From an uncultured Clostridia bacterium (GTDB taxonomy: Bacteria; Bacillota; Clostridia; Oscillospirales; CAG-272): a stretch of 59,218 nucleotides of DNA. How positions within the stretch are numbered: position 1 is the first letter of the stretch; every line of letters begins with the position of its first letter. The notes under the pieces were generated by a model, which was not told the origin of the DNA, ran no database searches, and was given only the letters and a program-made list of their open reading frames with translations. Positions 1 through 59,218 of the stretch are shown here, piece by piece. Made by a program: the position numbers and the translations under genes. The DNA is taken from positions 1-59,218 of the forward strand of contig CAMKAU010000004.1 of NCBI GenBank assembly GCA_946410595.1. The letters run 5' to 3'.

Positions 1-246
1 ACAGGTATAATAGCCGTGCTCGCATTTTCCTCTGCCTTCCTCGCCGGGGCAGCCCCCCCGCCCGGTCCCGCCGCAGCCGTCGCACACGAGCTCGCCGGCA
101 TTCCCGCAGGTCGGGCAGGTAAAACGTCCCGTCTTATTGCAATGATAACATTCCTCCATATCCTTGGCGGACACGACCGCCGGAAACAGGGTGAAAAGGA
201 CGGCGAGTATCAGCGCTGCCGACAGAAAACGCACCTTTCGTTTCAC
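1..246 (-). CDS. Secreted protein with DnaJ-like Cys repeats (5' part only; runs off window edge)
   Basis: Not in the ORF track. Manual translation from GTG at 246: MKRKVRFLSAALILAVLFTLFPAVVSA-KDMEECYHCNKTGRFTCPTCGNAGELVCDGCGGTGRGGCPGEEGRGKCEHGYYTC, with no stop. GGAGG RBS upstream; Sec-type signal peptide. Confidence 0.85.
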   Translation of the reverse strand, partial: MKRKVRFLSAALILAVLFTLFPAVVSAKDMEECYHCNKTGRFTCPTCGNAGELVCDGCGGTGRGGCPGEEGRGKCEHGYYTC

Positions 247-293
247 AGACAGACCCTCCGTTTTTCGGGATGCCGCCGGGGCGGCTCATATCC

Positions 294-322
294 AGTATAA
301 CATACCCGACCGGGGGACGCAA
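294..322 (-). promoter_or_regulatory. sigmaA-type promoter for the left-edge gene
   Basis: Minus strand TTGCGT-N17-TATACT with TG extension. Confidence 0.65.
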
Positions 323-351
323 GCGCTCTTTTTCTTTTTTTCTTTTTTCTC

Positions 352-380
352 TTGACAAGCGGGGGAAGGCGTGTTACAAT
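352..380 (+). promoter_or_regulatory. sigmaA promoter of the GntR-ABC operon
   Basis: TTGACA-N17-TACAAT with TG extension. Confidence 0.85.
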
Positions 381-386
381 ACACCC

Positions 387-405
387 GTACTAACACAAAT
401 AATAC
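387..405 (+). promoter_or_regulatory. Putative YtrA-subfamily operator (autorepression)
   Basis: GTACTA-ACACAAA-TAATAC fits the GT-N2-TA-N7-TA-N2-AC inverted repeat of YtrA-type GntR sites and lies just downstream of the -10 box. Confidence 0.65.
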
Positions 406-428
406 AGATGGTACGGAAAGGAGAAAAC

Positions 429-809
429 GTGAGCAACATCCGGATCGACGTTAAATCCCGCACCCCGATCTTCGAGCAGCTCTGCGCCGGGATCCGGGAA
501 GAGATCCTCTCCGGGGCGATGGCGCCGGGCGAGGCGCTGCCGAGCGTGCGCGCGCTTGCCTGCGAGCTTGCCATCAACCCCAACACGATCCAGAAGGCCT
601 ACGCCGAGCTGGAGCGGCAAAAACTGATCTCCTCCGCGCCCGGCCGCGGCAGCTTCGTCTCCGACGACATCCGCCCGGCGATGGGCGCGTTTGAGGAGAA
701 GATCCTCGCGGACCTGCGGGCGGCGGTGCATCGGGCACGGCTCTGCTCGATCGCAAAAGAAAAACTGACCGAACTGATCGACAAAGAATGGGAGGGAACA
801 AAGCCGTGA
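429..809 (+). CDS. GntR family transcriptional regulator, YtrA subfamily
   Basis: PIFEQL...LPSVRALACELAINPNTIQKAYAELE...GRGSFV wHTH with short C-terminus. Start moved to GTG 429 (AAAGGAG RBS). Confidence 0.93.
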   Translation: MSNIRIDVKSRTPIFEQLCAGIREEILSGAMAPGEALPSVRALACELAINPNTIQKAYAELERQKLISSAPGRGSFVSDDIRPAMGAFEEKILADLRAAVHRARLCSIAKEKLTELIDKEWEGTKP

Positions 810-1705
810 TCTCAATTCAATCGGTAGCCAAGACCTTCGGCGACGTCCAGTCGCTCGACAAGGTGACCGCCCGCATCGGGGAGGGCTCGATCTTCGGGCT
901 GATCGGCTCGAACGGCTCGGGCAAATCGACCCTTTTGCGCGTGATGGCGGGCATTTTGCGCCCCGACACGGGCGAGGTGAAGTACGACGGCATCCCCGTG
1001 TGGGACCGGCCGGACGTGAAAAAACGCATCTTTTATATCTCCGACGACCAGTTCTTTCTGCCGGGGTCGGACATTCTCGAGAACGCCAGGTTCCTCTCCT
1101 CCCTCTACCCGAACTACGACGTGGAGGAGGCGCTGCGGCTGGCGCGGGCGTTCAACCTGCCGGAAAAGCGGAAGATCCAGTCCTTTTCAAAAGGCATGCA
1201 GAAGCAGACGGCGATCCTCCTCGGACTGGCCGCCAAGCCGGACTGGCTTTTCTGCGACGAGACCTTCGACGGGCTTGATCCCGTGATGCGCGAGATCGTG
1301 AAAAAGCTCTTTGCCCGCGAAGTGGCGGAGCGGAAGATGACCGCGGTGATCGCCTCGCACAGTCTGCGGGAGCTGGAGGACATCTGCGACCATATCGGGC
1401 TGCTGCACAAGGGCGGCATCCTCTTTGAGAGCGATATCGACGAGCTGAAAAGCCAGCTGCATACCGTGCAGGCGGGCTTTGAGAAGCTGCCGGAGCGGAT
1501 CCGGTGCGATGGTCTGCACTTTGTCCGGATCACCGGGCGCGGCAACTTTATTACCGCGGTGGTCGGCGGCGAGGAGGAGGCGGTGCGCGCCTACTTCTCT
1601 TCCCTCTCCCCGCTCTACTTTGAGCTGATCCCCCTCACGCTGGAGGAAATCTTTATTGCGGAAATGGAGGCAAGAGGCTATGACAGCGGATCTTTCCTTG
1701 AATAA
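806..1705 (+). CDS. ABC transporter ATP-binding protein (YtrB-like)
   Basis: Walker A GSNGSGKS, signature FSKGM, Walker B LFCDETFDGLD, SH loop. GTGA overlap with the GntR gene. Confidence 0.93.
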   Translation: MISIQSVAKTFGDVQSLDKVTARIGEGSIFGLIGSNGSGKSTLLRVMAGILRPDTGEVKYDGIPVWDRPDVKKRIFYISDDQFFLPGSDILENARFLSSLYPNYDVEEALRLARAFNLPEKRKIQSFSKGMQKQTAILLGLAAKPDWLFCDETFDGLDPVMREIVKKLFAREVAERKMTAVIASHSLRELEDICDHIGLLHKGGILFESDIDELKSQLHTVQAGFEKLPERIRCDGLHFVRITGRGNFITAVVGGEEEAVRAYFSSLSPLYFELIPLTLEEIFIAEMEARGYDSGSFLE

Positions 1706-3179
1706 AAAGCGCAGGGTCCCCTTCTTCTGGCGGCAGTTCCTTTCCCAGAAGACGGCGCTGATCCTCTCCGTACTCATCTTTTTCCTCTCCATGTCGGTTC
1801 CGATGCTCTCCGCCGTATCCGAGCGGTGGGACGGCGCCGAGATCACGGAGACGGAGAAAACCTTTTCCCTCTTTGAATCGGTCTTAGGGATCGTCAGCGT
1901 ATCGACCTTCCTTTTGATGGCGCTCACCGCCCTCTCGGCGGCGCTTACCTTCGGCATTTACGCCGACCGGAAAAGCGCTTACTACTACTGCGCGCTCCCG
2001 GTCAGCCGCGACGCGCTCTTCTGCCAGCGGACGCTTGCGGGCTTCCTTGCCCCGCTGCCCGGCTATCTTGTGAACTTCCTTCTTGTGCTGGCGATGCTGC
2101 TGACCGCCCCCGTCGGCGTCGGTCCGATCGTCCCGATGCTCTTTGCCTATACGGGGTACGCGATCCTCTTCTCCGCCGCGGCCTACGCCGTCTGCGTTTT
2201 CGCCGCCTCGCTCACCTCAAACAAGATCGGGACCCTGCTCCTCTCCGGCTATCTCTTTCTCCTCGCCCCGGTGCATCTCGGGCTCGCCAAGCTCCTGACG
2301 GACGAGTTCCTGCCGGGCGGAAAGGAGTTCGTCTTCTTTGAAAAAAACGGCCTTTACTGGCAGATCATCAAGCGTTCCTCTCCGCCGGCGATCGCGGCCC
2401 GGTTCTTCGAAATGGCGGAAGACCAGACGCGCTATCGGTACGGGGATGATACGCGGTTGCTTGCGGAGTGTATGCAGCGCGTCTCCCTGCCGGCGGCGGA
2501 AACGGTCCTGCTGATTGTGATCTCCCTCCTGCTCCTTCTTGCCGCGCTCTTGATCCACCGGCGCCGTCCGGCGGAGAATGCGGGCGAGACCTTCGCCTTC
2601 CCGCGCGCGGGAGAGGTGATCAAGTACAGCATCCTCGTTTCCTGCGGCGCCGCCTTCGGTCTCTTCTTTGAAGGGCTACTCTTCGACACGCTGCTCGCCT
2701 TCTTCTTCGGCGTCGTCTTCGGCGTCGTCTTCGGCACGGTGATCCTCAATCTTGTGATCTACCGCACGCCGAAAAAGATCTTCTACAAGCCAAAACGCCT
2801 CCTCGTCTTCACCGCGATCCTGCTCGCCGTTTTCCTGCTTGCGGCGATCCTCTGCAACCAGACGGGCAGCTTCCGCTTTACCGCGGAGAACGTGGCAACG
2901 GTCTCCTTCCAGCACGGCGATCCGGTCCCGGCCGAGCAAATCGACCGCGAGCTTCTGTCGCAGGTCCTGGAAACGTGGGACGCGGCGGAGGACGATCCCT
3001 ATTATTATCGCGAGTACAGCAAAGAAGACCCCCGTTACTCGATCTGGGTGGAGATGAACTCCCGGTGGGGCCTGACCGAGAGCCGCTACGTTATTTTCTC
3101 CTCCGATCTCATCAACCGGCTCAATCCCTATTTCGATGAAAAAGACTACATCGCCATCCCGGAGCAGGGATCCTTTTAA
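1680..3179 (+). CDS. ABC transporter permease (YtrC-like, multi-TM)
   Basis: Many hydrophobic segments, ALPVSRDALF motif, overlaps the ATPase gene end. Start at ATG 1680. Confidence 0.8.
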   Translation: MTADLSLNKKRRVPFFWRQFLSQKTALILSVLIFFLSMSVPMLSAVSERWDGAEITETEKTFSLFESVLGIVSVSTFLLMALTALSAALTFGIYADRKSAYYYCALPVSRDALFCQRTLAGFLAPLPGYLVNFLLVLAMLLTAPVGVGPIVPMLFAYTGYAILFSAAAYAVCVFAASLTSNKIGTLLLSGYLFLLAPVHLGLAKLLTDEFLPGGKEFVFFEKNGLYWQIIKRSSPPAIAARFFEMAEDQTRYRYGDDTRLLAECMQRVSLPAAETVLLIVISLLLLLAALLIHRRRPAENAGETFAFPRAGEVIKYSILVSCGAAFGLFFEGLLFDTLLAFFFGVVFGVVFGTVILNLVIYRTPKKIFYKPKRLLVFTAILLAVFLLAAILCNQTGSFRFTAENVATVSFQHGDPVPAEQIDRELLSQVLETWDAAEDDPYYYREYSKEDPRYSIWVEMNSRWGLTESRYVIFSSDLINRLNPYFDEKDYIAIPEQGSF

Positions 3180-3189
3180 CAGACAGCAA

Positions 3190-3237
3190 AACAGAACCGC
3201 GCCGACCGTCCTGAAGGGCGGTCGGCGCGGTTCTGTT
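3190..3237. terminator. Long hairpin between convergent genes (probable terminator)
   Basis: AACAGAACCGCGCCGACCGTCC-tgaa-GGGCGGTCGGCGCGGTTCTGTT. Confidence 0.75.
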
Positions 3238-4079
3238 CATTGCGGAAAAAGCAGACGGGCGAGGCGGGCGTAATCCTCCGGGGGGAGGCGCTCTCCTCTC
3301 ACGTCGGCGGGATAGCCGAGGGAGGAGAGGATCTCGCCGAGCTCCTCTTTGGATCGGCCGTGCGGAAGGGCGGCGAGGGCGTTTGCAAGCGTTTTGCGCC
3401 GTTGGGAAAACGCCGCGCGCACGACCGAGCGGAAGGCGGGCTTTTTCTCATCCGCAAGGAGCGGCTCCTCCCGGGGGGTGATCCGCACGACGGCGGAGTC
3501 CACCTTCGGCGCCGGGTAAAAATGCCCGGCAGAGACGGAAAAGAGTTTTCTGACCGTACCGTACGCGCCGAGGGCGACGGTAACGGCGCCGTAGTCCCGC
3601 CCGCCGGGCGGCGCCGTAAAGCGCGCGGCGACCTCCGCCTGCACCATCACGGTCAGGGAAACGAAGGGGACGGGCGAGGCGATCAGCTCCATCAAGATCG
3701 GCGTGGTGATATAATAAGGGAGATTGGCGCAAACGGCGACCCGGCTGCCGGGCGCGAAGAGCGAGGGAAGGTCGGTCTTCAAGATATCGCCGTGGATCAC
3801 GCGGACGTTTGAAAACTCCGCGAGCGTCTCGCCGAGGACCGGGATCAGCCCCGCGTCTAACTCCACGGCGGTCACGCGCGGATTGACGCGGCAGAGCTCG
3901 GCGGTGAGACACCCGATCCCCGGGCCGATCTCCAGCACCTCGTCCGCCTCTCCGACCGCTTCGGCGATGCGGCGGGGGACGTCCGGATCGATGAGAAAGT
4001 TCTGCCCGAGGGATTTCTGCATCCGCAGGCCGTGCGCGTCGAGCAGCGCGCGGATGACCGAAAGATCGCAAAGGTCCAT
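3237..4079 (-). CDS. rsmA: 16S rRNA adenine dimethyltransferase RsmA/KsgA
   Basis: KSLGQNFL, VLEIGPGIG, ANLPYYIT, FYPAPKVDS, RRKTL motifs. Confidence 0.97.
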   Translation of the reverse strand: MDLCDLSVIRALLDAHGLRMQKSLGQNFLIDPDVPRRIAEAVGEADEVLEIGPGIGCLTAELCRVNPRVTAVELDAGLIPVLGETLAEFSNVRVIHGDILKTDLPSLFAPGSRVAVCANLPYYITTPILMELIASPVPFVSLTVMVQAEVAARFTAPPGGRDYGAVTVALGAYGTVRKLFSVSAGHFYPAPKVDSAVVRITPREEPLLADEKKPAFRSVVRAAFSQRRKTLANALAALPHGRSKEELGEILSSLGYPADVRGERLPPEDYARLARLLFPQ

Positions 4080-4144
4080 GTTTTCTGCCTTTCCTCCCTT
4101 TTTTCTCCCCTCTCCGGGAGTTTGCGGGGATTTTCAAAATCCCC

Positions 4145-4173
4145 TTGACAAAAGGGATCGCGGTATGTATAAT
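4145..4173 (+). promoter_or_regulatory. Consensus sigmaA promoter of tRNA-Thr
   Basis: TTGACA-N17-TATAAT. Confidence 0.9.
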
Positions 4174-4189
4174 ATCAGTGTTGCTTTTT

Positions 4190-4265
4190 GCTGGTATGGC
4201 TCAGTTGGTAGAGCAGTTGATTCGTAATCAACAGGTCGCCGGTTCAAGTCCGGCTACCAGCTCCA
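4190..4265 (+). tRNA. tRNA-Thr(CGT)
   Basis: 76-nt cloverleaf; anticodon arm GTTGA-TTCGTAA-TCAAC; GGTTCAAGTCC T-loop; encoded CCA. Confidence 0.97.
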
Positions 4266-4367
4266 AAAATCCTGCGCTCCGGCGCGGGATTTTTCCTTAT
4301 TCACTCTTCACTTACTTTCCCCGCGTCCGCACCGAGAAAATCCGCCCAACAGGGCGGATTTTTCAGT

Positions 4368-4904
4368 TTATTGCATTTCTTCCTTCAGATAGGTCTTTTT
4401 CAGCGCGAGGACGGTGGAGGGGATAAAGAGGATCTGCAAAACGATCCCGGGGAGAGAGGTAACGAAGTAGGCGGTCCAGAAGGCGGAGAAGCTGTAATTG
4501 CCAGCGGAAAAGATGAACGCTTTGGCGAGTCCCGCGATGATCCGCCCCGCGAGCATCGCGCCGATGAGGGAGGCGTAGAGATTAAAGTAGGTCCATTTGG
4601 TCTTGAAGACCTTGACAAGCAGTCCCGCGACCAGACCGTAGACGCAGCACTCGATCAGCATGGCGGGCAGGACGGCGGCCGGGGGCATCCCGGTGATGAT
4701 ATGCGAGAGAAAAACGCCGATCAGGCCGCAGGCGGCGCCGTAGTACCAGCCGCAGAGAAGCCCGCAGATCAGCACGGGGATGTGCATCGGCGAGATAACC
4801 GAGCCCGCGTTCGGGACCGCGTGGAAGGCGATCGGCAGAACGACGCAGAAGGCGGCGAGCAGCGCCGCGGCGATCATTTTTTTGAGTTCGGTCCTTGTTT
4901 TCAT
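4368..4904 (-). CDS. ECF transporter S-component (vitamin/cofactor substrate unknown)
   Basis: ~178 aa, hydrophobic, PMHIPVL..G...G motif. Start moved to ATG 4904 (AAAGGAAG RBS). Confidence 0.85.
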   Translation of the reverse strand: MKTRTELKKMIAAALLAAFCVVLPIAFHAVPNAGSVISPMHIPVLICGLLCGWYYGAACGLIGVFLSHIITGMPPAAVLPAMLIECCVYGLVAGLLVKVFKTKWTYFNLYASLIGAMLAGRIIAGLAKAFIFSAGNYSFSAFWTAYFVTSLPGIVLQILFIPSTVLALKKTYLKEEMQ

Positions 4905-4920
4905 ACAGCTTCCTTTCTTG

Positions 4921-4955
4921 AAAAGAGCGCGGCGGGATCCCGCCGCGCTCTTTTT
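4921..4955 (-). terminator. Hairpin/terminator after PFOR
   Basis: Perfect palindrome AAAAGAGCGCGGCGGGA-TCCCGCCGCGCTCTTTT. Confidence 0.75.
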
Positions 4956-4962
4956 CTCCGTT

Positions 4963-7900
4963 TTACTCGTAGAGCTTGCCGAGCTTCTGGAGTCTCTCGT
5001 ACTTCGCCTTCGACGCTTCCTTTGCCTCCGCAAAGAGCTTTTCGGCTCTCTCCGGGAAGGCGCGGAGCAGGCTGCTGTAACGGGTCTCGGACTCGATGAA
5101 CTCGATGTAGCTGTCGTTGTTGGGTTCCTTGGAGTCGAGGGTGAAGGGGTTCTTCCCTTCCGCTCTCGCCGCCGGGTTGTAGCGGAACATCTGCCAGTAG
5201 CCGCACTCGACCGCGCGCTTCATCTCGCTCTGGCAGTTGGTCATGCCGCCCTTGACGCCGTGCATCTCGCAGGGCGCGTAGCCGATGACGATGGACGGGC
5301 CGTGGTACGCCTCCGCCTCGGTCAGCGCCTTGATGGTCTGGTTCATATCCGCGCCCATCGCGATCTGCGCGACGTAGACGTAGCCGTAGGACATTGCGAT
5401 CGCGGCAAGGTCTTTCTTCTTGATCGCCTTGCCGGCCGCCGCGAACTTCGCGACCTGACCGATGTTCGAGGCCTTGGACGCCTGTCCGCCGGTGTTGGAG
5501 TAGACCTCGGTATCGAAGACCATGATGTTCACGTCCTCGCCGGAGGCGATCACGTGGTCAAGACCGCCGAAGCCGATGTCGTACGCCCAGCCGTCGCCGC
5601 CGAAGATCCAGACGGACTTCTTGGAGAGGTATTCCTTGCCGGCCAGGATCTTGTCCTTGAGCTCGTTCCGGCAGCCGCAGGCCTCGAGCGCGGCGATCAG
5701 TTCCTTCGTCGCGGGCTCGTTTTCGGCGCTGCTGTCCTTCGTATCGAGATACTTCGCGCAGGCGGCTTTGACCGCTTCGCTTTCCGCGGTGGCGGCCAGC
5801 TCGGCGACACAGGCGATCAGGCGCTCGCGGAGCGTCTTCTGACCGATATACATCCCGAGGCCGTGCTCGGCGTTGTCCTCAAAGAGGGAGTTCGCCCAAG
5901 CGGGACCTCTGCCGCTCTCGCGGTTGACGGTGTAGGGGGTCGCCGGCGCGGAGCCGCCCCAGATGGAGGAGCATCCGGTCGCGTTGGAGATATACATCCG
6001 CTCGCCGAAGAGCTGGGTAATGAGACGCGCGTAAGAGGTCTCGGCGCAGCCGGCGCAGGAGCCGGAGAACTCAAGCAGCGGCTGCTTGAACTGGCTTCCC
6101 TTGACGGAGCTGGTGTTGAAGGGGAGATCCTTCGAGGCGACCTTGGCGACCGCGTAGTCGAACGCCGCCTGCTGAGCCGCCTGGCTCTCCTGCGGGACCA
6201 TCTTCAGCGCGCGCTTCTCTTCCTTGGTCGGGCAGACCTTAACGCAGAGGCCGCAGCCCATGCAGTCGAGCGGGCTGATCGCCATCGTGAACTTGTAGCT
6301 TTCGCAGCCCTTGCCGATCATCTTCGGCGCGAACTTCGTGGAGGCGGGAGCGTTCTTCGCTTCCTCCTCGCTCATCGCGAAGGGACGGATGGTGGCGTGC
6401 GGGCAGACGTACGCGCACTGGTTGCACTGGATGCAGTTTTCGGCCGTCCACTCGGGAACGTCCACGGCCACGCCGCGCTTCTCGTAGGCGGCGGCGCCCT
6501 GCGGGAAGGTGCCGTCCACATAGTCGGAGAAGGCGGAAACGGGCAGCGAATCGCCGTCCATCAGGGAGACGGGCGCGACGATATTGTTGACGAAACGGAC
6601 GAGCTCGGGGCGCGTGCCTTCCGCCAGCTTCTTCGCCGTATCGTTCTTCGCGTCCTTCCAGGAGGCGGGAACGTTATACTTGACGATCGCGTTCACACCG
6701 GCGTCGATGGCCTTGTAGTTCATCTCAACGATGGCTTCGCCCTTCTTGAGATAGGACTTCTTCGCCATATACTTCATATAATCGACGGCCTGGTCGATCG
6801 GCAGGATGTTCGCCAGCGCGAAGAACGCGGACTGGAGGATGGTGTTGGTACGCTTGCCCATACCGATCTCGCGCGCCTTGTCGATCGCGTTGACGGTGTA
6901 GAAGTTGACGTTGTTCTCCGCGATGTAGCGCTTGACCTCGGCAGGCAGATGGCGCTCGACCTCCTCGGCGGTCCACTGGCAGTTGAGAAGGAAGGTGCCG
7001 CCCGGCTTGACGTCGTTGACGATCTTGTAGCCCTTGAGAATGTAGGAGGGGTTGTGGCAGGCGACAAAGTCCGCCTTGGTGATGTAGTAGGGCGATTTGA
7101 TCGGGTTATCGCCGAAGCGGAGGTGGGAAATGGTGATACCGCCGGTCTTCTTGGAGTCGTACTGGAAATACGCCTGAATGTACTTGTCGGTATGGTCGCC
7201 GATGATCTTGATGGAGTTCTTGTTCGCGCCGACGGTACCGTCGCCGCCGAGACCCCAGAACTTGCAGGCGATCGTGCCCTTCGGCGCGGTGTCGGGCGCG
7301 GGCTTCTCCTCGAGGGAGTGGCCGGTCACGTCGTCGACGATGCCGAGGGTGAAGCCGTTTTTGGGCTCGTCCTTCGCCAGATTTTCGTAAACGGCGAATA
7401 CGGACGCCGGAGGCGTATCCTTGGAGCCGAGGCCGTAGCGGCCGCCGACGACCTTGGCGGAAACGCCGGACGCGGCGAGCGCGGTAACAACGTCGAGGTA
7501 AAGGGGCTCGCCGAGGGAGCCGGGCTCCTTCGTGCGGTCGAGGACGGCGATCTTCTTCGCGGTCTTCGGCAGCGCTTCCACGAGCTTGGAGGCAACGAAC
7601 GGACGGTAGAGACGGACCTTGACAAGGCCGACCTTTTCGCCCTTGGCGGTCAGGTAGTCGATGACTTCCTCCGCCACGTCGCACATGGAGCCCATGCAGA
7701 CGATCACGCGGTCCGCGTCCGGAGCGCCGTAGTAGTTGAAGAGCTTATAGTCGGTGCCGATCTTCTCGTTGACCTTGCCCATATACTCTTCCACGATGGC
7801 GGGCAGCGCGTCGTAATACTTGTTGCACGCCTCTCTGTGCTGGAAGAAGATATCGCCGTTTTCGGCGGAGCCGCGGAGCACGGGATGCTCGGGGTTGAGC

Positions 7901-8520
7901 GAACGCGCGCGGAAAGCGGCAACGGCGTCCGCGTCGATCATCGACTTGAGATCCTCGTAGTCCCAGACCTCGATCTTCTGGATCTCGTGGGAGGTACGGA
8001 ACCCGTCAAAGAAATGGATGAAGGGAACGCGGCCCTTGATCGCGGACAGGTGAGCGACCGCGCCGAGGTCCATGACCTCCTGGGGGTTGGTCGCCGCGAG
8101 CATCGCAAAGCCGGTCTGGCGGCAGGCGTAAACGTCGCCGTGGTCGCCGAAGATGTTCAACGCGTGGGTCGCCACGCAGCGGGCGGAAACGTGGATCACG
8201 CAGGGGAGCAGCTCGCCGGCGATCTTATACATATTCGGGATCATCAGAAGAAGTCCCTGGGACGCCGTGTAGGTCGTGGTGAGAGCGCCCGCGGCGAGAG
8301 AGCCGTGGACCGCGCCGGCCGCGCCGGCTTCCGATTCCATCTCGATGACCTTGACCTGATCGCCGAACACGTTTTTCAGTCCGGTGGCGGACCACTGGTC
8401 GGTGACCTCAGCCATCGGGCTGGAGGGGGTGATGGGGTAAATCGCCGCTACTTCGGTAAACGCATAGCTTACGTGCGCCGCAGCGGTGTTGCCATCCATC
8501 GATTGCTTTTGTCTTGCCAT
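4963..8520 (-). CDS. nifJ: Pyruvate:ferredoxin (flavodoxin) oxidoreductase, single-chain type
   Basis: DGNTAAAH, YPITPSS, two ferredoxin Cys clusters (CIQCNQCAYVCP, CMGCGLCVKVCP), GGDGWAYDIG TPP motif. Confidence 0.98.
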   Translation of the reverse strand: MARQKQSMDGNTAAAHVSYAFTEVAAIYPITPSSPMAEVTDQWSATGLKNVFGDQVKVIEMESEAGAAGAVHGSLAAGALTTTYTASQGLLLMIPNMYKIAGELLPCVIHVSARCVATHALNIFGDHGDVYACRQTGFAMLAATNPQEVMDLGAVAHLSAIKGRVPFIHFFDGFRTSHEIQKIEVWDYEDLKSMIDADAVAAFRARSLNPEHPVLRGSAENGDIFFQHREACNKYYDALPAIVEEYMGKVNEKIGTDYKLFNYYGAPDADRVIVCMGSMCDVAEEVIDYLTAKGEKVGLVKVRLYRPFVASKLVEALPKTAKKIAVLDRTKEPGSLGEPLYLDVVTALAASGVSAKVVGGRYGLGSKDTPPASVFAVYENLAKDEPKNGFTLGIVDDVTGHSLEEKPAPDTAPKGTIACKFWGLGGDGTVGANKNSIKIIGDHTDKYIQAYFQYDSKKTGGITISHLRFGDNPIKSPYYITKADFVACHNPSYILKGYKIVNDVKPGGTFLLNCQWTAEEVERHLPAEVKRYIAENNVNFYTVNAIDKAREIGMGKRTNTILQSAFFALANILPIDQAVDYMKYMAKKSYLKKGEAIVEMNYKAIDAGVNAIVKYNVPASWKDAKNDTAKKLAEGTRPELVRFVNNIVAPVSLMDGDSLPVSAFSDYVDGTFPQGAAAYEKRGVAVDVPEWTAENCIQCNQCAYVCPHATIRPFAMSEEEAKNAPASTKFAPKMIGKGCESYKFTMAISPLDCMGCGLCVKVCPTKEEKRALKMVPQESQAAQQAAFDYAVAKVASKDLPFNTSSVKGSQFKQPLLEFSGSCAGCAETSYARLITQLFGERMYISNATGCSSIWGGSAPATPYTVNRESGRGPAWANSLFEDNAEHGLGMYIGQKTLRERLIACVAELAATAESEAVKAACAKYLDTKDSSAENEPATKELIAALEACGCRNELKDKILAGKEYLSKKSVWIFGGDGWAYDIGFGGLDHVIASGEDVNIMVFDTEVYSNTGGQASKASNIGQVAKFAAAGKAIKKKDLAAIAMSYGYVYVAQIAMGADMNQTIKALTEAEAYHGPSIVIGYAPCEMHGVKGGMTNCQSEMKRAVECGYWQMFRYNPAARAEGKNPFTLDSKEPNNDSYIEFIESETRYSSLLRAFPERAEKLFAEAKEASKAKYERLQKLGKLYE

Positions 8521-8580
8521 TTTCATTCCTCCGTTTTATCTTGATTTCTCTCTCCGAGAAGGTAAAAATAAACCTTATCT

Positions 8581-8609
8581 ATCATAACACTTTATTTGCC
8601 TTTTGTAAA
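8581..8609 (-). promoter_or_regulatory. sigmaA promoter of PFOR
   Basis: TTTACA-N17-TATGAT with TG extension. Confidence 0.7.
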
Positions 8610-8679
8610 GGGTTTTCGCCGTTTTTCTTGCGGTTTTTCGCAAAAGAAAACGGGGGGAGAAAAGGCGGCTGTCCGCCTT

Positions 8680-10128
8680 TCATCCTCCCGTTACGGTACG
8701 AAGCGCGAGCAGAGCTTTGTAAAACGCCGCGTTGTAGCGGTAGATCAGACTTTCCCCGTTCGCCGCCGCGGTCAGCACCTCCGCCGTGCCGGCGTAAAGC
8801 TCCGGCAGAGCGGGGCCGAATACGCAGCAGAGATCGTAACTGACGGCGTCCGCGATCCGCTCGACCATATCGACCGAGCGTTCGTCGCGCGCATAGTAGT
8901 TGAGAAACTCCGAGAGGTACTCCTCCCGCATCTGCCCGTAGGCGCGGCAGTTGAGCGCGTCGATGAAAACCGCGCTTTCCGCGACGTTCGCGCAGTCGGA
9001 AACGATCGAAAAATAGAGCGTTCCGTCCGGCGGGGTCACGTAGTCCGGCTGGCTTTCATCCATCTTCGGCAGCGGCAGCGGGCAAAGGTCGTGCGCCCGG
9101 ACGGAAAACTCGCGCTTGTCGCCGAGACGGCCGAAGCAGAAGAGGGCGCCGCCGTCGGGGAACGCCCCGTCGGAGAGCGGCGTTCCGTCCGGGGAGAACG
9201 CGCCGGATACGAGATCGGCAAGCCGCCCGGCAAAGGTCTCCGCTCTGCCCCGCGGCTCGAAAATATCCGACTTTCCGTCCTCACGGACGTAGGAATAGCG
9301 GAAATCGGAGGCAAGGAAAAGATCCTCCGCGACGGCGGAGAGAGGTAGGCGGGAGAGGAGAGCGGCGGGCGCCCCCTCGCCCTCCGCGCGGACCGCTTTG
9401 ACAGCGGTGAGAAGCGCTTCCACCGTCCAGGCGCCGGCGTCCACCGTATCGTAAAGCGAGAGAGAACGCGCCTCCGCGAGGGTGCGGTCGTACCAGAGGC
9501 AGGCGTAGCGGTCCGGGTCCTCCGCCGCCGCGCCGGAAACGGCAAAGATCCGCCCGAGGGAGGAAGCGGAGCGGATCGCCTCCCCGCGGTAATAATCGGC
9601 GGAAAGCGCAAGGAAGGGGGCGGAGGAAAGGTCGGCGAGATAGCCGGCCAGCGCGAGAGCGCCGGTCTCTTCCGCGGACGCAAGGAAAAAGTCCGCGTAA
9701 TAGATGCCGGACGCCTTCGCCTCGCGGAGGCCGGTCAGCGGATCGCCGTTTTCCGGCTCGATCGCGAGGATCTTTACGTTGTATTTTTTCTTGATCTCCT
9801 CCATCATCTCGTAGCGGGCGCGGGAGAGGGTCGTCGTCTCCCTCTCCTCCAGCCCGAGGAGATTTTTGGAAGAGGTGGAAACGATCAGGGAAAGCCCGTT
9901 CATATCCCGCGTCATCATCGAGGAAAGCCGCTCTTGCGCCGCCTTTTTCTCCTCTCCGGCGGGATCGGGCAAAGCGGCGCGCGCGGCGGTCGTGTCCGGC
10001 GGCTGCGTCTCTCCGCCGGACGGGGCGGTCGTGTCGTCGTCCGGCCGGTTGATCACGATAAAGCAGGAGGAAAGAAGCGGCAAAAGCAGAAGAAGCGCGA
10101 GAAGGCAAAGAAAAGCGCGTTTTCCCAT
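8680..10128 (-). CDS. Lipoprotein, divergent extracellular solute-binding-protein-like
   Basis: Lipobox LSSC, T/P-rich linker, YLADLS, LYDTVDAGAWTVE and PLPLPKMDESQ motifs resemble clostridial SBP-like lipoproteins. Confidence 0.7.
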   Translation of the reverse strand: MGKRAFLCLLALLLLLPLLSSCFIVINRPDDDTTAPSGGETQPPDTTAARAALPDPAGEEKKAAQERLSSMMTRDMNGLSLIVSTSSKNLLGLEERETTTLSRARYEMMEEIKKKYNVKILAIEPENGDPLTGLREAKASGIYYADFFLASAEETGALALAGYLADLSSAPFLALSADYYRGEAIRSASSLGRIFAVSGAAAEDPDRYACLWYDRTLAEARSLSLYDTVDAGAWTVEALLTAVKAVRAEGEGAPAALLSRLPLSAVAEDLFLASDFRYSYVREDGKSDIFEPRGRAETFAGRLADLVSGAFSPDGTPLSDGAFPDGGALFCFGRLGDKREFSVRAHDLCPLPLPKMDESQPDYVTPPDGTLYFSIVSDCANVAESAVFIDALNCRAYGQMREEYLSEFLNYYARDERSVDMVERIADAVSYDLCCVFGPALPELYAGTAEVLTAAANGESLIYRYNAAFYKALLALRTVTGG

Positions 10129-10137
10129 AGTTCCTCC

Positions 10138-11451
10138 TCAAAAACGGTAGCGCGTACCGCGGCGGGCGCGTTTGCGGCGGATCGCGGCGACCGCCAGAAC
10201 GTAGACGAGCGTCAGGACGGCGGCGCTGATGAGCGCGGCTTTGAAAAAGCGTCCGCGCGAGATCCGCTTGATCTGCTCGAGGACGTTCAGAAACTCGTTG
10301 CGTTCCACGTCGTCCCCCGTGATCAGCTCGACCGTGCCGATCTGATCGCCCTTGTAGTAGACGTTCAGATACCCGGCGGGCGTGCCGCGGACGACGGGCG
10401 CCTCCAGCGACGCCTCGGTCAGGCGGTGGCTGTAGGTGATCTCCTCCGCCTCGTTTACGTCGGAGGGGAGGAAAACGGTGATCGTCTCCTTCGGAAGGAG
10501 CATCACGAAATCGGTTTTCGCCGATAGGGTAACGGGCAGCTCGCAGACCGGCGTGTCCGGGTCGACGAGCGTTTTGTAGGCAAAGCCCTCCACGCCGTAG
10601 CGCAGCAGCTTCCGCGCCGCGTCGCAGGCGGTGTCAGCACCTGTCGCGGGGTCTTCCCTGCCGCCGATGACGACGCAGAGATAGGTCAGCCCTCCCGACC
10701 GGGCGCAGGAGGTCACGGTGATCCCGCTTTCCTCGGTGGAGCCGTAGTTCATCCCTCGCGCCGGTTCGTAATAATAGGCGGTGGTGCTCACCTTGCTGAT
10801 CAGCGCGTTTTTGTTATAGATCGCAACGCCGGTAGATTCCCCGGCGCGGCGGAAATTATACTTGACGGTATCGGAGATCTCAAGGAGCTTTTCGTTTTCC
10901 GAAAAGGCGCGCGCGATCTTCATCGTGTCCGCCGCGGTCGTTACCATCGCCGCCTCGTGCATCCCGCCGGGATTGGCGTAGCGCGTATCCTTCATCCCCA
11001 GCTCTGCCGCCGTTTCGTTCATTTTCTCGACGAAGGCGTCGACGCTGCCGGAAACGAGATGGGCGAGGATATAGGCGGAGTCGTTGGCGCCCCGCATCAG
11101 CAGCGTGTAAAAGAGCCCCTCGATCGGGAGCGTTTCCCCCGCTTCGATCCCCGCGCGGTAGCCGGCGACCCCGCGCAGCATATCGGAGGTAACGGTAACC
11201 GTTTCCTCCAGCCGCCCGGAGAGCGCCTCGTAGGCGAGATACGCCGTCATCAGCTTAACCGAGGAGGCGGGATAGACCTTTTCCGAGGAATTGAGGGAAT
11301 AGAGGACGCGGTCGTTTTCCACGTTGTAAAGGAGCGCCGCGCGTACGCCGGCGATCTCCGGCTCCTCCAGAGCCGGCGCGGGCAGAGCGGCCGCGGAAAA
11401 GAGCAAAACGGCAAAAAGGGCGCAGCAGAGCGCGCGAAGCTTCCGTTTCAT
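10138..11451 (-). CDS. D-alanyl-D-alanine carboxypeptidase (peptidase S11)
   Basis: YPASSVKLMT (SxxK), GANDSA, YANPGGM; signal peptide and C-terminal TM. Confidence 0.9.
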   Translation of the reverse strand: MKRKLRALCCALFAVLLFSAAALPAPALEEPEIAGVRAALLYNVENDRVLYSLNSSEKVYPASSVKLMTAYLAYEALSGRLEETVTVTSDMLRGVAGYRAGIEAGETLPIEGLFYTLLMRGANDSAYILAHLVSGSVDAFVEKMNETAAELGMKDTRYANPGGMHEAAMVTTAADTMKIARAFSENEKLLEISDTVKYNFRRAGESTGVAIYNKNALISKVSTTAYYYEPARGMNYGSTEESGITVTSCARSGGLTYLCVVIGGREDPATGADTACDAARKLLRYGVEGFAYKTLVDPDTPVCELPVTLSAKTDFVMLLPKETITVFLPSDVNEAEEITYSHRLTEASLEAPVVRGTPAGYLNVYYKGDQIGTVELITGDDVERNEFLNVLEQIKRISRGRFFKAALISAAVLTLVYVLAVAAIRRKRARRGTRYRF

Positions 11452-12392
11452 TCTTCTGCACCGCCTTTCTCCCCGGGATGCGACCGGAAATACGCGGCCG
11501 CCGTCCGTTTGTCGCGTTCGATGGTTGCGGCAAGCTCCTCTTCGGAGGAAAACCGCTCCTCCTCCCGCAGAAAGGAGAGCAGTTCGACGCGGGCGCGCTT
11601 GCCGTACGCGCTGCCGCGGTAGTCAAAAAGATGCGTCTCGCAGTTGACGCCGGCGCCGGATACGGTCGGCCGCGTCCCGACGTTGGTCACCGACCGGTAG
11701 CTCCGTCCGTCCAGCCCGGTGCGGGAAACGTACACGCCGCGGCGCGGGAGCGCCGCGTCCGCGGGAAAGGAGAGATTGATCGTGGGAAAGCCGAGCTCCC
11801 TGCCGAGGCGGGCGCCGTGTTCCACCTCGCCGGAGAGAAAGTAGGGCCGCCCGAGCAGGCGAGCCGCGTCCTCCATCCGTCCCTCTCCGAGGAGAAGCCG
11901 GACCCGGTGCGAGCTGATCGGTCCCTCCCCGTCCGCGACGGGGGGGAGGATCACCGTGGGAACGCCGTACGGCGCGAGAAGGCGGGAAAGCGTTTCCGCG
12001 CTGCCGGAAGCGCCCCGTCCGAAGGTGAAATCGTAACCGCAGACCGCAAGCCCGCAGCCGCATTCCCCGACGAGGATCTCCGATACGAAGGTCTCGGGCG
12101 AGAGGTCCGCGAGCTCGGAAAAGCGGTAGAGAAACGCGTACGGAACGCCCCGCTCGCCGATCAGACGCAGCTTTTCCTCCGTCGGGAAGATCCGCCCTGC
12201 CTTTTTGAGGGAAAGCTCCGCGTCGGAAAAGGTCCACGCCGCGGGGATCCGCCCCTCCGCGCGGAGAAGCAGCGCGTCAAAAAGCGCGGCGTGCCCTTTG
12301 TGCACGCCGTCAAAACACCCGAGGGCAAGCGCGAAGCGCTTGCCCTGTACGGGAATATCCGCCGTTACGAGGTCGTTGGTACGGACGAGCAT
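11448..12392 (-). CDS. ribF: Bifunctional riboflavin kinase/FAD synthetase
   Basis: LGCFDGVHKGH, GYDFTFG, ISSHRVR, GRELGFPTIN, NVGTRPT, ETHLFD. Confidence 0.96.
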   Translation of the reverse strand: MLVRTNDLVTADIPVQGKRFALALGCFDGVHKGHAALFDALLLRAEGRIPAAWTFSDAELSLKKAGRIFPTEEKLRLIGERGVPYAFLYRFSELADLSPETFVSEILVGECGCGLAVCGYDFTFGRGASGSAETLSRLLAPYGVPTVILPPVADGEGPISSHRVRLLLGEGRMEDAARLLGRPYFLSGEVEHGARLGRELGFPTINLSFPADAALPRRGVYVSRTGLDGRSYRSVTNVGTRPTVSGAGVNCETHLFDYRGSAYGKRARVELLSFLREEERFSSEEELAATIERDKRTAAAYFRSHPGEKGGAEE

Positions 12393-12403
12393 AGCCGCCC
12401 CCG

Positions 12404-12661
12404 TCAGACGTTGAGATAATAGGCGACCAGCGTGTTGAGCAGTTCGTCGCGGTCGATCTTGCGGATCAGAGTCCTTGCGTTTTTGTGATTGGTGATATAG
12501 GTCGGATCCTCCGAAAGAATATAGCCCACGAGCTGATTGATCGGATTATACCCCTTCTCCTTGAGCGCCTTGTAAACCGTGAGAAGGATACCGCGCATCT
12601 CGGAATCGTCGTCTCGGCCAAGTTTGAAGGTTTGTGTTTTTCCGCTTTCGTTCGGGATCAT
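12404..12661 (-). CDS. ireB: IreB/ReoM family regulatory phosphoprotein (UPF0297)
   Basis: [29 protein letters not shown]...AR...IDRDELL. Confidence 0.95.
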
Positions 12662-12724
12662 CGGGTCACTCCGTACTGCAATAAGCTGCAGTTTCCTTTC
12701 TTTTCGGTATCTTCACGCGATTTG

Positions 12725-12753
12725 ATTATACACCAAACCGGTGTTCAATGCAA
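12725..12753 (-). promoter_or_regulatory. sigmaA promoter of the ireB-ribF-dac-lipoprotein operon
   Basis: TTGCAT-N17-TATAAT. Confidence 0.75.
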
Positions 12754-12800
12754 GGGGGTACGGGCGGAAGATTACTCTTTTTCCGTTTTTTTCCGCCGGC

Positions 12801-15800
12801 TTACGGCGCGGAAGACGCCGCCGTTTCCGTTCCCGCGGCGGTCGTATCCTGCGGCTTCTGCGTTCCGGCCGCCGTGGTGACGGGCGCCGTCGTGCCGGGC
12901 GCGGCGGTTTCCCGCGCCGTCGTGTATGCTTCCCAGCGGTCGCCGTCCGGGCGGAGGAGGATCTCCGTCCCGCTCCATTTCCCCGCTTTTTCCTTCCACT
13001 CATAGGTCGCGCGGAAGATTTTGCCGTCCTTTTCGCCGCTCACGTAAAGCCGGAGGGCGCCGTACTCCATCCACTCGGCGGCGTCGTCGTCCAGGTTTTC
13101 CGCCTTGTCGCCCGTATGGCTCTCGGAGAGAGCGGCGGTCTTATCCGATTTCAGATCGTAGATATAATAGCGGCAGGCGAGGGTATCGACCCCGGAGGAA
13201 ACGAAGTAGAGCAGCCGTGTCCCGTCCCCGGAGGCAAGCGCGGCCTTGGCGGCGGCGTAGGGGTAGGACGTTCCCTTCGTCCGGATCTCGCCGCGGATCT
13301 GCGCGTACCGGCCCGAGGCGGAGGTAAGCGAGGAGAGGGGCTCTCCGCTGAGCAGGCGATTTTCGCCCGTTTTCATATTGCAGATCAGCACGTCGAAGAT
13401 CCCGCCGAGGGAGAAGGGCGCGGCGGCGCGTTCTCCGCAGAGGACCGCCTCCCCGAACTCGATCCCGGGGTCGCCGTTCTCATACCGCGCCCGCGCGTCG
13501 CGCTCAACCGTGAAAAAGCCGGTCGCGGGGGAGGTACTCTCCTTCTTGGCAAGCGGATAGAAGGCGCGTTCTCCTCCCTCCGTTACCTCAAACCAGAAGG
13601 GCGCGTAATAGTTCTTGCCGATCTTCAGCTCCGAAACGTCCGGCGCGGAAAGGGCCGAGGGCTCTCCCGCGGAGAGGAGCCGGTAGAAGGGCTTGCCGTT
13701 TTCGTCGCGGAAGGCGGCAAAGCGGTAGGAAAAGAGGCGCTGCATCCCGCTGCGGTCGTTTTGCTTGACGCTGACGAGCAGCTCGTTTTCCGCCTTGCGG
13801 ATCACGCAGCCGCCCCGCTCCATCGCGGTAAAGGAGCTTCTCTTATAGGTAAACTCAAACTGCTCGCTCTCCGCGTTGAAACCGTCGCCCTCCAAAAGTC
13901 CGGGGTAGCCGCCGTCGAGCTTGGCGGCGTTGAGGTAGCTCGTAAAGTACGATTCGTCGAGACCGAAGAGCCGCCAGAGGATGCTCTCCACGTGATAGAG
14001 GGAAACGGTGTAGCGCTGGGTCGATACGGCGGAAGCGTAACCGTTTTCCGCCGCGTAGGCAAGGAGGTAATAGATAAGGTTCTGTTTTTCGTAAACGGAA
14101 ACGTTCGCCGCGCTCTCCCGGAGGGTGCCGGAGGCCAGCTCGCAGTAGGAGAGGAAATCGTAGTAATCGGGGGAAGCGTCCTTCTTTTCAACGAAGGACG
14201 CGGCGGAGAAGCCGCTCTCCGCCGAAACGCCCGGCAGAGCGACGCTGTAAAGACTGCCCCATCCCTGCGTTCCGAGGATCAGATACCCGCTGACGGGGAT
14301 GACCTCCGCGAGGTTGGGCACGGCGGAGGTATAGATCTGCTCGCAGGAAGAGGAGGAAAAGATCGAGATGCGCGAGTCGTCCGCCGGCAGAAGAATGAAA
14401 TACTCGCCGGAACGGTCAAAGGAAAGCTGACTGTCAAAGAGGATATCGAGATACCCCTCAAAGAAGCCGGGGAGGGCGCTGCCGCCCCGCTCCGCCGCGA
14501 CGGAAACGGAGGACGGATCCGCGAGAGGGGCCTTCAGAATGCGTTTGCGCTGTCCCTCCGCCGTCTCCCAGAACCAGACCGTATCGCCGCCGATGCCGAT
14601 CGGGGAGAGGCCGTTGCGGTATTCGGAGATGCGGCCGTCCGCGACGGAATAGACGCCGTAGCCGACCGGTTCCGATCCGCGGGAGAGGGAGAAGAGCAGC
14701 GCGCCGCCGCTGCTGAAGGCGACCGGCGCCGCCGTTTCCGCGCCGCCGGCGCGGACGGTGGTCTGGACGCCGGTGTTGAGGTTTTCCAGGATCAGCTCGC
14801 CGCCGGCGGCCTGCGCGTAGGCGCGGTACTTGCCGTTGGCGGAATAGACCGCGTTGATCAGCGTGCGGGTCAGGGTCGTTACCCGGAGCTCGCCCGGTCT
14901 GCCGGTGACGGACCAGTATCCGCCCGTCCCGTCGGAGAGAGAGACGCCGTTTTCCGTCGGATAGACCGTTACGGCCTGCGAGCGGTCGCTGACCTTGACA
15001 AAGTCCCCGGAAAAGCCGTCCGATCCCGCCTCGTACAGATTGACGTAGAGAGCGGCGCGGCTGTCCGTAGCCAGAACGGCGGCGTAACGGTCGGCATAGC
15101 GGGAAACGGCGACGATCCGCATCCCCTCCGGGACGGCGAAGAAGAGAGAGAAGGACGCCGTTTTCAGTCCGCCGGAGAGAGAAACGGAAAAGTCGCCGTC
15201 CTGCAGGAAGATGCTTTCCGCGATGCGCCGGATCGTCGCCGCGGTCGAGTCGCGGCGGAAAAGATCCGCCGAAGCAAAGGCGCAGACGAAGGCGGCGGCG
15301 TATTCCCCGCCCTCCAGGGTCAGAAACGAGTAGGAGCGGTTATGGCTCTCCGTTCCGACGCGGGAGAAGGTGAAAAAGGTAACGATCTCTCTGCCGTCGG
15401 AGAGCGAGAGGACGCTGTGATCCATCAGGGTCAGGTTTTCCTCCGGCTTTTCACCCAGCGCCGTCAGAAGCGCGGTAAGCGTTTCGGAGGTCTGCGGGAT
15501 CTCGCCGAACCCGCCCTTTGTCAGCAGAAGATCGCAGAAGGAAAGCTCCCGGATCCCCGCAAGGGCGGCGGCGTTGTCCGTCTGGGCGCTGAAGGCGCGG
15601 TATCCGCCGCCGAAGCCGACGGGAACGCCCACGCTGACGTAGCGCGTTTCGCCGGTGGAAGAGAACCCGGCGGCAAGACTGCCCTCGCGGACCGGGAGGG
15701 CGCAGAGCGTCGCGCCGTAGGGCCACTCGGTCTCCTCCGCCGGCGCGCTCGTCGCGGGAGCGTCCGTCTCTCCGGCGGGATCCTCGTTTTTCCCGCAGGC

Positions 15801-15890
15801 AAAGAGCGAAAAAGTGAGGAAAAGCGCCGCGAGCAAAAGCGCGGTAAAACGGACAAAAGACGTTCCGGATTTCTGGTTCATAGTGATCAT
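12801..15890 (-). CDS. Large hypothetical lipoprotein, possibly containing beta-propeller repeats
   Basis: 1029 aa, lipobox LFAC, T/A/E-rich linkers at both ends, repeated S-x-D/N-G-x-Y-like blade motifs. Confidence 0.75.
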   Translation of the reverse strand: MITMNQKSGTSFVRFTALLLAALFLTFSLFACGKNEDPAGETDAPATSAPAEETEWPYGATLCALPVREGSLAAGFSSTGETRYVSVGVPVGFGGGYRAFSAQTDNAAALAGIRELSFCDLLLTKGGFGEIPQTSETLTALLTALGEKPEENLTLMDHSVLSLSDGREIVTFFTFSRVGTESHNRSYSFLTLEGGEYAAAFVCAFASADLFRRDSTAATIRRIAESIFLQDGDFSVSLSGGLKTASFSLFFAVPEGMRIVAVSRYADRYAAVLATDSRAALYVNLYEAGSDGFSGDFVKVSDRSQAVTVYPTENGVSLSDGTGGYWSVTGRPGELRVTTLTRTLINAVYSANGKYRAYAQAAGGELILENLNTGVQTTVRAGGAETAAPVAFSSGGALLFSLSRGSEPVGYGVYSVADGRISEYRNGLSPIGIGGDTVWFWETAEGQRKRILKAPLADPSSVSVAAERGGSALPGFFEGYLDILFDSQLSFDRSGEYFILLPADDSRISIFSSSSCEQIYTSAVPNLAEVIPVSGYLILGTQGWGSLYSVALPGVSAESGFSAASFVEKKDASPDYYDFLSYCELASGTLRESAANVSVYEKQNLIYYLLAYAAENGYASAVSTQRYTVSLYHVESILWRLFGLDESYFTSYLNAAKLDGGYPGLLEGDGFNAESEQFEFTYKRSSFTAMERGGCVIRKAENELLVSVKQNDRSGMQRLFSYRFAAFRDENGKPFYRLLSAGEPSALSAPDVSELKIGKNYYAPFWFEVTEGGERAFYPLAKKESTSPATGFFTVERDARARYENGDPGIEFGEAVLCGERAAAPFSLGGIFDVLICNMKTGENRLLSGEPLSSLTSASGRYAQIRGEIRTKGTSYPYAAAKAALASGDGTRLLYFVSSGVDTLACRYYIYDLKSDKTAALSESHTGDKAENLDDDAAEWMEYGALRLYVSGEKDGKIFRATYEWKEKAGKWSGTEILLRPDGDRWEAYTTARETAAPGTTAPVTTAAGTQKPQDTTAAGTETAASSAP

Positions 15891-15940
15891 ATTATTCTCC
15901 GTATAGATTTTCCGGCCGCAAAAACGGCCGGGGTACCGTG

Positions 15941-16255
15941 TCAGGACAAAAAGAAGGACGAGAAGAAGGCGGCGGCGGAAGCGGCGAGAGCCACGACGAT
16001 CAGCGGCATTTTGAAATAAGCGAGAAGGAGCGCGGCGGCCGTACCGGCGATCGCCGTCCCCGCGCTGCCGGTGGAGCGGAACACGGCGGGAAAGGTCAGC
16101 GCGCTGAGCACCGCGTAAGGAAGATAAGAGAGAAAGGAGAGAAGAAAACGGCTGCGGATCTTTTTGCGGAAAAAGGAAAAAGAGAGAACGCGGGAAAGGT
16201 AGGTCACTCCCGCCATCACAAGGATATACGGCAGGATCACGCGAAGATCAAGCAC
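15941..16255 (-). CDS. azlD: AzlD-family branched-chain amino acid exporter small subunit
   Basis: MAGVTYLSR...FLSYLPYAVLSALTFP. GTG 16255 with GGAGG RBS, overlapping the azlC stop. Confidence 0.9.
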   Translation of the reverse strand: MLDLRVILPYILVMAGVTYLSRVLSFSFFRKKIRSRFLLSFLSYLPYAVLSALTFPAVFRSTGSAGTAIAGTAAALLLAYFKMPLIVVALAASAAAFFSSFFLS

Positions 16256-16988
16256 GGTCCGCCTCCCTTTCTCCCTCCTGTTTTGCAAGCGGGAAAAGGA
16301 GCGCCGCGGCGGCGGCCGCGATCACGGCGCAGAGGATCGCGGCGGATCCGGAAGTGAAAAAGGAAAGCGCGGGAAGATAAGCGAAAACGCAGGAGAGCGC
16401 CGCTGCGCAGAGGATGCAGAAGAGAACGGCGCGGTTCTCCCGGGCAGGCGGCAGCAGCATCGCAAGGAACATCCCGTAGATCGCGATGCCGAGGGCGCTT
16501 GTCAGCGAGGCGGGGAGCAGATCCCCCGCGAGCGCGCCGGCCAGCGTGCCGGAAACCCAGCCGAAATAAGACGGGCAGGCAAGCCCGTACCAGTAAGCGG
16601 GCTCCAGCGGCTCCCGCCGGGTGGAAGCGACCGCGAAGATCTCGTCGGTGATAAAAGCGGAAGCGAGCAGCCGGTGCGGCAGCGTAAAACGGGGAGACAG
16701 CCGCTGGGAAAGCGAGATCCCCATCAGCGAATAGCGGAGATTGATGACAAACTGGGAAAGCGCGAGCGCGGCGAGCGTTCCCGCCGCCGTGATAAAGGAA
16801 AGGCCGGCGACCTGCCCCGCGGAGGTCAGGTTGAGGGCGGAAATGAGAAACGCGCCCAGCGCGGGAACTCCGCCGGAGAGCGCGAGGATCCCGAAGCCGA
16901 ACGAAACGGGAAAATACCCGAGCCCGATGGGAAGTCCGTCCCGCATTCCCTGCCGGAAAGAAAGTCTTTTCGCCTGTGACGACGCCAT
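16248..16988 (-). CDS. azlC: AzlC-family permease
   Basis: GLPIGLGYFPVSFGFG, SAGQ, INLRYSLM, ITDEIFA. Start moved to ATG 16988 (GGAGG RBS). Confidence 0.92.
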   Translation of the reverse strand: MASSQAKRLSFRQGMRDGLPIGLGYFPVSFGFGILALSGGVPALGAFLISALNLTSAGQVAGLSFITAAGTLAALALSQFVINLRYSLMGISLSQRLSPRFTLPHRLLASAFITDEIFAVASTRREPLEPAYWYGLACPSYFGWVSGTLAGALAGDLLPASLTSALGIAIYGMFLAMLLPPARENRAVLFCILCAAALSCVFAYLPALSFFTSGSAAILCAVIAAAAAALLFPLAKQEGEREADRA

Positions 16989-17110
16989 AGATGCCTCCGC
17001 AGAATACCGATCTGTTTCCATTTTACCACGGTTTTCCCGTAAAATCTACGCCCCTCCCCAAAAAAACCAAAAAAATTAACAGGTTTTTCAATTCTTTCTT
17101 CCCCGCCCCC

Positions 17111-17139
17111 TTGCGGAAACGGAGAAAAATGACTATAAT
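17111..17139 (+). promoter_or_regulatory. sigmaA promoter of the lipid kinase/phosphatase pair
   Basis: TTGCGG-N17-TATAAT. Confidence 0.6.
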
Positions 17140-17194
17140 AAGAATAGTAATAGAGCCGTTTCCCGCCCGCGGCCGGGAACGAAAGGGAGCTTTT

Positions 17195-18097
17195 ATGGAA
17201 AAAGAACTTCTTTTGGTGATCAACCCCTTTGCGGGACAGAAAAAAGCGAACCGCTGTCTCTGCGACCTTCTGCAGCTGTTCGGCTCCTACGGCTGGGAGT
17301 GCATCGTCCATCCCACGAAGGCGCGGGGAGACGGGCGGGATACCGTCGCCGCCCTCGCCGGCCGCGTGTCGCTCGTGGTCTGCATCGGAGGGGACGGCAC
17401 CTTCAACGAGTGCGTGGACGGGCTGCTCGCCTCCGGGAAGAACACGCCGCTCGGCTATATCCCCGCCGGCAGCACCAACGATTTTGCAAGCAGTCTCAAA
17501 CTCTCGAAAAACGTGATGCAGGCGGCGAAGGATCTGATGGAGGGCGCGCCCCGCGCGCTCGACGTCGGCAGTTTCGACGGCAGGCACTTCACCTACGTCG
17601 CCTCCTTCGGCGCCTTCACCCGCGCGTCCTATTCCACCCCGCAAAGCGCGAAAAACGCCTTCGGCCATCTCGCCTATATCATGGAGGGAATGAAGGATCT
17701 TTCCTCCCTCAAGCCCCAACACCTCCGTTTTGAAACGCGGGACGGGATCTACGAGGGCGACTATATCTTCGGCGCCGTTTCCAACTCCACGTCGGTGGCG
17801 GGGATTTTGACCATCTCCCCCGAGCTTGTCGATATGAGCGACGGGCGCTTTGAAGTGCTGCTCGTGAAAAACCCGACCAACCCGGTCGAGTTCAGCGAGT
17901 GTCTCGCCGCCCTGACGACGAAGGACTACAACTCCCCGATGATCACCTTTTTCTCGGCGGAAGAGATCCATATCACGGCGGATCCCTCGATGGACTGGAC
18001 GCTGGACGGAGAGTGGCAGGCGGGGTCTGAAAAAATCGAGATCAAAAACCTGCGCGGCGCGATCTCCCTCTACGTGAGGAAGGAGGCCGCCCAATGA
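17195..18097 (+). CDS. Diacylglycerol kinase family lipid kinase (YegS/DgkB/BmrU)
   Basis: INPFAG, GGDGTFNE, IPAGSTNDFA, LDGE. Start at ATG 17195. Confidence 0.93.
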   Translation: MEKELLLVINPFAGQKKANRCLCDLLQLFGSYGWECIVHPTKARGDGRDTVAALAGRVSLVVCIGGDGTFNECVDGLLASGKNTPLGYIPAGSTNDFASSLKLSKNVMQAAKDLMEGAPRALDVGSFDGRHFTYVASFGAFTRASYSTPQSAKNAFGHLAYIMEGMKDLSSLKPQHLRFETRDGIYEGDYIFGAVSNSTSVAGILTISPELVDMSDGRFEVLLVKNPTNPVEFSECLAALTTKDYNSPMITFFSAEEIHITADPSMDWTLDGEWQAGSEKIEIKNLRGAISLYVRKEAAQ

Positions 18098-18783
18098 GTC
18101 TTCCCTCCCGCGGGGAGACGAAGACCGTCGGCCTGCTGACCCGCGGCGCCCCGCTCCGGGAGCGGCTTTTTCCGCTTTTCTACGCCCTGATCCTCCCCGC
18201 CTATCTCCTTTTTTTCTTCTGGGTGGAAAAGACCGTGCCGCTGACCGGCTACTGGTCCTCCTACCTCCCGATCGACGGTAAGATCCCCTTTCTCGAGGGC
18301 TTCGTCGTCTTTTACTATCTCTGGTACGTGATGCTCGGGCTGACCGGGTTTTACCTCCTCTTTTTCGACGGCAGGGGCTTTGCCCGCTATATGATCTACA
18401 TCGGCGTGAGCTTCGGCCTTGCGATGGTGATCTGTCTTATCTTCCCGAACGGGCAGGATCTGCGGCCGGATCTGGCGTCGCTCGGGCGCGACAACGTCTG
18501 CATCCGTCTGCTCGCGGCGATCTACCGCGCCGACACGAACACCAACGTTCTCCCGAGCGTCCACGTGATCGGGACCTTTGCCGTCTTCTTCGGCGTGATC
18601 GAAAATGAAACGCTGAAAAAGAAAAAGGCGCTCGTCGCTCTGACGGCCGTCTGCGCGATCCTCGTATCTCTTTCAACCGTTTTCGTCAAGCAGCATTCTC
18701 TGCTCGACCTGCTCGTCGCCGTACCGTACAGCGTCCTTCTCTACCTGTTCTTTTACAAAGCTCTTTTCCGAAACAGAAAGTAA
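18094..18783 (+). CDS. PAP2-superfamily membrane lipid phosphatase/phosphotransferase
   Basis: LRP...NVLPSVHV...STVFVKQHSLLD motifs, multiple TM segments, ATGA overlap. Confidence 0.88.
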   Translation: MSLPSRGETKTVGLLTRGAPLRERLFPLFYALILPAYLLFFFWVEKTVPLTGYWSSYLPIDGKIPFLEGFVVFYYLWYVMLGLTGFYLLFFDGRGFARYMIYIGVSFGLAMVICLIFPNGQDLRPDLASLGRDNVCIRLLAAIYRADTNTNVLPSVHVIGTFAVFFGVIENETLKKKKALVALTAVCAILVSLSTVFVKQHSLLDLLVAVPYSVLLYLFFYKALFRNRK

Positions 18784-18789
18784 AAAAAC

Positions 18790-18827
18790 AAGCGTTCCCG
18801 CCCCCGCCGGCGGGAACGCTTCTTCTT
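18790..18827 (+). terminator. Rho-independent terminator
   Basis: AAGCGTTCCCGCC-cccgcc-GGCGGGAACGCTT followed by CTTCTT. Confidence 0.7.
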
Positions 18828-18854
18828 GCATTGAAAAAAGAAATATGATAGAAT
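18826..18854 (+). promoter_or_regulatory. sigmaA promoter of the alaX-tex unit
   Basis: TTGCAT-N17-TAGAAT with TG extension. Confidence 0.7.
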
Positions 18855-18883
18855 AGTATCATCAAACAGATAAGGATCCGATT

Positions 18884-20077
18884 ATGAACTTTACGACGAA
18901 AAAACGCTACGAAACCGACGGCTCGGTAACCGAGTTTTTTGCGACCGTCCTCTCCTGCGAGCGGGCGGGAGACGGGTACGACACGATCCTCTCGGAGACC
19001 GCCTTTTTCCCCGGCGGGGGCGGGCAGGAGGGGGACGAGGGAACGCTGGACGGCGTTCCCGTTACCGCGCTCACCGAGCGCGGGGAGGCGATCCTCCACC
19101 GCACCGACCGGCCCTTTCCCGTCGGGAGTACAGTATGCGGAAAGCTGAACGCCCTGCTGCGGCTCCGGCGGATGCAGGCGCACAGCGGGGAGCACGTCCT
19201 CTCGGGGCTGCTCCACTCCCTTTACGGCTCGGAGAACGTCGGCTTCCACCTCGGCGAGGGGGAAACCGTAACGATCGACACCTCCAAGCGCCTCACCGAC
19301 GCGGAGCTTACGCGCGCGGAATACGAAGCCAATCTTGCCGTGGCGGAAAACCGGCCGGTGAAGATCTCCTTCCCGGATCCCGAAACGCTGAAAACGCTCG
19401 TTTACCGCTCCAAAAAGGAACTGACCGGGCGGGTCCGGATCGTTACGATCGAGGGGGTGGACGTCTGCGCCTGCTGCGCGCCGCACGTCGCCCGAACCGG
19501 CGAGATCGGGCAGATCCGCATCCTCTCCCGCATGGCGTGGAAGGGGGGACTGCGGCTGACCGTTCTCTGCGGACTGGCCGCCTACGAGGACGCGAAACGG
19601 AAAACCGAGACCGTCAAAGCCCTCTCCGCGCTCCTCTCCGCCAAGCCGGAGGAGGTCGCCGACGCCGCGAAAAAGATGAAAGAGCGGCTCGACGAGGAAC
19701 TGAAAAAGGCCGCCCTGCGCGCCGCCGCCAAACGGGAGGAAACGCTCCGCGCCCTGCGGGAGCGGGAGCGGACGGAGGAGCCGGCCGTCCTCTGGGAGGA
19801 CGGGCTCTCCCGCAAGGATATGACCGAATACGCAAACGAGCTCTCAAAGAAGACCGGATCCCTTGCCGCGGTCCTCACAGAGGAAAACGGGAGGATCGCC
19901 TACACGGCGGCGTCCGCTGCGCTCGATATGAAAAAAATCGCGCCCCGGATCAACGAGGCGCTCTCCGGCTCCGGCGGAGGGAGCTCTTCGATGATCTTCG
20001 GCTCCGCCGAGACGACAAGAGAAAAAGCGGAGGCCTTTTTCCGCTCTTTTATCCCACAGGAAAACGACAAACGGTAA
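18884..20077 (+). CDS. Alanyl-tRNA editing protein (AlaX-L type)
   Basis: TAFFPGGGGQ, HSGEH (HxxxH), CCAPH (CxxxH), C-terminal DHHA1-like GSGGGS. Confidence 0.92.
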   Translation: MNFTTKKRYETDGSVTEFFATVLSCERAGDGYDTILSETAFFPGGGGQEGDEGTLDGVPVTALTERGEAILHRTDRPFPVGSTVCGKLNALLRLRRMQAHSGEHVLSGLLHSLYGSENVGFHLGEGETVTIDTSKRLTDAELTRAEYEANLAVAENRPVKISFPDPETLKTLVYRSKKELTGRVRIVTIEGVDVCACCAPHVARTGEIGQIRILSRMAWKGGLRLTVLCGLAAYEDAKRKTETVKALSALLSAKPEEVADAAKKMKERLDEELKKAALRAAAKREETLRALRERERTEEPAVLWEDGLSRKDMTEYANELSKKTGSLAAVLTEENGRIAYTAASAALDMKKIAPRINEALSGSGGGSSSMIFGSAETTREKAEAFFRSFIPQENDKR

Positions 20078-20096
20078 GACCGCAACAGGAGGAACC

Positions 20097-22256
20097 ATGA
20101 ATATCGTCCAAACCATCGCGACCGAACTGAAGGTAAAGGAGGGGCAGGTCGAGGCCGCCGTCCGGCTGATCGACGAGGGGAACACCATCCCCTTTATCGC
20201 CCGTTACCGCAAGGAAGCGACCGGCTCTCTCACCGATACCGAGCTGCGCGCGCTCTCCGAGCGGCTCTCCTATCTGCGCGGGCTGGAGGAAGCGAAGGAA
20301 AAAGCGAGAAACACGATCGAGGAACAGGGCAAGCTGACCGAGGAGATCGCCGCCGCCCTCGAAAACGCCAAAACGATGACCGAGGTGGAGGATATCTACC
20401 GCCCCTTCCGCCCGAAGCGCCGGACCCGCGCGACGGTCGCAAAAGAAAAAGGCCTGGAGCCGCTGGCGCTGATAATCCTCGCGCAGGATCCGAAGACCGA
20501 TCCCAAAAAAGAGGCGGCGGCGTTCGTCGATCCCGAAAAAGGGGTGGAAACGCCGGAGGACGCGCTCTCGGGCGCTTCCGATATCCTGGCGGAAACGATC
20601 TCCGACGACGCCGAGATCCGGCGCCGCCTGCGCTACGTCTGCAAGATGAACGGCAAGCTCGTCTCCAAAAAGACGGGCGAGGACGCCGGCGTTTACGAAA
20701 ACTACGCCGATTACAGCGAACAGCTCACCCGCATCCCCGGGCATCGGCTCCTCGCCATCAACCGCGGCGAGCGGGAGGGGGCGCTGAAGGTCACGGTCGA
20801 TTTCGACCGGCTGAAGGCGGAAACCATTCTTTTCTCCGCCTTTGTGAAAAACGAAAGTCCCTGCGGGCAGCTCGTGGCGGCCGCCGCACGGGACGCCTAC
20901 GATCGGCTGATCTTCCCCTCGATCGAGCGGGAGATCCGCGGCGAAAAGACCGACGAGGCGGACGAGGCCGCGATCCGGGTGTTCGCGCTCAACCTCCGGC
21001 AGCTTCTCATGCAGCCGCCGCTGCGCGGCAGGACGGCGCTGGGGCTCGATCCCGGCTACCGCACCGGCTGCAAGGTGGCGGTCGTCGATCCGACGGGCAA
21101 GGTGCTGGATACCGGCGTGATCTACCCCGTCCCCCCGCACATGCGCCTGGAGGAAGCGAGACGGACCGTCCTCTCGCTGGCAAAAAAACACAAGGTCGAC
21201 GTGATGGCGATCGGCAACGGCACCGCCTCCCACGAAACGGAGGAGTTTGCCGCTTCCCTGCTCCCCGAGCTGCCCGGCGTCTCCTATATGGTCGTCAGCG
21301 AGGCGGGCGCCTCCGTCTACTCCGCGTCCGAGCTCGGTGCAAAGGAGTTCCCGCAGTACGACGTTTCCCTGCGCAGCGCCGTCTCGATCGCGCGGCGGCT
21401 GCAGGATCCGCTCGCGGAGCTGGTCAAGATCGACCCGAAGTCGATCGGCGTGGGGCAGTATCAGCACGATATGCCGGAAAAGGAGCTGTCCGCCGCGCTC
21501 GACGGCGTGGTCGAGGACTGCGTCAACGCGGTCGGGGCGGATCTGAACACCGCCTCCGCTCCCCTGCTCTCCCATATCGCGGGGCTCGGTCCCGCGCTGG
21601 CCGCCGGCGTCGTTTCCTACCGCACGGAGAACGGAGCGTTCTCCTCCCGCGCGGCGCTGAAAAAGGTCCCCAAGCTCGGGCCGAAGGCGTTTTTGCAGTG
21701 CGCCGGCTTTTTGCGCGTGCACGGCGGCCGGGAGCCGCTGGACGCGACCGCCGTCCATCCCGAAAGCTACGACGCCGCGCGCGCCCTGCTCGAACGCTTC
21801 GGCTATTCCCCGAAGGACGCGGCAAAGGGGCTCTCCGCTCTGCCGGAACAGGCCGCGGGTTACGGGCTTGAAAAGTTGGCGGCGGAGCTCGGGATCGGTC
21901 TCCCCACCCTGCGGGACATCGTCGACGCGCTCTCAAAGCCGGGGCTTGACCCGCGCGACAGTCTGCCCGCGCCGATGCTCCGGCACGACGTTCTCTCCAT
22001 CGACAGTCTCGTTCCCGGTATGGAACTGACCGGCACGGTACGAAACCTCGTCGACTTCGGCGCTTTCGTCGATATCGGCGTGCATCAGGACGGGCTCGTC
22101 CATATCTCCCGGATCGCCGGGCGGCGGATCAACCATCCGACCGAGGTCCTCTCGGTCGGCGATATCGTAACCGTCTGGGTGCTCGACGTTGACAAGACGC
22201 GCGGGCGTATCTCCCTGACGATGCAGAAACCGAAAGAAGGAGGAAACGAAAAGTGA
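20097..22256 (+). CDS. tex: Tex family RNA-binding transcriptional accessory protein
   Basis: GNTIPFIARYRKEATG, GLDPGYRTGCK, ARRLQDPLAELVKIDPKSIGVGQYQHD, C-terminal S1 domain. Confidence 0.96.
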   Translation: MNIVQTIATELKVKEGQVEAAVRLIDEGNTIPFIARYRKEATGSLTDTELRALSERLSYLRGLEEAKEKARNTIEEQGKLTEEIAAALENAKTMTEVEDIYRPFRPKRRTRATVAKEKGLEPLALIILAQDPKTDPKKEAAAFVDPEKGVETPEDALSGASDILAETISDDAEIRRRLRYVCKMNGKLVSKKTGEDAGVYENYADYSEQLTRIPGHRLLAINRGEREGALKVTVDFDRLKAETILFSAFVKNESPCGQLVAAAARDAYDRLIFPSIEREIRGEKTDEADEAAIRVFALNLRQLLMQPPLRGRTALGLDPGYRTGCKVAVVDPTGKVLDTGVIYPVPPHMRLEEARRTVLSLAKKHKVDVMAIGNGTASHETEEFAASLLPELPGVSYMVVSEAGASVYSASELGAKEFPQYDVSLRSAVSIARRLQDPLAELVKIDPKSIGVGQYQHDMPEKELSAALDGVVEDCVNAVGADLNTASAPLLSHIAGLGPALAAGVVSYRTENGAFSSRAALKKVPKLGPKAFLQCAGFLRVHGGREPLDATAVHPESYDAARALLERFGYSPKDAAKGLSALPEQAAGYGLEKLAAELGIGLPTLRDIVDALSKPGLDPRDSLPAPMLRHDVLSIDSLVPGMELTGTVRNLVDFGAFVDIGVHQDGLVHISRIAGRRINHPTEVLSVGDIVTVWVLDVDKTRGRISLTMQKPKEGGNEK

Positions 22257-22762
22257 ATGAAGACAAACTGACGAAAAGCGGGCTCTCCCCGCGCGAAGAG
22301 AAGGCGCTCTCCCTTTTTGCCGCCGGCTATAACTGCGCGCAGGCGGTGTTCGCGGCGTTCGCGGACCTCACCGATCTCGGGGAAAAAGACGCCCTGCGGA
22401 TCGCCTCCTCCTTCGGCGGCGGGATCGCCCGCCAGCGCGAGACCTGCGGGAGCGTTTCCGCCGCGGCGCTGACGCTCGGATACCTGTTTGGCTACGATCA
22501 GCCGGACCGGGAGCTTTGCCGGGCGCATTACGCGCGAGTCTCCGAGTTCTGCAACCGCTTCCGGGAGGCAAACGGCTCCCTCAACTGCGCCGAGCTGCTC
22601 TCCCTCACGGCAAAAAAGGTGGCAAGCGACCGCGCCGACGCCGCCCCCACCCCGCGCTCGCCCGATTTTTACACCAAGCGCCCCTGCGCCCGGCTGGTTC
22701 TCTCCGCGGTGGAGATCCTCGAGGCGATGCTCCGCGAAGACGGGACAGAAAACGCAGAGTAA
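22253..22762 (+). CDS. C_GCAxxG_C_C family putative redox-active protein
   Basis: GYNCAQAV, FGGG...TCGSV, LNCAEL, PCARLV. Confidence 0.88.
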   Translation: MNEDKLTKSGLSPREEKALSLFAAGYNCAQAVFAAFADLTDLGEKDALRIASSFGGGIARQRETCGSVSAAALTLGYLFGYDQPDRELCRAHYARVSEFCNRFREANGSLNCAELLSLTAKKVASDRADAAPTPRSPDFYTKRPCARLVLSAVEILEAMLREDGTENAE

Positions 22763-22820
22763 AAAAAGGAAACCTTTCTTCTCCGGCGTATAAACGGATG
22801 AAACGACTGCAAAGGAGTTT

Positions 22821-24104
22821 ATGATGAAACGATCTGCCGCTCTTTTTCTTGCCCTGCTCTTTCTCGCGCTGCCTCTTTTCTCCGGCTGCGGGACGGCCCT
22901 GCCCGCGGAAACAGGCGAAGCCGACAGCGGCGCCGCCGCCGTTCCCACCGCCCGCCCGCTCGGCGGCGGGGAGGACGCGCCGCGCGGCGTGATAAGCGAG
23001 GCGTTTGTCCAAAGTCAGGCGGAGATGGCGCTTTCCCTCTTTTCCGAGGTGTACCGCGCCGATCCGAAAAGCGTTCTCCTCTCCCCGCTCTCCGTCTCGC
23101 TCGCTCTGGCGATGACCGCGAACGGCGCGAAAGGGGAAACGAAGGAGGAGCTGGAGCGTTTCCTCGCCGGCGGCGGGGAGATCGGCGCCTTCAACGAACA
23201 GCTCTATACCTACGTGACCTCTCTCTCCGGCAGCGAGGACGCGCGTCTCAAAGCCGCCGACTCGATCTGGTATAACGGATCGCTCATCACCCCCGCGCCC
23301 TCCTTCCTCGATCTGGTAAGGACCTATTACGCCGCCGAGGTGCGCGAGCTGGATCTCGCCCGCCCGGAAGCCGCCGACGCGATCAACGGCTGGGTAAAGG
23401 AAAAGACCGACGAGATGATCCCGGAGATCCTCTCGGAGAAAGATCTCGGCCCCACCGCCGCGATGGTACTGGTCAACGCCCTCGCCTTTGAAGCGAAATG
23501 GAAAAAACCCGCCGAAACGACCCGCGATATGACCTTTACCGACGAAGCGGGAAAAACGAAAACGCTTCCCTTCTTCTCGAGCCGGGAAAACGCCTATATC
23601 CGGGGGGAAAAGGAGACCGGCTTTATCAAGCCCTACGCCGGCGGGACCTTCGCTTTTCTCGCGCTGCTCCCGGACGAGGGGATCTCCCTCTCCGACTACC
23701 TCGCCTCCCTTGACGGGGAGCGCTATCTCGCGCTCGTCAACGGCTCCGAAGATCGCGCGGTCGACGTTACGATTCCGGAGTTTTCCACCGAGTTCGGCTG
23801 CGACCTTGCCGAAACCCTCCCCGCCCTCGGCGTGAAGACCGTCTTCGGCGGCAACGCCGACCTTTCCGCCCTTTCCGCCGACGGAAAACAGGATTTCTCC
23901 GTTTCCAAAGTTCTGCACAAAACGCGGATCGATATGACCAAGGACGGAACGAAAGCCGCCGCCGCGACCGCGGTGGTTTTGGTCAAAAACGCGGCGCCCT
24001 CCCCCGAGAAAGTCCCCTCCGTCGTCCTCGACCGGCCGTTTTGCTATGCGATCATCGACACCGCGACCGGTCTGCCGATCTTCTTCGGCTGCTATGAAGG
24101 ATGA
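22821..24104 (+). CDS. Serpin family lipoprotein 1
   Basis: Lipobox FSGC; SPLSVSLALAM, INGWVKEKTDEMI, LVNALAFEAKW; hinge GTKAAAAT; LDRPF. Confidence 0.95.
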   Translation: MMKRSAALFLALLFLALPLFSGCGTALPAETGEADSGAAAVPTARPLGGGEDAPRGVISEAFVQSQAEMALSLFSEVYRADPKSVLLSPLSVSLALAMTANGAKGETKEELERFLAGGGEIGAFNEQLYTYVTSLSGSEDARLKAADSIWYNGSLITPAPSFLDLVRTYYAAEVRELDLARPEAADAINGWVKEKTDEMIPEILSEKDLGPTAAMVLVNALAFEAKWKKPAETTRDMTFTDEAGKTKTLPFFSSRENAYIRGEKETGFIKPYAGGTFAFLALLPDEGISLSDYLASLDGERYLALVNGSEDRAVDVTIPEFSTEFGCDLAETLPALGVKTVFGGNADLSALSADGKQDFSVSKVLHKTRIDMTKDGTKAAAATAVVLVKNAAPSPEKVPSVVLDRPFCYAIIDTATGLPIFFGCYEG

Positions 24105-25494
24105 AAAAATGTCACCTGACAGGAGATTTTCCTGCCGCGGCGTATAATAGGAAAACCAGAAAAGGAGAACTCCGATGAAAAAACTTGCTTCTCTTTTGCT
24201 CGCGCTCGTCTTCCTCGCTCTGCCTCTTCTTTCCGCCTGCCAAAGCGCGTCTCCGGCGGAGACGGCGCCCGCGACCGACCCCGTTACGGCGGCGCCGGAA
24301 ACCAACCGTCCGGATGACGAAAGCAAAGCGACCGGGCAGCCGATCGTGAACCCCGTTCAGCCGAAGACCGGCACCCTCTCCGAGGAGTTCGTCCGGGGAG
24401 AAGCGGCGTTCGCTCTTGACCTCTACCGGAAGTTCTATCAGAAAAACGGGAAAAACGCGCTCGTTTCCCCGCTCTCCGTTTCGGTCGCGCTCGCGATGGC
24501 CGCAAACGGCGCGAAGGGGGAAACGAAAACGCAGCTTGAAAAACTTCTCTGCGCCGGAATGGACGCGGACGCCCTCAACACCCAGCTCTACGCCTATATC
24601 ACCTCGCTTGCAAACAGCGAAAGAGCGACGCTCAAGGCCGCCGACTCCGCCTGGTACGCGGAAGACGTACTAACGCCGGACGAAGCGTACCTCAACCTCC
24701 TTGACGCGTATTACGCGGCGGAGGTAAGGAAGATCGACCGTTCTCTCGCCAAACCGGAACAGCCGGTCAACGACTGGGTCAAGGAAAAAACCGACGAAAT
24801 GATCCCCTCGATCCTCCCGGACGGCGCGATCGACGAGTACACGGCGATGATCCTCGTGAACGCGCTCTCCTTTATCGCGGAGTGGCAGCATAAGGGAATG
24901 ACGACGTGGGACAAACCGTTTACCGGCTCCGACGGGAAGGAAAAAACGCTTCCCTTCTTCTCGTCCGAGGAATACGGCTATATCAAAGGGGAACGCGAGG
25001 TCGGCTTTGTCAAGCGGTACTCCGGCGGGACCTACGCCTTCCTCGCTCTGCTGCCCAACGAAGGGACGAAGATCGCCGACTATATCGCCTCCCTCGACGG
25101 GGAAAAGTACCTCACGCTCGTCAACAGCGCCGAGGAGCGGAAGGTCATTACCGTGATGCCGGAGTTCACGACCGACAGCTCCGCCTCGCTCGTTGATCTC
25201 CTCAAATCCCTCGGCGTAACGGACGTTTTTGACAGAGACAAGGCGGATCTCACCGGGATCGGAACGACGAAAGAGGGGTATCGCCTCTACGTCTCCGACG
25301 TCCTGCACAAAACGCATATCGAGGTAACGAAGGACGGAACGAAAGCCGCCGCCGCGACCGCGGTCATCATGCCGGCGGCGAGCGCCATGCCGGTCGAAGA
25401 GCCGCCGCGCGTCGTCCTTGACCGGCCGTTTTGCTACGCGATCATCGACACCGCGACCGGTCTGCCGATCTTCTTCGGCTGCTACGAGGGATAA
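23940..25494 (+). repeat. Near-identical direct repeats flanking both serpin reactive-centre loops
   Basis: 23940-23974 equals 25330-25364 (35 bp identical); 24021-24104 vs 25411-25494 differ at 5 of 84 positions. Confidence 0.9.
24175..25494 (+). CDS. Serpin family lipoprotein 2
   Basis: Lipobox LSAC; same serpin motifs; hinge GTKAAAAT; LDRPF. Confidence 0.95.
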   Translation: MKKLASLLLALVFLALPLLSACQSASPAETAPATDPVTAAPETNRPDDESKATGQPIVNPVQPKTGTLSEEFVRGEAAFALDLYRKFYQKNGKNALVSPLSVSVALAMAANGAKGETKTQLEKLLCAGMDADALNTQLYAYITSLANSERATLKAADSAWYAEDVLTPDEAYLNLLDAYYAAEVRKIDRSLAKPEQPVNDWVKEKTDEMIPSILPDGAIDEYTAMILVNALSFIAEWQHKGMTTWDKPFTGSDGKEKTLPFFSSEEYGYIKGEREVGFVKRYSGGTYAFLALLPNEGTKIADYIASLDGEKYLTLVNSAEERKVITVMPEFTTDSSASLVDLLKSLGVTDVFDRDKADLTGIGTTKEGYRLYVSDVLHKTHIEVTKDGTKAAAATAVIMPAASAMPVEEPPRVVLDRPFCYAIIDTATGLPIFFGCYEG

Positions 25495-25497
25495 CGC

Positions 25498-26127
25498 ATG
25501 AAGCGGTTTGCCTGTTTCCTTGCCGCGCTGCTGCTCGCGGCGCTCCTTCTCTCCTCCTGCCAGAGCGCGTCCCCCGCGGAGACGGCGCCGGCCGGAGAGG
25601 AGACCGCGCCGGACGGAAAACCGCTCGGCGAGCGGGTCGAGCCGAAGACCGCCCCGGGGGCGCTTTCCGATACGACGCTGGAGTTCTGGATCTGCGAGGA
25701 CGTGGAACACTTTGATTTTTCCGCTTACACGCCGCGCTTCGGTATCATCGGCGGCAAGGAATACTACGGAACGGGATACGCCCCGACCTCGGAGGGGGAC
25801 GACCCCGAGCGCTATGTCGTCTACACCGTCACGCGCTGGCCGGACTACGCGGATCCCGGCGCCTTTGTGACCCGGATCACCGTGACCGACCCCGCCGTGC
25901 GGATCGGAGGGATCACGACCGCCTCCTCGCCCGATGAGTTCCGGGCGGCGATGGAAGGGGCCGGGCTCACCGTCGCGGACGGAGAGGCGCTCTCGGATCT
26001 GCTCGACTTTTCCCTGACCGCGACGGCGGACGCCTATTGGATCTCCTTCTCCCGGGCGCGCGGCGCCGCCTCCGGCACGATCCGGATCGTCGCCCCGGTC
26101 GAAAACCGCGAGGGGATCATCTATTGA
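25498..26127 (+). CDS. Hypothetical lipoprotein with serpin-like leader
   Basis: Lipobox LSSC followed by QSASPAETAPA, identical to serpin 2; the remainder is unrelated. 3-nt gap to serpin 2. Confidence 0.8.
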   Translation: MKRFACFLAALLLAALLLSSCQSASPAETAPAGEETAPDGKPLGERVEPKTAPGALSDTTLEFWICEDVEHFDFSAYTPRFGIIGGKEYYGTGYAPTSEGDDPERYVVYTVTRWPDYADPGAFVTRITVTDPAVRIGGITTASSPDEFRAAMEGAGLTVADGEALSDLLDFSLTATADAYWISFSRARGAASGTIRIVAPVENREGIIY

Positions 26128-26167
26128 AAAAAGCCCGGCAGAGCGTTTGCTCTGCCGGGCTTTTTTT
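26127..26167. terminator. Bidirectional rho-independent terminator
   Basis: AAAAAAGCCCGGCAGAGC-gttt-GCTCTGCCGGGCTTTTTTT between convergent genes. Confidence 0.9.
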
Positions 26168-26172
26168 CGTTT

Positions 26173-26772
26173 TCAGAAGGCGCGGCGGATGGCGGCGAGG
26201 AGCTCGCCGTAGGTCTCGCAGGTGGGGATATCCGGGTTTTCCGCCTTGATCTTATCGGTGCTGCAGAAGAGAAAACCCGCCTTGCTTGCCCGGATCATCG
26301 GGAGGTCGTTGTAGCTGTCGCCGGAGGCGATCGTCTCATACCCCATCGTATGGAGCGCGCGGACGGTGGTCAGCTTGGTGTTCTCCACCCGCATCCGGTA
26401 GCCGGTGATCGCGCCGTTTTCCGCCACCTCGAGGGTGTTGCAGAAGATGGTGGGCATCCCGAGTTTTTTCATCAGCGGAGCGGCGAACTGCTCGAAGGTA
26501 TCGCTGATGATCACAGTCTGCGAAAAGGAGCGCAGCTCGTCGAGAAAATCCTTTGCGCCGGGGAGGGGGTCGATCGTTTCGATCACGTGGGCAATCTCTG
26601 GCAGTCCGAGCCCGCGCTCCCGCAGAACGTCGAGACGCCAGCGCATCAGTTTGTCGTAATCCGGTTCCTCGCGGGTGGTGCGGGTGAGCTCGGGGATCCC
26701 GCTCGCCTCGGCGAACGCGATCCAGATCTCCGGGACAAGGACTCCTTCCAGGTCAAGGCAGGTAATCGTCAT
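26173..26772 (-). CDS. thrH: Bifunctional phosphoserine phosphatase/homoserine phosphotransferase
   Basis: CLDLEGVLVPEIW, TTREEPDYDKLM, SDTF, GDSYND (HAD motifs). Start at ATG 26772. Confidence 0.95.
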   Translation of the reverse strand: MTITCLDLEGVLVPEIWIAFAEASGIPELTRTTREEPDYDKLMRWRLDVLRERGLGLPEIAHVIETIDPLPGAKDFLDELRSFSQTVIISDTFEQFAAPLMKKLGMPTIFCNTLEVAENGAITGYRMRVENTKLTTVRALHTMGYETIASGDSYNDLPMIRASKAGFLFCSTDKIKAENPDIPTCETYGELLAAIRRAF

Positions 26773-26804
26773 AGTGGTTTCTGTTTCCTTTCTGTGCGTA
26801 TCTC

Positions 26805-27761
26805 TCAAAGCGAGGCGGCTCCGATGATACCGGCGTCGTTGCCAAGCTCGGCGATGCGAAGTTTTGTTTTTTTGGCGCTGCGGCGGGTGTACTGATCCCG
26901 CTCCACAAGGGGAACGAGGGGGTTAAGAAGCGCTTCTCCCTCCCCGGACAGTCCTCCTCCGATGGAGAGGACCTCCGGCTGGAAGATATTGACGAGATCG
27001 GTGATCCCGGCGGCAAGGTCGCAGAGGTATTCGTCGACAACGGCTTTGGCCTCGGCGTCGCCCTCCCGCATACAGGTAAAGGCGGTGCGCGCGCTCACCG
27101 CGGCCGGATCGCCGCCGACGGCGTCGAGCATTTTCGTGGGGATCCCGAGCGCGATCGCGCGGACAAGCCGCTCCCGCGTGCGGCGGACAAGCGCCGTGGC
27201 GCTGGCGTACGCTTCAAAACAGCCGCGCCTGCCGCAGGAGCAGAGGAGGCCGCCCTCCCGGAGCAGGATATGCCCGAGCTCCGCCGCGGCTCCGTTGACG
27301 CCGACGAGGATCTTCCCCCCGAGGATCACGCCGCCGCCGACACCGGTGCCGAGGGTGATCATAACCGAGTTTTTCGTCCCGCGCGAGGCGCCCGCGAGCG
27401 CCTCGCCGAGCGCGGCGGCGTTGCCGTCGTTGGAAAGGCGGACCTCCCGTCCGTCGAGGAGCGCGGAGAGCGTCCGGGCAAGCGGATAATCACGAAACGG
27501 CAGGTTGGAGGAATAGCTGATCGTTCCCTCCTCCGGGTCCACGGCGCCGGGGGACGCAACCCCGATCGCCCCGCAATCGGAAAGCGAAACGCCGTACTCC
27601 GCGGCAAGCGAGCGGCAAAGCTCCGCCATATCCGCGGCGATCTCCTCCGGCGGACGGCGCGCGCCGGTAGGGACGCTCTTTTTGGCGAGGAGGCGATAAT
27701 CCTCCCCGACCAGACCGGCGGCGATATTCGTCCCGCCGAGATCAATCCCGATCCGAAGCAT
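26805..27761 (-). CDS. ROK family sugar kinase (glucokinase-like)
   Basis: GIDLGGT, NDGNAAALGE, LGTGVGGG, ELGH, CSCGRRGCFE, GNDAGIIGAA. Confidence 0.93.
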   Translation of the reverse strand: MLRIGIDLGGTNIAAGLVGEDYRLLAKKSVPTGARRPPEEIAADMAELCRSLAAEYGVSLSDCGAIGVASPGAVDPEEGTISYSSNLPFRDYPLARTLSALLDGREVRLSNDGNAAALGEALAGASRGTKNSVMITLGTGVGGGVILGGKILVGVNGAAAELGHILLREGGLLCSCGRRGCFEAYASATALVRRTRERLVRAIALGIPTKMLDAVGGDPAAVSARTAFTCMREGDAEAKAVVDEYLCDLAAGITDLVNIFQPEVLSIGGGLSGEGEALLNPLVPLVERDQYTRRSAKKTKLRIAELGNDAGIIGAASL

Positions 27762-27791
27762 CCGTTTTTCCTCCGTTTTGATACTGGCTTT

Positions 27792-27820
27792 ATTGTAATC
27801 GCTTCGTCGCGCAAAGTCAA
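27792..27820 (-). promoter_or_regulatory. sigmaA promoter of ROK-thrH
   Basis: TTGACT-N17-TACAAT. Confidence 0.75.
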
Positions 27821-27863
27821 GGGGAAAGGAAAAATCCGACCGTCCGCGCCCGCCTTTTCCGGG

Positions 27864-27906
27864 GAAAAAACGGCGTCTCCCGCAAACCGGGAGACGCCGC
27901 TTTTTT
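27864..27906 (-). terminator. Terminator of the nucleoside ABC operon
   Basis: AAAAAACGGCGTCTCCCG-caaac-CGGGAGACGCCGCTTTTTT. Confidence 0.8.
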
Positions 27907-27926
27907 CTTTCAATCCCGCGCCGGGA

Positions 27927-28934
27927 TCAGCGCATCCCCTTATCGTACGGGATGCCCTCCGCCTTCGGCGCGCGGGAGCGCTTGGAGGTAAAGGCAAGGA
28001 CGATCAGGACGACCGCGTAGGGGATGAGGTTGTAGAAATACATCGGCAGGTTGAGATCCTTGAGGAAGAAGACCTCCTCCCCTTTGATCGTGACGCTGAT
28101 CTGCGGATAGATCACGCCGAGGCACTTGAGGAAGCCGAAAAGCAGCGAGCCGAACGCGATGCCGAGCGGCTTCCAGTTGCCGAAGATCATGATGGCAAGC
28201 GCAAGGAAGCCCATCCCGGCAACAGCGCCGGAGGCCGTTCCGTTTGCCACGGTGGCAACGTAGATATATCCGCCGAGACCGGCAAGCGCGCCGGAAACGG
28301 TAGTGCCGAGATAGCGCATCTTCTGCACGTCGATCCCCACGCTGGCCGCCGCCTGCGGATGCTCGCCGCAGGAGCGGAGGCGAAGGCCGGTCTTGGTCTT
28401 GTAGATCAAGATCGAGAAGAGGATAAAGAGCCCGACGGCGATAAAGGTGGAGATATACGCTTTGTCGAAAAAGACCTTACCGACGGGACCGAGATCGTCG
28501 TTGAGCAGAACAAAGCCGAAATCCTTCAGCTTGCCGCTGCTGTCCGCCTCCATCGTCATCTCCAGCTGGTCTTTGCTGAAGAAGACCTTGATGAAGAAGA
28601 GGGCGATCGCCGGGGCCAGCATATTCAGCGCCGTGCCGCCGATGGTCTGATCCGCCTTCAGCTTGATCGCGGAGAAGGAGAGAAGGAGCGAGAAGAGCGC
28701 CCCGCCCACCGCCGCAATCGCCATAGCGAGCAGGAAGGTCAGCTGATTGTGATCCACGAAATAGGGCGCTTTGCGGAGGAGGTAAGCGGTCAGCGCGCCG
28801 ATGAAGGAGCCGAAGATCATAATACCGTCAAGCGCGATATTGATGATGCCGCTGCGCTCCGCGTACATGCCCGCCAGCGCCACGATGAGCAGCGGGATGG
28901 AGAAGATCAGCGTTTTTTGAATGAGAAAGATCAC
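27927..28934 (-). CDS. Nucleoside/sugar ABC permease (NupC-like)
   Basis: ERSGIINIALDG, GLRLRSCGEHPQAAASVGI, GFLALAIMIFGNWKP. Confidence 0.92.
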   Translation of the reverse strand: MIFLIQKTLIFSIPLLIVALAGMYAERSGIINIALDGIMIFGSFIGALTAYLLRKAPYFVDHNQLTFLLAMAIAAVGGALFSLLLSFSAIKLKADQTIGGTALNMLAPAIALFFIKVFFSKDQLEMTMEADSSGKLKDFGFVLLNDDLGPVGKVFFDKAYISTFIAVGLFILFSILIYKTKTGLRLRSCGEHPQAAASVGIDVQKMRYLGTTVSGALAGLGGYIYVATVANGTASGAVAGMGFLALAIMIFGNWKPLGIAFGSLLFGFLKCLGVIYPQISVTIKGEEVFFLKDLNLPMYFYNLIPYAVVLIVLAFTSKRSRAPKAEGIPYDKGMR

Positions 28935-30214
28935 AGCGCGTTACCTCCCTTCTCCGTTTTTTCCTCCGCCTCGGCGGAGGCGTCCGCCGCAGCGGGCGCG
29001 GGGGGCTCCTTCGGATCCGGGTCCGGGAGAGGAGCGGCCGGGGCGGCTTCCGCTTTTTTGATCCGTTCTTTGGACAAAAGGTCCTTAATCAGCTTGGAGA
29101 AGCCGGAGAAATAGATGATCACGGCGACGATCAGCGGAGAGACGTACTCGTTGAAGGAGGTCTGCGCCGCCAGATTGGAGCCGCCGACCGAGATATACTT
29201 CAGGAAGATCGCGGAGAAGATCACGCCGATCGGGTTATTGCTGGCAAGCAGGGCGGCGGGAATGCCGTTGAAGCCGTCGGCGGGCAGGGAGAGGTAGGTG
29301 TTCCAGATGAAATCCTGCGCGCCGTTGAGGCACCAGAGCGCCGCGCCGCAGGCGGCGAGCGCGCCGGACAGCGCCATCGCGAGAACGATATTGCGCTTTT
29401 CGTTCATGCCGGCGTATTTGGAGGCGTTTTTGTTGTATCCGCACGCCTTCAGCTCGTAGCCGAACGTCGTTTTGTTGATCACGATATAAAGCACAACGGC
29501 GATCCCCGCGGCAAGGAAGATGCTGATATCCATATAGGAATTGCCGAGCAGCTTGTCAAGCCCGAGGGTCGCGGTCGCCACGCCGTTGGAGGCCGTTTTG
29601 CGGATGAAGCTGACCTTGGTCTCCGCGTAGTTGATGAAGCGGTCTCCCGACGCCTGGAAGATCCAGGAAACGAGGTTGGCGGCGATCCAGTTGGTCATGA
29701 TGCAGACGATCACTTCATTAACGTTGAAACGCGCCTTGAAAAACCCGGGGATCGCCCCCCAGATCATGCCGAGCAGCGTGCCGGCCAGCAGCGCGAGGAT
29801 CCACACGATCCACGAGGGGATCACGTCCGTCGGGAGAGAGAGGGAGACGATCAGCGCGCCCGTCGCGCCCATCAGATACTGCCCCGGCGCGCCGATATTG
29901 AACAGGCCGGTCTTGAAAGCGAGCGCGACCGAAAGGCCGGTCATGATCAGGGGCGTTGCCTGGAAGAGCATATTCCCGAGCTGGAAGAGCACGTCCTTTG
30001 CGCTGCCGGCGGAAAGCGGCCCGCCGAGAACGATCAGGATCCCGGAGAAGGCCTCCGAAAAGGGGATATCCTCCGCAAAGACGGCGAGCAGGAGCAGCAC
30101 GATAAACCCGACGAGGATCCCGCCGAGAATGCTGACGAGAGAGGCGAAGACCGATCTTGCGCCGCTCTTTTTCAGAAGAGGAACGCGCTTATCGGTTTTT
30201 TGCGGTCCGTTCAT
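28931..30214 (-). CDS. Nucleoside/sugar ABC permease (NupB-like)
   Basis: GLFNIGAPGQ, NEVIVCIMTNWIA, FGYELKACGYN...YAGM. Confidence 0.92.
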   Translation of the reverse strand: MNGPQKTDKRVPLLKKSGARSVFASLVSILGGILVGFIVLLLLAVFAEDIPFSEAFSGILIVLGGPLSAGSAKDVLFQLGNMLFQATPLIMTGLSVALAFKTGLFNIGAPGQYLMGATGALIVSLSLPTDVIPSWIVWILALLAGTLLGMIWGAIPGFFKARFNVNEVIVCIMTNWIAANLVSWIFQASGDRFINYAETKVSFIRKTASNGVATATLGLDKLLGNSYMDISIFLAAGIAVVLYIVINKTTFGYELKACGYNKNASKYAGMNEKRNIVLAMALSGALAACGAALWCLNGAQDFIWNTYLSLPADGFNGIPAALLASNNPIGVIFSAIFLKYISVGGSNLAAQTSFNEYVSPLIVAVIIYFSGFSKLIKDLLSKERIKKAEAAPAAPLPDPDPKEPPAPAAADASAEAEEKTEKGGNAL

Positions 30215-31800
30215 TTCTCGCTCGCCTCCTTATCCTGTCTTTTTGCGCCCGCCATGAAGAGCCCGAGCTCCTGCATGGTGACCGTCTTCGGGTCGAACTC
30301 GCCGGTGATCTCGCCCTCGTACATGACGAGGATCCGGTCGGAGAGGTTCATCACTTCGTCAAGCTCGAGAGAGATCAGCAGCACCGCCGCTCCCGCGTCC
30401 CGGGAGGCGACGATCCGCCGGTGGATCGACTCGATCGCGCCGACGTCCAGTCCTCTTGTCGGCTGGACGGCGATGAGCAGCTTGTGCTCACGGTCCATCT
30501 CCCGCGCGATGATCGCCTTTTGCTGGTTGCCGCCGGACATACTGCGCGCGACCGTTACAGGTCCCTGGCCGCTGCGCACGTCGTATTCCCCGATCAGCCG
30601 ATCCGCGTAGGCGCGGACGGCGTCGAACCGGATGAAGCCGTTTTTCTGGAAGTCCGCTTCAAAATACCGCTGCAGCACGAGGTTTTCCTCAAGCGAATAG
30701 TCGAGGACCAGTCCGTGCTTGTGACGGTCCTCCGGGATATGGCTCATCCCGTGCGTGTTCTTGTAGCGGATGCTCTTTTTGGTCACGTCCTCTCCGCAGA
30801 GGAGGACGGAGGAGCCCGGCTCCGCTTTTTCCAGTCCGGAGAGAGCGCCGACAAACTCGCTCTGGCCGTTGCCGTCGATGCCCGCGATGCAGACGATCTC
30901 CCCCGCCCGCACGGACAGGGAAACGTTACTGACGGCGTTTTTCTTGTGGATCCTGCTCCGGACCGTCAGATTGTTGATCTCAAGGACCGTCTCCTTCGGT
31001 TCGGCGGGCGCTTTGTCGACCGTGAACTTGACGTTCCGGCCGACCATCATATTGGAAAGCTCCTCTTTGGTCGTGTCCGCGATATTCACGGTGCCGATAT
31101 ACTTCCCTTTGCGCAGAACGGTGCAGCGGTCCGCGACCTCCATGATCTCGTTGAGCTTGTGGGAAATAAAGAGGATGGACTTCCCTTCCGCCGCGAGCCC
31201 GCGGATGATGCCGATCAGCTCGGTGATCTCCTGCGGCGTCAGGACCGCCGTCGGCTCGTCAAAAATCAAAATCTCGTTTTCGCGGTAGAGCATCTTGAGG
31301 ATCTCCGTCCGCTGCTGCATCCCGACGGTGATGTCCTCCACGAGCGCGTCCGGGTCCACGTTCAGACCGTAGCTCTCGGAGAGCGCCAGGATCCGTTCGC
31401 GCGCGGCCTTTTTATTGAGAAAGCCGAGCGTGTTCGGCTCCACGCCGAGGATGATATTGTCGAGAACGGTAAATACGTCGACCAGCTTGAAGTGCTGGTG
31501 GACCATCCCGATCCCGAGGGCGTTTGCGTCGTTGGGGTCGCGGATCGTAACCTTTTCGCCGTCTTTGTAGATCTCGCCCTCTTCCGGCTGGTAAAGGCCG
31601 AAGAGAACCGACATCAGCGTCGATTTGCCCGCGCCGTTTTCCCCGAGCAGAGCGTGGATCTCGCCCCGCCGGAGCTGGAGGGTGATATGGTCGTTTGCCA
31701 CGATACCGGGAAAGACCTTCGTGATATTGCGCATCTCGATCACGTACGGGGAGTCCGCCTTCCCGGTCCGGAGATCCTGCTCCTGTCTTGTTTCGTTCAT
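30211..31800 (-). CDS. Nucleoside/sugar ABC ATP-binding protein, two NBDs (NupA-like)
   Basis: GENGAGKS, VHQHF, DEPTAVL, IPEDR, SGGNQQK, QPTRGLDVGA. Start at ATG 31800. Confidence 0.95.
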   Translation of the reverse strand: MNETRQEQDLRTGKADSPYVIEMRNITKVFPGIVANDHITLQLRRGEIHALLGENGAGKSTLMSVLFGLYQPEEGEIYKDGEKVTIRDPNDANALGIGMVHQHFKLVDVFTVLDNIILGVEPNTLGFLNKKAARERILALSESYGLNVDPDALVEDITVGMQQRTEILKMLYRENEILIFDEPTAVLTPQEITELIGIIRGLAAEGKSILFISHKLNEIMEVADRCTVLRKGKYIGTVNIADTTKEELSNMMVGRNVKFTVDKAPAEPKETVLEINNLTVRSRIHKKNAVSNVSLSVRAGEIVCIAGIDGNGQSEFVGALSGLEKAEPGSSVLLCGEDVTKKSIRYKNTHGMSHIPEDRHKHGLVLDYSLEENLVLQRYFEADFQKNGFIRFDAVRAYADRLIGEYDVRSGQGPVTVARSMSGGNQQKAIIAREMDREHKLLIAVQPTRGLDVGAIESIHRRIVASRDAGAAVLLISLELDEVMNLSDRILVMYEGEITGEFDPKTVTMQELGLFMAGAKRQDKEASEK

Positions 31801-31832
31801 ACAAGTTCTCTCTTTTCTTTTGAGATACAAGC

Positions 31833-31863
31833 AAAAAAGGGATGGCGTTGCCGCCATCCCTTT
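31833..31863 (-). terminator. Intra-operon hairpin after the BMP gene
   Basis: AAAGGGATGGCG-ttgc-CGCCATCCCTTT, with a T-run on the minus strand; typical partial terminator/stabiliser after a binding-protein gene. Confidence 0.7.
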
Positions 31864-31871
31864 CGTCCGGA

Positions 31872-32942
31872 TTATTTTTCGATGGTGACGGTGACCTTGG
31901 TAAGCCCGGCGGTCACATCGGCAGGAACATCGGCGACCGGGACGATCTCGCCGCTCTTGATCTTGTTGAAGACCTCTTTGTACTGATCCACGGTGAAGTT
32001 CTTGAGGCGCCAGGTATCGATCGGCAGACCGGTAGAATCTTCGGCAGCGCCGAGGTTCTGCGCCTTGTTGGCAAGCTCCGCATCCCATTTGCCTTCGTAG
32101 AACTGGCCGAGGACCTTCTCAACGGAAACGGCAAGGCCCTTGACGGCGGAGGTGATGACCTTCTCGGATTCGCCGGACTGGTCAACGTCAACGCCGATGA
32201 TCTTCGCGTTCGGATATTCGCCCGCCGCGCTCTTCACGGACTGGAACATCGAGCCGCCGCAGGAGAAGACGACCTCGGTCCCGTCGGCATACCAGCCGGC
32301 GATCTGGGTCTGGAGCTCGTTGGAGGGGTTGAAGTTTTCGCCGTACTTGAAGCTGTACTTCATCGCGACATCCACGTTCTTGATCTTCGCGGCAGCCTCG
32401 GCGCCCTGAATGAAGCCGTAGCCGAAACGGTTGACAGCGGGGTTGGCTCCGCCGCCGCCGCCCGTGAAGCCGAGCTTGGTGTAACCTTCCATAACGGCGG
32501 CGTAGCCGGCGAGATAGCCGGACTCCTGCTCCTTGTAGACGATGGCGGTGACGTTGTCAAGGCCGAGAGCCCAGCCGTCGACGAAAACGAACTTAACGTC
32601 CGGGTTCGCGGTGGCGACTTCCGTCATAGCGGTGGCCTGCAGGAAGCCGGGGGCGACGATGATCTTCGCGCCGTTGTTGATCGCGAGCTTCATCGCGGCA
32701 ACGCGGTCGTTATCGGTCGCGTCGCTGCCGTTGGCGGGCTGATAATACTTGTAGTTGATCTTGTGGGCTTCCGCGTAGGCCTTCGCGCCTTCGTAGGTAC
32801 CCTGGTTGAAGCCCTTGTCCATCAGCTGACCGATATCGGTCACGACGGCGATCTCATAGGTTTTCTTCTCGCAGGAGGCGAAAAGAGAGACCGCGCCGAG
32901 CAGCATGGAAAGACAAAGAACGATGCCGAGAAACTTTTTCAT
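31872..32942 (-). CDS. BMP family nucleoside-binding lipoprotein
   Basis: Lipobox FASC, DKGFNQ, GYLAG, IIGVDVDQ, ITSAVK. Confidence 0.95.
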   Translation of the reverse strand: MKKFLGIVLCLSMLLGAVSLFASCEKKTYEIAVVTDIGQLMDKGFNQGTYEGAKAYAEAHKINYKYYQPANGSDATDNDRVAAMKLAINNGAKIIVAPGFLQATAMTEVATANPDVKFVFVDGWALGLDNVTAIVYKEQESGYLAGYAAVMEGYTKLGFTGGGGGANPAVNRFGYGFIQGAEAAAKIKNVDVAMKYSFKYGENFNPSNELQTQIAGWYADGTEVVFSCGGSMFQSVKSAAGEYPNAKIIGVDVDQSGESEKVITSAVKGLAVSVEKVLGQFYEGKWDAELANKAQNLGAAEDSTGLPIDTWRLKNFTVDQYKEVFNKIKSGEIVPVADVPADVTAGLTKVTVTIEK

Positions 32943-33112
32943 TGCGTTGGATCCTCCCTAAAAATCAAATTTGAGGTGTAATGCAAAAACAATATATCAT
33001 ATTTATCCAAAAATTGCAAGAGATTTGTGAATATTTTGTGATGATTTTTTGTTTTTGCAGGAAGGGCTGCCGTTTTCTGCGTTTTTTCCGGTTTTTTTGC
33101 GTTCCGAGCGGC

Positions 33113-33150
33113 AAAAAAAGACGGAAGGACCGGGTCCTTCCGCCTTTTTT
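33113..33150 (-). terminator. Terminator after darA
   Basis: Minus strand AAAGGCGGAAGGAC-ccg-GTCCTTCCGTCTTTTTTT. Confidence 0.8.
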
Positions 33151-33475
33151 ACAGTTTTTCGCAGCTTTCCACGTTCAGAACGAACACCGTGGCGCCGCCC
33201 ACCTTGACCTTCGGCGGGAGACTGTCCGCCTTCATCCCTTTGCCGAACGCGGTAACCGGCGTCGCCATCTGGCGGCGGGTCACGCAGTGCTCTTTGAGGA
33301 TCTCCAGAACGTGAGGGACGCCTTCGTCCTCCGTGCCGATGAGAAGGGTGGTGTTTCCGACCATGAGAAAGCCGCCCGTGGTAGAAAGCCGCGTGACGAA
33401 ATATCCCTCCGCCGTGAGCGAGGACGCGGCGACCGCGCTGTCGTCGTTGTTTACGATCGCGAGTACGAGTTTCAT
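33149..33475 (-). CDS. darA: Cyclic-di-AMP receptor, PII-like (DarA/PstA/YaaQ)
   Basis: MKLVLAIV...DD...TRLSTTGGFL..GNTTLLIG...VGGATVFVL, 108 aa. Confidence 0.93.
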   Translation of the reverse strand: MKLVLAIVNNDDSAVAASSLTAEGYFVTRLSTTGGFLMVGNTTLLIGTEDEGVPHVLEILKEHCVTRRQMATPVTAFGKGMKADSLPPKVKVGGATVFVLNVESCEKL

Positions 33476-33492
33476 TCTCTTTCTCCTTCTTT

Positions 33493-33987
33493 TTACAGAT
33501 AAAAGTCTATCAGATTCCGGCTCCGTTTGTCAAGCCGGCGCAGATCGGGGATCTCGTAGCGGTTATCGGTGCTGTCGCGGATCAGTACGCGCGTACCGCA
33601 GACCAGCTTGATCGAATGGACGATATTGCGTACGTCGAAGGCGTGATCCCCCTTGTCCGTTACCACGGAGAAGGAGACCTTCCCGAACTTTTCCGTGATG
33701 CTTTTGATCGCCGTGATCTTCGGGATGCGGTAGTATTCCTCCAGGCAGGAAAGGATGATCGCTTTTCCCTCCTCCGAGAGATCGTTGAGATCCCGGATGA
33801 TCCCCACCTCGTCCTGATCCTGATCCAGCAGGGTGATATAGCGGTCGGTCCCGCTGAGGGGAAAGAGGCGCCGGGGCTCGACCCCCTCGACCGTCTCGCC
33901 GGAGAAAAGCTCCATATCCGCCACCGTCAGGTCGCGGCGGGTAAAGCGGGCGTTGTTGCCGTCGATATAGAGGCGTTCCCGTTTCAT
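33493..33987 (-). CDS. DUF1854-like protein
   Basis: VEPRRLFPLS..D.YI, LEEYYRIPKI..I, VVTDKG...F, IRDSTDNRYEI.D...LD..S. Confidence 0.85.
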   Translation of the reverse strand: MKRERLYIDGNNARFTRRDLTVADMELFSGETVEGVEPRRLFPLSGTDRYITLLDQDQDEVGIIRDLNDLSEEGKAIILSCLEEYYRIPKITAIKSITEKFGKVSFSVVTDKGDHAFDVRNIVHSIKLVCGTRVLIRDSTDNRYEIPDLRRLDKRSRNLIDFYL

Positions 33988-36266
33988 TCGAACCTCTCCT
34001 CCTCTTTCATCTTCTCCGCGTCGGCGCGCATCGTCTGGATCTGGACCAGGCGGTAGTACTTCCCTTTCTTTTCCATCAGCTCCTCCGGCGTGCCCATCTC
34101 GAGGATCTCGCCCTTGTCGACAACGATGATCTTGGTGGCGCGGCGCAGGGTGGAGAGGCGGTGGGCGACCATAATGGTCGTCCGCCCGCTGATCAGACGC
34201 TCGATCGCCCCCTGGATCAGCGCTTCCGTCTCCGAGTCGACCGAGGCGGTCGCCTCGTCAAAGAAGAGGATGCTCGGGTTTTTGAGGACCGCGCGGGCAA
34301 TGGAAAGACGCTGCTTTTCCCCGCCGGAAACGCCGATGCCGCGCTCGCCGAGGAGGGTATCGTACCCGTCCGGCATCCGGGCGATGAACTCGTGCGCGTT
34401 CGCCACGTCCGCCGCGTGGATCACTTCCTCGGGGGTGGGATCGTCGCTGCCGAAGGCGATATTGTTGAAGATCGTATCCCGGAACATCATCGGCTCCTGC
34501 TGGACGTAACCGATCTTCGAGCGGTAGAAGTTCATATCGATCTTGCGGATATCGATATCGTCCACCAGGATCTCGCCGTCATAGCCGTCGTAGTAGCGCA
34601 TCAGGAGGTTGATCATCGTCGACTTGCCGGAGCCGGTCGTCCCGACGATGCCGACGATCTCCCCCGGTTCGATCACGAAGTTGATATCCGAGAGGGTGTT
34701 CTTCGAGCGGTCAAAGGAGAAGTTGACGTGGCGGAACTCGATCTTGCCTTTGAAGTTCTTCGGGTGGTTACCGGCGGAGAAGTCGTTTTCCGGCTCGGCG
34801 TCGATAATGTCCATGATCCGCTCCGCCGCCGCCAGCGCGTGCTGATAGGAATCGTTGAGGTTGGCGAAGAAGTTGACGGGGCCGTAGAACATCGAGGTAT
34901 AGGAAATGAAGGAAACGAGCAGACCGACCGAGATGGCTTCCGACGCGCCGTTGATGACGTAGGTACCGCCGAGCCCCCAGATGAGCAGCGAGCCGCAGGT
35001 GATGACGAAGGAGATCAGATGCGGGAAGCTGATGGTGATCCGGGCGCTGCGGATATCGGTCTTGAGCCATTCGTCGTTATATTCGTTGAAGTTATCGATC
35101 GCCTTCTTTTCGCTTGTGAACGCCTTGATCACGCGGATCCCGGGCAGGGTGTCCGTGAGGATCGAGGTAACCGCCGACCAGCGCCGCCAGATCTTGACGT
35201 AGAAGGGGCGGATCTTCTGCCCGAAAACGCGGGCGAACACCACGACGAACGGAACGGGGATGAGAGAAAGGAGGGTGAGCTCCCAGTTCATCGAGAGCAT
35301 GATGACGACGATCCCGATCAGCTGGAAGAACTGGACGACGACCTCCTGCGTGATCCGCAGCATAAAGGCCTGCAGGGTCGAAGTGTCGCCGCTGATGCGG
35401 TTGATGACCGAGCCGGTGGAGGTGCTGTCGTAGAAGCGCATCGGCAGGTACTGGGCCTTTGCGTAGATATCCGCGCGGAACTCCTTGACGATGCTGTCCC
35501 CGCATTTGCGCAGGTAGTAGGAACGGACGATCCCGAGCAGATGCTGCAGAAGATGCGCGCCGAAGAGGAGGGCGACGACGATATGCAGCAGGCGAAGATC
35601 GTTGTTTGGGAAGACCTCGTCCACGAGGGTCTTGGTCATATAGGGCGGCAAGAGGGACATCGCCGTCGTCACGACCGAGAGCAGAACGCAGAAAAGGAGC
35701 AGCCATTTGTGCGGGAGAATGTAGCGCGCGATCTTTTTGATAAAGCGGCGCTTGGAGGAGCAGTAGATACACGCGGCGCCCGGCCGGATGAGAGAACGCC
35801 CGCACTTCGGGCACACGGAGCGCTGCTTTTCAAAGGTCTCCTCCAGAGCGGGCAGGAGAGCTTCCAGCGCTTCGCCTTCCGCCGCGCGGGCGATAAACAA
35901 AGCCGCCGCTTCAAAAACGGAAGCGGTCTTGAGAGAAAAACGGATAAAATTGTCGGTTTTTCCGTCGCGTTTCCGGATCGTCAAAAGCGCGTTGCCGTAA
36001 CAGCGCTTGACGTCCGCCGATTCAATTTCGTCATAGGGAAGACGGATCGCTCCGTCTCCGTCCGCGGCGGAAGAATACACGGCCTTGCCGGTCGCGAAAA
36101 AGAGGGAGTTTCCGTAGCGGCCATCCATGGAAAGGTCCGCCGGGATGACAAAAAGGACTTCCTCGTCTCCCGAAAGCGTTTTGATCCGCTCCGTCTGACT
36201 TGCGGTCAGATCGACGCTGGAGCGAAAAAGCTGCTGCGCTTCCGGGTCCTCGTGCGTATGATGCAT
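33984..36266 (-). CDS. Fused permease/ATPase ABC exporter with N-terminal extra domain and Zn ribbon
   Basis: N-terminal ~150 aa domain, CPKC-x11-CIYC, TMD, GTTGSGKS, VSGGEKQR, DEAT. Start is either ATG 36266 (GGAGG nearby) or GTG 36326. Confidence 0.9.
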   Translation of the reverse strand: MHHTHEDPEAQQLFRSSVDLTASQTERIKTLSGDEEVLFVIPADLSMDGRYGNSLFFATGKAVYSSAADGDGAIRLPYDEIESADVKRCYGNALLTIRKRDGKTDNFIRFSLKTASVFEAAALFIARAAEGEALEALLPALEETFEKQRSVCPKCGRSLIRPGAACIYCSSKRRFIKKIARYILPHKWLLLFCVLLSVVTTAMSLLPPYMTKTLVDEVFPNNDLRLLHIVVALLFGAHLLQHLLGIVRSYYLRKCGDSIVKEFRADIYAKAQYLPMRFYDSTSTGSVINRISGDTSTLQAFMLRITQEVVVQFFQLIGIVVIMLSMNWELTLLSLIPVPFVVVFARVFGQKIRPFYVKIWRRWSAVTSILTDTLPGIRVIKAFTSEKKAIDNFNEYNDEWLKTDIRSARITISFPHLISFVITCGSLLIWGLGGTYVINGASEAISVGLLVSFISYTSMFYGPVNFFANLNDSYQHALAAAERIMDIIDAEPENDFSAGNHPKNFKGKIEFRHVNFSFDRSKNTLSDINFVIEPGEIVGIVGTTGSGKSTMINLLMRYYDGYDGEILVDDIDIRKIDMNFYRSKIGYVQQEPMMFRDTIFNNIAFGSDDPTPEEVIHAADVANAHEFIARMPDGYDTLLGERGIGVSGGEKQRLSIARAVLKNPSILFFDEATASVDSETEALIQGAIERLISGRTTIMVAHRLSTLRRATKIIVVDKGEILEMGTPEELMEKKGKYYRLVQIQTMRADAEKMKEEERFE

Positions 36267-36337
36267 AAACCTCCGGGGCGGGTGAGGCGCCCATCCGCTG
36301 CTGCCGCGCTTGTCGCGGTGCTTCACAGATTATTCAT

Positions 36338-36366
36338 ATTAAAACAAACCGGCCGGGGAATGTCAA
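36338..36366 (-). promoter_or_regulatory. sigmaA promoter of the ABC-DUF1854-darA operon
   Basis: TTGACA-N17-TTTAAT. Confidence 0.7.
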
Positions 36367-36492
36367 CCGTTTTACAAAAAATTCGTCCCCCCTTCCGGAA
36401 ATAAAAAAGTTTTTATAATTTCTGTAAAAAAGGGCGCTTCCGCTTTCGGCGAAAGAGCCCTCTTTTTCCGTTTGATTCCGTCGTTCCGGCGC

Positions 36493-37629
36493 TCAGAGCG
36501 GCTCAAGCAGGATCCGGCCGCCCTCGCACCGGACGCCCGCTTTACCGAAGCAGATCCGCTCCTTCTGCCCGGTCGTCACGCTGAAAAGAAGCTCCCCTGC
36601 GTGGAACCGGAAGGTCGGATACTGGAAGGTCGCCGGAGAACGGAAGGTGAAAAGGGTGCGCCAGGATCTCCCGTCGGCGGAAAAGGCGAGGTGGTAAACG
36701 GTGCGCGAGCCCTCGTTCCAGCCCATAAAGCAGTACCCGCCGGCGGTAAAGAGGACCGGCTTGGAGTTGACGCCGCCGCAGAGGAACGGCTCGGAAACGG
36801 GATCGCTCCAGAGCCGGCCGTCCCGGCTGTAGGAAAAGCGGTAGTTTTTGTCCCCGATCTCGTTGCGCAGGATCGCCATCCAGCGGCCGTCCGGCAGGCG
36901 GGCGATCCCGCTCTCGGTCGTTTTTTCGGTCGGGGTAACGCCGCCGATATGCCCGACGATCTCCACGCAGTCGCAGGACCGGTTGAAGCGGGCGAGAGAG
37001 TTCTGCCCGGCGACAAAGTTGTTTAGCGCGAGATACCGCGTCCCCGCCTCTTCAAAGAGATCGAGAAGGTATACGCCGAACCAGCGGTCCTCGCAGGCAT
37101 GGCCGGCGGCGCGGAAGAGCGCCCGGTAGTTTGCCGCATCGAGCGGGCCCTCTCCCTCCGGCGTGCGGAGGCGCAGAAGCGAGAGCCGGTCGGAAAAACG
37201 GCCGGTGGGAAGATCGTAATCCAGATAGTAATGGTACGCGCTTTCTTCTTCCGGGATCACGTTGGTAAAGAAGAACCGGAGCGTATCCCTCTCAAGCCGG
37301 AGCACGCGCGGCAGAAAGGCGTTGCCCTTGCAGAGCGTCCTGCCGGCAAAGGTCTGTCCCCTGCGGGCAAACGGACCGCAGCATTCCAGAGAAAAGGAAG
37401 CGAGATCGACGACGGAGAGCGCGGCGTACTCGTTTTCGTTCAAGGCGGACTCGCCCGCTTTGAAGTTGTCCGCCTCGTAGACGATATACGCTTTGCCTTC
37501 TGCTGTGATGAACTGCGCGTCGTGCGCGCCCTTCACCTCCGGGGCGGTCACGGGGATCATCCGCTCCATCGCCCTCTCCCCGGCCGCCTCCGGCGACCAG
37601 GAGGCGGGCAGGTCTTCCAAAAAGATCAT
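36493..37629 (-). CDS. Asp-box (BNR) beta-propeller protein, sialidase-fold-like, no signal peptide
   Basis: SYSRDGRLWS and FSADGRSW Asp-boxes; TESGIARLPDGRWMAILR and QYPT motifs. Confidence 0.75.
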   Translation of the reverse strand: MIFLEDLPASWSPEAAGERAMERMIPVTAPEVKGAHDAQFITAEGKAYIVYEADNFKAGESALNENEYAALSVVDLASFSLECCGPFARRGQTFAGRTLCKGNAFLPRVLRLERDTLRFFFTNVIPEEESAYHYYLDYDLPTGRFSDRLSLLRLRTPEGEGPLDAANYRALFRAAGHACEDRWFGVYLLDLFEEAGTRYLALNNFVAGQNSLARFNRSCDCVEIVGHIGGVTPTEKTTESGIARLPDGRWMAILRNEIGDKNYRFSYSRDGRLWSDPVSEPFLCGGVNSKPVLFTAGGYCFMGWNEGSRTVYHLAFSADGRSWRTLFTFRSPATFQYPTFRFHAGELLFSVTTGQKERICFGKAGVRCEGGRILLEPL

Positions 37630-37645
37630 AACGTCCTCCGCGTCT

Positions 37646-38578
37646 TCAACTGAGAAATCCCTCGATGATCGTGGCCTCCGCCTCCTCCTCGGTCAGCCCG
37701 AGGGTGCGGAGCTTCATGATCTGTTCGCCCGCGATCTTGCCGATCGCCGCCTCGTGGATGAGGGCGGCGTCCTCGCTGTTCGCGTGCAGCTCCGGCTGCG
37801 CGTTGACGGTGGCGGAGCCGGAGATGATCGCGTCGCACTCGCTGTGGCCGGTGCAGGCGGTGTTGCCGATGATCACGGAATGGTATTCCTGATGGGAGGC
37901 GTCCTTTGCCACCGAGCGGGAAACGAGATCCACGCCGGAGCCCTCCCCGTTCAGCTCGACGGAGAACTCGGTCTGCGCCGTTTGATCCCTTTCCGTGAGG
38001 ATGCGCTCACGGATGAAAAGCTTTGCGCCCTTGCCGAGCGTTGCCTTCGTCTGCCGGAGGGTACGGTCCACGCCGCCGATCTGGGCGGTATCCATCTCGA
38101 GGACCGCGTCCTCGCCGAGCTCCGCCTCGGTCACGGGGTCGATCGAGCGGAGCCCGATCCCCTTACCGGTGCCGATATGCTTTTCAAGGTATTTGACCCG
38201 CGCGCCCTTTCCGAGAAGGAAGCGGTGGATCCCGTTATGACGGGCGGGCTCGCCCGTTTCGGTATGGACGCCGCAGCCCGCGACGATCACGACGTCCGCG
38301 CCCTCGCCGACGAAAAAGTCGTTGTAGACGAGGTCGTCGACGTCCCCGTGCGTCACGCAGGCGGGAATGGAAACGGTCTCCCCCGCGGTGTGGGGGTCGA
38401 TCCGGATCTCAAGGCCCGGTTTGTCGGTCTTTGAGGTGATCTTGATATGCTCGCTTGAGCGCCGGCCGGCGCAGGCGCCGTTCTCCCGGATATTGTAGGC
38501 GCCCTTGAACTCTCCGCTGAAATCCGAGATCTCGGAAAGCAGTTTTTTCGTCGTTTCGTTGATCCTGATTTCGCTCAT
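37646..38578 (-). CDS. SufB/SufD-family Fe-S scaffold (SmsB-like, short type)
   Basis: GAYNIRENG, DLVYNDF, AGCG, VSRSVA, GHSECDAI, LIHEAAIGKIAGEQIMKL..LGL. Start at ATG 38578. Confidence 0.92.
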   Translation of the reverse strand: MSEIRINETTKKLLSEISDFSGEFKGAYNIRENGACAGRRSSEHIKITSKTDKPGLEIRIDPHTAGETVSIPACVTHGDVDDLVYNDFFVGEGADVVIVAGCGVHTETGEPARHNGIHRFLLGKGARVKYLEKHIGTGKGIGLRSIDPVTEAELGEDAVLEMDTAQIGGVDRTLRQTKATLGKGAKLFIRERILTERDQTAQTEFSVELNGEGSGVDLVSRSVAKDASHQEYHSVIIGNTACTGHSECDAIISGSATVNAQPELHANSEDAALIHEAAIGKIAGEQIMKLRTLGLTEEEAEATIIEGFLS

Positions 38579-39303
38579 CGGAACATTTCCTCCTGTTTGA
38601 CGCAGCCGGCGACGACGTCCGTGCCCGAGAGCAGCGTGCCGAGCGTCCGTTCGGCGGGCCCTCTTTCCCTCAGTTTGCCGTCCGCGATCACGATGATCTC
38701 GTCGGCGATGCGCAGGATCCGCTCCTGATGCGAGATCACGACCATCGAGCCGCAAAGATCCCGGCGCAGATCCTCGAAAACGCGGATCAGGTTGGTAAAG
38801 CTCCAGAGATCGATCCCCGCCTCCGGCTCGTCAAAGACGGTGATGCGGGTCCCGCGCGCGAGGACCGAGGCGATCTCGATCCGCTTGATCTCGCCCCCCG
38901 AAAGGGTGGCGTTGACCTCGCGGTCCAGATACTCTCTCGCGCAGAGTCCCACCTTGGCGAGATAGTCGCAGAGCTTGCCCTCGGAGACCTTGCCGCCGGC
39001 GGAGATCTCGAGCAGCCGGCGCACGGTGATCCCCTTGAAGCGGACCGGCTGCTGGAAGCCGAAACTGACGCCGGCTTTGGCGCGTTCGGTCGCGTCAAGG
39101 GCGGTGATGTCCTCCCCGTCGAGGAAGATCCTGCCGGAAAGGGGCGTGACCAGCCCCGCTATGATTTTGGCCGCCGTGGTCTTGCCGCCGCCGTTGGGGC
39201 CGGTGATGACCGCGAGCTTCCCGTCCGGTACCTCAAAGGAGAGATCGTCGAGGATCCTCCTGCCGTCCGGCGCGTCCCAGACGATGTGTTCAAGTTTCAG
39301 CAT
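38575..39303 (-). CDS. SufC-like ABC ATPase (SmsC-like)
   Basis: GPNGGGKT, FQQP, LSGGEIKRIE, DEPEAGID, C-terminal Cys. ATGA-coupled to the SufB-like gene. Confidence 0.9.
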   Translation of the reverse strand: MLKLEHIVWDAPDGRRILDDLSFEVPDGKLAVITGPNGGGKTTAAKIIAGLVTPLSGRIFLDGEDITALDATERAKAGVSFGFQQPVRFKGITVRRLLEISAGGKVSEGKLCDYLAKVGLCAREYLDREVNATLSGGEIKRIEIASVLARGTRITVFDEPEAGIDLWSFTNLIRVFEDLRRDLCGSMVVISHQERILRIADEIIVIADGKLRERGPAERTLGTLLSGTDVVAGCVKQEEMFR

Positions 39304-39357
39304 ATAACGTCCTTATCTTTTCCGCGCGGACCGCGCCGCGCTCTCTTTCTTCTGATC

Positions 39358-39386
39358 ATTGTATCATATCCGAAGAAAATATGCAA
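39358..39386 (-). promoter_or_regulatory. sigmaA promoter of the sufC/sufB-like operon
   Basis: TTGCAT-N17-TACAAT with TG extension. Confidence 0.7.
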
Positions 39387-39418
39387 GCCCGAAAAAAGAG
39401 GAGCTCCGCTCCCCTTTT

Positions 39419-40018
39419 TTATTCCGTTTTTCCGGCGGCGAGCGCGCCGAGGTCGATCACCCGGCCGCCGAGGGCCCTCGCCTCCTCCGGGTCGTGGGTG
39501 ATGAAGATCACGGTCTTTCCCGCGGTCATCTCCAGCGTACAGCGGACCGCTTCTTCCCTGCTCTCCCCGTCCAGCCCCTTGAAGGGCTCGTCGAGAAAGT
39601 AAACGTCCGCGTCGTACGCGAGGGCGCGGGCGAGGGCGACGCGGCGCTTCATCCCGCCGCTGAACGCCCGCACCGGGCGGGTAAGCTCCTCCCCCAGCCC
39701 GAGACGGACAAGAACCTCTTTTGCCTTTTCCCGGTCCCGGCCGGGCAGGACGAAGCGGACGTTGGAGAGGGCGGAAAAGTCCTCCGCGAGCCGATCCTCC
39801 TGGAAGACGAACGCCTTTTTCTCCGGCACGCCGGCCACCTCTCCCCCGTCCGGCGGGATCAAGCCCGCGAGAAGGAACGCAAGCGTCGTTTTCCCGCAGC
39901 CGGAAGGGCCCATCAGGCAGGTCACGGAGCCGAGCGGGAGGGTAAGGGAAAGCGAGGAAAACACCGTTTTCTCCCCGTAGGACTTGGAGAGCGAACGGAT
40001 CTCGATCACGTCGTTCAT
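39419..40018 (-). CDS. NitT/TauT-family ABC ATP-binding protein
   Basis: GPSGCGKT, VFQEDRL, FSGGMKRR, LDEPF, ITHD. Confidence 0.92.
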   Translation of the reverse strand: MNDVIEIRSLSKSYGEKTVFSSLSLTLPLGSVTCLMGPSGCGKTTLAFLLAGLIPPDGGEVAGVPEKKAFVFQEDRLAEDFSALSNVRFVLPGRDREKAKEVLVRLGLGEELTRPVRAFSGGMKRRVALARALAYDADVYFLDEPFKGLDGESREEAVRCTLEMTAGKTVIFITHDPEEARALGGRVIDLGALAAGKTE

Positions 40019-40830
40019 AGCTTCTCCGATCCGGCGAACAGTTTTTTCAGAAGAAAGAGAAACGCCTTTTCAAAGAGGACGCTCGCCAGCACGAGGACGA
40101 CCGTCCACGCAAAGAGATCGCAGGTATCGAGGTAGATCTTCGCGTAGTAGAGCTTTTCCCCGATCGAGCCGTCCACCATCCCGATCACCTCCGCGGCGAC
40201 CCCCGCCTTCCAGGACATTCCGAGCGCCACGCTGCAGGCGGAGAGAAGGTAGGGCTTGATCGCGGGGAGGTGGAGCATATGAAGCCGCCTGACATAGGGG
40301 ACGCGGTAGAGCTTTGCCATCTCCAAAAGCTTCGGATCTGTGCTTTTCAGCCCCTGCAGAACGTTCTGATAGAGGATGGGAAAGACCATCAGAAAGGAGA
40401 TGAAAGCCGCCAGCCTGCCGGTGGTGAGCCAGATCAGCCCGATGATGATGAAGGAGGCGACGGGGACCGCGCGGATCGTAACGACGTACGGCCGCAGCAG
40501 CACCTCCGCGGCGGGAAAGCGGTAGGAAAGCAGAGCGAGCAGGCCGGAGAGAACGAACGCCGCGAAAAAGCCGAGCACGATGCGCGAAAAGCTGGAAAAG
40601 ACCGTGGAAAAAAAGTCCGCCTCCCGCCAAAGCGAAAAAAGGCGGACGACGACCCGGACGGGAGAGACGAGCAGAACGTCCAGATCCGTCACCGTCGCCG
40701 CGATCTGCCAGAAAAGGATCGCCGCCGCGACGGCGGCGATCCTCTGCCAGGGTTTGTTATTTTGCGAGATAGTAGTCGTCGGCCGGGAGTTTTCCGCCGA
40801 CGGAGGCGGGATTTTGTTCGTAGAGTACAT
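40015..40830 (-). CDS. NitT/TauT-family ABC permease
   Basis: PVASFII, FPILYQN, LLEMA, WKAGVAAE, IGEKL. Confidence 0.9.
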   Translation of the reverse strand: MYSTNKIPPPSAENSRPTTTISQNNKPWQRIAAVAAAILFWQIAATVTDLDVLLVSPVRVVVRLFSLWREADFFSTVFSSFSRIVLGFFAAFVLSGLLALLSYRFPAAEVLLRPYVVTIRAVPVASFIIIGLIWLTTGRLAAFISFLMVFPILYQNVLQGLKSTDPKLLEMAKLYRVPYVRRLHMLHLPAIKPYLLSACSVALGMSWKAGVAAEVIGMVDGSIGEKLYYAKIYLDTCDLFAWTVVLVLASVLFEKAFLFLLKKLFAGSEKL

Positions 40831-41797
40831 TGAGATACCCCTTTATGACCGGCAGCATTTCGGCGCCGCTGATGCAGACGATATTGCAGTAGGGGATCGC
40901 CTTTTCCGCGACGGCGGCCTTCACGATGCCGTATTTTTCCACAAGGACGGCCGCGTCCTTCGCGTTTTCGTTTGCGTAAGCGACGGACGCCCGGTAATCC
41001 TCAAGGAAACGGGCGAGCGTTTCGGGATGCTCGTCGGCGAACGCGGCGCGCACAATGATCCCGGCGGTGACGAGACGGCTGCCGTTGTTCAGCTTGTCCC
41101 ACTCCGCGGTGAAATCGAACACGGTGCGCAGCCCCTCGACCTGCGAGCCCGCCACGGTGACGAACGGCTGCGGCAGCACCGCCACCACGTCTCCGCCCGC
41201 CTTCATCGCCGCGACGATCTCGGTCGGCTCGCTCTTCCACTCGATTGTCAGATCCTTTTCGGGATCCAGACCGTTTTGCGAGAGCAGATACTTGAAGGCG
41301 TATTCCGGCGTCGTCCCTTTCCCGGTGGAGTAGACGGTCTTGCCCTTCAGGTCGCTCCAGGTCTTCACGCTCTCGCCGCCGCTCTCGGTCAGGTAGAGCA
41401 CGCCGAGGGTGGAAACGGCGAGGAAGCGGACGCCGCCTTCCGTTTTGTTATAGAGGACGGAGCCGAGGTTGGAGGGCACGACGAGGATATCCATCTCCCC
41501 CTTGAGCAGCAGGGGGGTCAGTTCGTCGGCCGCCGCCGCCATCTGAAAGGCGTAGTCGTTTTGCGTCTTCTTTTCTTCGGCGTCGTCGAGCAGTTTGACA
41601 AGCCCGATCGAGGTCGCCCCTTTCAGAGCGCCGAGACGGACGGTAACCTTCTCCTCCGCCGGGGCGGTCTCCGCGCCCGCGGGAGCGGCGGTCGTTTCCT
41701 CCGTCGTCGGAGCAGTCTCCGGCGTCTTTCCCGCGCAGGCGGCGAAAAGCGGCAGGAGCATCAGCGCCGCGAGCAGAATAACTGTGATTTTTTTCAT
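40757..41797 (-). CDS. NitT/TauT-family substrate-binding lipoprotein
   Basis: Lipobox FAAC, LKGATSIG, DLKGKTV, GTTPE, LPQPF, GGKLPADDYY. Confidence 0.9.
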   Translation of the reverse strand: MKKITVILLAALMLLPLFAACAGKTPETAPTTEETTAAPAGAETAPAEEKVTVRLGALKGATSIGLVKLLDDAEEKKTQNDYAFQMAAAADELTPLLLKGEMDILVVPSNLGSVLYNKTEGGVRFLAVSTLGVLYLTESGGESVKTWSDLKGKTVYSTGKGTTPEYAFKYLLSQNGLDPEKDLTIEWKSEPTEIVAAMKAGGDVVAVLPQPFVTVAGSQVEGLRTVFDFTAEWDKLNNGSRLVTAGIIVRAAFADEHPETLARFLEDYRASVAYANENAKDAAVLVEKYGIVKAAVAEKAIPYCNIVCISGAEMLPVIKGYLNVLYEQNPASVGGKLPADDYYLAK

Positions 41798-41832
41798 GAT
41801 CGTTTTCCTTTCGGTTTCGTTTTTCCCTTTTT

Positions 41833-41874
41833 ATTATACGCAAAACCGCGGAAATGCGCGTTGCATTTGCAACG
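41833..41874 (-). promoter_or_regulatory. Activator-dependent promoter with palindromic Crp/Fnr-type site
   Basis: TATAAT at 41833-41838, no consensus -35, palindrome CGTTGCA-tt-TGCAACG at 41859-41874. Confidence 0.7.
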
Positions 41875-41876
41875 GA

Positions 41877-42551
41877 TTATCGGAGAAGCCGGAAGCTGTT
41901 GCGGTAATAGTCGATCAGCCCTTCCCGTTTCATACGGGAGAGCTCCCTCGAGAGGGCGCTGCGGTCCGCGCCGAGGTAAGCGGCCATATCCGCGCGGTCG
42001 AGCGGGATCGAAAAGGTGTCGCTCCCGTTTTTCTTCGCCTGGTACGAGAAAAACGCGATCAGTTTGCCCCGCAGCGTGAGGCGGGAGAGGATCTGGATCC
42101 GGTCGTTCATCCGGAGGGTACGGGCGGCGAGCATCGCCGTAAAGCGACGGGAAAACTCCGCCTCCTGCGGGTCGGCGCCGGCGCGGGACAGGGACTCCGG
42201 GGAAAGGCGCAGCACGGCGCAGTCCTCCGCGGCGGTGATATAGACGGGCGCTTCCCGTACGCCGAGAAAGCAGAGCGACTCGCCGAAGGTCTCGCCCGGC
42301 GAAACGGTCGCCATAATCATCCGGTTGCCGTCCCGGTCGTCGCTGGCGACCTGCACGGCCCCCTCCAGCACCAGACCGAAGCAGGTAAGCGGCTCCCCCG
42401 CGCGGTGGAGAAACTCCCCCCGGCGGAAAAGGACCTTCCGCGCGCCAAAAAAGGAGAGAGCGCGGGTCAGCGCTTCCTCTCCGAGCCCGGAAAGCAGCGG
42501 GCAGGAGGAGAGGACCGCGCGGTAAGGGGCGAGCGTTTGCGCCGTTTCCAT
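41877..42551 (-). CDS. Crp/Fnr family transcriptional regulator
   Basis: Cyclic-nucleotide-binding-like domain (GETFGES) and HTH RADMAAYLGADRSALSRELSRMKREGLI. Confidence 0.93.
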   Translation of the reverse strand: METAQTLAPYRAVLSSCPLLSGLGEEALTRALSFFGARKVLFRRGEFLHRAGEPLTCFGLVLEGAVQVASDDRDGNRMIMATVSPGETFGESLCFLGVREAPVYITAAEDCAVLRLSPESLSRAGADPQEAEFSRRFTAMLAARTLRMNDRIQILSRLTLRGKLIAFFSYQAKKNGSDTFSIPLDRADMAAYLGADRSALSRELSRMKREGLIDYYRNSFRLLR

Positions 42552-42582
42552 GCCGTTTCTCCTTTTTCCTTTTATTTGCTTT

Positions 42583-42645
42583 ATTATAAACGGAAGGCGG
42601 GGAGTCTGTCAAGACACTTGACTTTTTCCCGCGCGATGGTAAAAT
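42583..42645. promoter_or_regulatory. Back-to-back divergent sigmaA promoters (crp and pepT)
   Basis: Minus: TTGACA-N18-TATAAT (42612-42583). Plus: TTGACT-N16-TAAAAT with TG (42618-42645). Confidence 0.65.
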
Positions 42646-42678
42646 AAAAGCAGAAAAAAACGATAAGGATGGCATACG

Positions 42679-43902
42679 ATGCGAGCATACGAACGATTTC
42701 TCCGCTACGCAAGCTACGGAACGCAAAGCTCGGAGACCTCCGGCGCGCACCCCAGCACCCCCTCCCAGCTTCTGCTTGCGGACGAGCTGGTCCGCGAGCT
42801 GCGCGAAATGGGCGTTTTTGCCGAGCGGGACGAATACTCTTACGTCTACGCAAAGATCCCGGCCACGCCCGGTCTGGAAGAAAGAACGGCCGTCGGCTTT
42901 ATCGCCCACCTCGATACCTCGCCGGACGCGCCGGGCGACGGCGTGAAGCCGCAGCTCCACAAAAACTACGACGGCGGGGACCTCCCCCTCGGGGAGAGCG
43001 GCCTTGTCCTGCGGGTCGCGGATTTCCCACACCTCCCCTCCCTCAAGGGGCGGACGCTCATCACGACCGACGGCACCACTCTGCTCGGCGCCGACGATAA
43101 GGCGGGCGTCGCCGAGATCATGACCCTTGCGGAAAAACTGACCTCCGGCCGGCTCCCGCACGGACCCGTTTCCCTCGCTTTTACCCCGGACGAGGAGATC
43201 GGCGAGGGGGCGGACCGCTTCGACGTTGCCCGCTTCGGCGCCCGGTACGCCTACACGGTGGACGGGGACCGGGAAGGCGGCGTGGAGTACGAAACCTTCA
43301 ACGCTTCCGCCGCCGTCGTCAACGTGCGGGGGCTCTCCGTGCATCCCGGATCCGCCAAGGATACGATGATCAACGCCTCGCTCGCGGCGATGGAGTTCCA
43401 CGCCCTTTTGCCCGCCTGCGACGCGCCGCGCTACACGGAGGGGTACGAGGGATTTTACCATCTCACGGAGATGAAGGGGGACGTGAGCGAAGCGACCCTT
43501 TCCTATATCATCCGGGACCACGACGCCGTCCGCTTTGCGATGCGGGAGGACACGATGCGCCGCGCCGCCGCCCTGATCAACGAAAAATACGGACCGGGGA
43601 CCGTCTCCCTTTCGATCAAAGAACAGTACCGCAATATGGCGGAAAAGATCCTGCCGCACGAAAAGATCCTGGAGATCGCCCGCCGGGCGGCTCGGGCGGC
43701 CGGGGTCGAGCCCTTCACCGTTCCCGTCCGCGGCGGAACGGACGGCGCCCGCCTCAGCTATATGGGTCTCCCCTGCCCCAATCTCGGCACCGGCGGGTAC
43801 GCTTTCCACGGTCCTTTTGAGCATACCACGGTCGAGGGGATGGACCTCGCCGCGGCGATCCTCTCCCACGTCGTTCGGGCGTTTGCGGAAGAGAATGTTT
43901 GA
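42679..43902 (+). CDS. pepT: Peptidase T (M20B tripeptidase)
   Basis: FIAHLDTSPD, TLLGADDKAG, FTPDEEIG, YETFNA, VHPGSAK, RGGTDGA, FHG. Confidence 0.97.
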   Translation: MRAYERFLRYASYGTQSSETSGAHPSTPSQLLLADELVRELREMGVFAERDEYSYVYAKIPATPGLEERTAVGFIAHLDTSPDAPGDGVKPQLHKNYDGGDLPLGESGLVLRVADFPHLPSLKGRTLITTDGTTLLGADDKAGVAEIMTLAEKLTSGRLPHGPVSLAFTPDEEIGEGADRFDVARFGARYAYTVDGDREGGVEYETFNASAAVVNVRGLSVHPGSAKDTMINASLAAMEFHALLPACDAPRYTEGYEGFYHLTEMKGDVSEATLSYIIRDHDAVRFAMREDTMRRAAALINEKYGPGTVSLSIKEQYRNMAEKILPHEKILEIARRAARAAGVEPFTVPVRGGTDGARLSYMGLPCPNLGTGGYAFHGPFEHTTVEGMDLAAAILSHVVRAFAEENV

Positions 43903-43933
43903 TGTTTATCTAACAGAATACGATCATAAACGC

Positions 43934-43968
43934 GAAAAGATCCCCCGGAACGCTCCGGGGATCTTTTC
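43934..43968 (+). terminator. Rho-independent terminator after pepT
   Basis: GAAAAGATCCCCCGGA-acgc-TCCGGGGATCTTTTC. Confidence 0.8.
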
Positions 43969-44048
43969 CGTCCCTTGATACAAGCGCGTTTTTCAATATT
44001 AGAATATTATACAATATTCAAAAGACAGGGGGCGGAGAGAGCTCACTC

Positions 44049-44077
44049 TTGCTTTTTGGAACGGAGTATGATAGAAT
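44049..44077 (+). promoter_or_regulatory. sigmaA promoter of the GH43 pair
   Basis: TTGCTT-N17-TAGAAT with TG extension. Confidence 0.65.
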
Positions 44078-44118
44078 AAACTATCCAAATATAATAAAAC
44101 GCGAAAGGGAGATCCCCG

Positions 44119-46152
44119 ATGAAACACGCGAAAAAACTGTACGGTCTGCTGCTGGCGGGTGTCCTTCTTCTTTCCTCCTGCGCGCCGTCCGCGCCGCCGG
44201 CCGATACGGCGGAGCCGACCGGCGCGGAAACGGAGGCGGAGACGGAGCCGGAGGGGACGGTCCGCTTCACGGCGCCGGAAGACTCCTCCCTCGTTTTCTC
44301 CTCCGCGGATGCGGAGGCGGCGTCTAAAATAAAACCGCTTTACGGCTCCATCGCCTTCAAGAACGGAGAGTTCCGCGCCACGAAGCAGGGGGACTACTCC
44401 ACCCTGCTCTTTGATACCGACGCGCTCGGCGACTTCATCGCGGAGTGCGACTTTGTCGACCACCGGGCGGGCGGCGGGCTGATCGTCCGCGCGAACGGAG
44501 AAAAAGCGAGCGGCGCGAGCGCCAACTCTTTTTACGGGTATCTCGCCTTTATCGGCAAGGACGGCGGCCTCGGCGCCCTCGGCGCCGCCTCCGACGACGG
44601 CGGCTGGAAGGGCAATCTCTTTGTCTCGCCGGATAATATCACGAAGGTCGGGACGAGTTTGCATCTGCGGGTCCTCGCCGTTGCCGATTATCTCGTCTAT
44701 ACCGTCCGCGACAACGCGACGGGCGGGGAAATCTTCCGCTGCGAATACCGGCTGGGCGACAGCAAAAACGACGTCCTCTCCGCGACCTCCGGCCTTGTCG
44801 GTCTGCGGCTTTACAACGACGGCGGCGCCGGGTGCATCAAAAACGTGGAGATCCGGTCGCTGAAAACGGTCGCCGAGGCGCTCACCCTTCCGAAAGGATC
44901 CGCCTTTTCGGCGCGGATCGCCGTCGGCTCCTCCGAGCGGCTCACCGTCCTCTCGGAGAGCGGCGCGGGTTACGCGTTCCAGATCGATCCCGGGTCAGAC
45001 ACCGTGCTCGTCACGCGGGTGACCGGCTGGTCGAACAAATACGCGGCGCGCTATTCCCTGCCGATCGCGGAGGGGCGCGAGTATCCCGTCGGCGTCACGC
45101 TTGCGGACGGGGTCTGCCGCTTCTTCTTTGCCTATGAAGACTATCCCCTCTTTGAGGGAACGATGACCGACAAAACGGCGGCGGTCAGCGCGTCTTTCTC
45201 CTTTGACTCTCTCCTCGCCGACGCGCCCGCCGCGCCCGAAAAGACCTACAAAAACCCGGTCGTCTCCGGCGCGGATCCCGAGATCTTCTATGAAGACGGG
45301 GTTTACTATCTCTACACCTTCGGCGGCGGGAATGTTTCCGTCCAGACCTCGACCGATCTCTGCTCGTGGTCGGAGAAAACCGTCTGCCTCTCCCCGAAGC
45401 AGGACATCCCGACCCTCACGAGCTTTATGAGCCCGAACGTCTTCAAAAGCGGGGACACCTATTACCTCTTGATCGCCTCCAAGACCCAGGCGCAGCAAAA
45501 GGAGCGGATCCGCTACGCGACCGCCTCCTCCCCGGCGGGCCCCTTCAAAATGAAGGGAGAAAACGGCTTTGTCAACGACGCGCAGGAGATCGGCGGCGCG
45601 CCCTTTATCGACGAGGACGGAAAGATCTATCTGACCACCGTCCGCTTCGGCGGCGGCAACCACGTCTATCTCCAGGAAATCAAGGCGGAAAACGGCACGA
45701 TCACGCCGGTTACCTCCGCAAAGCTCGTGATCAACCCCGACCGGTACTACGAGATCGACGACTACGGCAAGATCGCCGAGGGCGCCGTGATCACGAAGCA
45801 CAACGGCCTTTACTATATGCTCTACGCCGCCGGCCACTACAAAGGGCACTACGGCGAAGCGTGCGCGGTCAGTGAGAATATCTACGGCCCCTACAAAAAG
45901 ATCGAGCACAACGAGGTCCTCTCCTTCACGTCCGCGGCGGACGGCGTCGGCGACTGCGTGTTCGTTTCCTCGCCGGACGGCAGCGAGCTGTTCGTCGCCT
46001 ATCACCGGCACACCTCGGTCGGCAACGAAGGGTCAAGCCGCAGCATCTGCCTCGACCGGGTCGTCTTTGTCCCGGATCCCGACGGCGGACCCGATCTTCT
46101 CCGCATCGTCGGACCCACCTCCACTCCGCAGAAGGCGCCGAGCGGCTCCTGA
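44119..46152 (+). CDS. Lipoprotein with N-terminal beta-sandwich region and C-terminal GH43-like five-bladed propeller (copy 1)
   Basis: Lipobox LSSC; YKNPV..GADP, SPAGPF, FIDEDGKIYL, AEGA..KHNGLYY, SPDG...YH. Confidence 0.85.
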   Translation: MKHAKKLYGLLLAGVLLLSSCAPSAPPADTAEPTGAETEAETEPEGTVRFTAPEDSSLVFSSADAEAASKIKPLYGSIAFKNGEFRATKQGDYSTLLFDTDALGDFIAECDFVDHRAGGGLIVRANGEKASGASANSFYGYLAFIGKDGGLGALGAASDDGGWKGNLFVSPDNITKVGTSLHLRVLAVADYLVYTVRDNATGGEIFRCEYRLGDSKNDVLSATSGLVGLRLYNDGGAGCIKNVEIRSLKTVAEALTLPKGSAFSARIAVGSSERLTVLSESGAGYAFQIDPGSDTVLVTRVTGWSNKYAARYSLPIAEGREYPVGVTLADGVCRFFFAYEDYPLFEGTMTDKTAAVSASFSFDSLLADAPAAPEKTYKNPVVSGADPEIFYEDGVYYLYTFGGGNVSVQTSTDLCSWSEKTVCLSPKQDIPTLTSFMSPNVFKSGDTYYLLIASKTQAQQKERIRYATASSPAGPFKMKGENGFVNDAQEIGGAPFIDEDGKIYLTTVRFGGGNHVYLQEIKAENGTITPVTSAKLVINPDRYYEIDDYGKIAEGAVITKHNGLYYMLYAAGHYKGHYGEACAVSENIYGPYKKIEHNEVLSFTSAADGVGDCVFVSSPDGSELFVAYHRHTSVGNEGSSRSICLDRVVFVPDPDGGPDLLRIVGPTSTPQKAPSGS

Positions 46153-46176
46153 CGCGCAAAAAGAAAGGAAAACGCT

Positions 46177-48216
46177 ATGAGACGACCGGGAAAACTGTTT
46201 TCTCTCTTTCTCTCCGGCGCGCTCTTTCTCTCCGCCTGCGCCGTTTCTCCCTCCGGCCCCGACGAAACGGCGGCAACCGGCGCGGAAACGGACGCGGAAA
46301 CGGAGCCGGAGGGAACGGTCCGCTTCACGGCGCCGGAGGACTCCTCCCTCGTTTTTTCCTCCGCGGACGCGGAGGCGGCGTCTAAAATAAAACCGCTATA
46401 CGGCGCCGTTACCTTTGAAAACGGGGAGTTTTGCGCCGCCCCCGACAAAAAAGGAGACTACTCCACCCTGCTCTTTGACACCGGCGCGCTCGGCGACTTT
46501 ATCGCGGAGTGCGACTTCGCCGACCACCGGGCGGGCGCGGGGCTGATTGTCCGCGCCGACGCGGAGAAGGCGACCGGCGAGAGCGCTGATTCCTTTTGCG
46601 GTTATCTCGCCTATATCCAGACGGACGGCGTGACGGCCGCGCTCGGCGTCGTTTCCGACGGCGGCAAAAAGAAAGGCAACGTCTACGCCTCCGAAAAAGC
46701 CGTTACCAAAACGGGGACAAGCCTGCACCTGCGGGTCCTCGCCCTCGCCGACTATCTGATCTACACGGTGACCGACAACGCGACGGGCGCGGAGGTGTTC
46801 CGCTCGGAATACCGCCTGGGGGACAGCAAAAACGACGCCCTCTCCGCGACCTCCGGCCTTGTCGGGCTCCGGCTCTGCAACGACGGCGGCGCCGGCTGCG
46901 TCAAAAACGTGGAGATCCGGTCGCTGAAAACGGTCGCCGAGGCGCTCACGCTGGAAAAAGGCGCCTCCTTTACCGCCGCGCTCACGCAGGGGAAAACCGA
47001 GCGGATCACCGTTCTCTCGGAGAGCGGCGCCGGTTACGCCTTCCATCTCGACGCGGGCTCCGACACCGCGCTCGTCACGAGGGTGACCGGCTGGTCGGAA
47101 AAGTACGCGGCGCGCTATTCCCTGCCGATCGCGGAGGGAAAGGAATATCCCGTCGGCGTTACCTTCGCGGACGGGGTCTGCCGGTTCTTCTTCGCCTACG
47201 AAGACTTTCCCCTCTTTGAGGGAGCGATGACCGACAAAACGGCAACGGTCAGCGCCTCCTTCTCTTTCAGCTCAGTCCTCTCCGACGCGCCCGCCGCGCC
47301 GGAAAAAACCTACCAAAACCCCGTGACGACCGGCGCCGACCCCGTCGTTCTCTACGATAACGGTCTTTATTATCTCTATACCTGCAATTCCAAAACGGCG
47401 TACGTCCAGACCTCGCCCGATCTCGTCTCCTGGTCGGAAAAGACGGTCTGCCTGACCTTCAAGGAGCAGATCCCCTCGCTCAACCTTGCCATGTCCCCCG
47501 TCATTTTCAAGTACGACGGGATCTATTACCTCTGGTTCTGCACCAAGACCGCAAGCCAGACGGACGCGCGGACCCGCTGCGCGACCGCCACCTCCCCGAC
47601 GGGTCCCTTCACGATGAAGGGAGAAAACGTCGTCCTCAACAACGCGACGGAGATCGCCGGCTTCCCCTTCCTCGACGACGACGGAAAACTGTATCTGACG
47701 CACACCCGCTTCGGCGGCGGCAACCACGTTTACGTCCAGGAGATCAAAGCGGAAAACGGCACGCTGACCGCCGTCTCGCCCGCCAGGGCCGTGATCCACC
47801 CGGACAGCTGGTACGAGATTGACGACTACGGCAAGATCGCCGAGGGCGGTATGATCGTCAAGCATAACGGCCTCTACTATATGCTCTACGCCGCCGGCCA
47901 CTACAAGGGGCACTACGGCATCGCCTACGCCGTCGCCAAGAGCGTTTACGGCCCCTATCAGAAATCCGGGTACAACGAGATTCTCTCCTTCACGTCAAAT
48001 GCGGACGGCGTCGGCTCCAGCTGGGTCGTCCCCTCCCCGGACGGCAGCGAACTCTTCGTCGTTTACCACCGCCACACGGCTGTCGGCAACGAGGGAAAAG
48101 CCCGCAGCGTCTGCGTCGACCGGGTCGTCTTCGTCCCGGACCCGGACGGCGGGCCGGATCTGCTGCGCGTCGTCGGGCCCACCTCCACCCCGCAAAAACT
48201 CCCCTCCGGCAGCTGA
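46177..48216 (+). CDS. GH43-like lipoprotein (copy 2, tandem paralog)
   Basis: Lipobox LSAC; colinear with copy 1 with long identical blocks. Confidence 0.85.
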   Translation: MRRPGKLFSLFLSGALFLSACAVSPSGPDETAATGAETDAETEPEGTVRFTAPEDSSLVFSSADAEAASKIKPLYGAVTFENGEFCAAPDKKGDYSTLLFDTGALGDFIAECDFADHRAGAGLIVRADAEKATGESADSFCGYLAYIQTDGVTAALGVVSDGGKKKGNVYASEKAVTKTGTSLHLRVLALADYLIYTVTDNATGAEVFRSEYRLGDSKNDALSATSGLVGLRLCNDGGAGCVKNVEIRSLKTVAEALTLEKGASFTAALTQGKTERITVLSESGAGYAFHLDAGSDTALVTRVTGWSEKYAARYSLPIAEGKEYPVGVTFADGVCRFFFAYEDFPLFEGAMTDKTATVSASFSFSSVLSDAPAAPEKTYQNPVTTGADPVVLYDNGLYYLYTCNSKTAYVQTSPDLVSWSEKTVCLTFKEQIPSLNLAMSPVIFKYDGIYYLWFCTKTASQTDARTRCATATSPTGPFTMKGENVVLNNATEIAGFPFLDDDGKLYLTHTRFGGGNHVYVQEIKAENGTLTAVSPARAVIHPDSWYEIDDYGKIAEGGMIVKHNGLYYMLYAAGHYKGHYGIAYAVAKSVYGPYQKSGYNEILSFTSNADGVGSSWVVPSPDGSELFVVYHRHTAVGNEGKARSVCVDRVVFVPDPDGGPDLLRVVGPTSTPQKLPSGS

Positions 48217-48319
48217 CGGCGCGAAGCCGGAAAACCGGACAAAAGACAACTCAAAATCACGACCCGCCCCGCGCCGTTTACGGCGGAAAGCCGCGCGGCG
48301 GGGCGGCAGGAGGAACACC

Positions 48320-49540
48320 GTGGAAGAATCTAAACGTTTTGCAAAAGCGACCTGGCAGATCATGGAGCAGCTTTTGGAGGTGGAAAGTCTCGACGAGGCG
48401 CTTGCCGGCAGTCTTAACACCATCCTCCGGGAACTCAACAGCGAGATCGGCGTCATCTGGCTGCTCGACGAAAAAACAAACTCGCTCCTTCCCCTCTTCT
48501 ATTCCGGTCCGGCGGACATCTCGGGGATCAGCATCGAAAACGGCGTCGGGATCGAGGGCGCGGTCACGAAAAGCGGAAAATCCGTCATCATCGAGGACGC
48601 GGAAACCGATCCCCGCTTTGAGGGCACCGTGTTCGACGATCACGACGTGCAGACGCGCACCATGCTCTGCGTGGCGCTCAACGACCTGACAAAAACGATC
48701 GGATGCGTGCAGATCATCAACAAGCGTGATCACAGTCCCTACGACCGGGAGGAGCTGCGGCTCTGCGAGCGGATGGCATCGCTTGCCGCGATCACGATCG
48801 CGGAAAAGGGGCTCCTTGTCGGAGAGGCGGAGGAACGGGAGGTCCTGATCTCCCTGCAGAACGTCGTGAAGGAGTTTGCCGTTCCCGGGCGCGTATCGCG
48901 CATCCTCAAGGGAATCAATCTGAACATATACAAGGGCGAGTTCCTCGTCGTCCTCGGAGAGAGCGGCTGCGGAAAATCGACCATGATGAACATCATCGGC
49001 GGCATGGACTACCTCACAGACGGAAAGCTGCTTGTGGAGGGCGTCGATTATTCCCACCCGACGGACGCGGAGCTCACCCTTTACCGCCGGAATTACATCG
49101 GCTTCATCTTTCAGTCCTACAATCTGATGCCCAACCTCTCCGCGCTGGACAACGTGCGCTTCATCGCGGAGCTTTGCCGGGATCCGATGCCGCCGGAGGA
49201 AGCTCTCGCGCGCGTGGGTCTCGGCAACAAGGGCGGCAGCTTTCCGTCACAGATGAGCGGCGGACAGCAGCAGCGCGTGGCGATCGCCCGCGCGCTCGTC
49301 AAACGTCCAAAACTGATCCTCGCCGACGAGCCGACGGCGGCGCTCGACTACGAGACAAGCATCGAAGTCCTCTCCGCCATCGAAGAAGCGGTCAAAAAGG
49401 AAAACACGACCGTCGTCATGATCACGCACAATCCCGAGATCGGGAAAATGGCGGATCGCATCGTCAAGCTGAAAAACGGACGCGTCTTCAGCATCAAGCA
49501 TAACGCGGCTCCCCTCAAAGCCACGGAACTGGAGTGGTGA
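48320..49540 (+). CDS. GAF domain fused to a LolD/MacB-type ABC ATPase
   Basis: GTG 48320 with AGGAGG RBS. First ~165 aa are GAF-like (GIEGAV..SGKSVIIEDAETDPRF...IGCVQIINK); then GESGCGKS, FIFQSYNL, MSGGQQQR, ADEPT, ITHN. Confidence 0.9.
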   Translation: MEESKRFAKATWQIMEQLLEVESLDEALAGSLNTILRELNSEIGVIWLLDEKTNSLLPLFYSGPADISGISIENGVGIEGAVTKSGKSVIIEDAETDPRFEGTVFDDHDVQTRTMLCVALNDLTKTIGCVQIINKRDHSPYDREELRLCERMASLAAITIAEKGLLVGEAEEREVLISLQNVVKEFAVPGRVSRILKGINLNIYKGEFLVVLGESGCGKSTMMNIIGGMDYLTDGKLLVEGVDYSHPTDAELTLYRRNYIGFIFQSYNLMPNLSALDNVRFIAELCRDPMPPEEALARVGLGNKGGSFPSQMSGGQQQRVAIARALVKRPKLILADEPTAALDYETSIEVLSAIEEAVKKENTTVVMITHNPEIGKMADRIVKLKNGRVFSIKHNAAPLKATELEW

Positions 49541-49543
49541 GCG

Positions 49544-52500
49544 ATGACGAGAACACAGTTCAAAGACGCGCGGAAAAACGTACGGAAGCAGATCGTCTCC
49601 TTCCTTTCCATTGTCCTTGTCGTCGCGCTCGGTACGGGGATCTTTCTCGTGTGCCGCATGGGCTCGCTGTCGACCGGAAACGCGGGAAACACGTTTTATG
49701 ACAGGATCCGGTATCATGATCTGGAGATCCGCGCCACGCGGGGGATCACGCGGGAGGACGTGGAAGCGGTCAAGCGGTTCGAGGGCGTCATCGATGCGGA
49801 GGGAATCATCGCGGCGGATCTGATCGCCGAAAGCGAAACGGGGAAAAGCGCCGTCCGGGCGATCTCGCAAACGCAGCGGGAGGACGCCGTCCTTCTCGCG
49901 GACGGGCGGCTCCCCGAGCGAGCGGGCGAGTGCGCCGTCACCCCGGAGCTCGCGGCGTCGCTCGGCGTCGCGCCCGGTCAAACGATCACCGTTTCCCGGG
50001 AGAGCGGCGGCGTGACCTTCCTCAAGACCGGAACATACACCGTCACCGGGATTATGATCCACCCGGACAAGATCCGGAAAAACGAAATGTCTGTCTCCAA
50101 TCTTCTGCTCACCGTCGATTCGTTCGACACGGAGGCCATCGGCGTCCCGTTCACCGGGATCTTAGTCCGGGTAAACGCCGACAGCGACGCGTTTTCCGAC
50201 CGGTACGCCGAACAGATCGGTTCGTACCTGAACGCTCTGACGCTCTTTGGGAAGGAACGGGCTGTCCTGCGCGACGCGGAGATCCTCGCGGACGCCGAGA
50301 AGAAGATCGGGGAGGGAGAGACGACGCTGGAAACGGCCAGAGCCGAACTCGACGAAGCGAGAGAAAAAGCCGCCGATGGCGACGCGGTCCTCTTCGACGC
50401 CGAGCGGCAGCTGCAGACAGCGCGGATCACCCTTGATCTCTCAAAGCAGCAGCTTCTCTCAAGCAAAACGGAGATCGACAACGGAAAGGAAAAACTCGCC
50501 AAAGCGAAAGCGGAGCTCGAGAAAGCCAAAACAGAGCTGGACGGCGGCAGAGCGCAGCTCGACGCCGCCAAAGCCGAGCTGGAAAAAGCGGCGGCTGAAA
50601 TCGAAGAAAACGAAAAAAAGCTCAAGGAAGGCGAAAAAGAGCTTCGAAAGGGAGAACAGGAGCTTGAAGAAGCGCGGGTCAGGCTCTCGGTCGCGCAGGC
50701 CGTGATCGACGAGGCGGAACGCAGCATCGATACGAACCGCCGACTCTTCAGCGCGGTGCTGACCGATCTCTGGCCCGATCTCAAGGATCAGATCACGGAA
50801 AACCTGATCCCGATCCGAGAGCTTTCTCAAAACTTCACCCTTCAGGCGGAGGATCTGATCCGTTCGGTCGCAGAGCAAAACGGCTTTTCCGCCGCTCTGA
50901 TCGAGGCCACCCTCTCCCAGCTCGAAAAAAGCGAGACGTGGCGGCAGGTCAAGTCCCTCTACGACCGGCTCCTCGAAGGGGTCGACCAGCTCGGTAACGC
51001 CTCGGCGCAGTACGAAGAGGGGCTGGCGGAATGGGAAAAAGGCAGAGAGGAGTACGAACGGGGCGCCGCTTTGCTGGAACAGGGAAAGGCGGAATACCGC
51101 GACGGGTACGCCCTCTATCTTGCAAAGGAAAGCGAATACGCCTCCGCTTCCCTCCTCTATCAGGCCAATCTTTCCTCGTACGAAAGCGGTCTTGCCGAAT
51201 ACGAAGAGGGGCTGGCGCGATACACAGACGCCGAAAAGCAGCTTGCCGACGGTGAAAAAGAGCTGGCGGAAAAAACGAAAGAATGGGAAGAAGGAAAAGA
51301 GCAGCTTGCCGACGGCAAGGCGCTGCTCGCCGAAAAAGAGGCGGAATATGAAAAGGGCGCGGCGGAGATCGCCCGCGCGAGAGCGATTCTGTCGGACACG
51401 CAGGGCGGGAAATGGATCGTGCTGCCCCGCTCCCTGAATCTCTCCTTCCACGAAATGCAGGACACCGTCTCGATGTTCTCAAACATCGGAATCTCCTTCG
51501 CCGTGCTGTTCGTGCTGCTCGGAGCCCTTGTCTGCTATGCCACGATCGGGAAAATCATAGACGAACAGAGGCGTCTTGTCGGCGCGACAAAGGCCCTCGG
51601 CTTCAAACGTTCGGAGATCTTCTCAAAATACCTGCTCTTCGGAGGCTCCGCCTCCGCCCTCGGCGCGGTCGCGGGGATCTTGATCGCGTACTTCGTTTTG
51701 CAGCCGATCATGGTCGGTTCGATGGAGGAGTCCTTTTCCATCGGGGAGTTCCGGTTTGTATTCGAGCCGGTCCCGTCGATTCTCGCGATCCTGATCGCCG
51801 TTTCGGTCGGGATCCTTGCCACTCATACCGCCTGCGGAAAACTCCTGAAAAAACCGGCGGTCAAACTCCTGAACGGCGAAGTCAAAGGGGCAAACAACAA
51901 AGAACAGCGCCGCGAGGACGGCGTAAAAACGAAATCGCTGTACGCCGGTCTGATCTTCAAGAATATCCGGGGGGATCTCAAACGAGTGGCGATCACCGTC
52001 GCCAGCATCGCCGGATGCTGTATGCTTCTGATCATCGGCTTCTCCCTGAAATTCTCCTTCCTCGGCGTAACGGAGAACCAGTTCGGTCAGATCCTCCGTT
52101 ACAACTCGACCGTTTCCTTCCTTCCGGAGGAGAGCGGACAGGCGGAAGAAGCCATCGCCGCCGCAATCGACCGGTCGGCCGAAGCTAAGCTGCCGATGTA
52201 TGTGACAGGGACCGTGATGCGGATCGGGGATTCCTTTGAAACGGTGCAGCTTTTTTGCGCGGATCCGGACGAGCTGATCCATTTCTGCTCGCTTTACGAC
52301 GTGACAAAAAAACAAACCGCCCGGATCCCGGACGGGGGCGTTATCATCTTCAACCGTCTGGCGGAGATCTACCGTCTTTCGATCGGGGATCATCTGAGCA
52401 TCCTCGACGCCTCGGGCGCCTATCACGACGTGCCGGTCTCCGGGATCTATGACAACTACTTTGGACGTAACGTCTACCTGTCCGCGGACTACGCCAGAGA

Positions 52501-53047
52501 GCTCTTCGGCGACGCGTACGGGATCAACACCTTCGCGGTCAAGCATAAAGACGAGAACGAGTCCGCTCTCCGCGCCGATCTGCTGAAGGAGAAAAGCTTC
52601 ATCCAGCTTACCACGAAGGCTGAACTGACGGAAAAGGTAAACGTCGCTTCCCGGTCCATGAATACCGTGATCCTCGTTATGATCACGATGTCAGCCATTA
52701 TGGCGGCCGTGGTCCTGCTCAATCTTGTTAAAATCCAGATCAATCAAAAGAAGCGCGAGCTCACCGTGATGCGGATCAACGGATTCACGATCCGGGAAAC
52801 GGTCAACTATATTCTGCGAGAAAACGTGATCACCGCGTTCTTCGGGATCGTATCGGGTCTGGTGATCGGAAATGCGGCGGCGCGCTACACGCTTTCCACG
52901 GTCGAGAGGGTCGAGCTCCGGATGATCCGGCAGATCAGCGTCCCCTCCTGCCTCTTCTCCGTGCTGATCACCCTCTCCTTCGCGGCGGTCGTCAACTGGA
53001 TCGCTCTGAGATCAATCCGCCGTCTGAGTCTGACACGGCTTGACTGA
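49544..53047 (+). CDS. FtsX/MacB-like permease, two TMD repeats with long extracytoplasmic coiled coil
   Basis: 1167 aa; IDEQRRLVGATKALG and KKRELTVMRINGF FtsX motifs; E/K/A heptad-rich central region. Confidence 0.92.
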   Translation: MTRTQFKDARKNVRKQIVSFLSIVLVVALGTGIFLVCRMGSLSTGNAGNTFYDRIRYHDLEIRATRGITREDVEAVKRFEGVIDAEGIIAADLIAESETGKSAVRAISQTQREDAVLLADGRLPERAGECAVTPELAASLGVAPGQTITVSRESGGVTFLKTGTYTVTGIMIHPDKIRKNEMSVSNLLLTVDSFDTEAIGVPFTGILVRVNADSDAFSDRYAEQIGSYLNALTLFGKERAVLRDAEILADAEKKIGEGETTLETARAELDEAREKAADGDAVLFDAERQLQTARITLDLSKQQLLSSKTEIDNGKEKLAKAKAELEKAKTELDGGRAQLDAAKAELEKAAAEIEENEKKLKEGEKELRKGEQELEEARVRLSVAQAVIDEAERSIDTNRRLFSAVLTDLWPDLKDQITENLIPIRELSQNFTLQAEDLIRSVAEQNGFSAALIEATLSQLEKSETWRQVKSLYDRLLEGVDQLGNASAQYEEGLAEWEKGREEYERGAALLEQGKAEYRDGYALYLAKESEYASASLLYQANLSSYESGLAEYEEGLARYTDAEKQLADGEKELAEKTKEWEEGKEQLADGKALLAEKEAEYEKGAAEIARARAILSDTQGGKWIVLPRSLNLSFHEMQDTVSMFSNIGISFAVLFVLLGALVCYATIGKIIDEQRRLVGATKALGFKRSEIFSKYLLFGGSASALGAVAGILIAYFVLQPIMVGSMEESFSIGEFRFVFEPVPSILAILIAVSVGILATHTACGKLLKKPAVKLLNGEVKGANNKEQRREDGVKTKSLYAGLIFKNIRGDLKRVAITVASIAGCCMLLIIGFSLKFSFLGVTENQFGQILRYNSTVSFLPEESGQAEEAIAAAIDRSAEAKLPMYVTGTVMRIGDSFETVQLFCADPDELIHFCSLYDVTKKQTARIPDGGVIIFNRLAEIYRLSIGDHLSILDASGAYHDVPVSGIYDNYFGRNVYLSADYARELFGDAYGINTFAVKHKDENESALRADLLKEKSFIQLTTKAELTEKVNVASRSMNTVILVMITMSAIMAAVVLLNLVKIQINQKKRELTVMRINGFTIRETVNYILRENVITAFFGIVSGLVIGNAAARYTLSTVERVELRMIRQISVPSCLFSVLITLSFAAVVNWIALRSIRRLSLTRLD

Positions 53048-53065
53048 AAAAGTTCCGCTCCTCTC

Positions 53066-53105
53066 TCCCGCGGCGCCGGATTTTCGGCGCCGCGGGGATT
53101 TTTTT
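53066..53105 (+). terminator. Rho-independent terminator
   Basis: TCCCGCGGCGCCGGA-tt-TTCGGCGCCGCGGGG followed by ATTTTTTT. Confidence 0.85.
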
Positions 53106-53137
53106 GAGTTTTTGAAGGGTTTTTCGCCGCGGGGGAA

Positions 53138-53166
53138 TTGACTTGAAAACACACCCTTGCTATAAT
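53138..53166 (+). promoter_or_regulatory. sigmaA promoter of GMP synthase
   Basis: TTGACT-N17-TATAAT with TG extension. Confidence 0.85.
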
Positions 53167-53220
53167 AGGTGAAATAGATGATCTTTTTCCTTTATCAAAT
53201 CATACGGAGGTCAGAATACG

Positions 53221-54195
53221 ATGGAAAACAACAGAAGACCCGAATCGATGGAGCGCATCACCACCCCCGCGCTGGCAGAGGCGTTTATCGCCGAACAGAT
53301 CGCAGCGCTGAAAAAGCAGATCGGAAACGGCAAGGTCCTGCTCGCCCTCTCCGGCGGCGTGGACTCCTCGGTCGTGGCGGCCCTGCTGATCCGCGCGATC
53401 GGGCAGAATCTCGTCTGCGTACACGTCAACCACGGCCTGCTGCGCAAGGGCGAGCCGGAGCAGGTCATCCGCGTCTTCCGGGACGAACTGAACGCCAATC
53501 TGATCTACGTCGACGCCGTCGACCGGTTCCTTGACAAGCTCGCGGGCGTCGCCGATCCCGAGAAAAAACGCAAAATCATCGGCGCGGAGTTCATCCGCGT
53601 GTTTGAAGAAGAAGCAAGAAAGCTCGACGGCATCGGCTTCCTCGCGCAGGGCACCATCTACCCCGACATCCTCGAGAGCGACGGCGTCAAGGCCCACCAC
53701 AACGTGGGCGGCCTGCCGGAGGACCTCCGCTTTGAGCTGGTCGAACCGGTCAAGTTCCTCTACAAGGACGAGGTGCGCGTGGTCGGCAAAGCGCTCGGCC
53801 TGCCGGACAATATGGTCTACCGTCAGCCCTTCCCCGGTCCCGGGCTCGGCGTGCGCTGCGTCGGCGCGATCACCCGCGACCGTCTCGAGGCGCTGCGCGA
53901 GGCGGACGCCGTGGTGCGCGAGGAGATCGGCAAGCTCCCCTCCGTGCCGTGGCAGTACTTCTGCGCGATCCCCGATATCCAATCGACCGGCATCAAGGAC
54001 GGCAAACGGTATATGGGCTGGGTCGTCGTGATCCGCGCGGTCAACACCGTCGACGCCGTTACCGCGACCGTGCCGGAGATCCCCTTCTCCACCCTCTGCA
54101 CGATCCGCGACCGTATCGTCGCGACCGTCCCCGGCGTCAACCGCGTGGCGTGGGACATCTCGGAAAAACCGGTCGCCACGATCGAGTGGGAATGA
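53221..54195 (+). CDS. guaA: GMP synthase, ATP-pyrophosphatase plus C-terminal domain only (subunit B-like)
   Basis: LSGGVDSSV, DPEKKRKIIG, QGTIYPD, HHNVGGLP, RQPFPGPGL, KPVATIEWE. No N-terminal glutaminase domain. Confidence 0.93.
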   Translation: MENNRRPESMERITTPALAEAFIAEQIAALKKQIGNGKVLLALSGGVDSSVVAALLIRAIGQNLVCVHVNHGLLRKGEPEQVIRVFRDELNANLIYVDAVDRFLDKLAGVADPEKKRKIIGAEFIRVFEEEARKLDGIGFLAQGTIYPDILESDGVKAHHNVGGLPEDLRFELVEPVKFLYKDEVRVVGKALGLPDNMVYRQPFPGPGLGVRCVGAITRDRLEALREADAVVREEIGKLPSVPWQYFCAIPDIQSTGIKDGKRYMGWVVVIRAVNTVDAVTATVPEIPFSTLCTIRDRIVATVPGVNRVAWDISEKPVATIEWE

Positions 54196-54385
54196 TTTTC
54201 GCACAGCGAAAAGCAACTATGCGTTATTAACCAATGACTCACAACTGGCGAAAAACGGAAATCGGGATGAACGGAAAAAGAAATCGGCCTCGGACCCGTT
54301 TGCCCGATTCCCCGCCGGCAAGTGTTCGAACGCTTCGGGAGGGGCAGAACTCCCGCCGTCCCGCGCCGCCGGCGCCCGAAACACC

Positions 54386-54423
54386 AAAAAGTCCCCTCGC
54401 CGCGTGCGGCGAGGGGACTTTTT
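54386..54423. terminator. Bidirectional terminator
   Basis: AAAAAGTCCCCTCGCCGC-gt-GCGGCGAGGGGACTTTTT between convergent genes. Confidence 0.9.
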
Positions 54424-54459
54424 ATCTTTTCAGCCCGGCAAAACGGAGTTGAGCCGGCT

Positions 54460-55923
54460 TCAGCTTTCATATTCCGGATCCTTCGCTTTGCTTTCGCCTT
54501 GTTTTGTCCGGCGCGGGAGCCGTGCGTGCCCCGCGAAGATACAAAGGAACGGGATCAGGATCTGCGCGTAGCGTATCTGGACCTCGATGATCAGAAATGC
54601 CAGGAGAAACCCGAGCAGGATCACGGCAAAGAGAAGAAGGGGGCCTTTCCCGCCGCGCCGGAGAACGGTAAAGAGTCCCACGCACGCCAGCGCCTGGATC
54701 CCCAGCATGGCGCCGCGGGTCAGCAGCGGAAGGACCTGCCCGCTGAAACGCCCGTACGCCTCTCCCCTGTCGTAGATCATCTGCCAAGTGTCCGTGTAAT
54801 CGCCGATCAGCTCTTGCGTTTTATAGGAAAAAAGCTCCGGCCAGTTTTCGGTCGCCCACAGACGCGAAGCGGCGACGGATCGGTTGAGCTGCTCGCGTTC
54901 GTCCGCGTCCGCTGCCGACTCAAGCAGATACACGGCGTCCTCCCGGCTCCAGGCGCCCTTGGTTTCGGCGTTCATTCCGATCGCGATCTTATAGGAAAGC
55001 GTCCCGGAGCTGATAGACCGCTTCACCAGTCCTTTGCCGAGCAGGACGGAGTCCGCCGACCGGATCACGCCGAAGTACCCGGCAAAAAAGAGCAGGCCGC
55101 AAAGAAGGATCGTCCCCGCGCGGCGGAGCGCCCCCTTCCCTTCTCCGAGGAGCAGAACGAGCCGATACGCCCCGTAGCAGAGCGCGGCGATCAGCACGAC
55201 CGCCATCTCCGTACGGAAGAGCTGCGAGAGCGCGATCACCGTTCCGCCGAGCAGCCACCGCAGCCACGCGCGGCGGATCCGGGGACAGAGAAGGAGATAC
55301 AGGCCCGCCGTTGTCAGGAAGGTCGCGATATGCTGGCAGCTTTGGACCGAAACGAAGAAGAAACTGAAGGGGTTGAGCGCGAGCAAGGTCGAAGCCGCCA
55401 GAGCGCAGCGCCGATCCCGGGTCAGAGAGAGCGCGATCCCGTAGAGAAAGGCGCAGGTCCCCGCGGAGGCGCACGCGTTGACGATCTGAAGCGCGAACGC
55501 GGATCCGCCGAACAGCCGCAAGGCAAGCGCCTCGTAGACGACCCACGGCATCAGGTTGGGAAAAACCGCGGTATAATACGAAGGGATCTTTGCGGGATCC
55601 AGAACGCCCTGCGCCAGCTCCAGGGTTTCCGCAAAATCGGAGATCGGCGTAACGGGCCAGACGTACAGCATAAGAAGCCGCACCGAAAAGGCAAGCAAAA
55701 GCGGCACGAGCCATCCGAAGCGCCACCGCCCCGCGATCCGCGCAACGGCATAGGCGAGCGCCGGCAAAAAAACGGCGACGAGCAGCGCCCGAACGTCCCA
55801 GCGGGCGTTCGAGGCGACGCAGAAGCACCCGTAAAGCAAAAAATAGATGATCAGTCCGTAAACGCAAAAGCGGACGAACCGGTCCGCAAAGGCGGCTGTC
55901 CGTTTTCCGAGCGGTTGTCTCAT
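54460..55923 (-). CDS. Polytopic membrane protein, GT-C (GT39/PMT-like) glycosyltransferase
   Basis: PISDF acidic loop after the N-terminal TMs, many TMs, IEVQIRY near the C-terminus. Confidence 0.7.
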   Translation of the reverse strand: MRQPLGKRTAAFADRFVRFCVYGLIIYFLLYGCFCVASNARWDVRALLVAVFLPALAYAVARIAGRWRFGWLVPLLLAFSVRLLMLYVWPVTPISDFAETLELAQGVLDPAKIPSYYTAVFPNLMPWVVYEALALRLFGGSAFALQIVNACASAGTCAFLYGIALSLTRDRRCALAASTLLALNPFSFFFVSVQSCQHIATFLTTAGLYLLLCPRIRRAWLRWLLGGTVIALSQLFRTEMAVVLIAALCYGAYRLVLLLGEGKGALRRAGTILLCGLLFFAGYFGVIRSADSVLLGKGLVKRSISSGTLSYKIAIGMNAETKGAWSREDAVYLLESAADADEREQLNRSVAASRLWATENWPELFSYKTQELIGDYTDTWQMIYDRGEAYGRFSGQVLPLLTRGAMLGIQALACVGLFTVLRRGGKGPLLLFAVILLGFLLAFLIIEVQIRYAQILIPFLCIFAGHARLPRRTKQGESKAKDPEYES

Positions 55924-55966
55924 CTGAGTTTTCCTTTCATTTCCGGCCGCGGACTCTGCCGGGCCG

Positions 55967-57067
55967 TCAGGCGGCGGGGACCACGTCGATCACGACGAAC
56001 TCCGAGCGGGTCCCGGTCTTGAAGGGGATCGCCCAGCCGGAGATGCCGGAGGTAACGATAAAGGTCGTTCCCTGCCGGTCCTCTCTGCCGTAGGTGAAGT
56101 CGTTGGCGCCGATCAGCTCCCCGATCCACCCGGCGGGGATGAGATGCCCGCCGTGCGTGTGGCCGGAGAGGACGAGATCGACCGCGCCCGCCTCGTTTTC
56201 GTAGTCGCTTGGCTGATGGTCGAGCAGGATGGAAAAGAGGCCGGGATCCAGCCCCGCCGTGAGCGTTTCCACGCTCGCCCGGTCCCGCGACGAGCGGTCC
56301 CGTCTGCCGATGAGAACGAAGCCGCCGTCAAGGAAAACAGCTTCGTCCTCCAGGATCCGGACGCCGTTTTCGGTCAGCGCGGCGCGCAGGTCGGCGGCGG
56401 AAAAATCGCGGGAGGAATAGTAGCCGTTATCGTGGTTGCCGTAAACGAAATACACGCCGCGGGAGGGATGAAGCCCGCCGAGCGCACGGCAGGCGGCGAG
56501 GAGATCTTCTTTTTTGCTCTCGTCGTCGACGAAATCCCCGACGAGAACGACGAGGTCCGGCTCCGTTTCCCCCACCCGCTCCATCTCCCGGGCAAAGGCG
56601 GCGCCGTCCAGCGTAATACCGAGGTGCGCGTCCGCGATCAGAACGACGCGCAGGCGCTCCCCCGCCTGCAGCTTGCCGTCGGCGACGGTATAGCCGGTCA
56701 CGGCGACGCGATGCGCCTGGATCCAGCCGACGCCGAGGTAGACCGCGCACAAAGCGACCGCGAGCAGGGAGCGAAGATCCCGGGAGAGCTCGCGCTTCGC
56801 CGTCCGGCGGACGAGCAGGGCGATCAGATCGAAAAGCGCGAAGAAAAGGGCGAGGTGGAGGAGTACGACGACGAACGCGGGCAGCCCGAGCAGCGCGAAC
56901 GCCGCGACCGGCAGCAGGCAGAGAGCCGCCGCGAGCCAGGGGAGCAGGCGGTTTTTTTCGCCGAGGCGGTCAAGAAAGGAAAGGCGGCGGAAGCGGGTAA
57001 GCAGGTAGAAAAGCGCCCCCGCCGTGAGGATCAAGGCAAGGATCAGCAAGGCGATCCAGAATCCCAT
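55967..57067 (-). CDS. Membrane-anchored metallophosphoesterase (YkuE-like)
   Basis: DAHLG, GDFVD, GNHD, LDHQP, GHTHGG; N-terminal TMs. Start at ATG 57067. Confidence 0.93.
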   Translation of the reverse strand: MGFWIALLILALILTAGALFYLLTRFRRLSFLDRLGEKNRLLPWLAAALCLLPVAAFALLGLPAFVVVLLHLALFFALFDLIALLVRRTAKRELSRDLRSLLAVALCAVYLGVGWIQAHRVAVTGYTVADGKLQAGERLRVVLIADAHLGITLDGAAFAREMERVGETEPDLVVLVGDFVDDESKKEDLLAACRALGGLHPSRGVYFVYGNHDNGYYSSRDFSAADLRAALTENGVRILEDEAVFLDGGFVLIGRRDRSSRDRASVETLTAGLDPGLFSILLDHQPSDYENEAGAVDLVLSGHTHGGHLIPAGWIGELIGANDFTYGREDRQGTTFIVTSGISGWAIPFKTGTRSEFVVIDVVPAA

Positions 57068-57100
57068 AAAGACCTCCAAAGGAGAAAGGATAGCGGCGGG

Positions 57101-57793
57101 TCAGTCGCCCGTCCAGGGGATCAGCAGTTCGGGTGGGAGTTTTGACGCGTCAAAGCGGTAGTGCGCGGCGACCGTGTCCCGGCCGAGGTAGTCCTCCTCG
57201 CGCCGCGGCTGCCCGCCGTTGTGCAGGATATACGTCCGTCCCGACGCGTTGCGGATATCGGAAACGACGGCGATATGCGTATTCTCCCCGAAGATCACGA
57301 TATCGCCCGGCTGCCACTCGGCGATCTCGTCGATATCGGTCGTCAGAGAAACGGCGTAGGTATCGAAGAAAACGCGCAGGGTCTTGACCCGCCGGAAGTC
57401 GATCCTGTCGTCCCGTTCGGCGATCAGCGGGTAGCGCTCGGGGTGGTCCGCGATATCCCGGTCGACCATCCAGCGCAGGGCGTACCCCGCCTGCCGGAAG
57501 GCGCGCCAGACCACGTCGGTACAAACGCCGACGTCCTCCGGCGGATAGCCGCTTTCCTGATACGCGCCGTCGTAACGTGGCGCGCGCTCCGCGTCGGCGC
57601 GGGCTCCGAGGAGAAAGTCGGTGTAATCGTCAACGCCGTTTCCGTTGAAATCAACGGGGCTGACGGCGCGCTCGATGCCGAAGTCCTCGCCCGTCCGCCG
57701 CGCGGCGCAGCCGCAAAGGAGCAGCAGAAACGCAAGGAAAAGAAAAAGCAGGCGGGACGGGGCGCTTTTTTCCGTATCTGCCGTTTTGTTCAT
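57101..57793 (-). CDS. DUF1287 family protein (probable lipoprotein)
   Basis: GVCTDVVWRA, IDFRRV, WQPGDIV, HIAVVSD, ILHN; lipobox-like LCGC. Start at ATG 57793. Confidence 0.88.
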   Translation of the reverse strand: MNKTADTEKSAPSRLLFLFLAFLLLLCGCAARRTGEDFGIERAVSPVDFNGNGVDDYTDFLLGARADAERAPRYDGAYQESGYPPEDVGVCTDVVWRAFRQAGYALRWMVDRDIADHPERYPLIAERDDRIDFRRVKTLRVFFDTYAVSLTTDIDEIAEWQPGDIVIFGENTHIAVVSDIRNASGRTYILHNGGQPRREEDYLGRDTVAAHYRFDASKLPPELLIPWTGD

Positions 57794-57839
57794 CGCTCTT
57801 CCCTTCCGCCGCCGGCCGCTAGCGCGGGGCTTTTTTGCT

Positions 57840-57868
57840 ATTATAACAAAAAGGAGCGGAAAACGCAA
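57840..57868 (-). promoter_or_regulatory. sigmaA promoter of the DUF1287 operon
   Basis: TTGCGT-N17-TATAAT with TG extension. Confidence 0.7.
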
Positions 57869-57941
57869 GCGTTTTCCCCTCCCGCGTCGAAAAACGGCGG
57901 ACGGTTCTTTTCCCGCGGCGGAAAAAATTTGCTCTTTTCCC

Positions 57942-57970
57942 TTGACAAGGCGAAAGCGGGGTGCTATAAT
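57942..57970 (+). promoter_or_regulatory. Consensus sigmaA promoter of the tRNA pair
   Basis: TTGACA-N17-TATAAT with TG extension. Confidence 0.9.
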
Positions 57971-58002
57971 ACAAAGGCGTGGATTTCCCGTCCCCTCCAT
58001 TA

Positions 58003-58091
58003 GCCGGAATGGCGAAACTGGCAGACGCCCGGGACTTAAAATCCCGTGAGAGTAACATCTCGTACCGGTTCGATCCCGGTTTCCGGCACCA
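58003..58091 (+). tRNA. tRNA-Leu(TAA)
   Basis: 89 nt, long variable arm, anticodon arm CGGGA-CTTAAAA-TCCCG, encoded CCA. Confidence 0.96.
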
Positions 58092-58096
58092 AATAT

Positions 58097-58173
<77 letters not shown>

Positions 58174-58176
58174 TTT

Positions 58177-58219
58177 AGAGAGTTCATAACGGATTTGAGT
58201 TATGGACTCTCTCTTTTTT
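58177..58219 (+). terminator. Terminator after the tRNA pair
   Basis: AGAGAGTTCATAAC-ggatttga-GTTATGGACTCTCT followed by CTTTTTT. Confidence 0.75.
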
Positions 58220-58283
58220 GTCTTCCTTCTTTATTTTTTCATAAATTCATGCTATACTGTTTTCAAAGATCGGAGGTGATACT

Positions 58284-59087
58284 GTGTTCGGTGCGATTTA
58301 CGGCGACGTGATCGGGTCGTATTATGAAGTCCATTGCACGAAAAACTATGATTTTCCGTTTGAGAACGACAGCACGTTTACCGACGACAGCGTTCTGATC
58401 GCCGCAGTATGCAAAACTATTCTGAACGATCCCTCCGAGATCGGGCGTTTCGGCGTTCGCTCGCGCGGAATGCAGTACGGAGCGCAGTACCGTCAGTTTT
58501 ACTCCTATTTCCCGCACGCCGGGTTCGGAAATATGTTTTCCGAATGGGCGCGTGATCCGTCCGCAAGACCTAACAAGAGTTTTGCAAACGGCGCCGCAAT
58601 GCGCGTTTTTCCTATCGCTTACGCATATAAGGATTTCGACCAAATGATGCTTCAGGTAAAAGCGAGTTGTTATCCGACTCACAATCACCGCGAGGCGATC
58701 ACAGGAGCGATGGCTGTCGCCGCCGCAGTCAGGATTGCTTTGGACGGCGGGTCAAAAGATGATATCAAAAAGTATATTGAAAAACGCTTTTATGACCTTT
58801 CATCGCCGCTTTCCACGCTCCATGAAACGCACGTTTTCGACAGCCGCGCGTCGTACAGCGTTCCGCCCGCGATCATCGCTTTTCTGGAATCACACGATTA
58901 CGAAAACGCCGTCAGAAACGCCGTTTCACTCGGAGGTGACGCTGACACGCAGGCGTGCATCGCGGGAGGCATTGCCGAAGCGTTTTATCACGAAATACCG
59001 GAGCATATAAAACAGTTCTGTGATCGCAGGATCGATATTACGATCAAAAATGCCGTTCGCGAGTTTGAAAACAAGTATTGCAAATAG
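58284..59087 (+). CDS. ADP-ribosylglycohydrolase family protein (DraG/ARH-like)
   Basis: GAIYGDVIGS.YE, FTDDS, SFANGAAMR, PTHNH, SLGGDADT.ACIAGGIAEA; GGAGGT RBS. Confidence 0.94.
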   Translation: MFGAIYGDVIGSYYEVHCTKNYDFPFENDSTFTDDSVLIAAVCKTILNDPSEIGRFGVRSRGMQYGAQYRQFYSYFPHAGFGNMFSEWARDPSARPNKSFANGAAMRVFPIAYAYKDFDQMMLQVKASCYPTHNHREAITGAMAVAAAVRIALDGGSKDDIKKYIEKRFYDLSSPLSTLHETHVFDSRASYSVPPAIIAFLESHDYENAVRNAVSLGGDADTQACIAGGIAEAFYHEIPEHIKQFCDRRIDITIKNAVREFENKYCK

Positions 59088-59098
59088 TTTTATGTATC

Positions 59099-59125
59099 GG
59101 AGCAGGCTCGCCTGCTCCTTTTTTT
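59099..59125 (+). terminator. Rho-independent terminator
   Basis: GGAGCAGGC-tc-GCCTGCTCC followed by TTTTTTT. Confidence 0.8.
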
Positions 59126-59165
59126 CGGGGTCCCCGGCAAGCCGATAGGCTTGTTGGGGTGATTT

Positions 59166-59218
59166 TTATCCTCCTTCCTCGGTTTCTTCTCCGTCGTCGC
59201 CGTAGTGTACCTTGATCG
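59166..59218 (-). CDS. Probable 3' end of a gene entering from the right edge
   Basis: Reads IKVHYGDDGEETEEGG-stop with host-like codons; too short to identify. Confidence 0.4.
   Translation of the reverse strand, partial: IKVHYGDDGEETEEGG

Follow-up and report, generated by a model that had tools for sequence, protein, structure and literature searches.

In an uncultured Clostridia bacterium, one open reading frame joins a GAF domain to the ATPase of an ABC system, which raises the question of what signal such a domain could bring to the motor. The window, meaning the whole stretch of 59,218 nucleotides that was analysed (contig CAMKAU010000004.1, assembly GCA_946410595.1), had been given a preliminary description as encoding a one-component transporter controlled by a second messenger or metabolite. 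The following elements bear on the answer.

48308-48313, plus strand: ribosome-binding site AGGAGG, read from the sequence, 6 nt ahead of the GTG start
48320-49540, plus strand: GAF-ABC ATPase fusion gene, type B, 406 aa
48320-48814, plus strand: GAF domain, residues 1-165, with the remodelled pocket I43, V45, F60, E79, F105, H108, T112
48332-48379, plus strand: GAF helix 1, residues 5-20, on which STAS is predicted to dock; M15, E16 and L19 do not vary in type B
48767-48808, plus strand: GAF helix 5, residues 150-163, completing the predicted STAS surface (T159, E162)
48842-49537, plus strand: MacB/LolD/FtsE-family ABC ATPase; Walker A, Q-loop, signature, Walker B, D-loop and H-switch intact
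49544-53047, plus strand: duplicated FtsX-type permease, 1167 aa, 8 predicted TM segments (1+3+1+3)
50264-51418, plus strand: extracytoplasmic coiled-coil insert, ~385 aa, with heptad periodicity and an SMC-like match
53066-53107, plus strand: intrinsic-terminator-like hairpin (14 bp, 12 GC) and T-run, closing the operon

The reading frame of the fusion gene is already open from an ATG at 47999, and the start is placed at the GTG at 48320 on the basis of the AGGAGG and of the lengths of the homologues (405-409 aa). A sigma-70 promoter was looked for between the GH43 gene and this start without success, and a GC-rich hairpin upstream of it does not rise above shuffled sequences (z -0.73). Pfam places GAF_2 at residues 22-160 (E 1e-14) and ABC_tran at 196-340 (E 2e-31). 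The predicted GAF structure (pLDDT 86) matches solved GAF folds, the best Foldseek match being the Lcd1 GAF-cAMP structure 5W10, and it aligns with the PtsP GAF 3TRC over 164 residues (VIA Z 21.9, rmsd 2.2), confirming that the N-terminus is a GAF fold. Helix 5 of this domain leads through a linker of ~10 residues into the ATPase, which has a TM-score of about 0.85-0.90 to the NBDs of MacB, MJ0796 and YtrE. Among 204 full-length homologues, Walker A is kept in 202, Walker B in 194 and the D-loop in 203, while the Q-loop, signature and H-switch are kept in all 204. The architecture first described, a GAF of ~165 aa joined to an intact LolD-type ATPase in one ORF, is borne out by the Pfam domains, the fold match and the motifs.

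The same holds for the coiled-coil FtsX permease described as following after 3 nt, which starts at 49544 and carries two FtsX domains and the heptad insert. Pfam finds FtsX twice together with MacB_PCD, and the 8 TM segments come from hydropathy. Homologues mostly share about 26-38% identity with this permease, a minority 40-57%, and their coiled-coil inserts range from about 2 to about 440 aa; a search for a characterised homologue found nothing functional. The hairpin part of the terminator-like element spans 53066-53097. The upstream neighbours are two GH43 genes, and downstream comes a GMP synthase C-terminal gene. With an ATPase of the MacB/LolD/FtsE subfamily, an FtsX TM fold and a MacB-like domain (Pfam, hydropathy), the locus encodes a type VII ABC system. 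In the available text of PMC12646458, such systems include MacB, LolCDE, FtsEX, YbbAP-TesA, BceAB, HrtBA and YtrEF, and act by mechanotransmission, performing work outside the membrane. The likeness to them lies in the ATPase subfamily, the FtsX/MacB permease fold and the ATPase-permease operon. What sets the present system apart is the N-terminal GAF on the ATPase (among the matches listed, Foldseek coverage is of the NBD only), a duplicated permease of 8 TM segments whose coiled-coil stalk varies, and an operon that holds no adaptor, TesA or histidine kinase partner. Membership in YbbAP-TesA, which needs a 10-TM permease and a linked TesA, was considered and rejected, since the permease has 8 TM segments and the operon closes after it. 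Regulatory domains that couple a signal to NBD closure occur on other ABC ATPases, such as the C2 of MetN, the CBS of OpuA, the TOBE of MalK and the FHA of Rv1747. These are other transporter classes and domains, and a GAF on a type VII ATPase is not, to our knowledge, among them.

An architecture search shows the fusion to be a conserved family of gut and rumen bacteria, with 1268 matches among 2015 candidates. The best 120 matches are all GAF plus ABC_tran, most of them 405-409 aa long, and 71 of 72 GTDB loci match the window GAF at 49-71% identity. The preliminary description knew of no characterised example, and none turned up in a literature search for GAF with a type VII ATPase, which covered main texts with few subscription papers among them and found nothing relevant. 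After redundant sequences had been collapsed at 84-92% identity, as was also done for the type A and type B residue counts, a quick GAF tree (SH-aLRT only) united the fused GAFs with a support of 100 and placed one branch, type B (100), within a grade of type A; in a quick ATPase tree, again SH-aLRT only, the fused ATPases form one group (98). The closest unfused relatives of the fused GAF are GAF-HD-GYP proteins, at about 30% identity; a profile search of the representatives was dominated by multi-GAF proteins. Type A occurs in cultured gut commensals, and further carriers were not found in the family of the type A genome (1/13). Mean identity among 45 type B representatives is 69% for the GAF versus 76% for the ATPase. 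As judged from sequence comparison, the GAF-ATPase fusion in this type VII system is real, conserved and under selection, the window copy is a derived type B with type A as the sister branch, and a regulatory role of the fused GAF is likely.

The two types keep different company. Type A loci contain a class III cyclase in 22/46, an MBL gene in 16/46 and STAS in 0/46, although many are near-copies and only about 4-5 distinct arrangements lie behind these counts. Type B loci contain a cyclase in 0/74, STAS in 40/74, SpoIIE in 13/74 and an RsbW-like gene in 18/74. The statement that no regulator is adjacent is true of this window, where, as in its closest relatives, no STAS gene adjoins the fusion, but not of the family. 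STAS is present in the flanks of 29/46 scored type B loci versus 0.9 expected from genome STAS density. It directly adjoins the fusion in 23/65 loci, a count from which a start filter drops 6 of 71; none of these six has STAS, and four of them fall in the 50-genome set, hence the 46. The linked STAS clade is found in 50/51 type B carriers versus 38/201 genomes of the order (three of the latter being known B carriers), a comparison that is partly circular, as the profile was built from the carriers' own genes, and that concerns related carriers from a common habitat. The linked STAS was not found in the type B carrier G831, nor was its clade in the single type A genome (87% complete). Where carriers lack STAS in the flanks, 20/21 still have the linked STAS elsewhere (hand count). 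The host of the window has its STAS gene on another contig (G000:C10:27072-27365), next to a gene for a membrane fusion of SpoIIE phosphatase and RsbW-type kinase (HATPase_c_2; L112:11382-13526), so that a STAS with the conserved phospho-serine, a SpoIIE phosphatase and an RsbW-type kinase are all present in the genome. STAS genes of carrier genomes also adjoin MATE, APH and AMP-binding genes.

A co-fold of the GAF-ABC and STAS pair of a relative (locus L051) scored 0.76, against 0.06 for the best of three controls. The mark used is reached by 116/157 solved complexes and 2/215 mismatched pairs, a calibration that holds only roughly for this co-fold of a single GAF-ABC chain with self-built alignments. 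The runs share at least 95% of contacts, with a partner pLDDT of at least 90. In the model, the STAS phospho-serine face, including Ser54, docks on GAF helices 1 and 5; all confident contacts are predicted on GAF residues 5-20, 121-123 and 150-163, and none on the NBD's helical subdomain. The docking face is the usual GAF dimer face, which the co-fold left free. Ser54 is invariant in 37 alignment rows and aligns to Ser56 of RsbV, the phosphorylated residue on the RsbW-binding face. On the GAF side, M15, E16, L19 and T159 are found in 33/33 type B representatives, versus 0, 2, 0 and 0 of 15 type A. The interface carries over to the window, whose GAF is identical to that of L051 at 18/19 interface residues (70% overall), and to the host STAS, identical at 15/16 (62% overall). 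Judged by name, the 9 matched STAS sequences with solved structures include no evident STAS-GAF complex.

On these models, the type VII system is probably gated by a STAS phospho-switch. The fuller reading, that the GAF of a MacB/FtsX-fold ABC system has no cyclic-nucleotide contacts, docks unphosphorylated STAS and so lets a kinase/phosphatase switch set the motor, has in our judgement slightly better than an even chance. Unphosphorylated STAS is predicted to bind helices 1 and 5 by its Ser54 face, and phosphorylation of Ser54 would release it. Since two GAFs normally pair by helices 1 and 5, with helix 5 continuing into the ATPase, STAS binding would re-set the closing of the two ATPase domains, and the partner switch would set motor activity directly via STAS, whether on or off. 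The ATP cycles, to judge from the family, would drive work on the outer membrane face or the wall through the coiled-coil stalk, not solute transfer. In type B the evidence favours a protein as the partner, which would make the system something other than the one-component device first proposed. Two known systems come close. In MlaFB of MlaFEDB, a STAS protein likewise sits on an ABC ATPase subunit via its conserved Ser/Thr face; MlaB contacts the helical subdomain of the NBD and makes a C-terminal handshake, whereas the site predicted here is the fused GAF, and phosphoregulation of MlaFB is proposed but not demonstrated, being raised as an open question in the available text of PMC7367683. 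MlaFB also belongs to another transporter class, while the STAS described here comes with a cognate-looking kinase/phosphatase. With SpoIIAA/AB and RsbV/RsbW (PMC7340262, as far as its available text goes), the present case shares the STAS phospho-serine (S54 = RsbV S56), the SpoIIE phosphatase, the HATPase_c_2 kinase and the STAS face used; the predicted downstream target here is a transporter GAF. For the non-sigma output SypA, and for HmpV, the available text of PMC10120452 describes the targets as unknown.

The pocket itself might allow a different input. The fold and ancestry of the window GAF are shared with the cyclic-nucleotide GAFs of CyaB2 (PMC4411481), PDE2A/PDE5 (PMC11977230) and Lcd1 (5W10) and with the HD-GYP GAF of PmGH (PMC4159591), as far as the available texts describe them, but the output here is a transporter ATPase, and the pocket's Thr/Ser, Ala, Asp and Thr are gone from type B. 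The cAMP-contact positions of CyaB2 listed in the available part of PMC4411481 (R291, T293, I308, D356, N359) correspond to I43, V45, F60, F105 and H108. At positions 43/45/60/79/105/108/112, 64 distinct fused type A GAFs read ATFADTT, agreeing at 5/7 positions with PDE2A GAF-B (ISFADTT), and D105 is kept in 11/11 type A representatives; type B mostly reads AAFEFNT and the window IVFEFHT, so that the nucleotide-contact residues largely present in type A are missing here. Within type B, residues near the pocket are themselves conserved: F60 in 42/45 representatives, E73 and E79 in 43/45 each, F105 in 44/45, with positions 106 and 107 acidic in 45/45 and 44/45. With the fold intact and several of these residues B-specific, the remodelled pocket might have taken on another small molecule as ligand, probably a cationic or aromatic one (an amine, a basic amino acid or a metal ion), that gates the ATPase, which would be compatible with STAS docking. 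The acidic cluster E73, E79, D106 and D107 lies away from the predicted interface and is unexplained by the STAS model. Nonetheless, this input is unlikely: the pocket may be filled by F105 itself, position 108 is variable (N, Q, H, S, Y), and the loci share no recurrent gene for making or using a ligand.

It is quite unlikely that the GAF is a mere dimerisation or stability module and its STAS linkage a product of shared signalling islands in rumen Clostridia. According to the available text of PMC4159591, PmGH dimerises solely via its GAF and helix 5, and that surface is conserved here; the STAS genes beside MATE, APH and AMP-binding genes, and the window's own subclade with no adjacent STAS, also fit. 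An extra dimer module is, however, not needed, as members of the same permease family in Listeria, Subdoligranulum and Collinsella pair with ATPases that stand alone. (Locus L174 is presumably lmo1223/1224, going by synteny.) Moreover, the residues that are both invariant in type B and specific to it fall where STAS contact is predicted, and the co-fold controls stayed at or below 0.06.

The initial proposal, a transporter gated by this GAF through binding of cAMP, cGMP or a cyclic dinucleotide, is very unlikely. It leaned on DPRF and NKFDE-like motifs, and both DPRF and NK-x5-Y-x3-E are present; of NKFDE itself, only N134 and K135 are kept, with Y141, E145 and L146 standing for F, D and E, whereas D145 is kept in 11/11 type A. 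In the available text of PMC11977230, the NKFDE residues make no ligand contact, which cautions against reading cyclic-nucleotide binding from NKFDE-like or DPRF motifs. The nearest solved relatives are indeed cyclic-nucleotide-type GAFs (5W10, 1YKD, PDE2A, PDE5), the pocket is retained in type A, whose neighbours include a CHASE2 cyclase, an MBL hydrolase and a FecR protein, and the host has a diadenylate cyclase. Against this, four CyaB2 contact positions are changed in the window GAF, a search of the host genome (98.6% complete) for cyclases of class I, III or IV and for GGDEF genes came back empty, and a class III cyclase occurs in only 7/52 type B carrier genomes. Glu also replaces Ala at the helix start that we take to bind phosphate, positions 79 and 112 presumably contacting phosphate or ribose. 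By these sequence comparisons, the cyclic-nucleotide reading fits only the sister type A, not the window's type B. An artefact of assembly or gene calling, or a singleton, is virtually impossible as an account of the fusion despite a source assembly in 111 contigs, given the best 120 matches, the 71/72 GTDB loci and the type A genes of cultured species (names as given by the sources).

A history consistent with the STAS phospho-switch would begin with a single fusion of an HD-GYP-type GAF. The product, type A, would have been gated by cAMP and equipped with a cyclase and an MBL hydrolase of its own, and its rewiring would have given type B. That the family comprises two signal-gated forms, an ancestral one gated by cAMP with a CHASE2 cyclase and hydrolase and a derived one that gave up the nucleotide pocket to become a receptor for phospho-switched STAS, is a proposition on which we are evenly divided. 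If true, a GAF would for the first time be seen to interact with a STAS protein and a mechanotransmission transporter to be controlled directly by a partner switch, and nature would have supplied a clean case of a sensor whose input was rewired from a second messenger to a protein. The family also marks NKFDE-like or DPRF motifs as an unsafe guide to cyclic-nucleotide binding. How ABC transporters are controlled after translation is poorly known. The family makes two questions directly testable, that of STAS phosphoregulation posed for MlaFB (PMC7367683, in its available text) and that of non-sigma STAS targets such as that of SypA (PMC10120452, likewise), offering small soluble domains (a 165-aa GAF, a 98-aa STAS), named residues and a built-in type A control. 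If the docking is true, the cell could switch an envelope machine directly by a protein signal.

The window encodes a GAF-ABC ATPase fusion and, beginning 3 bases after it, a permease of 1167 aa.

Window 48320-49540: GAF-ABC ATPase fusion gene, 406 aa, GTG start behind an AGGAGG site.

Pfam places the GAF domain at residues 22-160 and the ABC ATPase at residues 196-340, and the AlphaFold2 model (pLDDT 83, pTM 0.75) has two domains with a flexible linker at 167-171. By model and structural comparison, the N-terminal part has a GAF fold, and the ATPase part resembles the structures of MacB, MJ0796, BceA, HrtA, YtrE, YbbA and LolD; the best NCBIfam models (DevA, DarD, MacB and LolD) all fall under their cut-offs. 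The permease combines a pair of FtsX units with a MacB-like outer domain and shows eight hydrophobic segments; about 385 of its residues form a heptad-rich insert. A strong terminator-like hairpin lies 3' of its gene. The sequence statements of the preliminary description (GAF and ATPase in one ORF, the 3-nt gap, a 1167-aa coiled-coil FtsX permease) are all borne out, and by each feature testable here this is a type VII ABC system. The operon is flanked by two GH43 genes on one side and, on the other, by a gene for the C-terminal part of GMP synthase. The GH43 paralogues lie upstream in tandem (window 44119-48216; about 678 aa each, lipoprotein-like), with no terminator or promoter detected between them and the ATPase gene, and are not conserved as neighbours in related loci. 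What the GMP synthase gene (window 53221-54195) encodes is the ATP-pyrophosphatase part alone (324 aa, TIGR00884), and an 11/12 sigma-70 promoter match precedes it at 53138-53166.

Gene context changes along with the GAF pocket between type B, the window protein's branch with a remodelled pocket, and type A, the sister branch that keeps a PDE2A/CyaB2-like pocket. Among 74 type B loci, 40 have STAS genes, 13 SpoIIE and 18 RsbW-like genes; none of 46 type A loci has a STAS gene. STAS genes occur in 29 of 46 scored type B loci, as against 0.9 expected by chance (about 4 STAS genes per genome), and are immediate neighbours, upstream or downstream, in 23 of 65, a count from which a start filter had dropped six loci, none with STAS. 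At loci L035 (12742-15693) and L051 (7032-7643), STAS and RsbW-like proteins of about 175-205 aa form tandem repeats; the latter match no Pfam family and, their resemblance being judged by eye, are possibly pseudokinases. The host has a partner-switch cluster on another contig, C10.

Host genome G000, contig C10, about 23500-29700 (L112, 7540-13526): membrane SpoIIE-HATPase (kinase) fusion, STAS, MATE + degenerate HATPase fusion, STAS-APH fusion.

Receiver domains thus appear to be built into other effectors as well. Genome G457 has a comparable module next to its GAF-ABC operon. The linked STAS clade was found in 50 of 51 type B carriers and in 38 of 201 genomes of the order (three known type B carriers included), and not in the type A genome (87% complete), counts that overstate independence because the profile was built from the carriers' own genes and the carriers are kin sharing one habitat.

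Co-folding of the neighbouring GAF-ATPase and STAS of L051, with one GAF-ABC chain, scored 0.76 against 0.06 for the best control. Among solved complexes 116 of 157 reach the mark, and among mismatched pairs 2 of 215; this calibration is rough here as our own alignments were used. Contacts agreed to at least 95% between runs, with partner pLDDT of at least 90, and the model supports a putative binding of STAS to the GAF-ATPase. Confident predicted contacts are confined on the GAF side to helix 1 (5-20), 121-123 and helix 5 (150-163), and on the STAS side involve 22, 53-62 and 84-94. STAS Ser54 aligns to Ser56 of RsbV, which is phosphorylated and lies on the face bound by RsbW. Conservation is 0.86 at the predicted interface, 0.74 at other GAF positions and 0.81 in the rest of the same two helices, and B-specific conservation agrees, as an independent check, with the putative interface: M15, E16, L19 and T159 are present in 33/33 type B representatives and in 0, 2, 0 and 0 of 15 type A. 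The window GAF retains 18 of 19 predicted interface residues (70% overall identity to the L051 pair) and the host C10 STAS 15 of 16 (62%).

As the likeliest reading, we consider it somewhat probable that a STAS protein, its phosphorylation state set by a C10-type kinase/phosphatase, would dock unphosphorylated on GAF helices that otherwise pair and that run into the ATPase, and would alter closure of the ATPase domains (NBDs), switching the motor on or off. The site would differ from the STAS binding site of MlaFB, as far as the available part of that source describes it (PMC7367683). Against such docking stand the window's own subclade, whose loci have no adjacent STAS, and the single type B carrier with no linked STAS clade. 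The acidic cluster E73, E79, D106 and D107, conserved in type B, is not explained by STAS docking and may mark a site for a new small ligand in the remodelled pocket, a reading we regard as doubtful. Somewhat less likely still, the GAF could be a dimerisation module only: the available text on PmGH, an HD-GYP protein with a GAF, has the same helices forming its dimer (PMC4159591), and these would be the predicted STAS face, left free in the one-chain co-fold, which tells against docking; the coincidence of the four B-specific residues with predicted STAS contacts in turn tells against dimerisation alone.

Sensing of a cyclic nucleotide by the window GAF, one form of the second-messenger or metabolite control that the preliminary description had proposed, is improbable. 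Seven pocket positions were compared, two of which (79 and 112) we take to belong to the pocket. The remainder (43, 45, 60, 105 and 108) were placed by profile alignment from the CyaB2 GAF-B residues R291, T293, I308, D356 and N359, given as cAMP contacts in the accessible part of PMC4411481. Type A reads ATFADTT (64 distinct fused GAFs), near the ISFADTT of PDE2A GAF-B, whereas in type B AAFEFNT predominates (114 sequences); the window protein has IVFEFHT. E79 is found in 43/45 and F105 in 44/45 type B representatives, as D105 is in 11/11 and T108 in 10/11 of type A. The DPRF and NK-x5-Y-x3-E motifs are indeed present, but NKFDE residues make no ligand contact according to the part of PMC11977230 available, and such motifs are an uncertain guide to cNMP binding; type B carries E in place of the D of NKFDE. 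Judged by pocket residues, the window GAF is no canonical cNMP binder. Cyclase genes are found in 0/74 type B loci, and the host genome (98.6% complete) yielded neither a GGDEF gene nor a cyclase of class I, III or IV; it does encode a diadenylate cyclase. Class III cyclases occur in 7 of 52 type B carriers and in the sole type A genome; at loci L115 and L119, in two type B carriers, they are small, cytoplasmic and beside cNMP-binding proteins.

In type A operons the usual order is GAF-ATPase and permease, then MBL-fold hydrolase and FecR protein, then CHASE2 cyclase and NHL/SLH protein; one locus has a PAS cyclase upstream instead.

L131, 8001-16511: type A operon, metagenome locus.
L146, L152, L157: type A operons, metagenome loci.
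L107 (genome G542, contig C82): type A operon.

A cyclase is present in 22 of 46 type A loci, and in 16 of the 18 whose downstream sequence extends for 7.5 kb or more; many loci are near-copies. Such an operon is likely a self-contained cAMP-gated transporter of gut Oscillospiraceae, cultured species included. Seven variants (L142, L144, L147; L128, L135, L150, L158) lack the permease and MBL gene, or join permease start to cyclase end, and are deletions or misassemblies; in those without a permease, the ATPase sits directly before FecR and the cyclase.

That the fusion is an artefact has negligible probability: 1268 proteins of 2015 candidates match the window GAF region, all of the best 120 of these combine GAF with ABC_tran, and 71 of 72 GTDB loci, mostly from rumen/hindgut Clostridia (Oscillospiraceae, Christensenellales, Lachnospiraceae, Ruminococcus, Saccharofermentans), share 49-71% identity, which makes it a family and no singleton. 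Its distribution is patchy, with matches in 4 of 400 other genomes of the host's order, 0 of 27 of its family, and 4 of 398 of its class (three fusions and one HD-GYP protein). In Listeria, Subdoligranulum and Collinsella, the partner of the homologous permease is a stand-alone ATPase, and the GAF is therefore an addition. The fused ATPases group together, apart from six unfused ATPases (SH-aLRT 98), consistent with one fusion event. The closest unfused GAFs are those of GAF-HD-GYP proteins (about 30% identity); in a quick tree, the fused GAFs separate from HD-GYP-type GAFs (support 100), and type B (support 100) nests inside a type A grade, which includes two intermediates. A third, divergent type (L178, 3678-4889, genome G694; L179, 9212-10429, genome G1000; about 25% GAF identity) has lost the NK motif and keeps the same permease, with neither cyclase nor STAS nearby. 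Our literature searches, covering the main texts of papers outside subscription, returned no description of this architecture.

The ATP cycle would, by family (from the available part of PMC12646458), do work outside the membrane via the permease stalk, whose length among homologues varies between about 2 and about 440 residues. Some operons have two permeases differing in stalk length: at L041, L043, L044, L048, L054, L059, L070 and L097, one GAF-ATPase precedes tandem permeases, mostly one short-stalk and one long-stalk. NRPS-like adenylation-carrier-condensation genes adjoin some type B operons (L046, L059, L087, L098, L099, L181). Occasional neighbours of related loci, such as DUF3089/DUF218 proteins, a YkuD transpeptidase or a D-Ala-D-Ala dipeptidase, hint weakly at a role of the transporter in the cell envelope.
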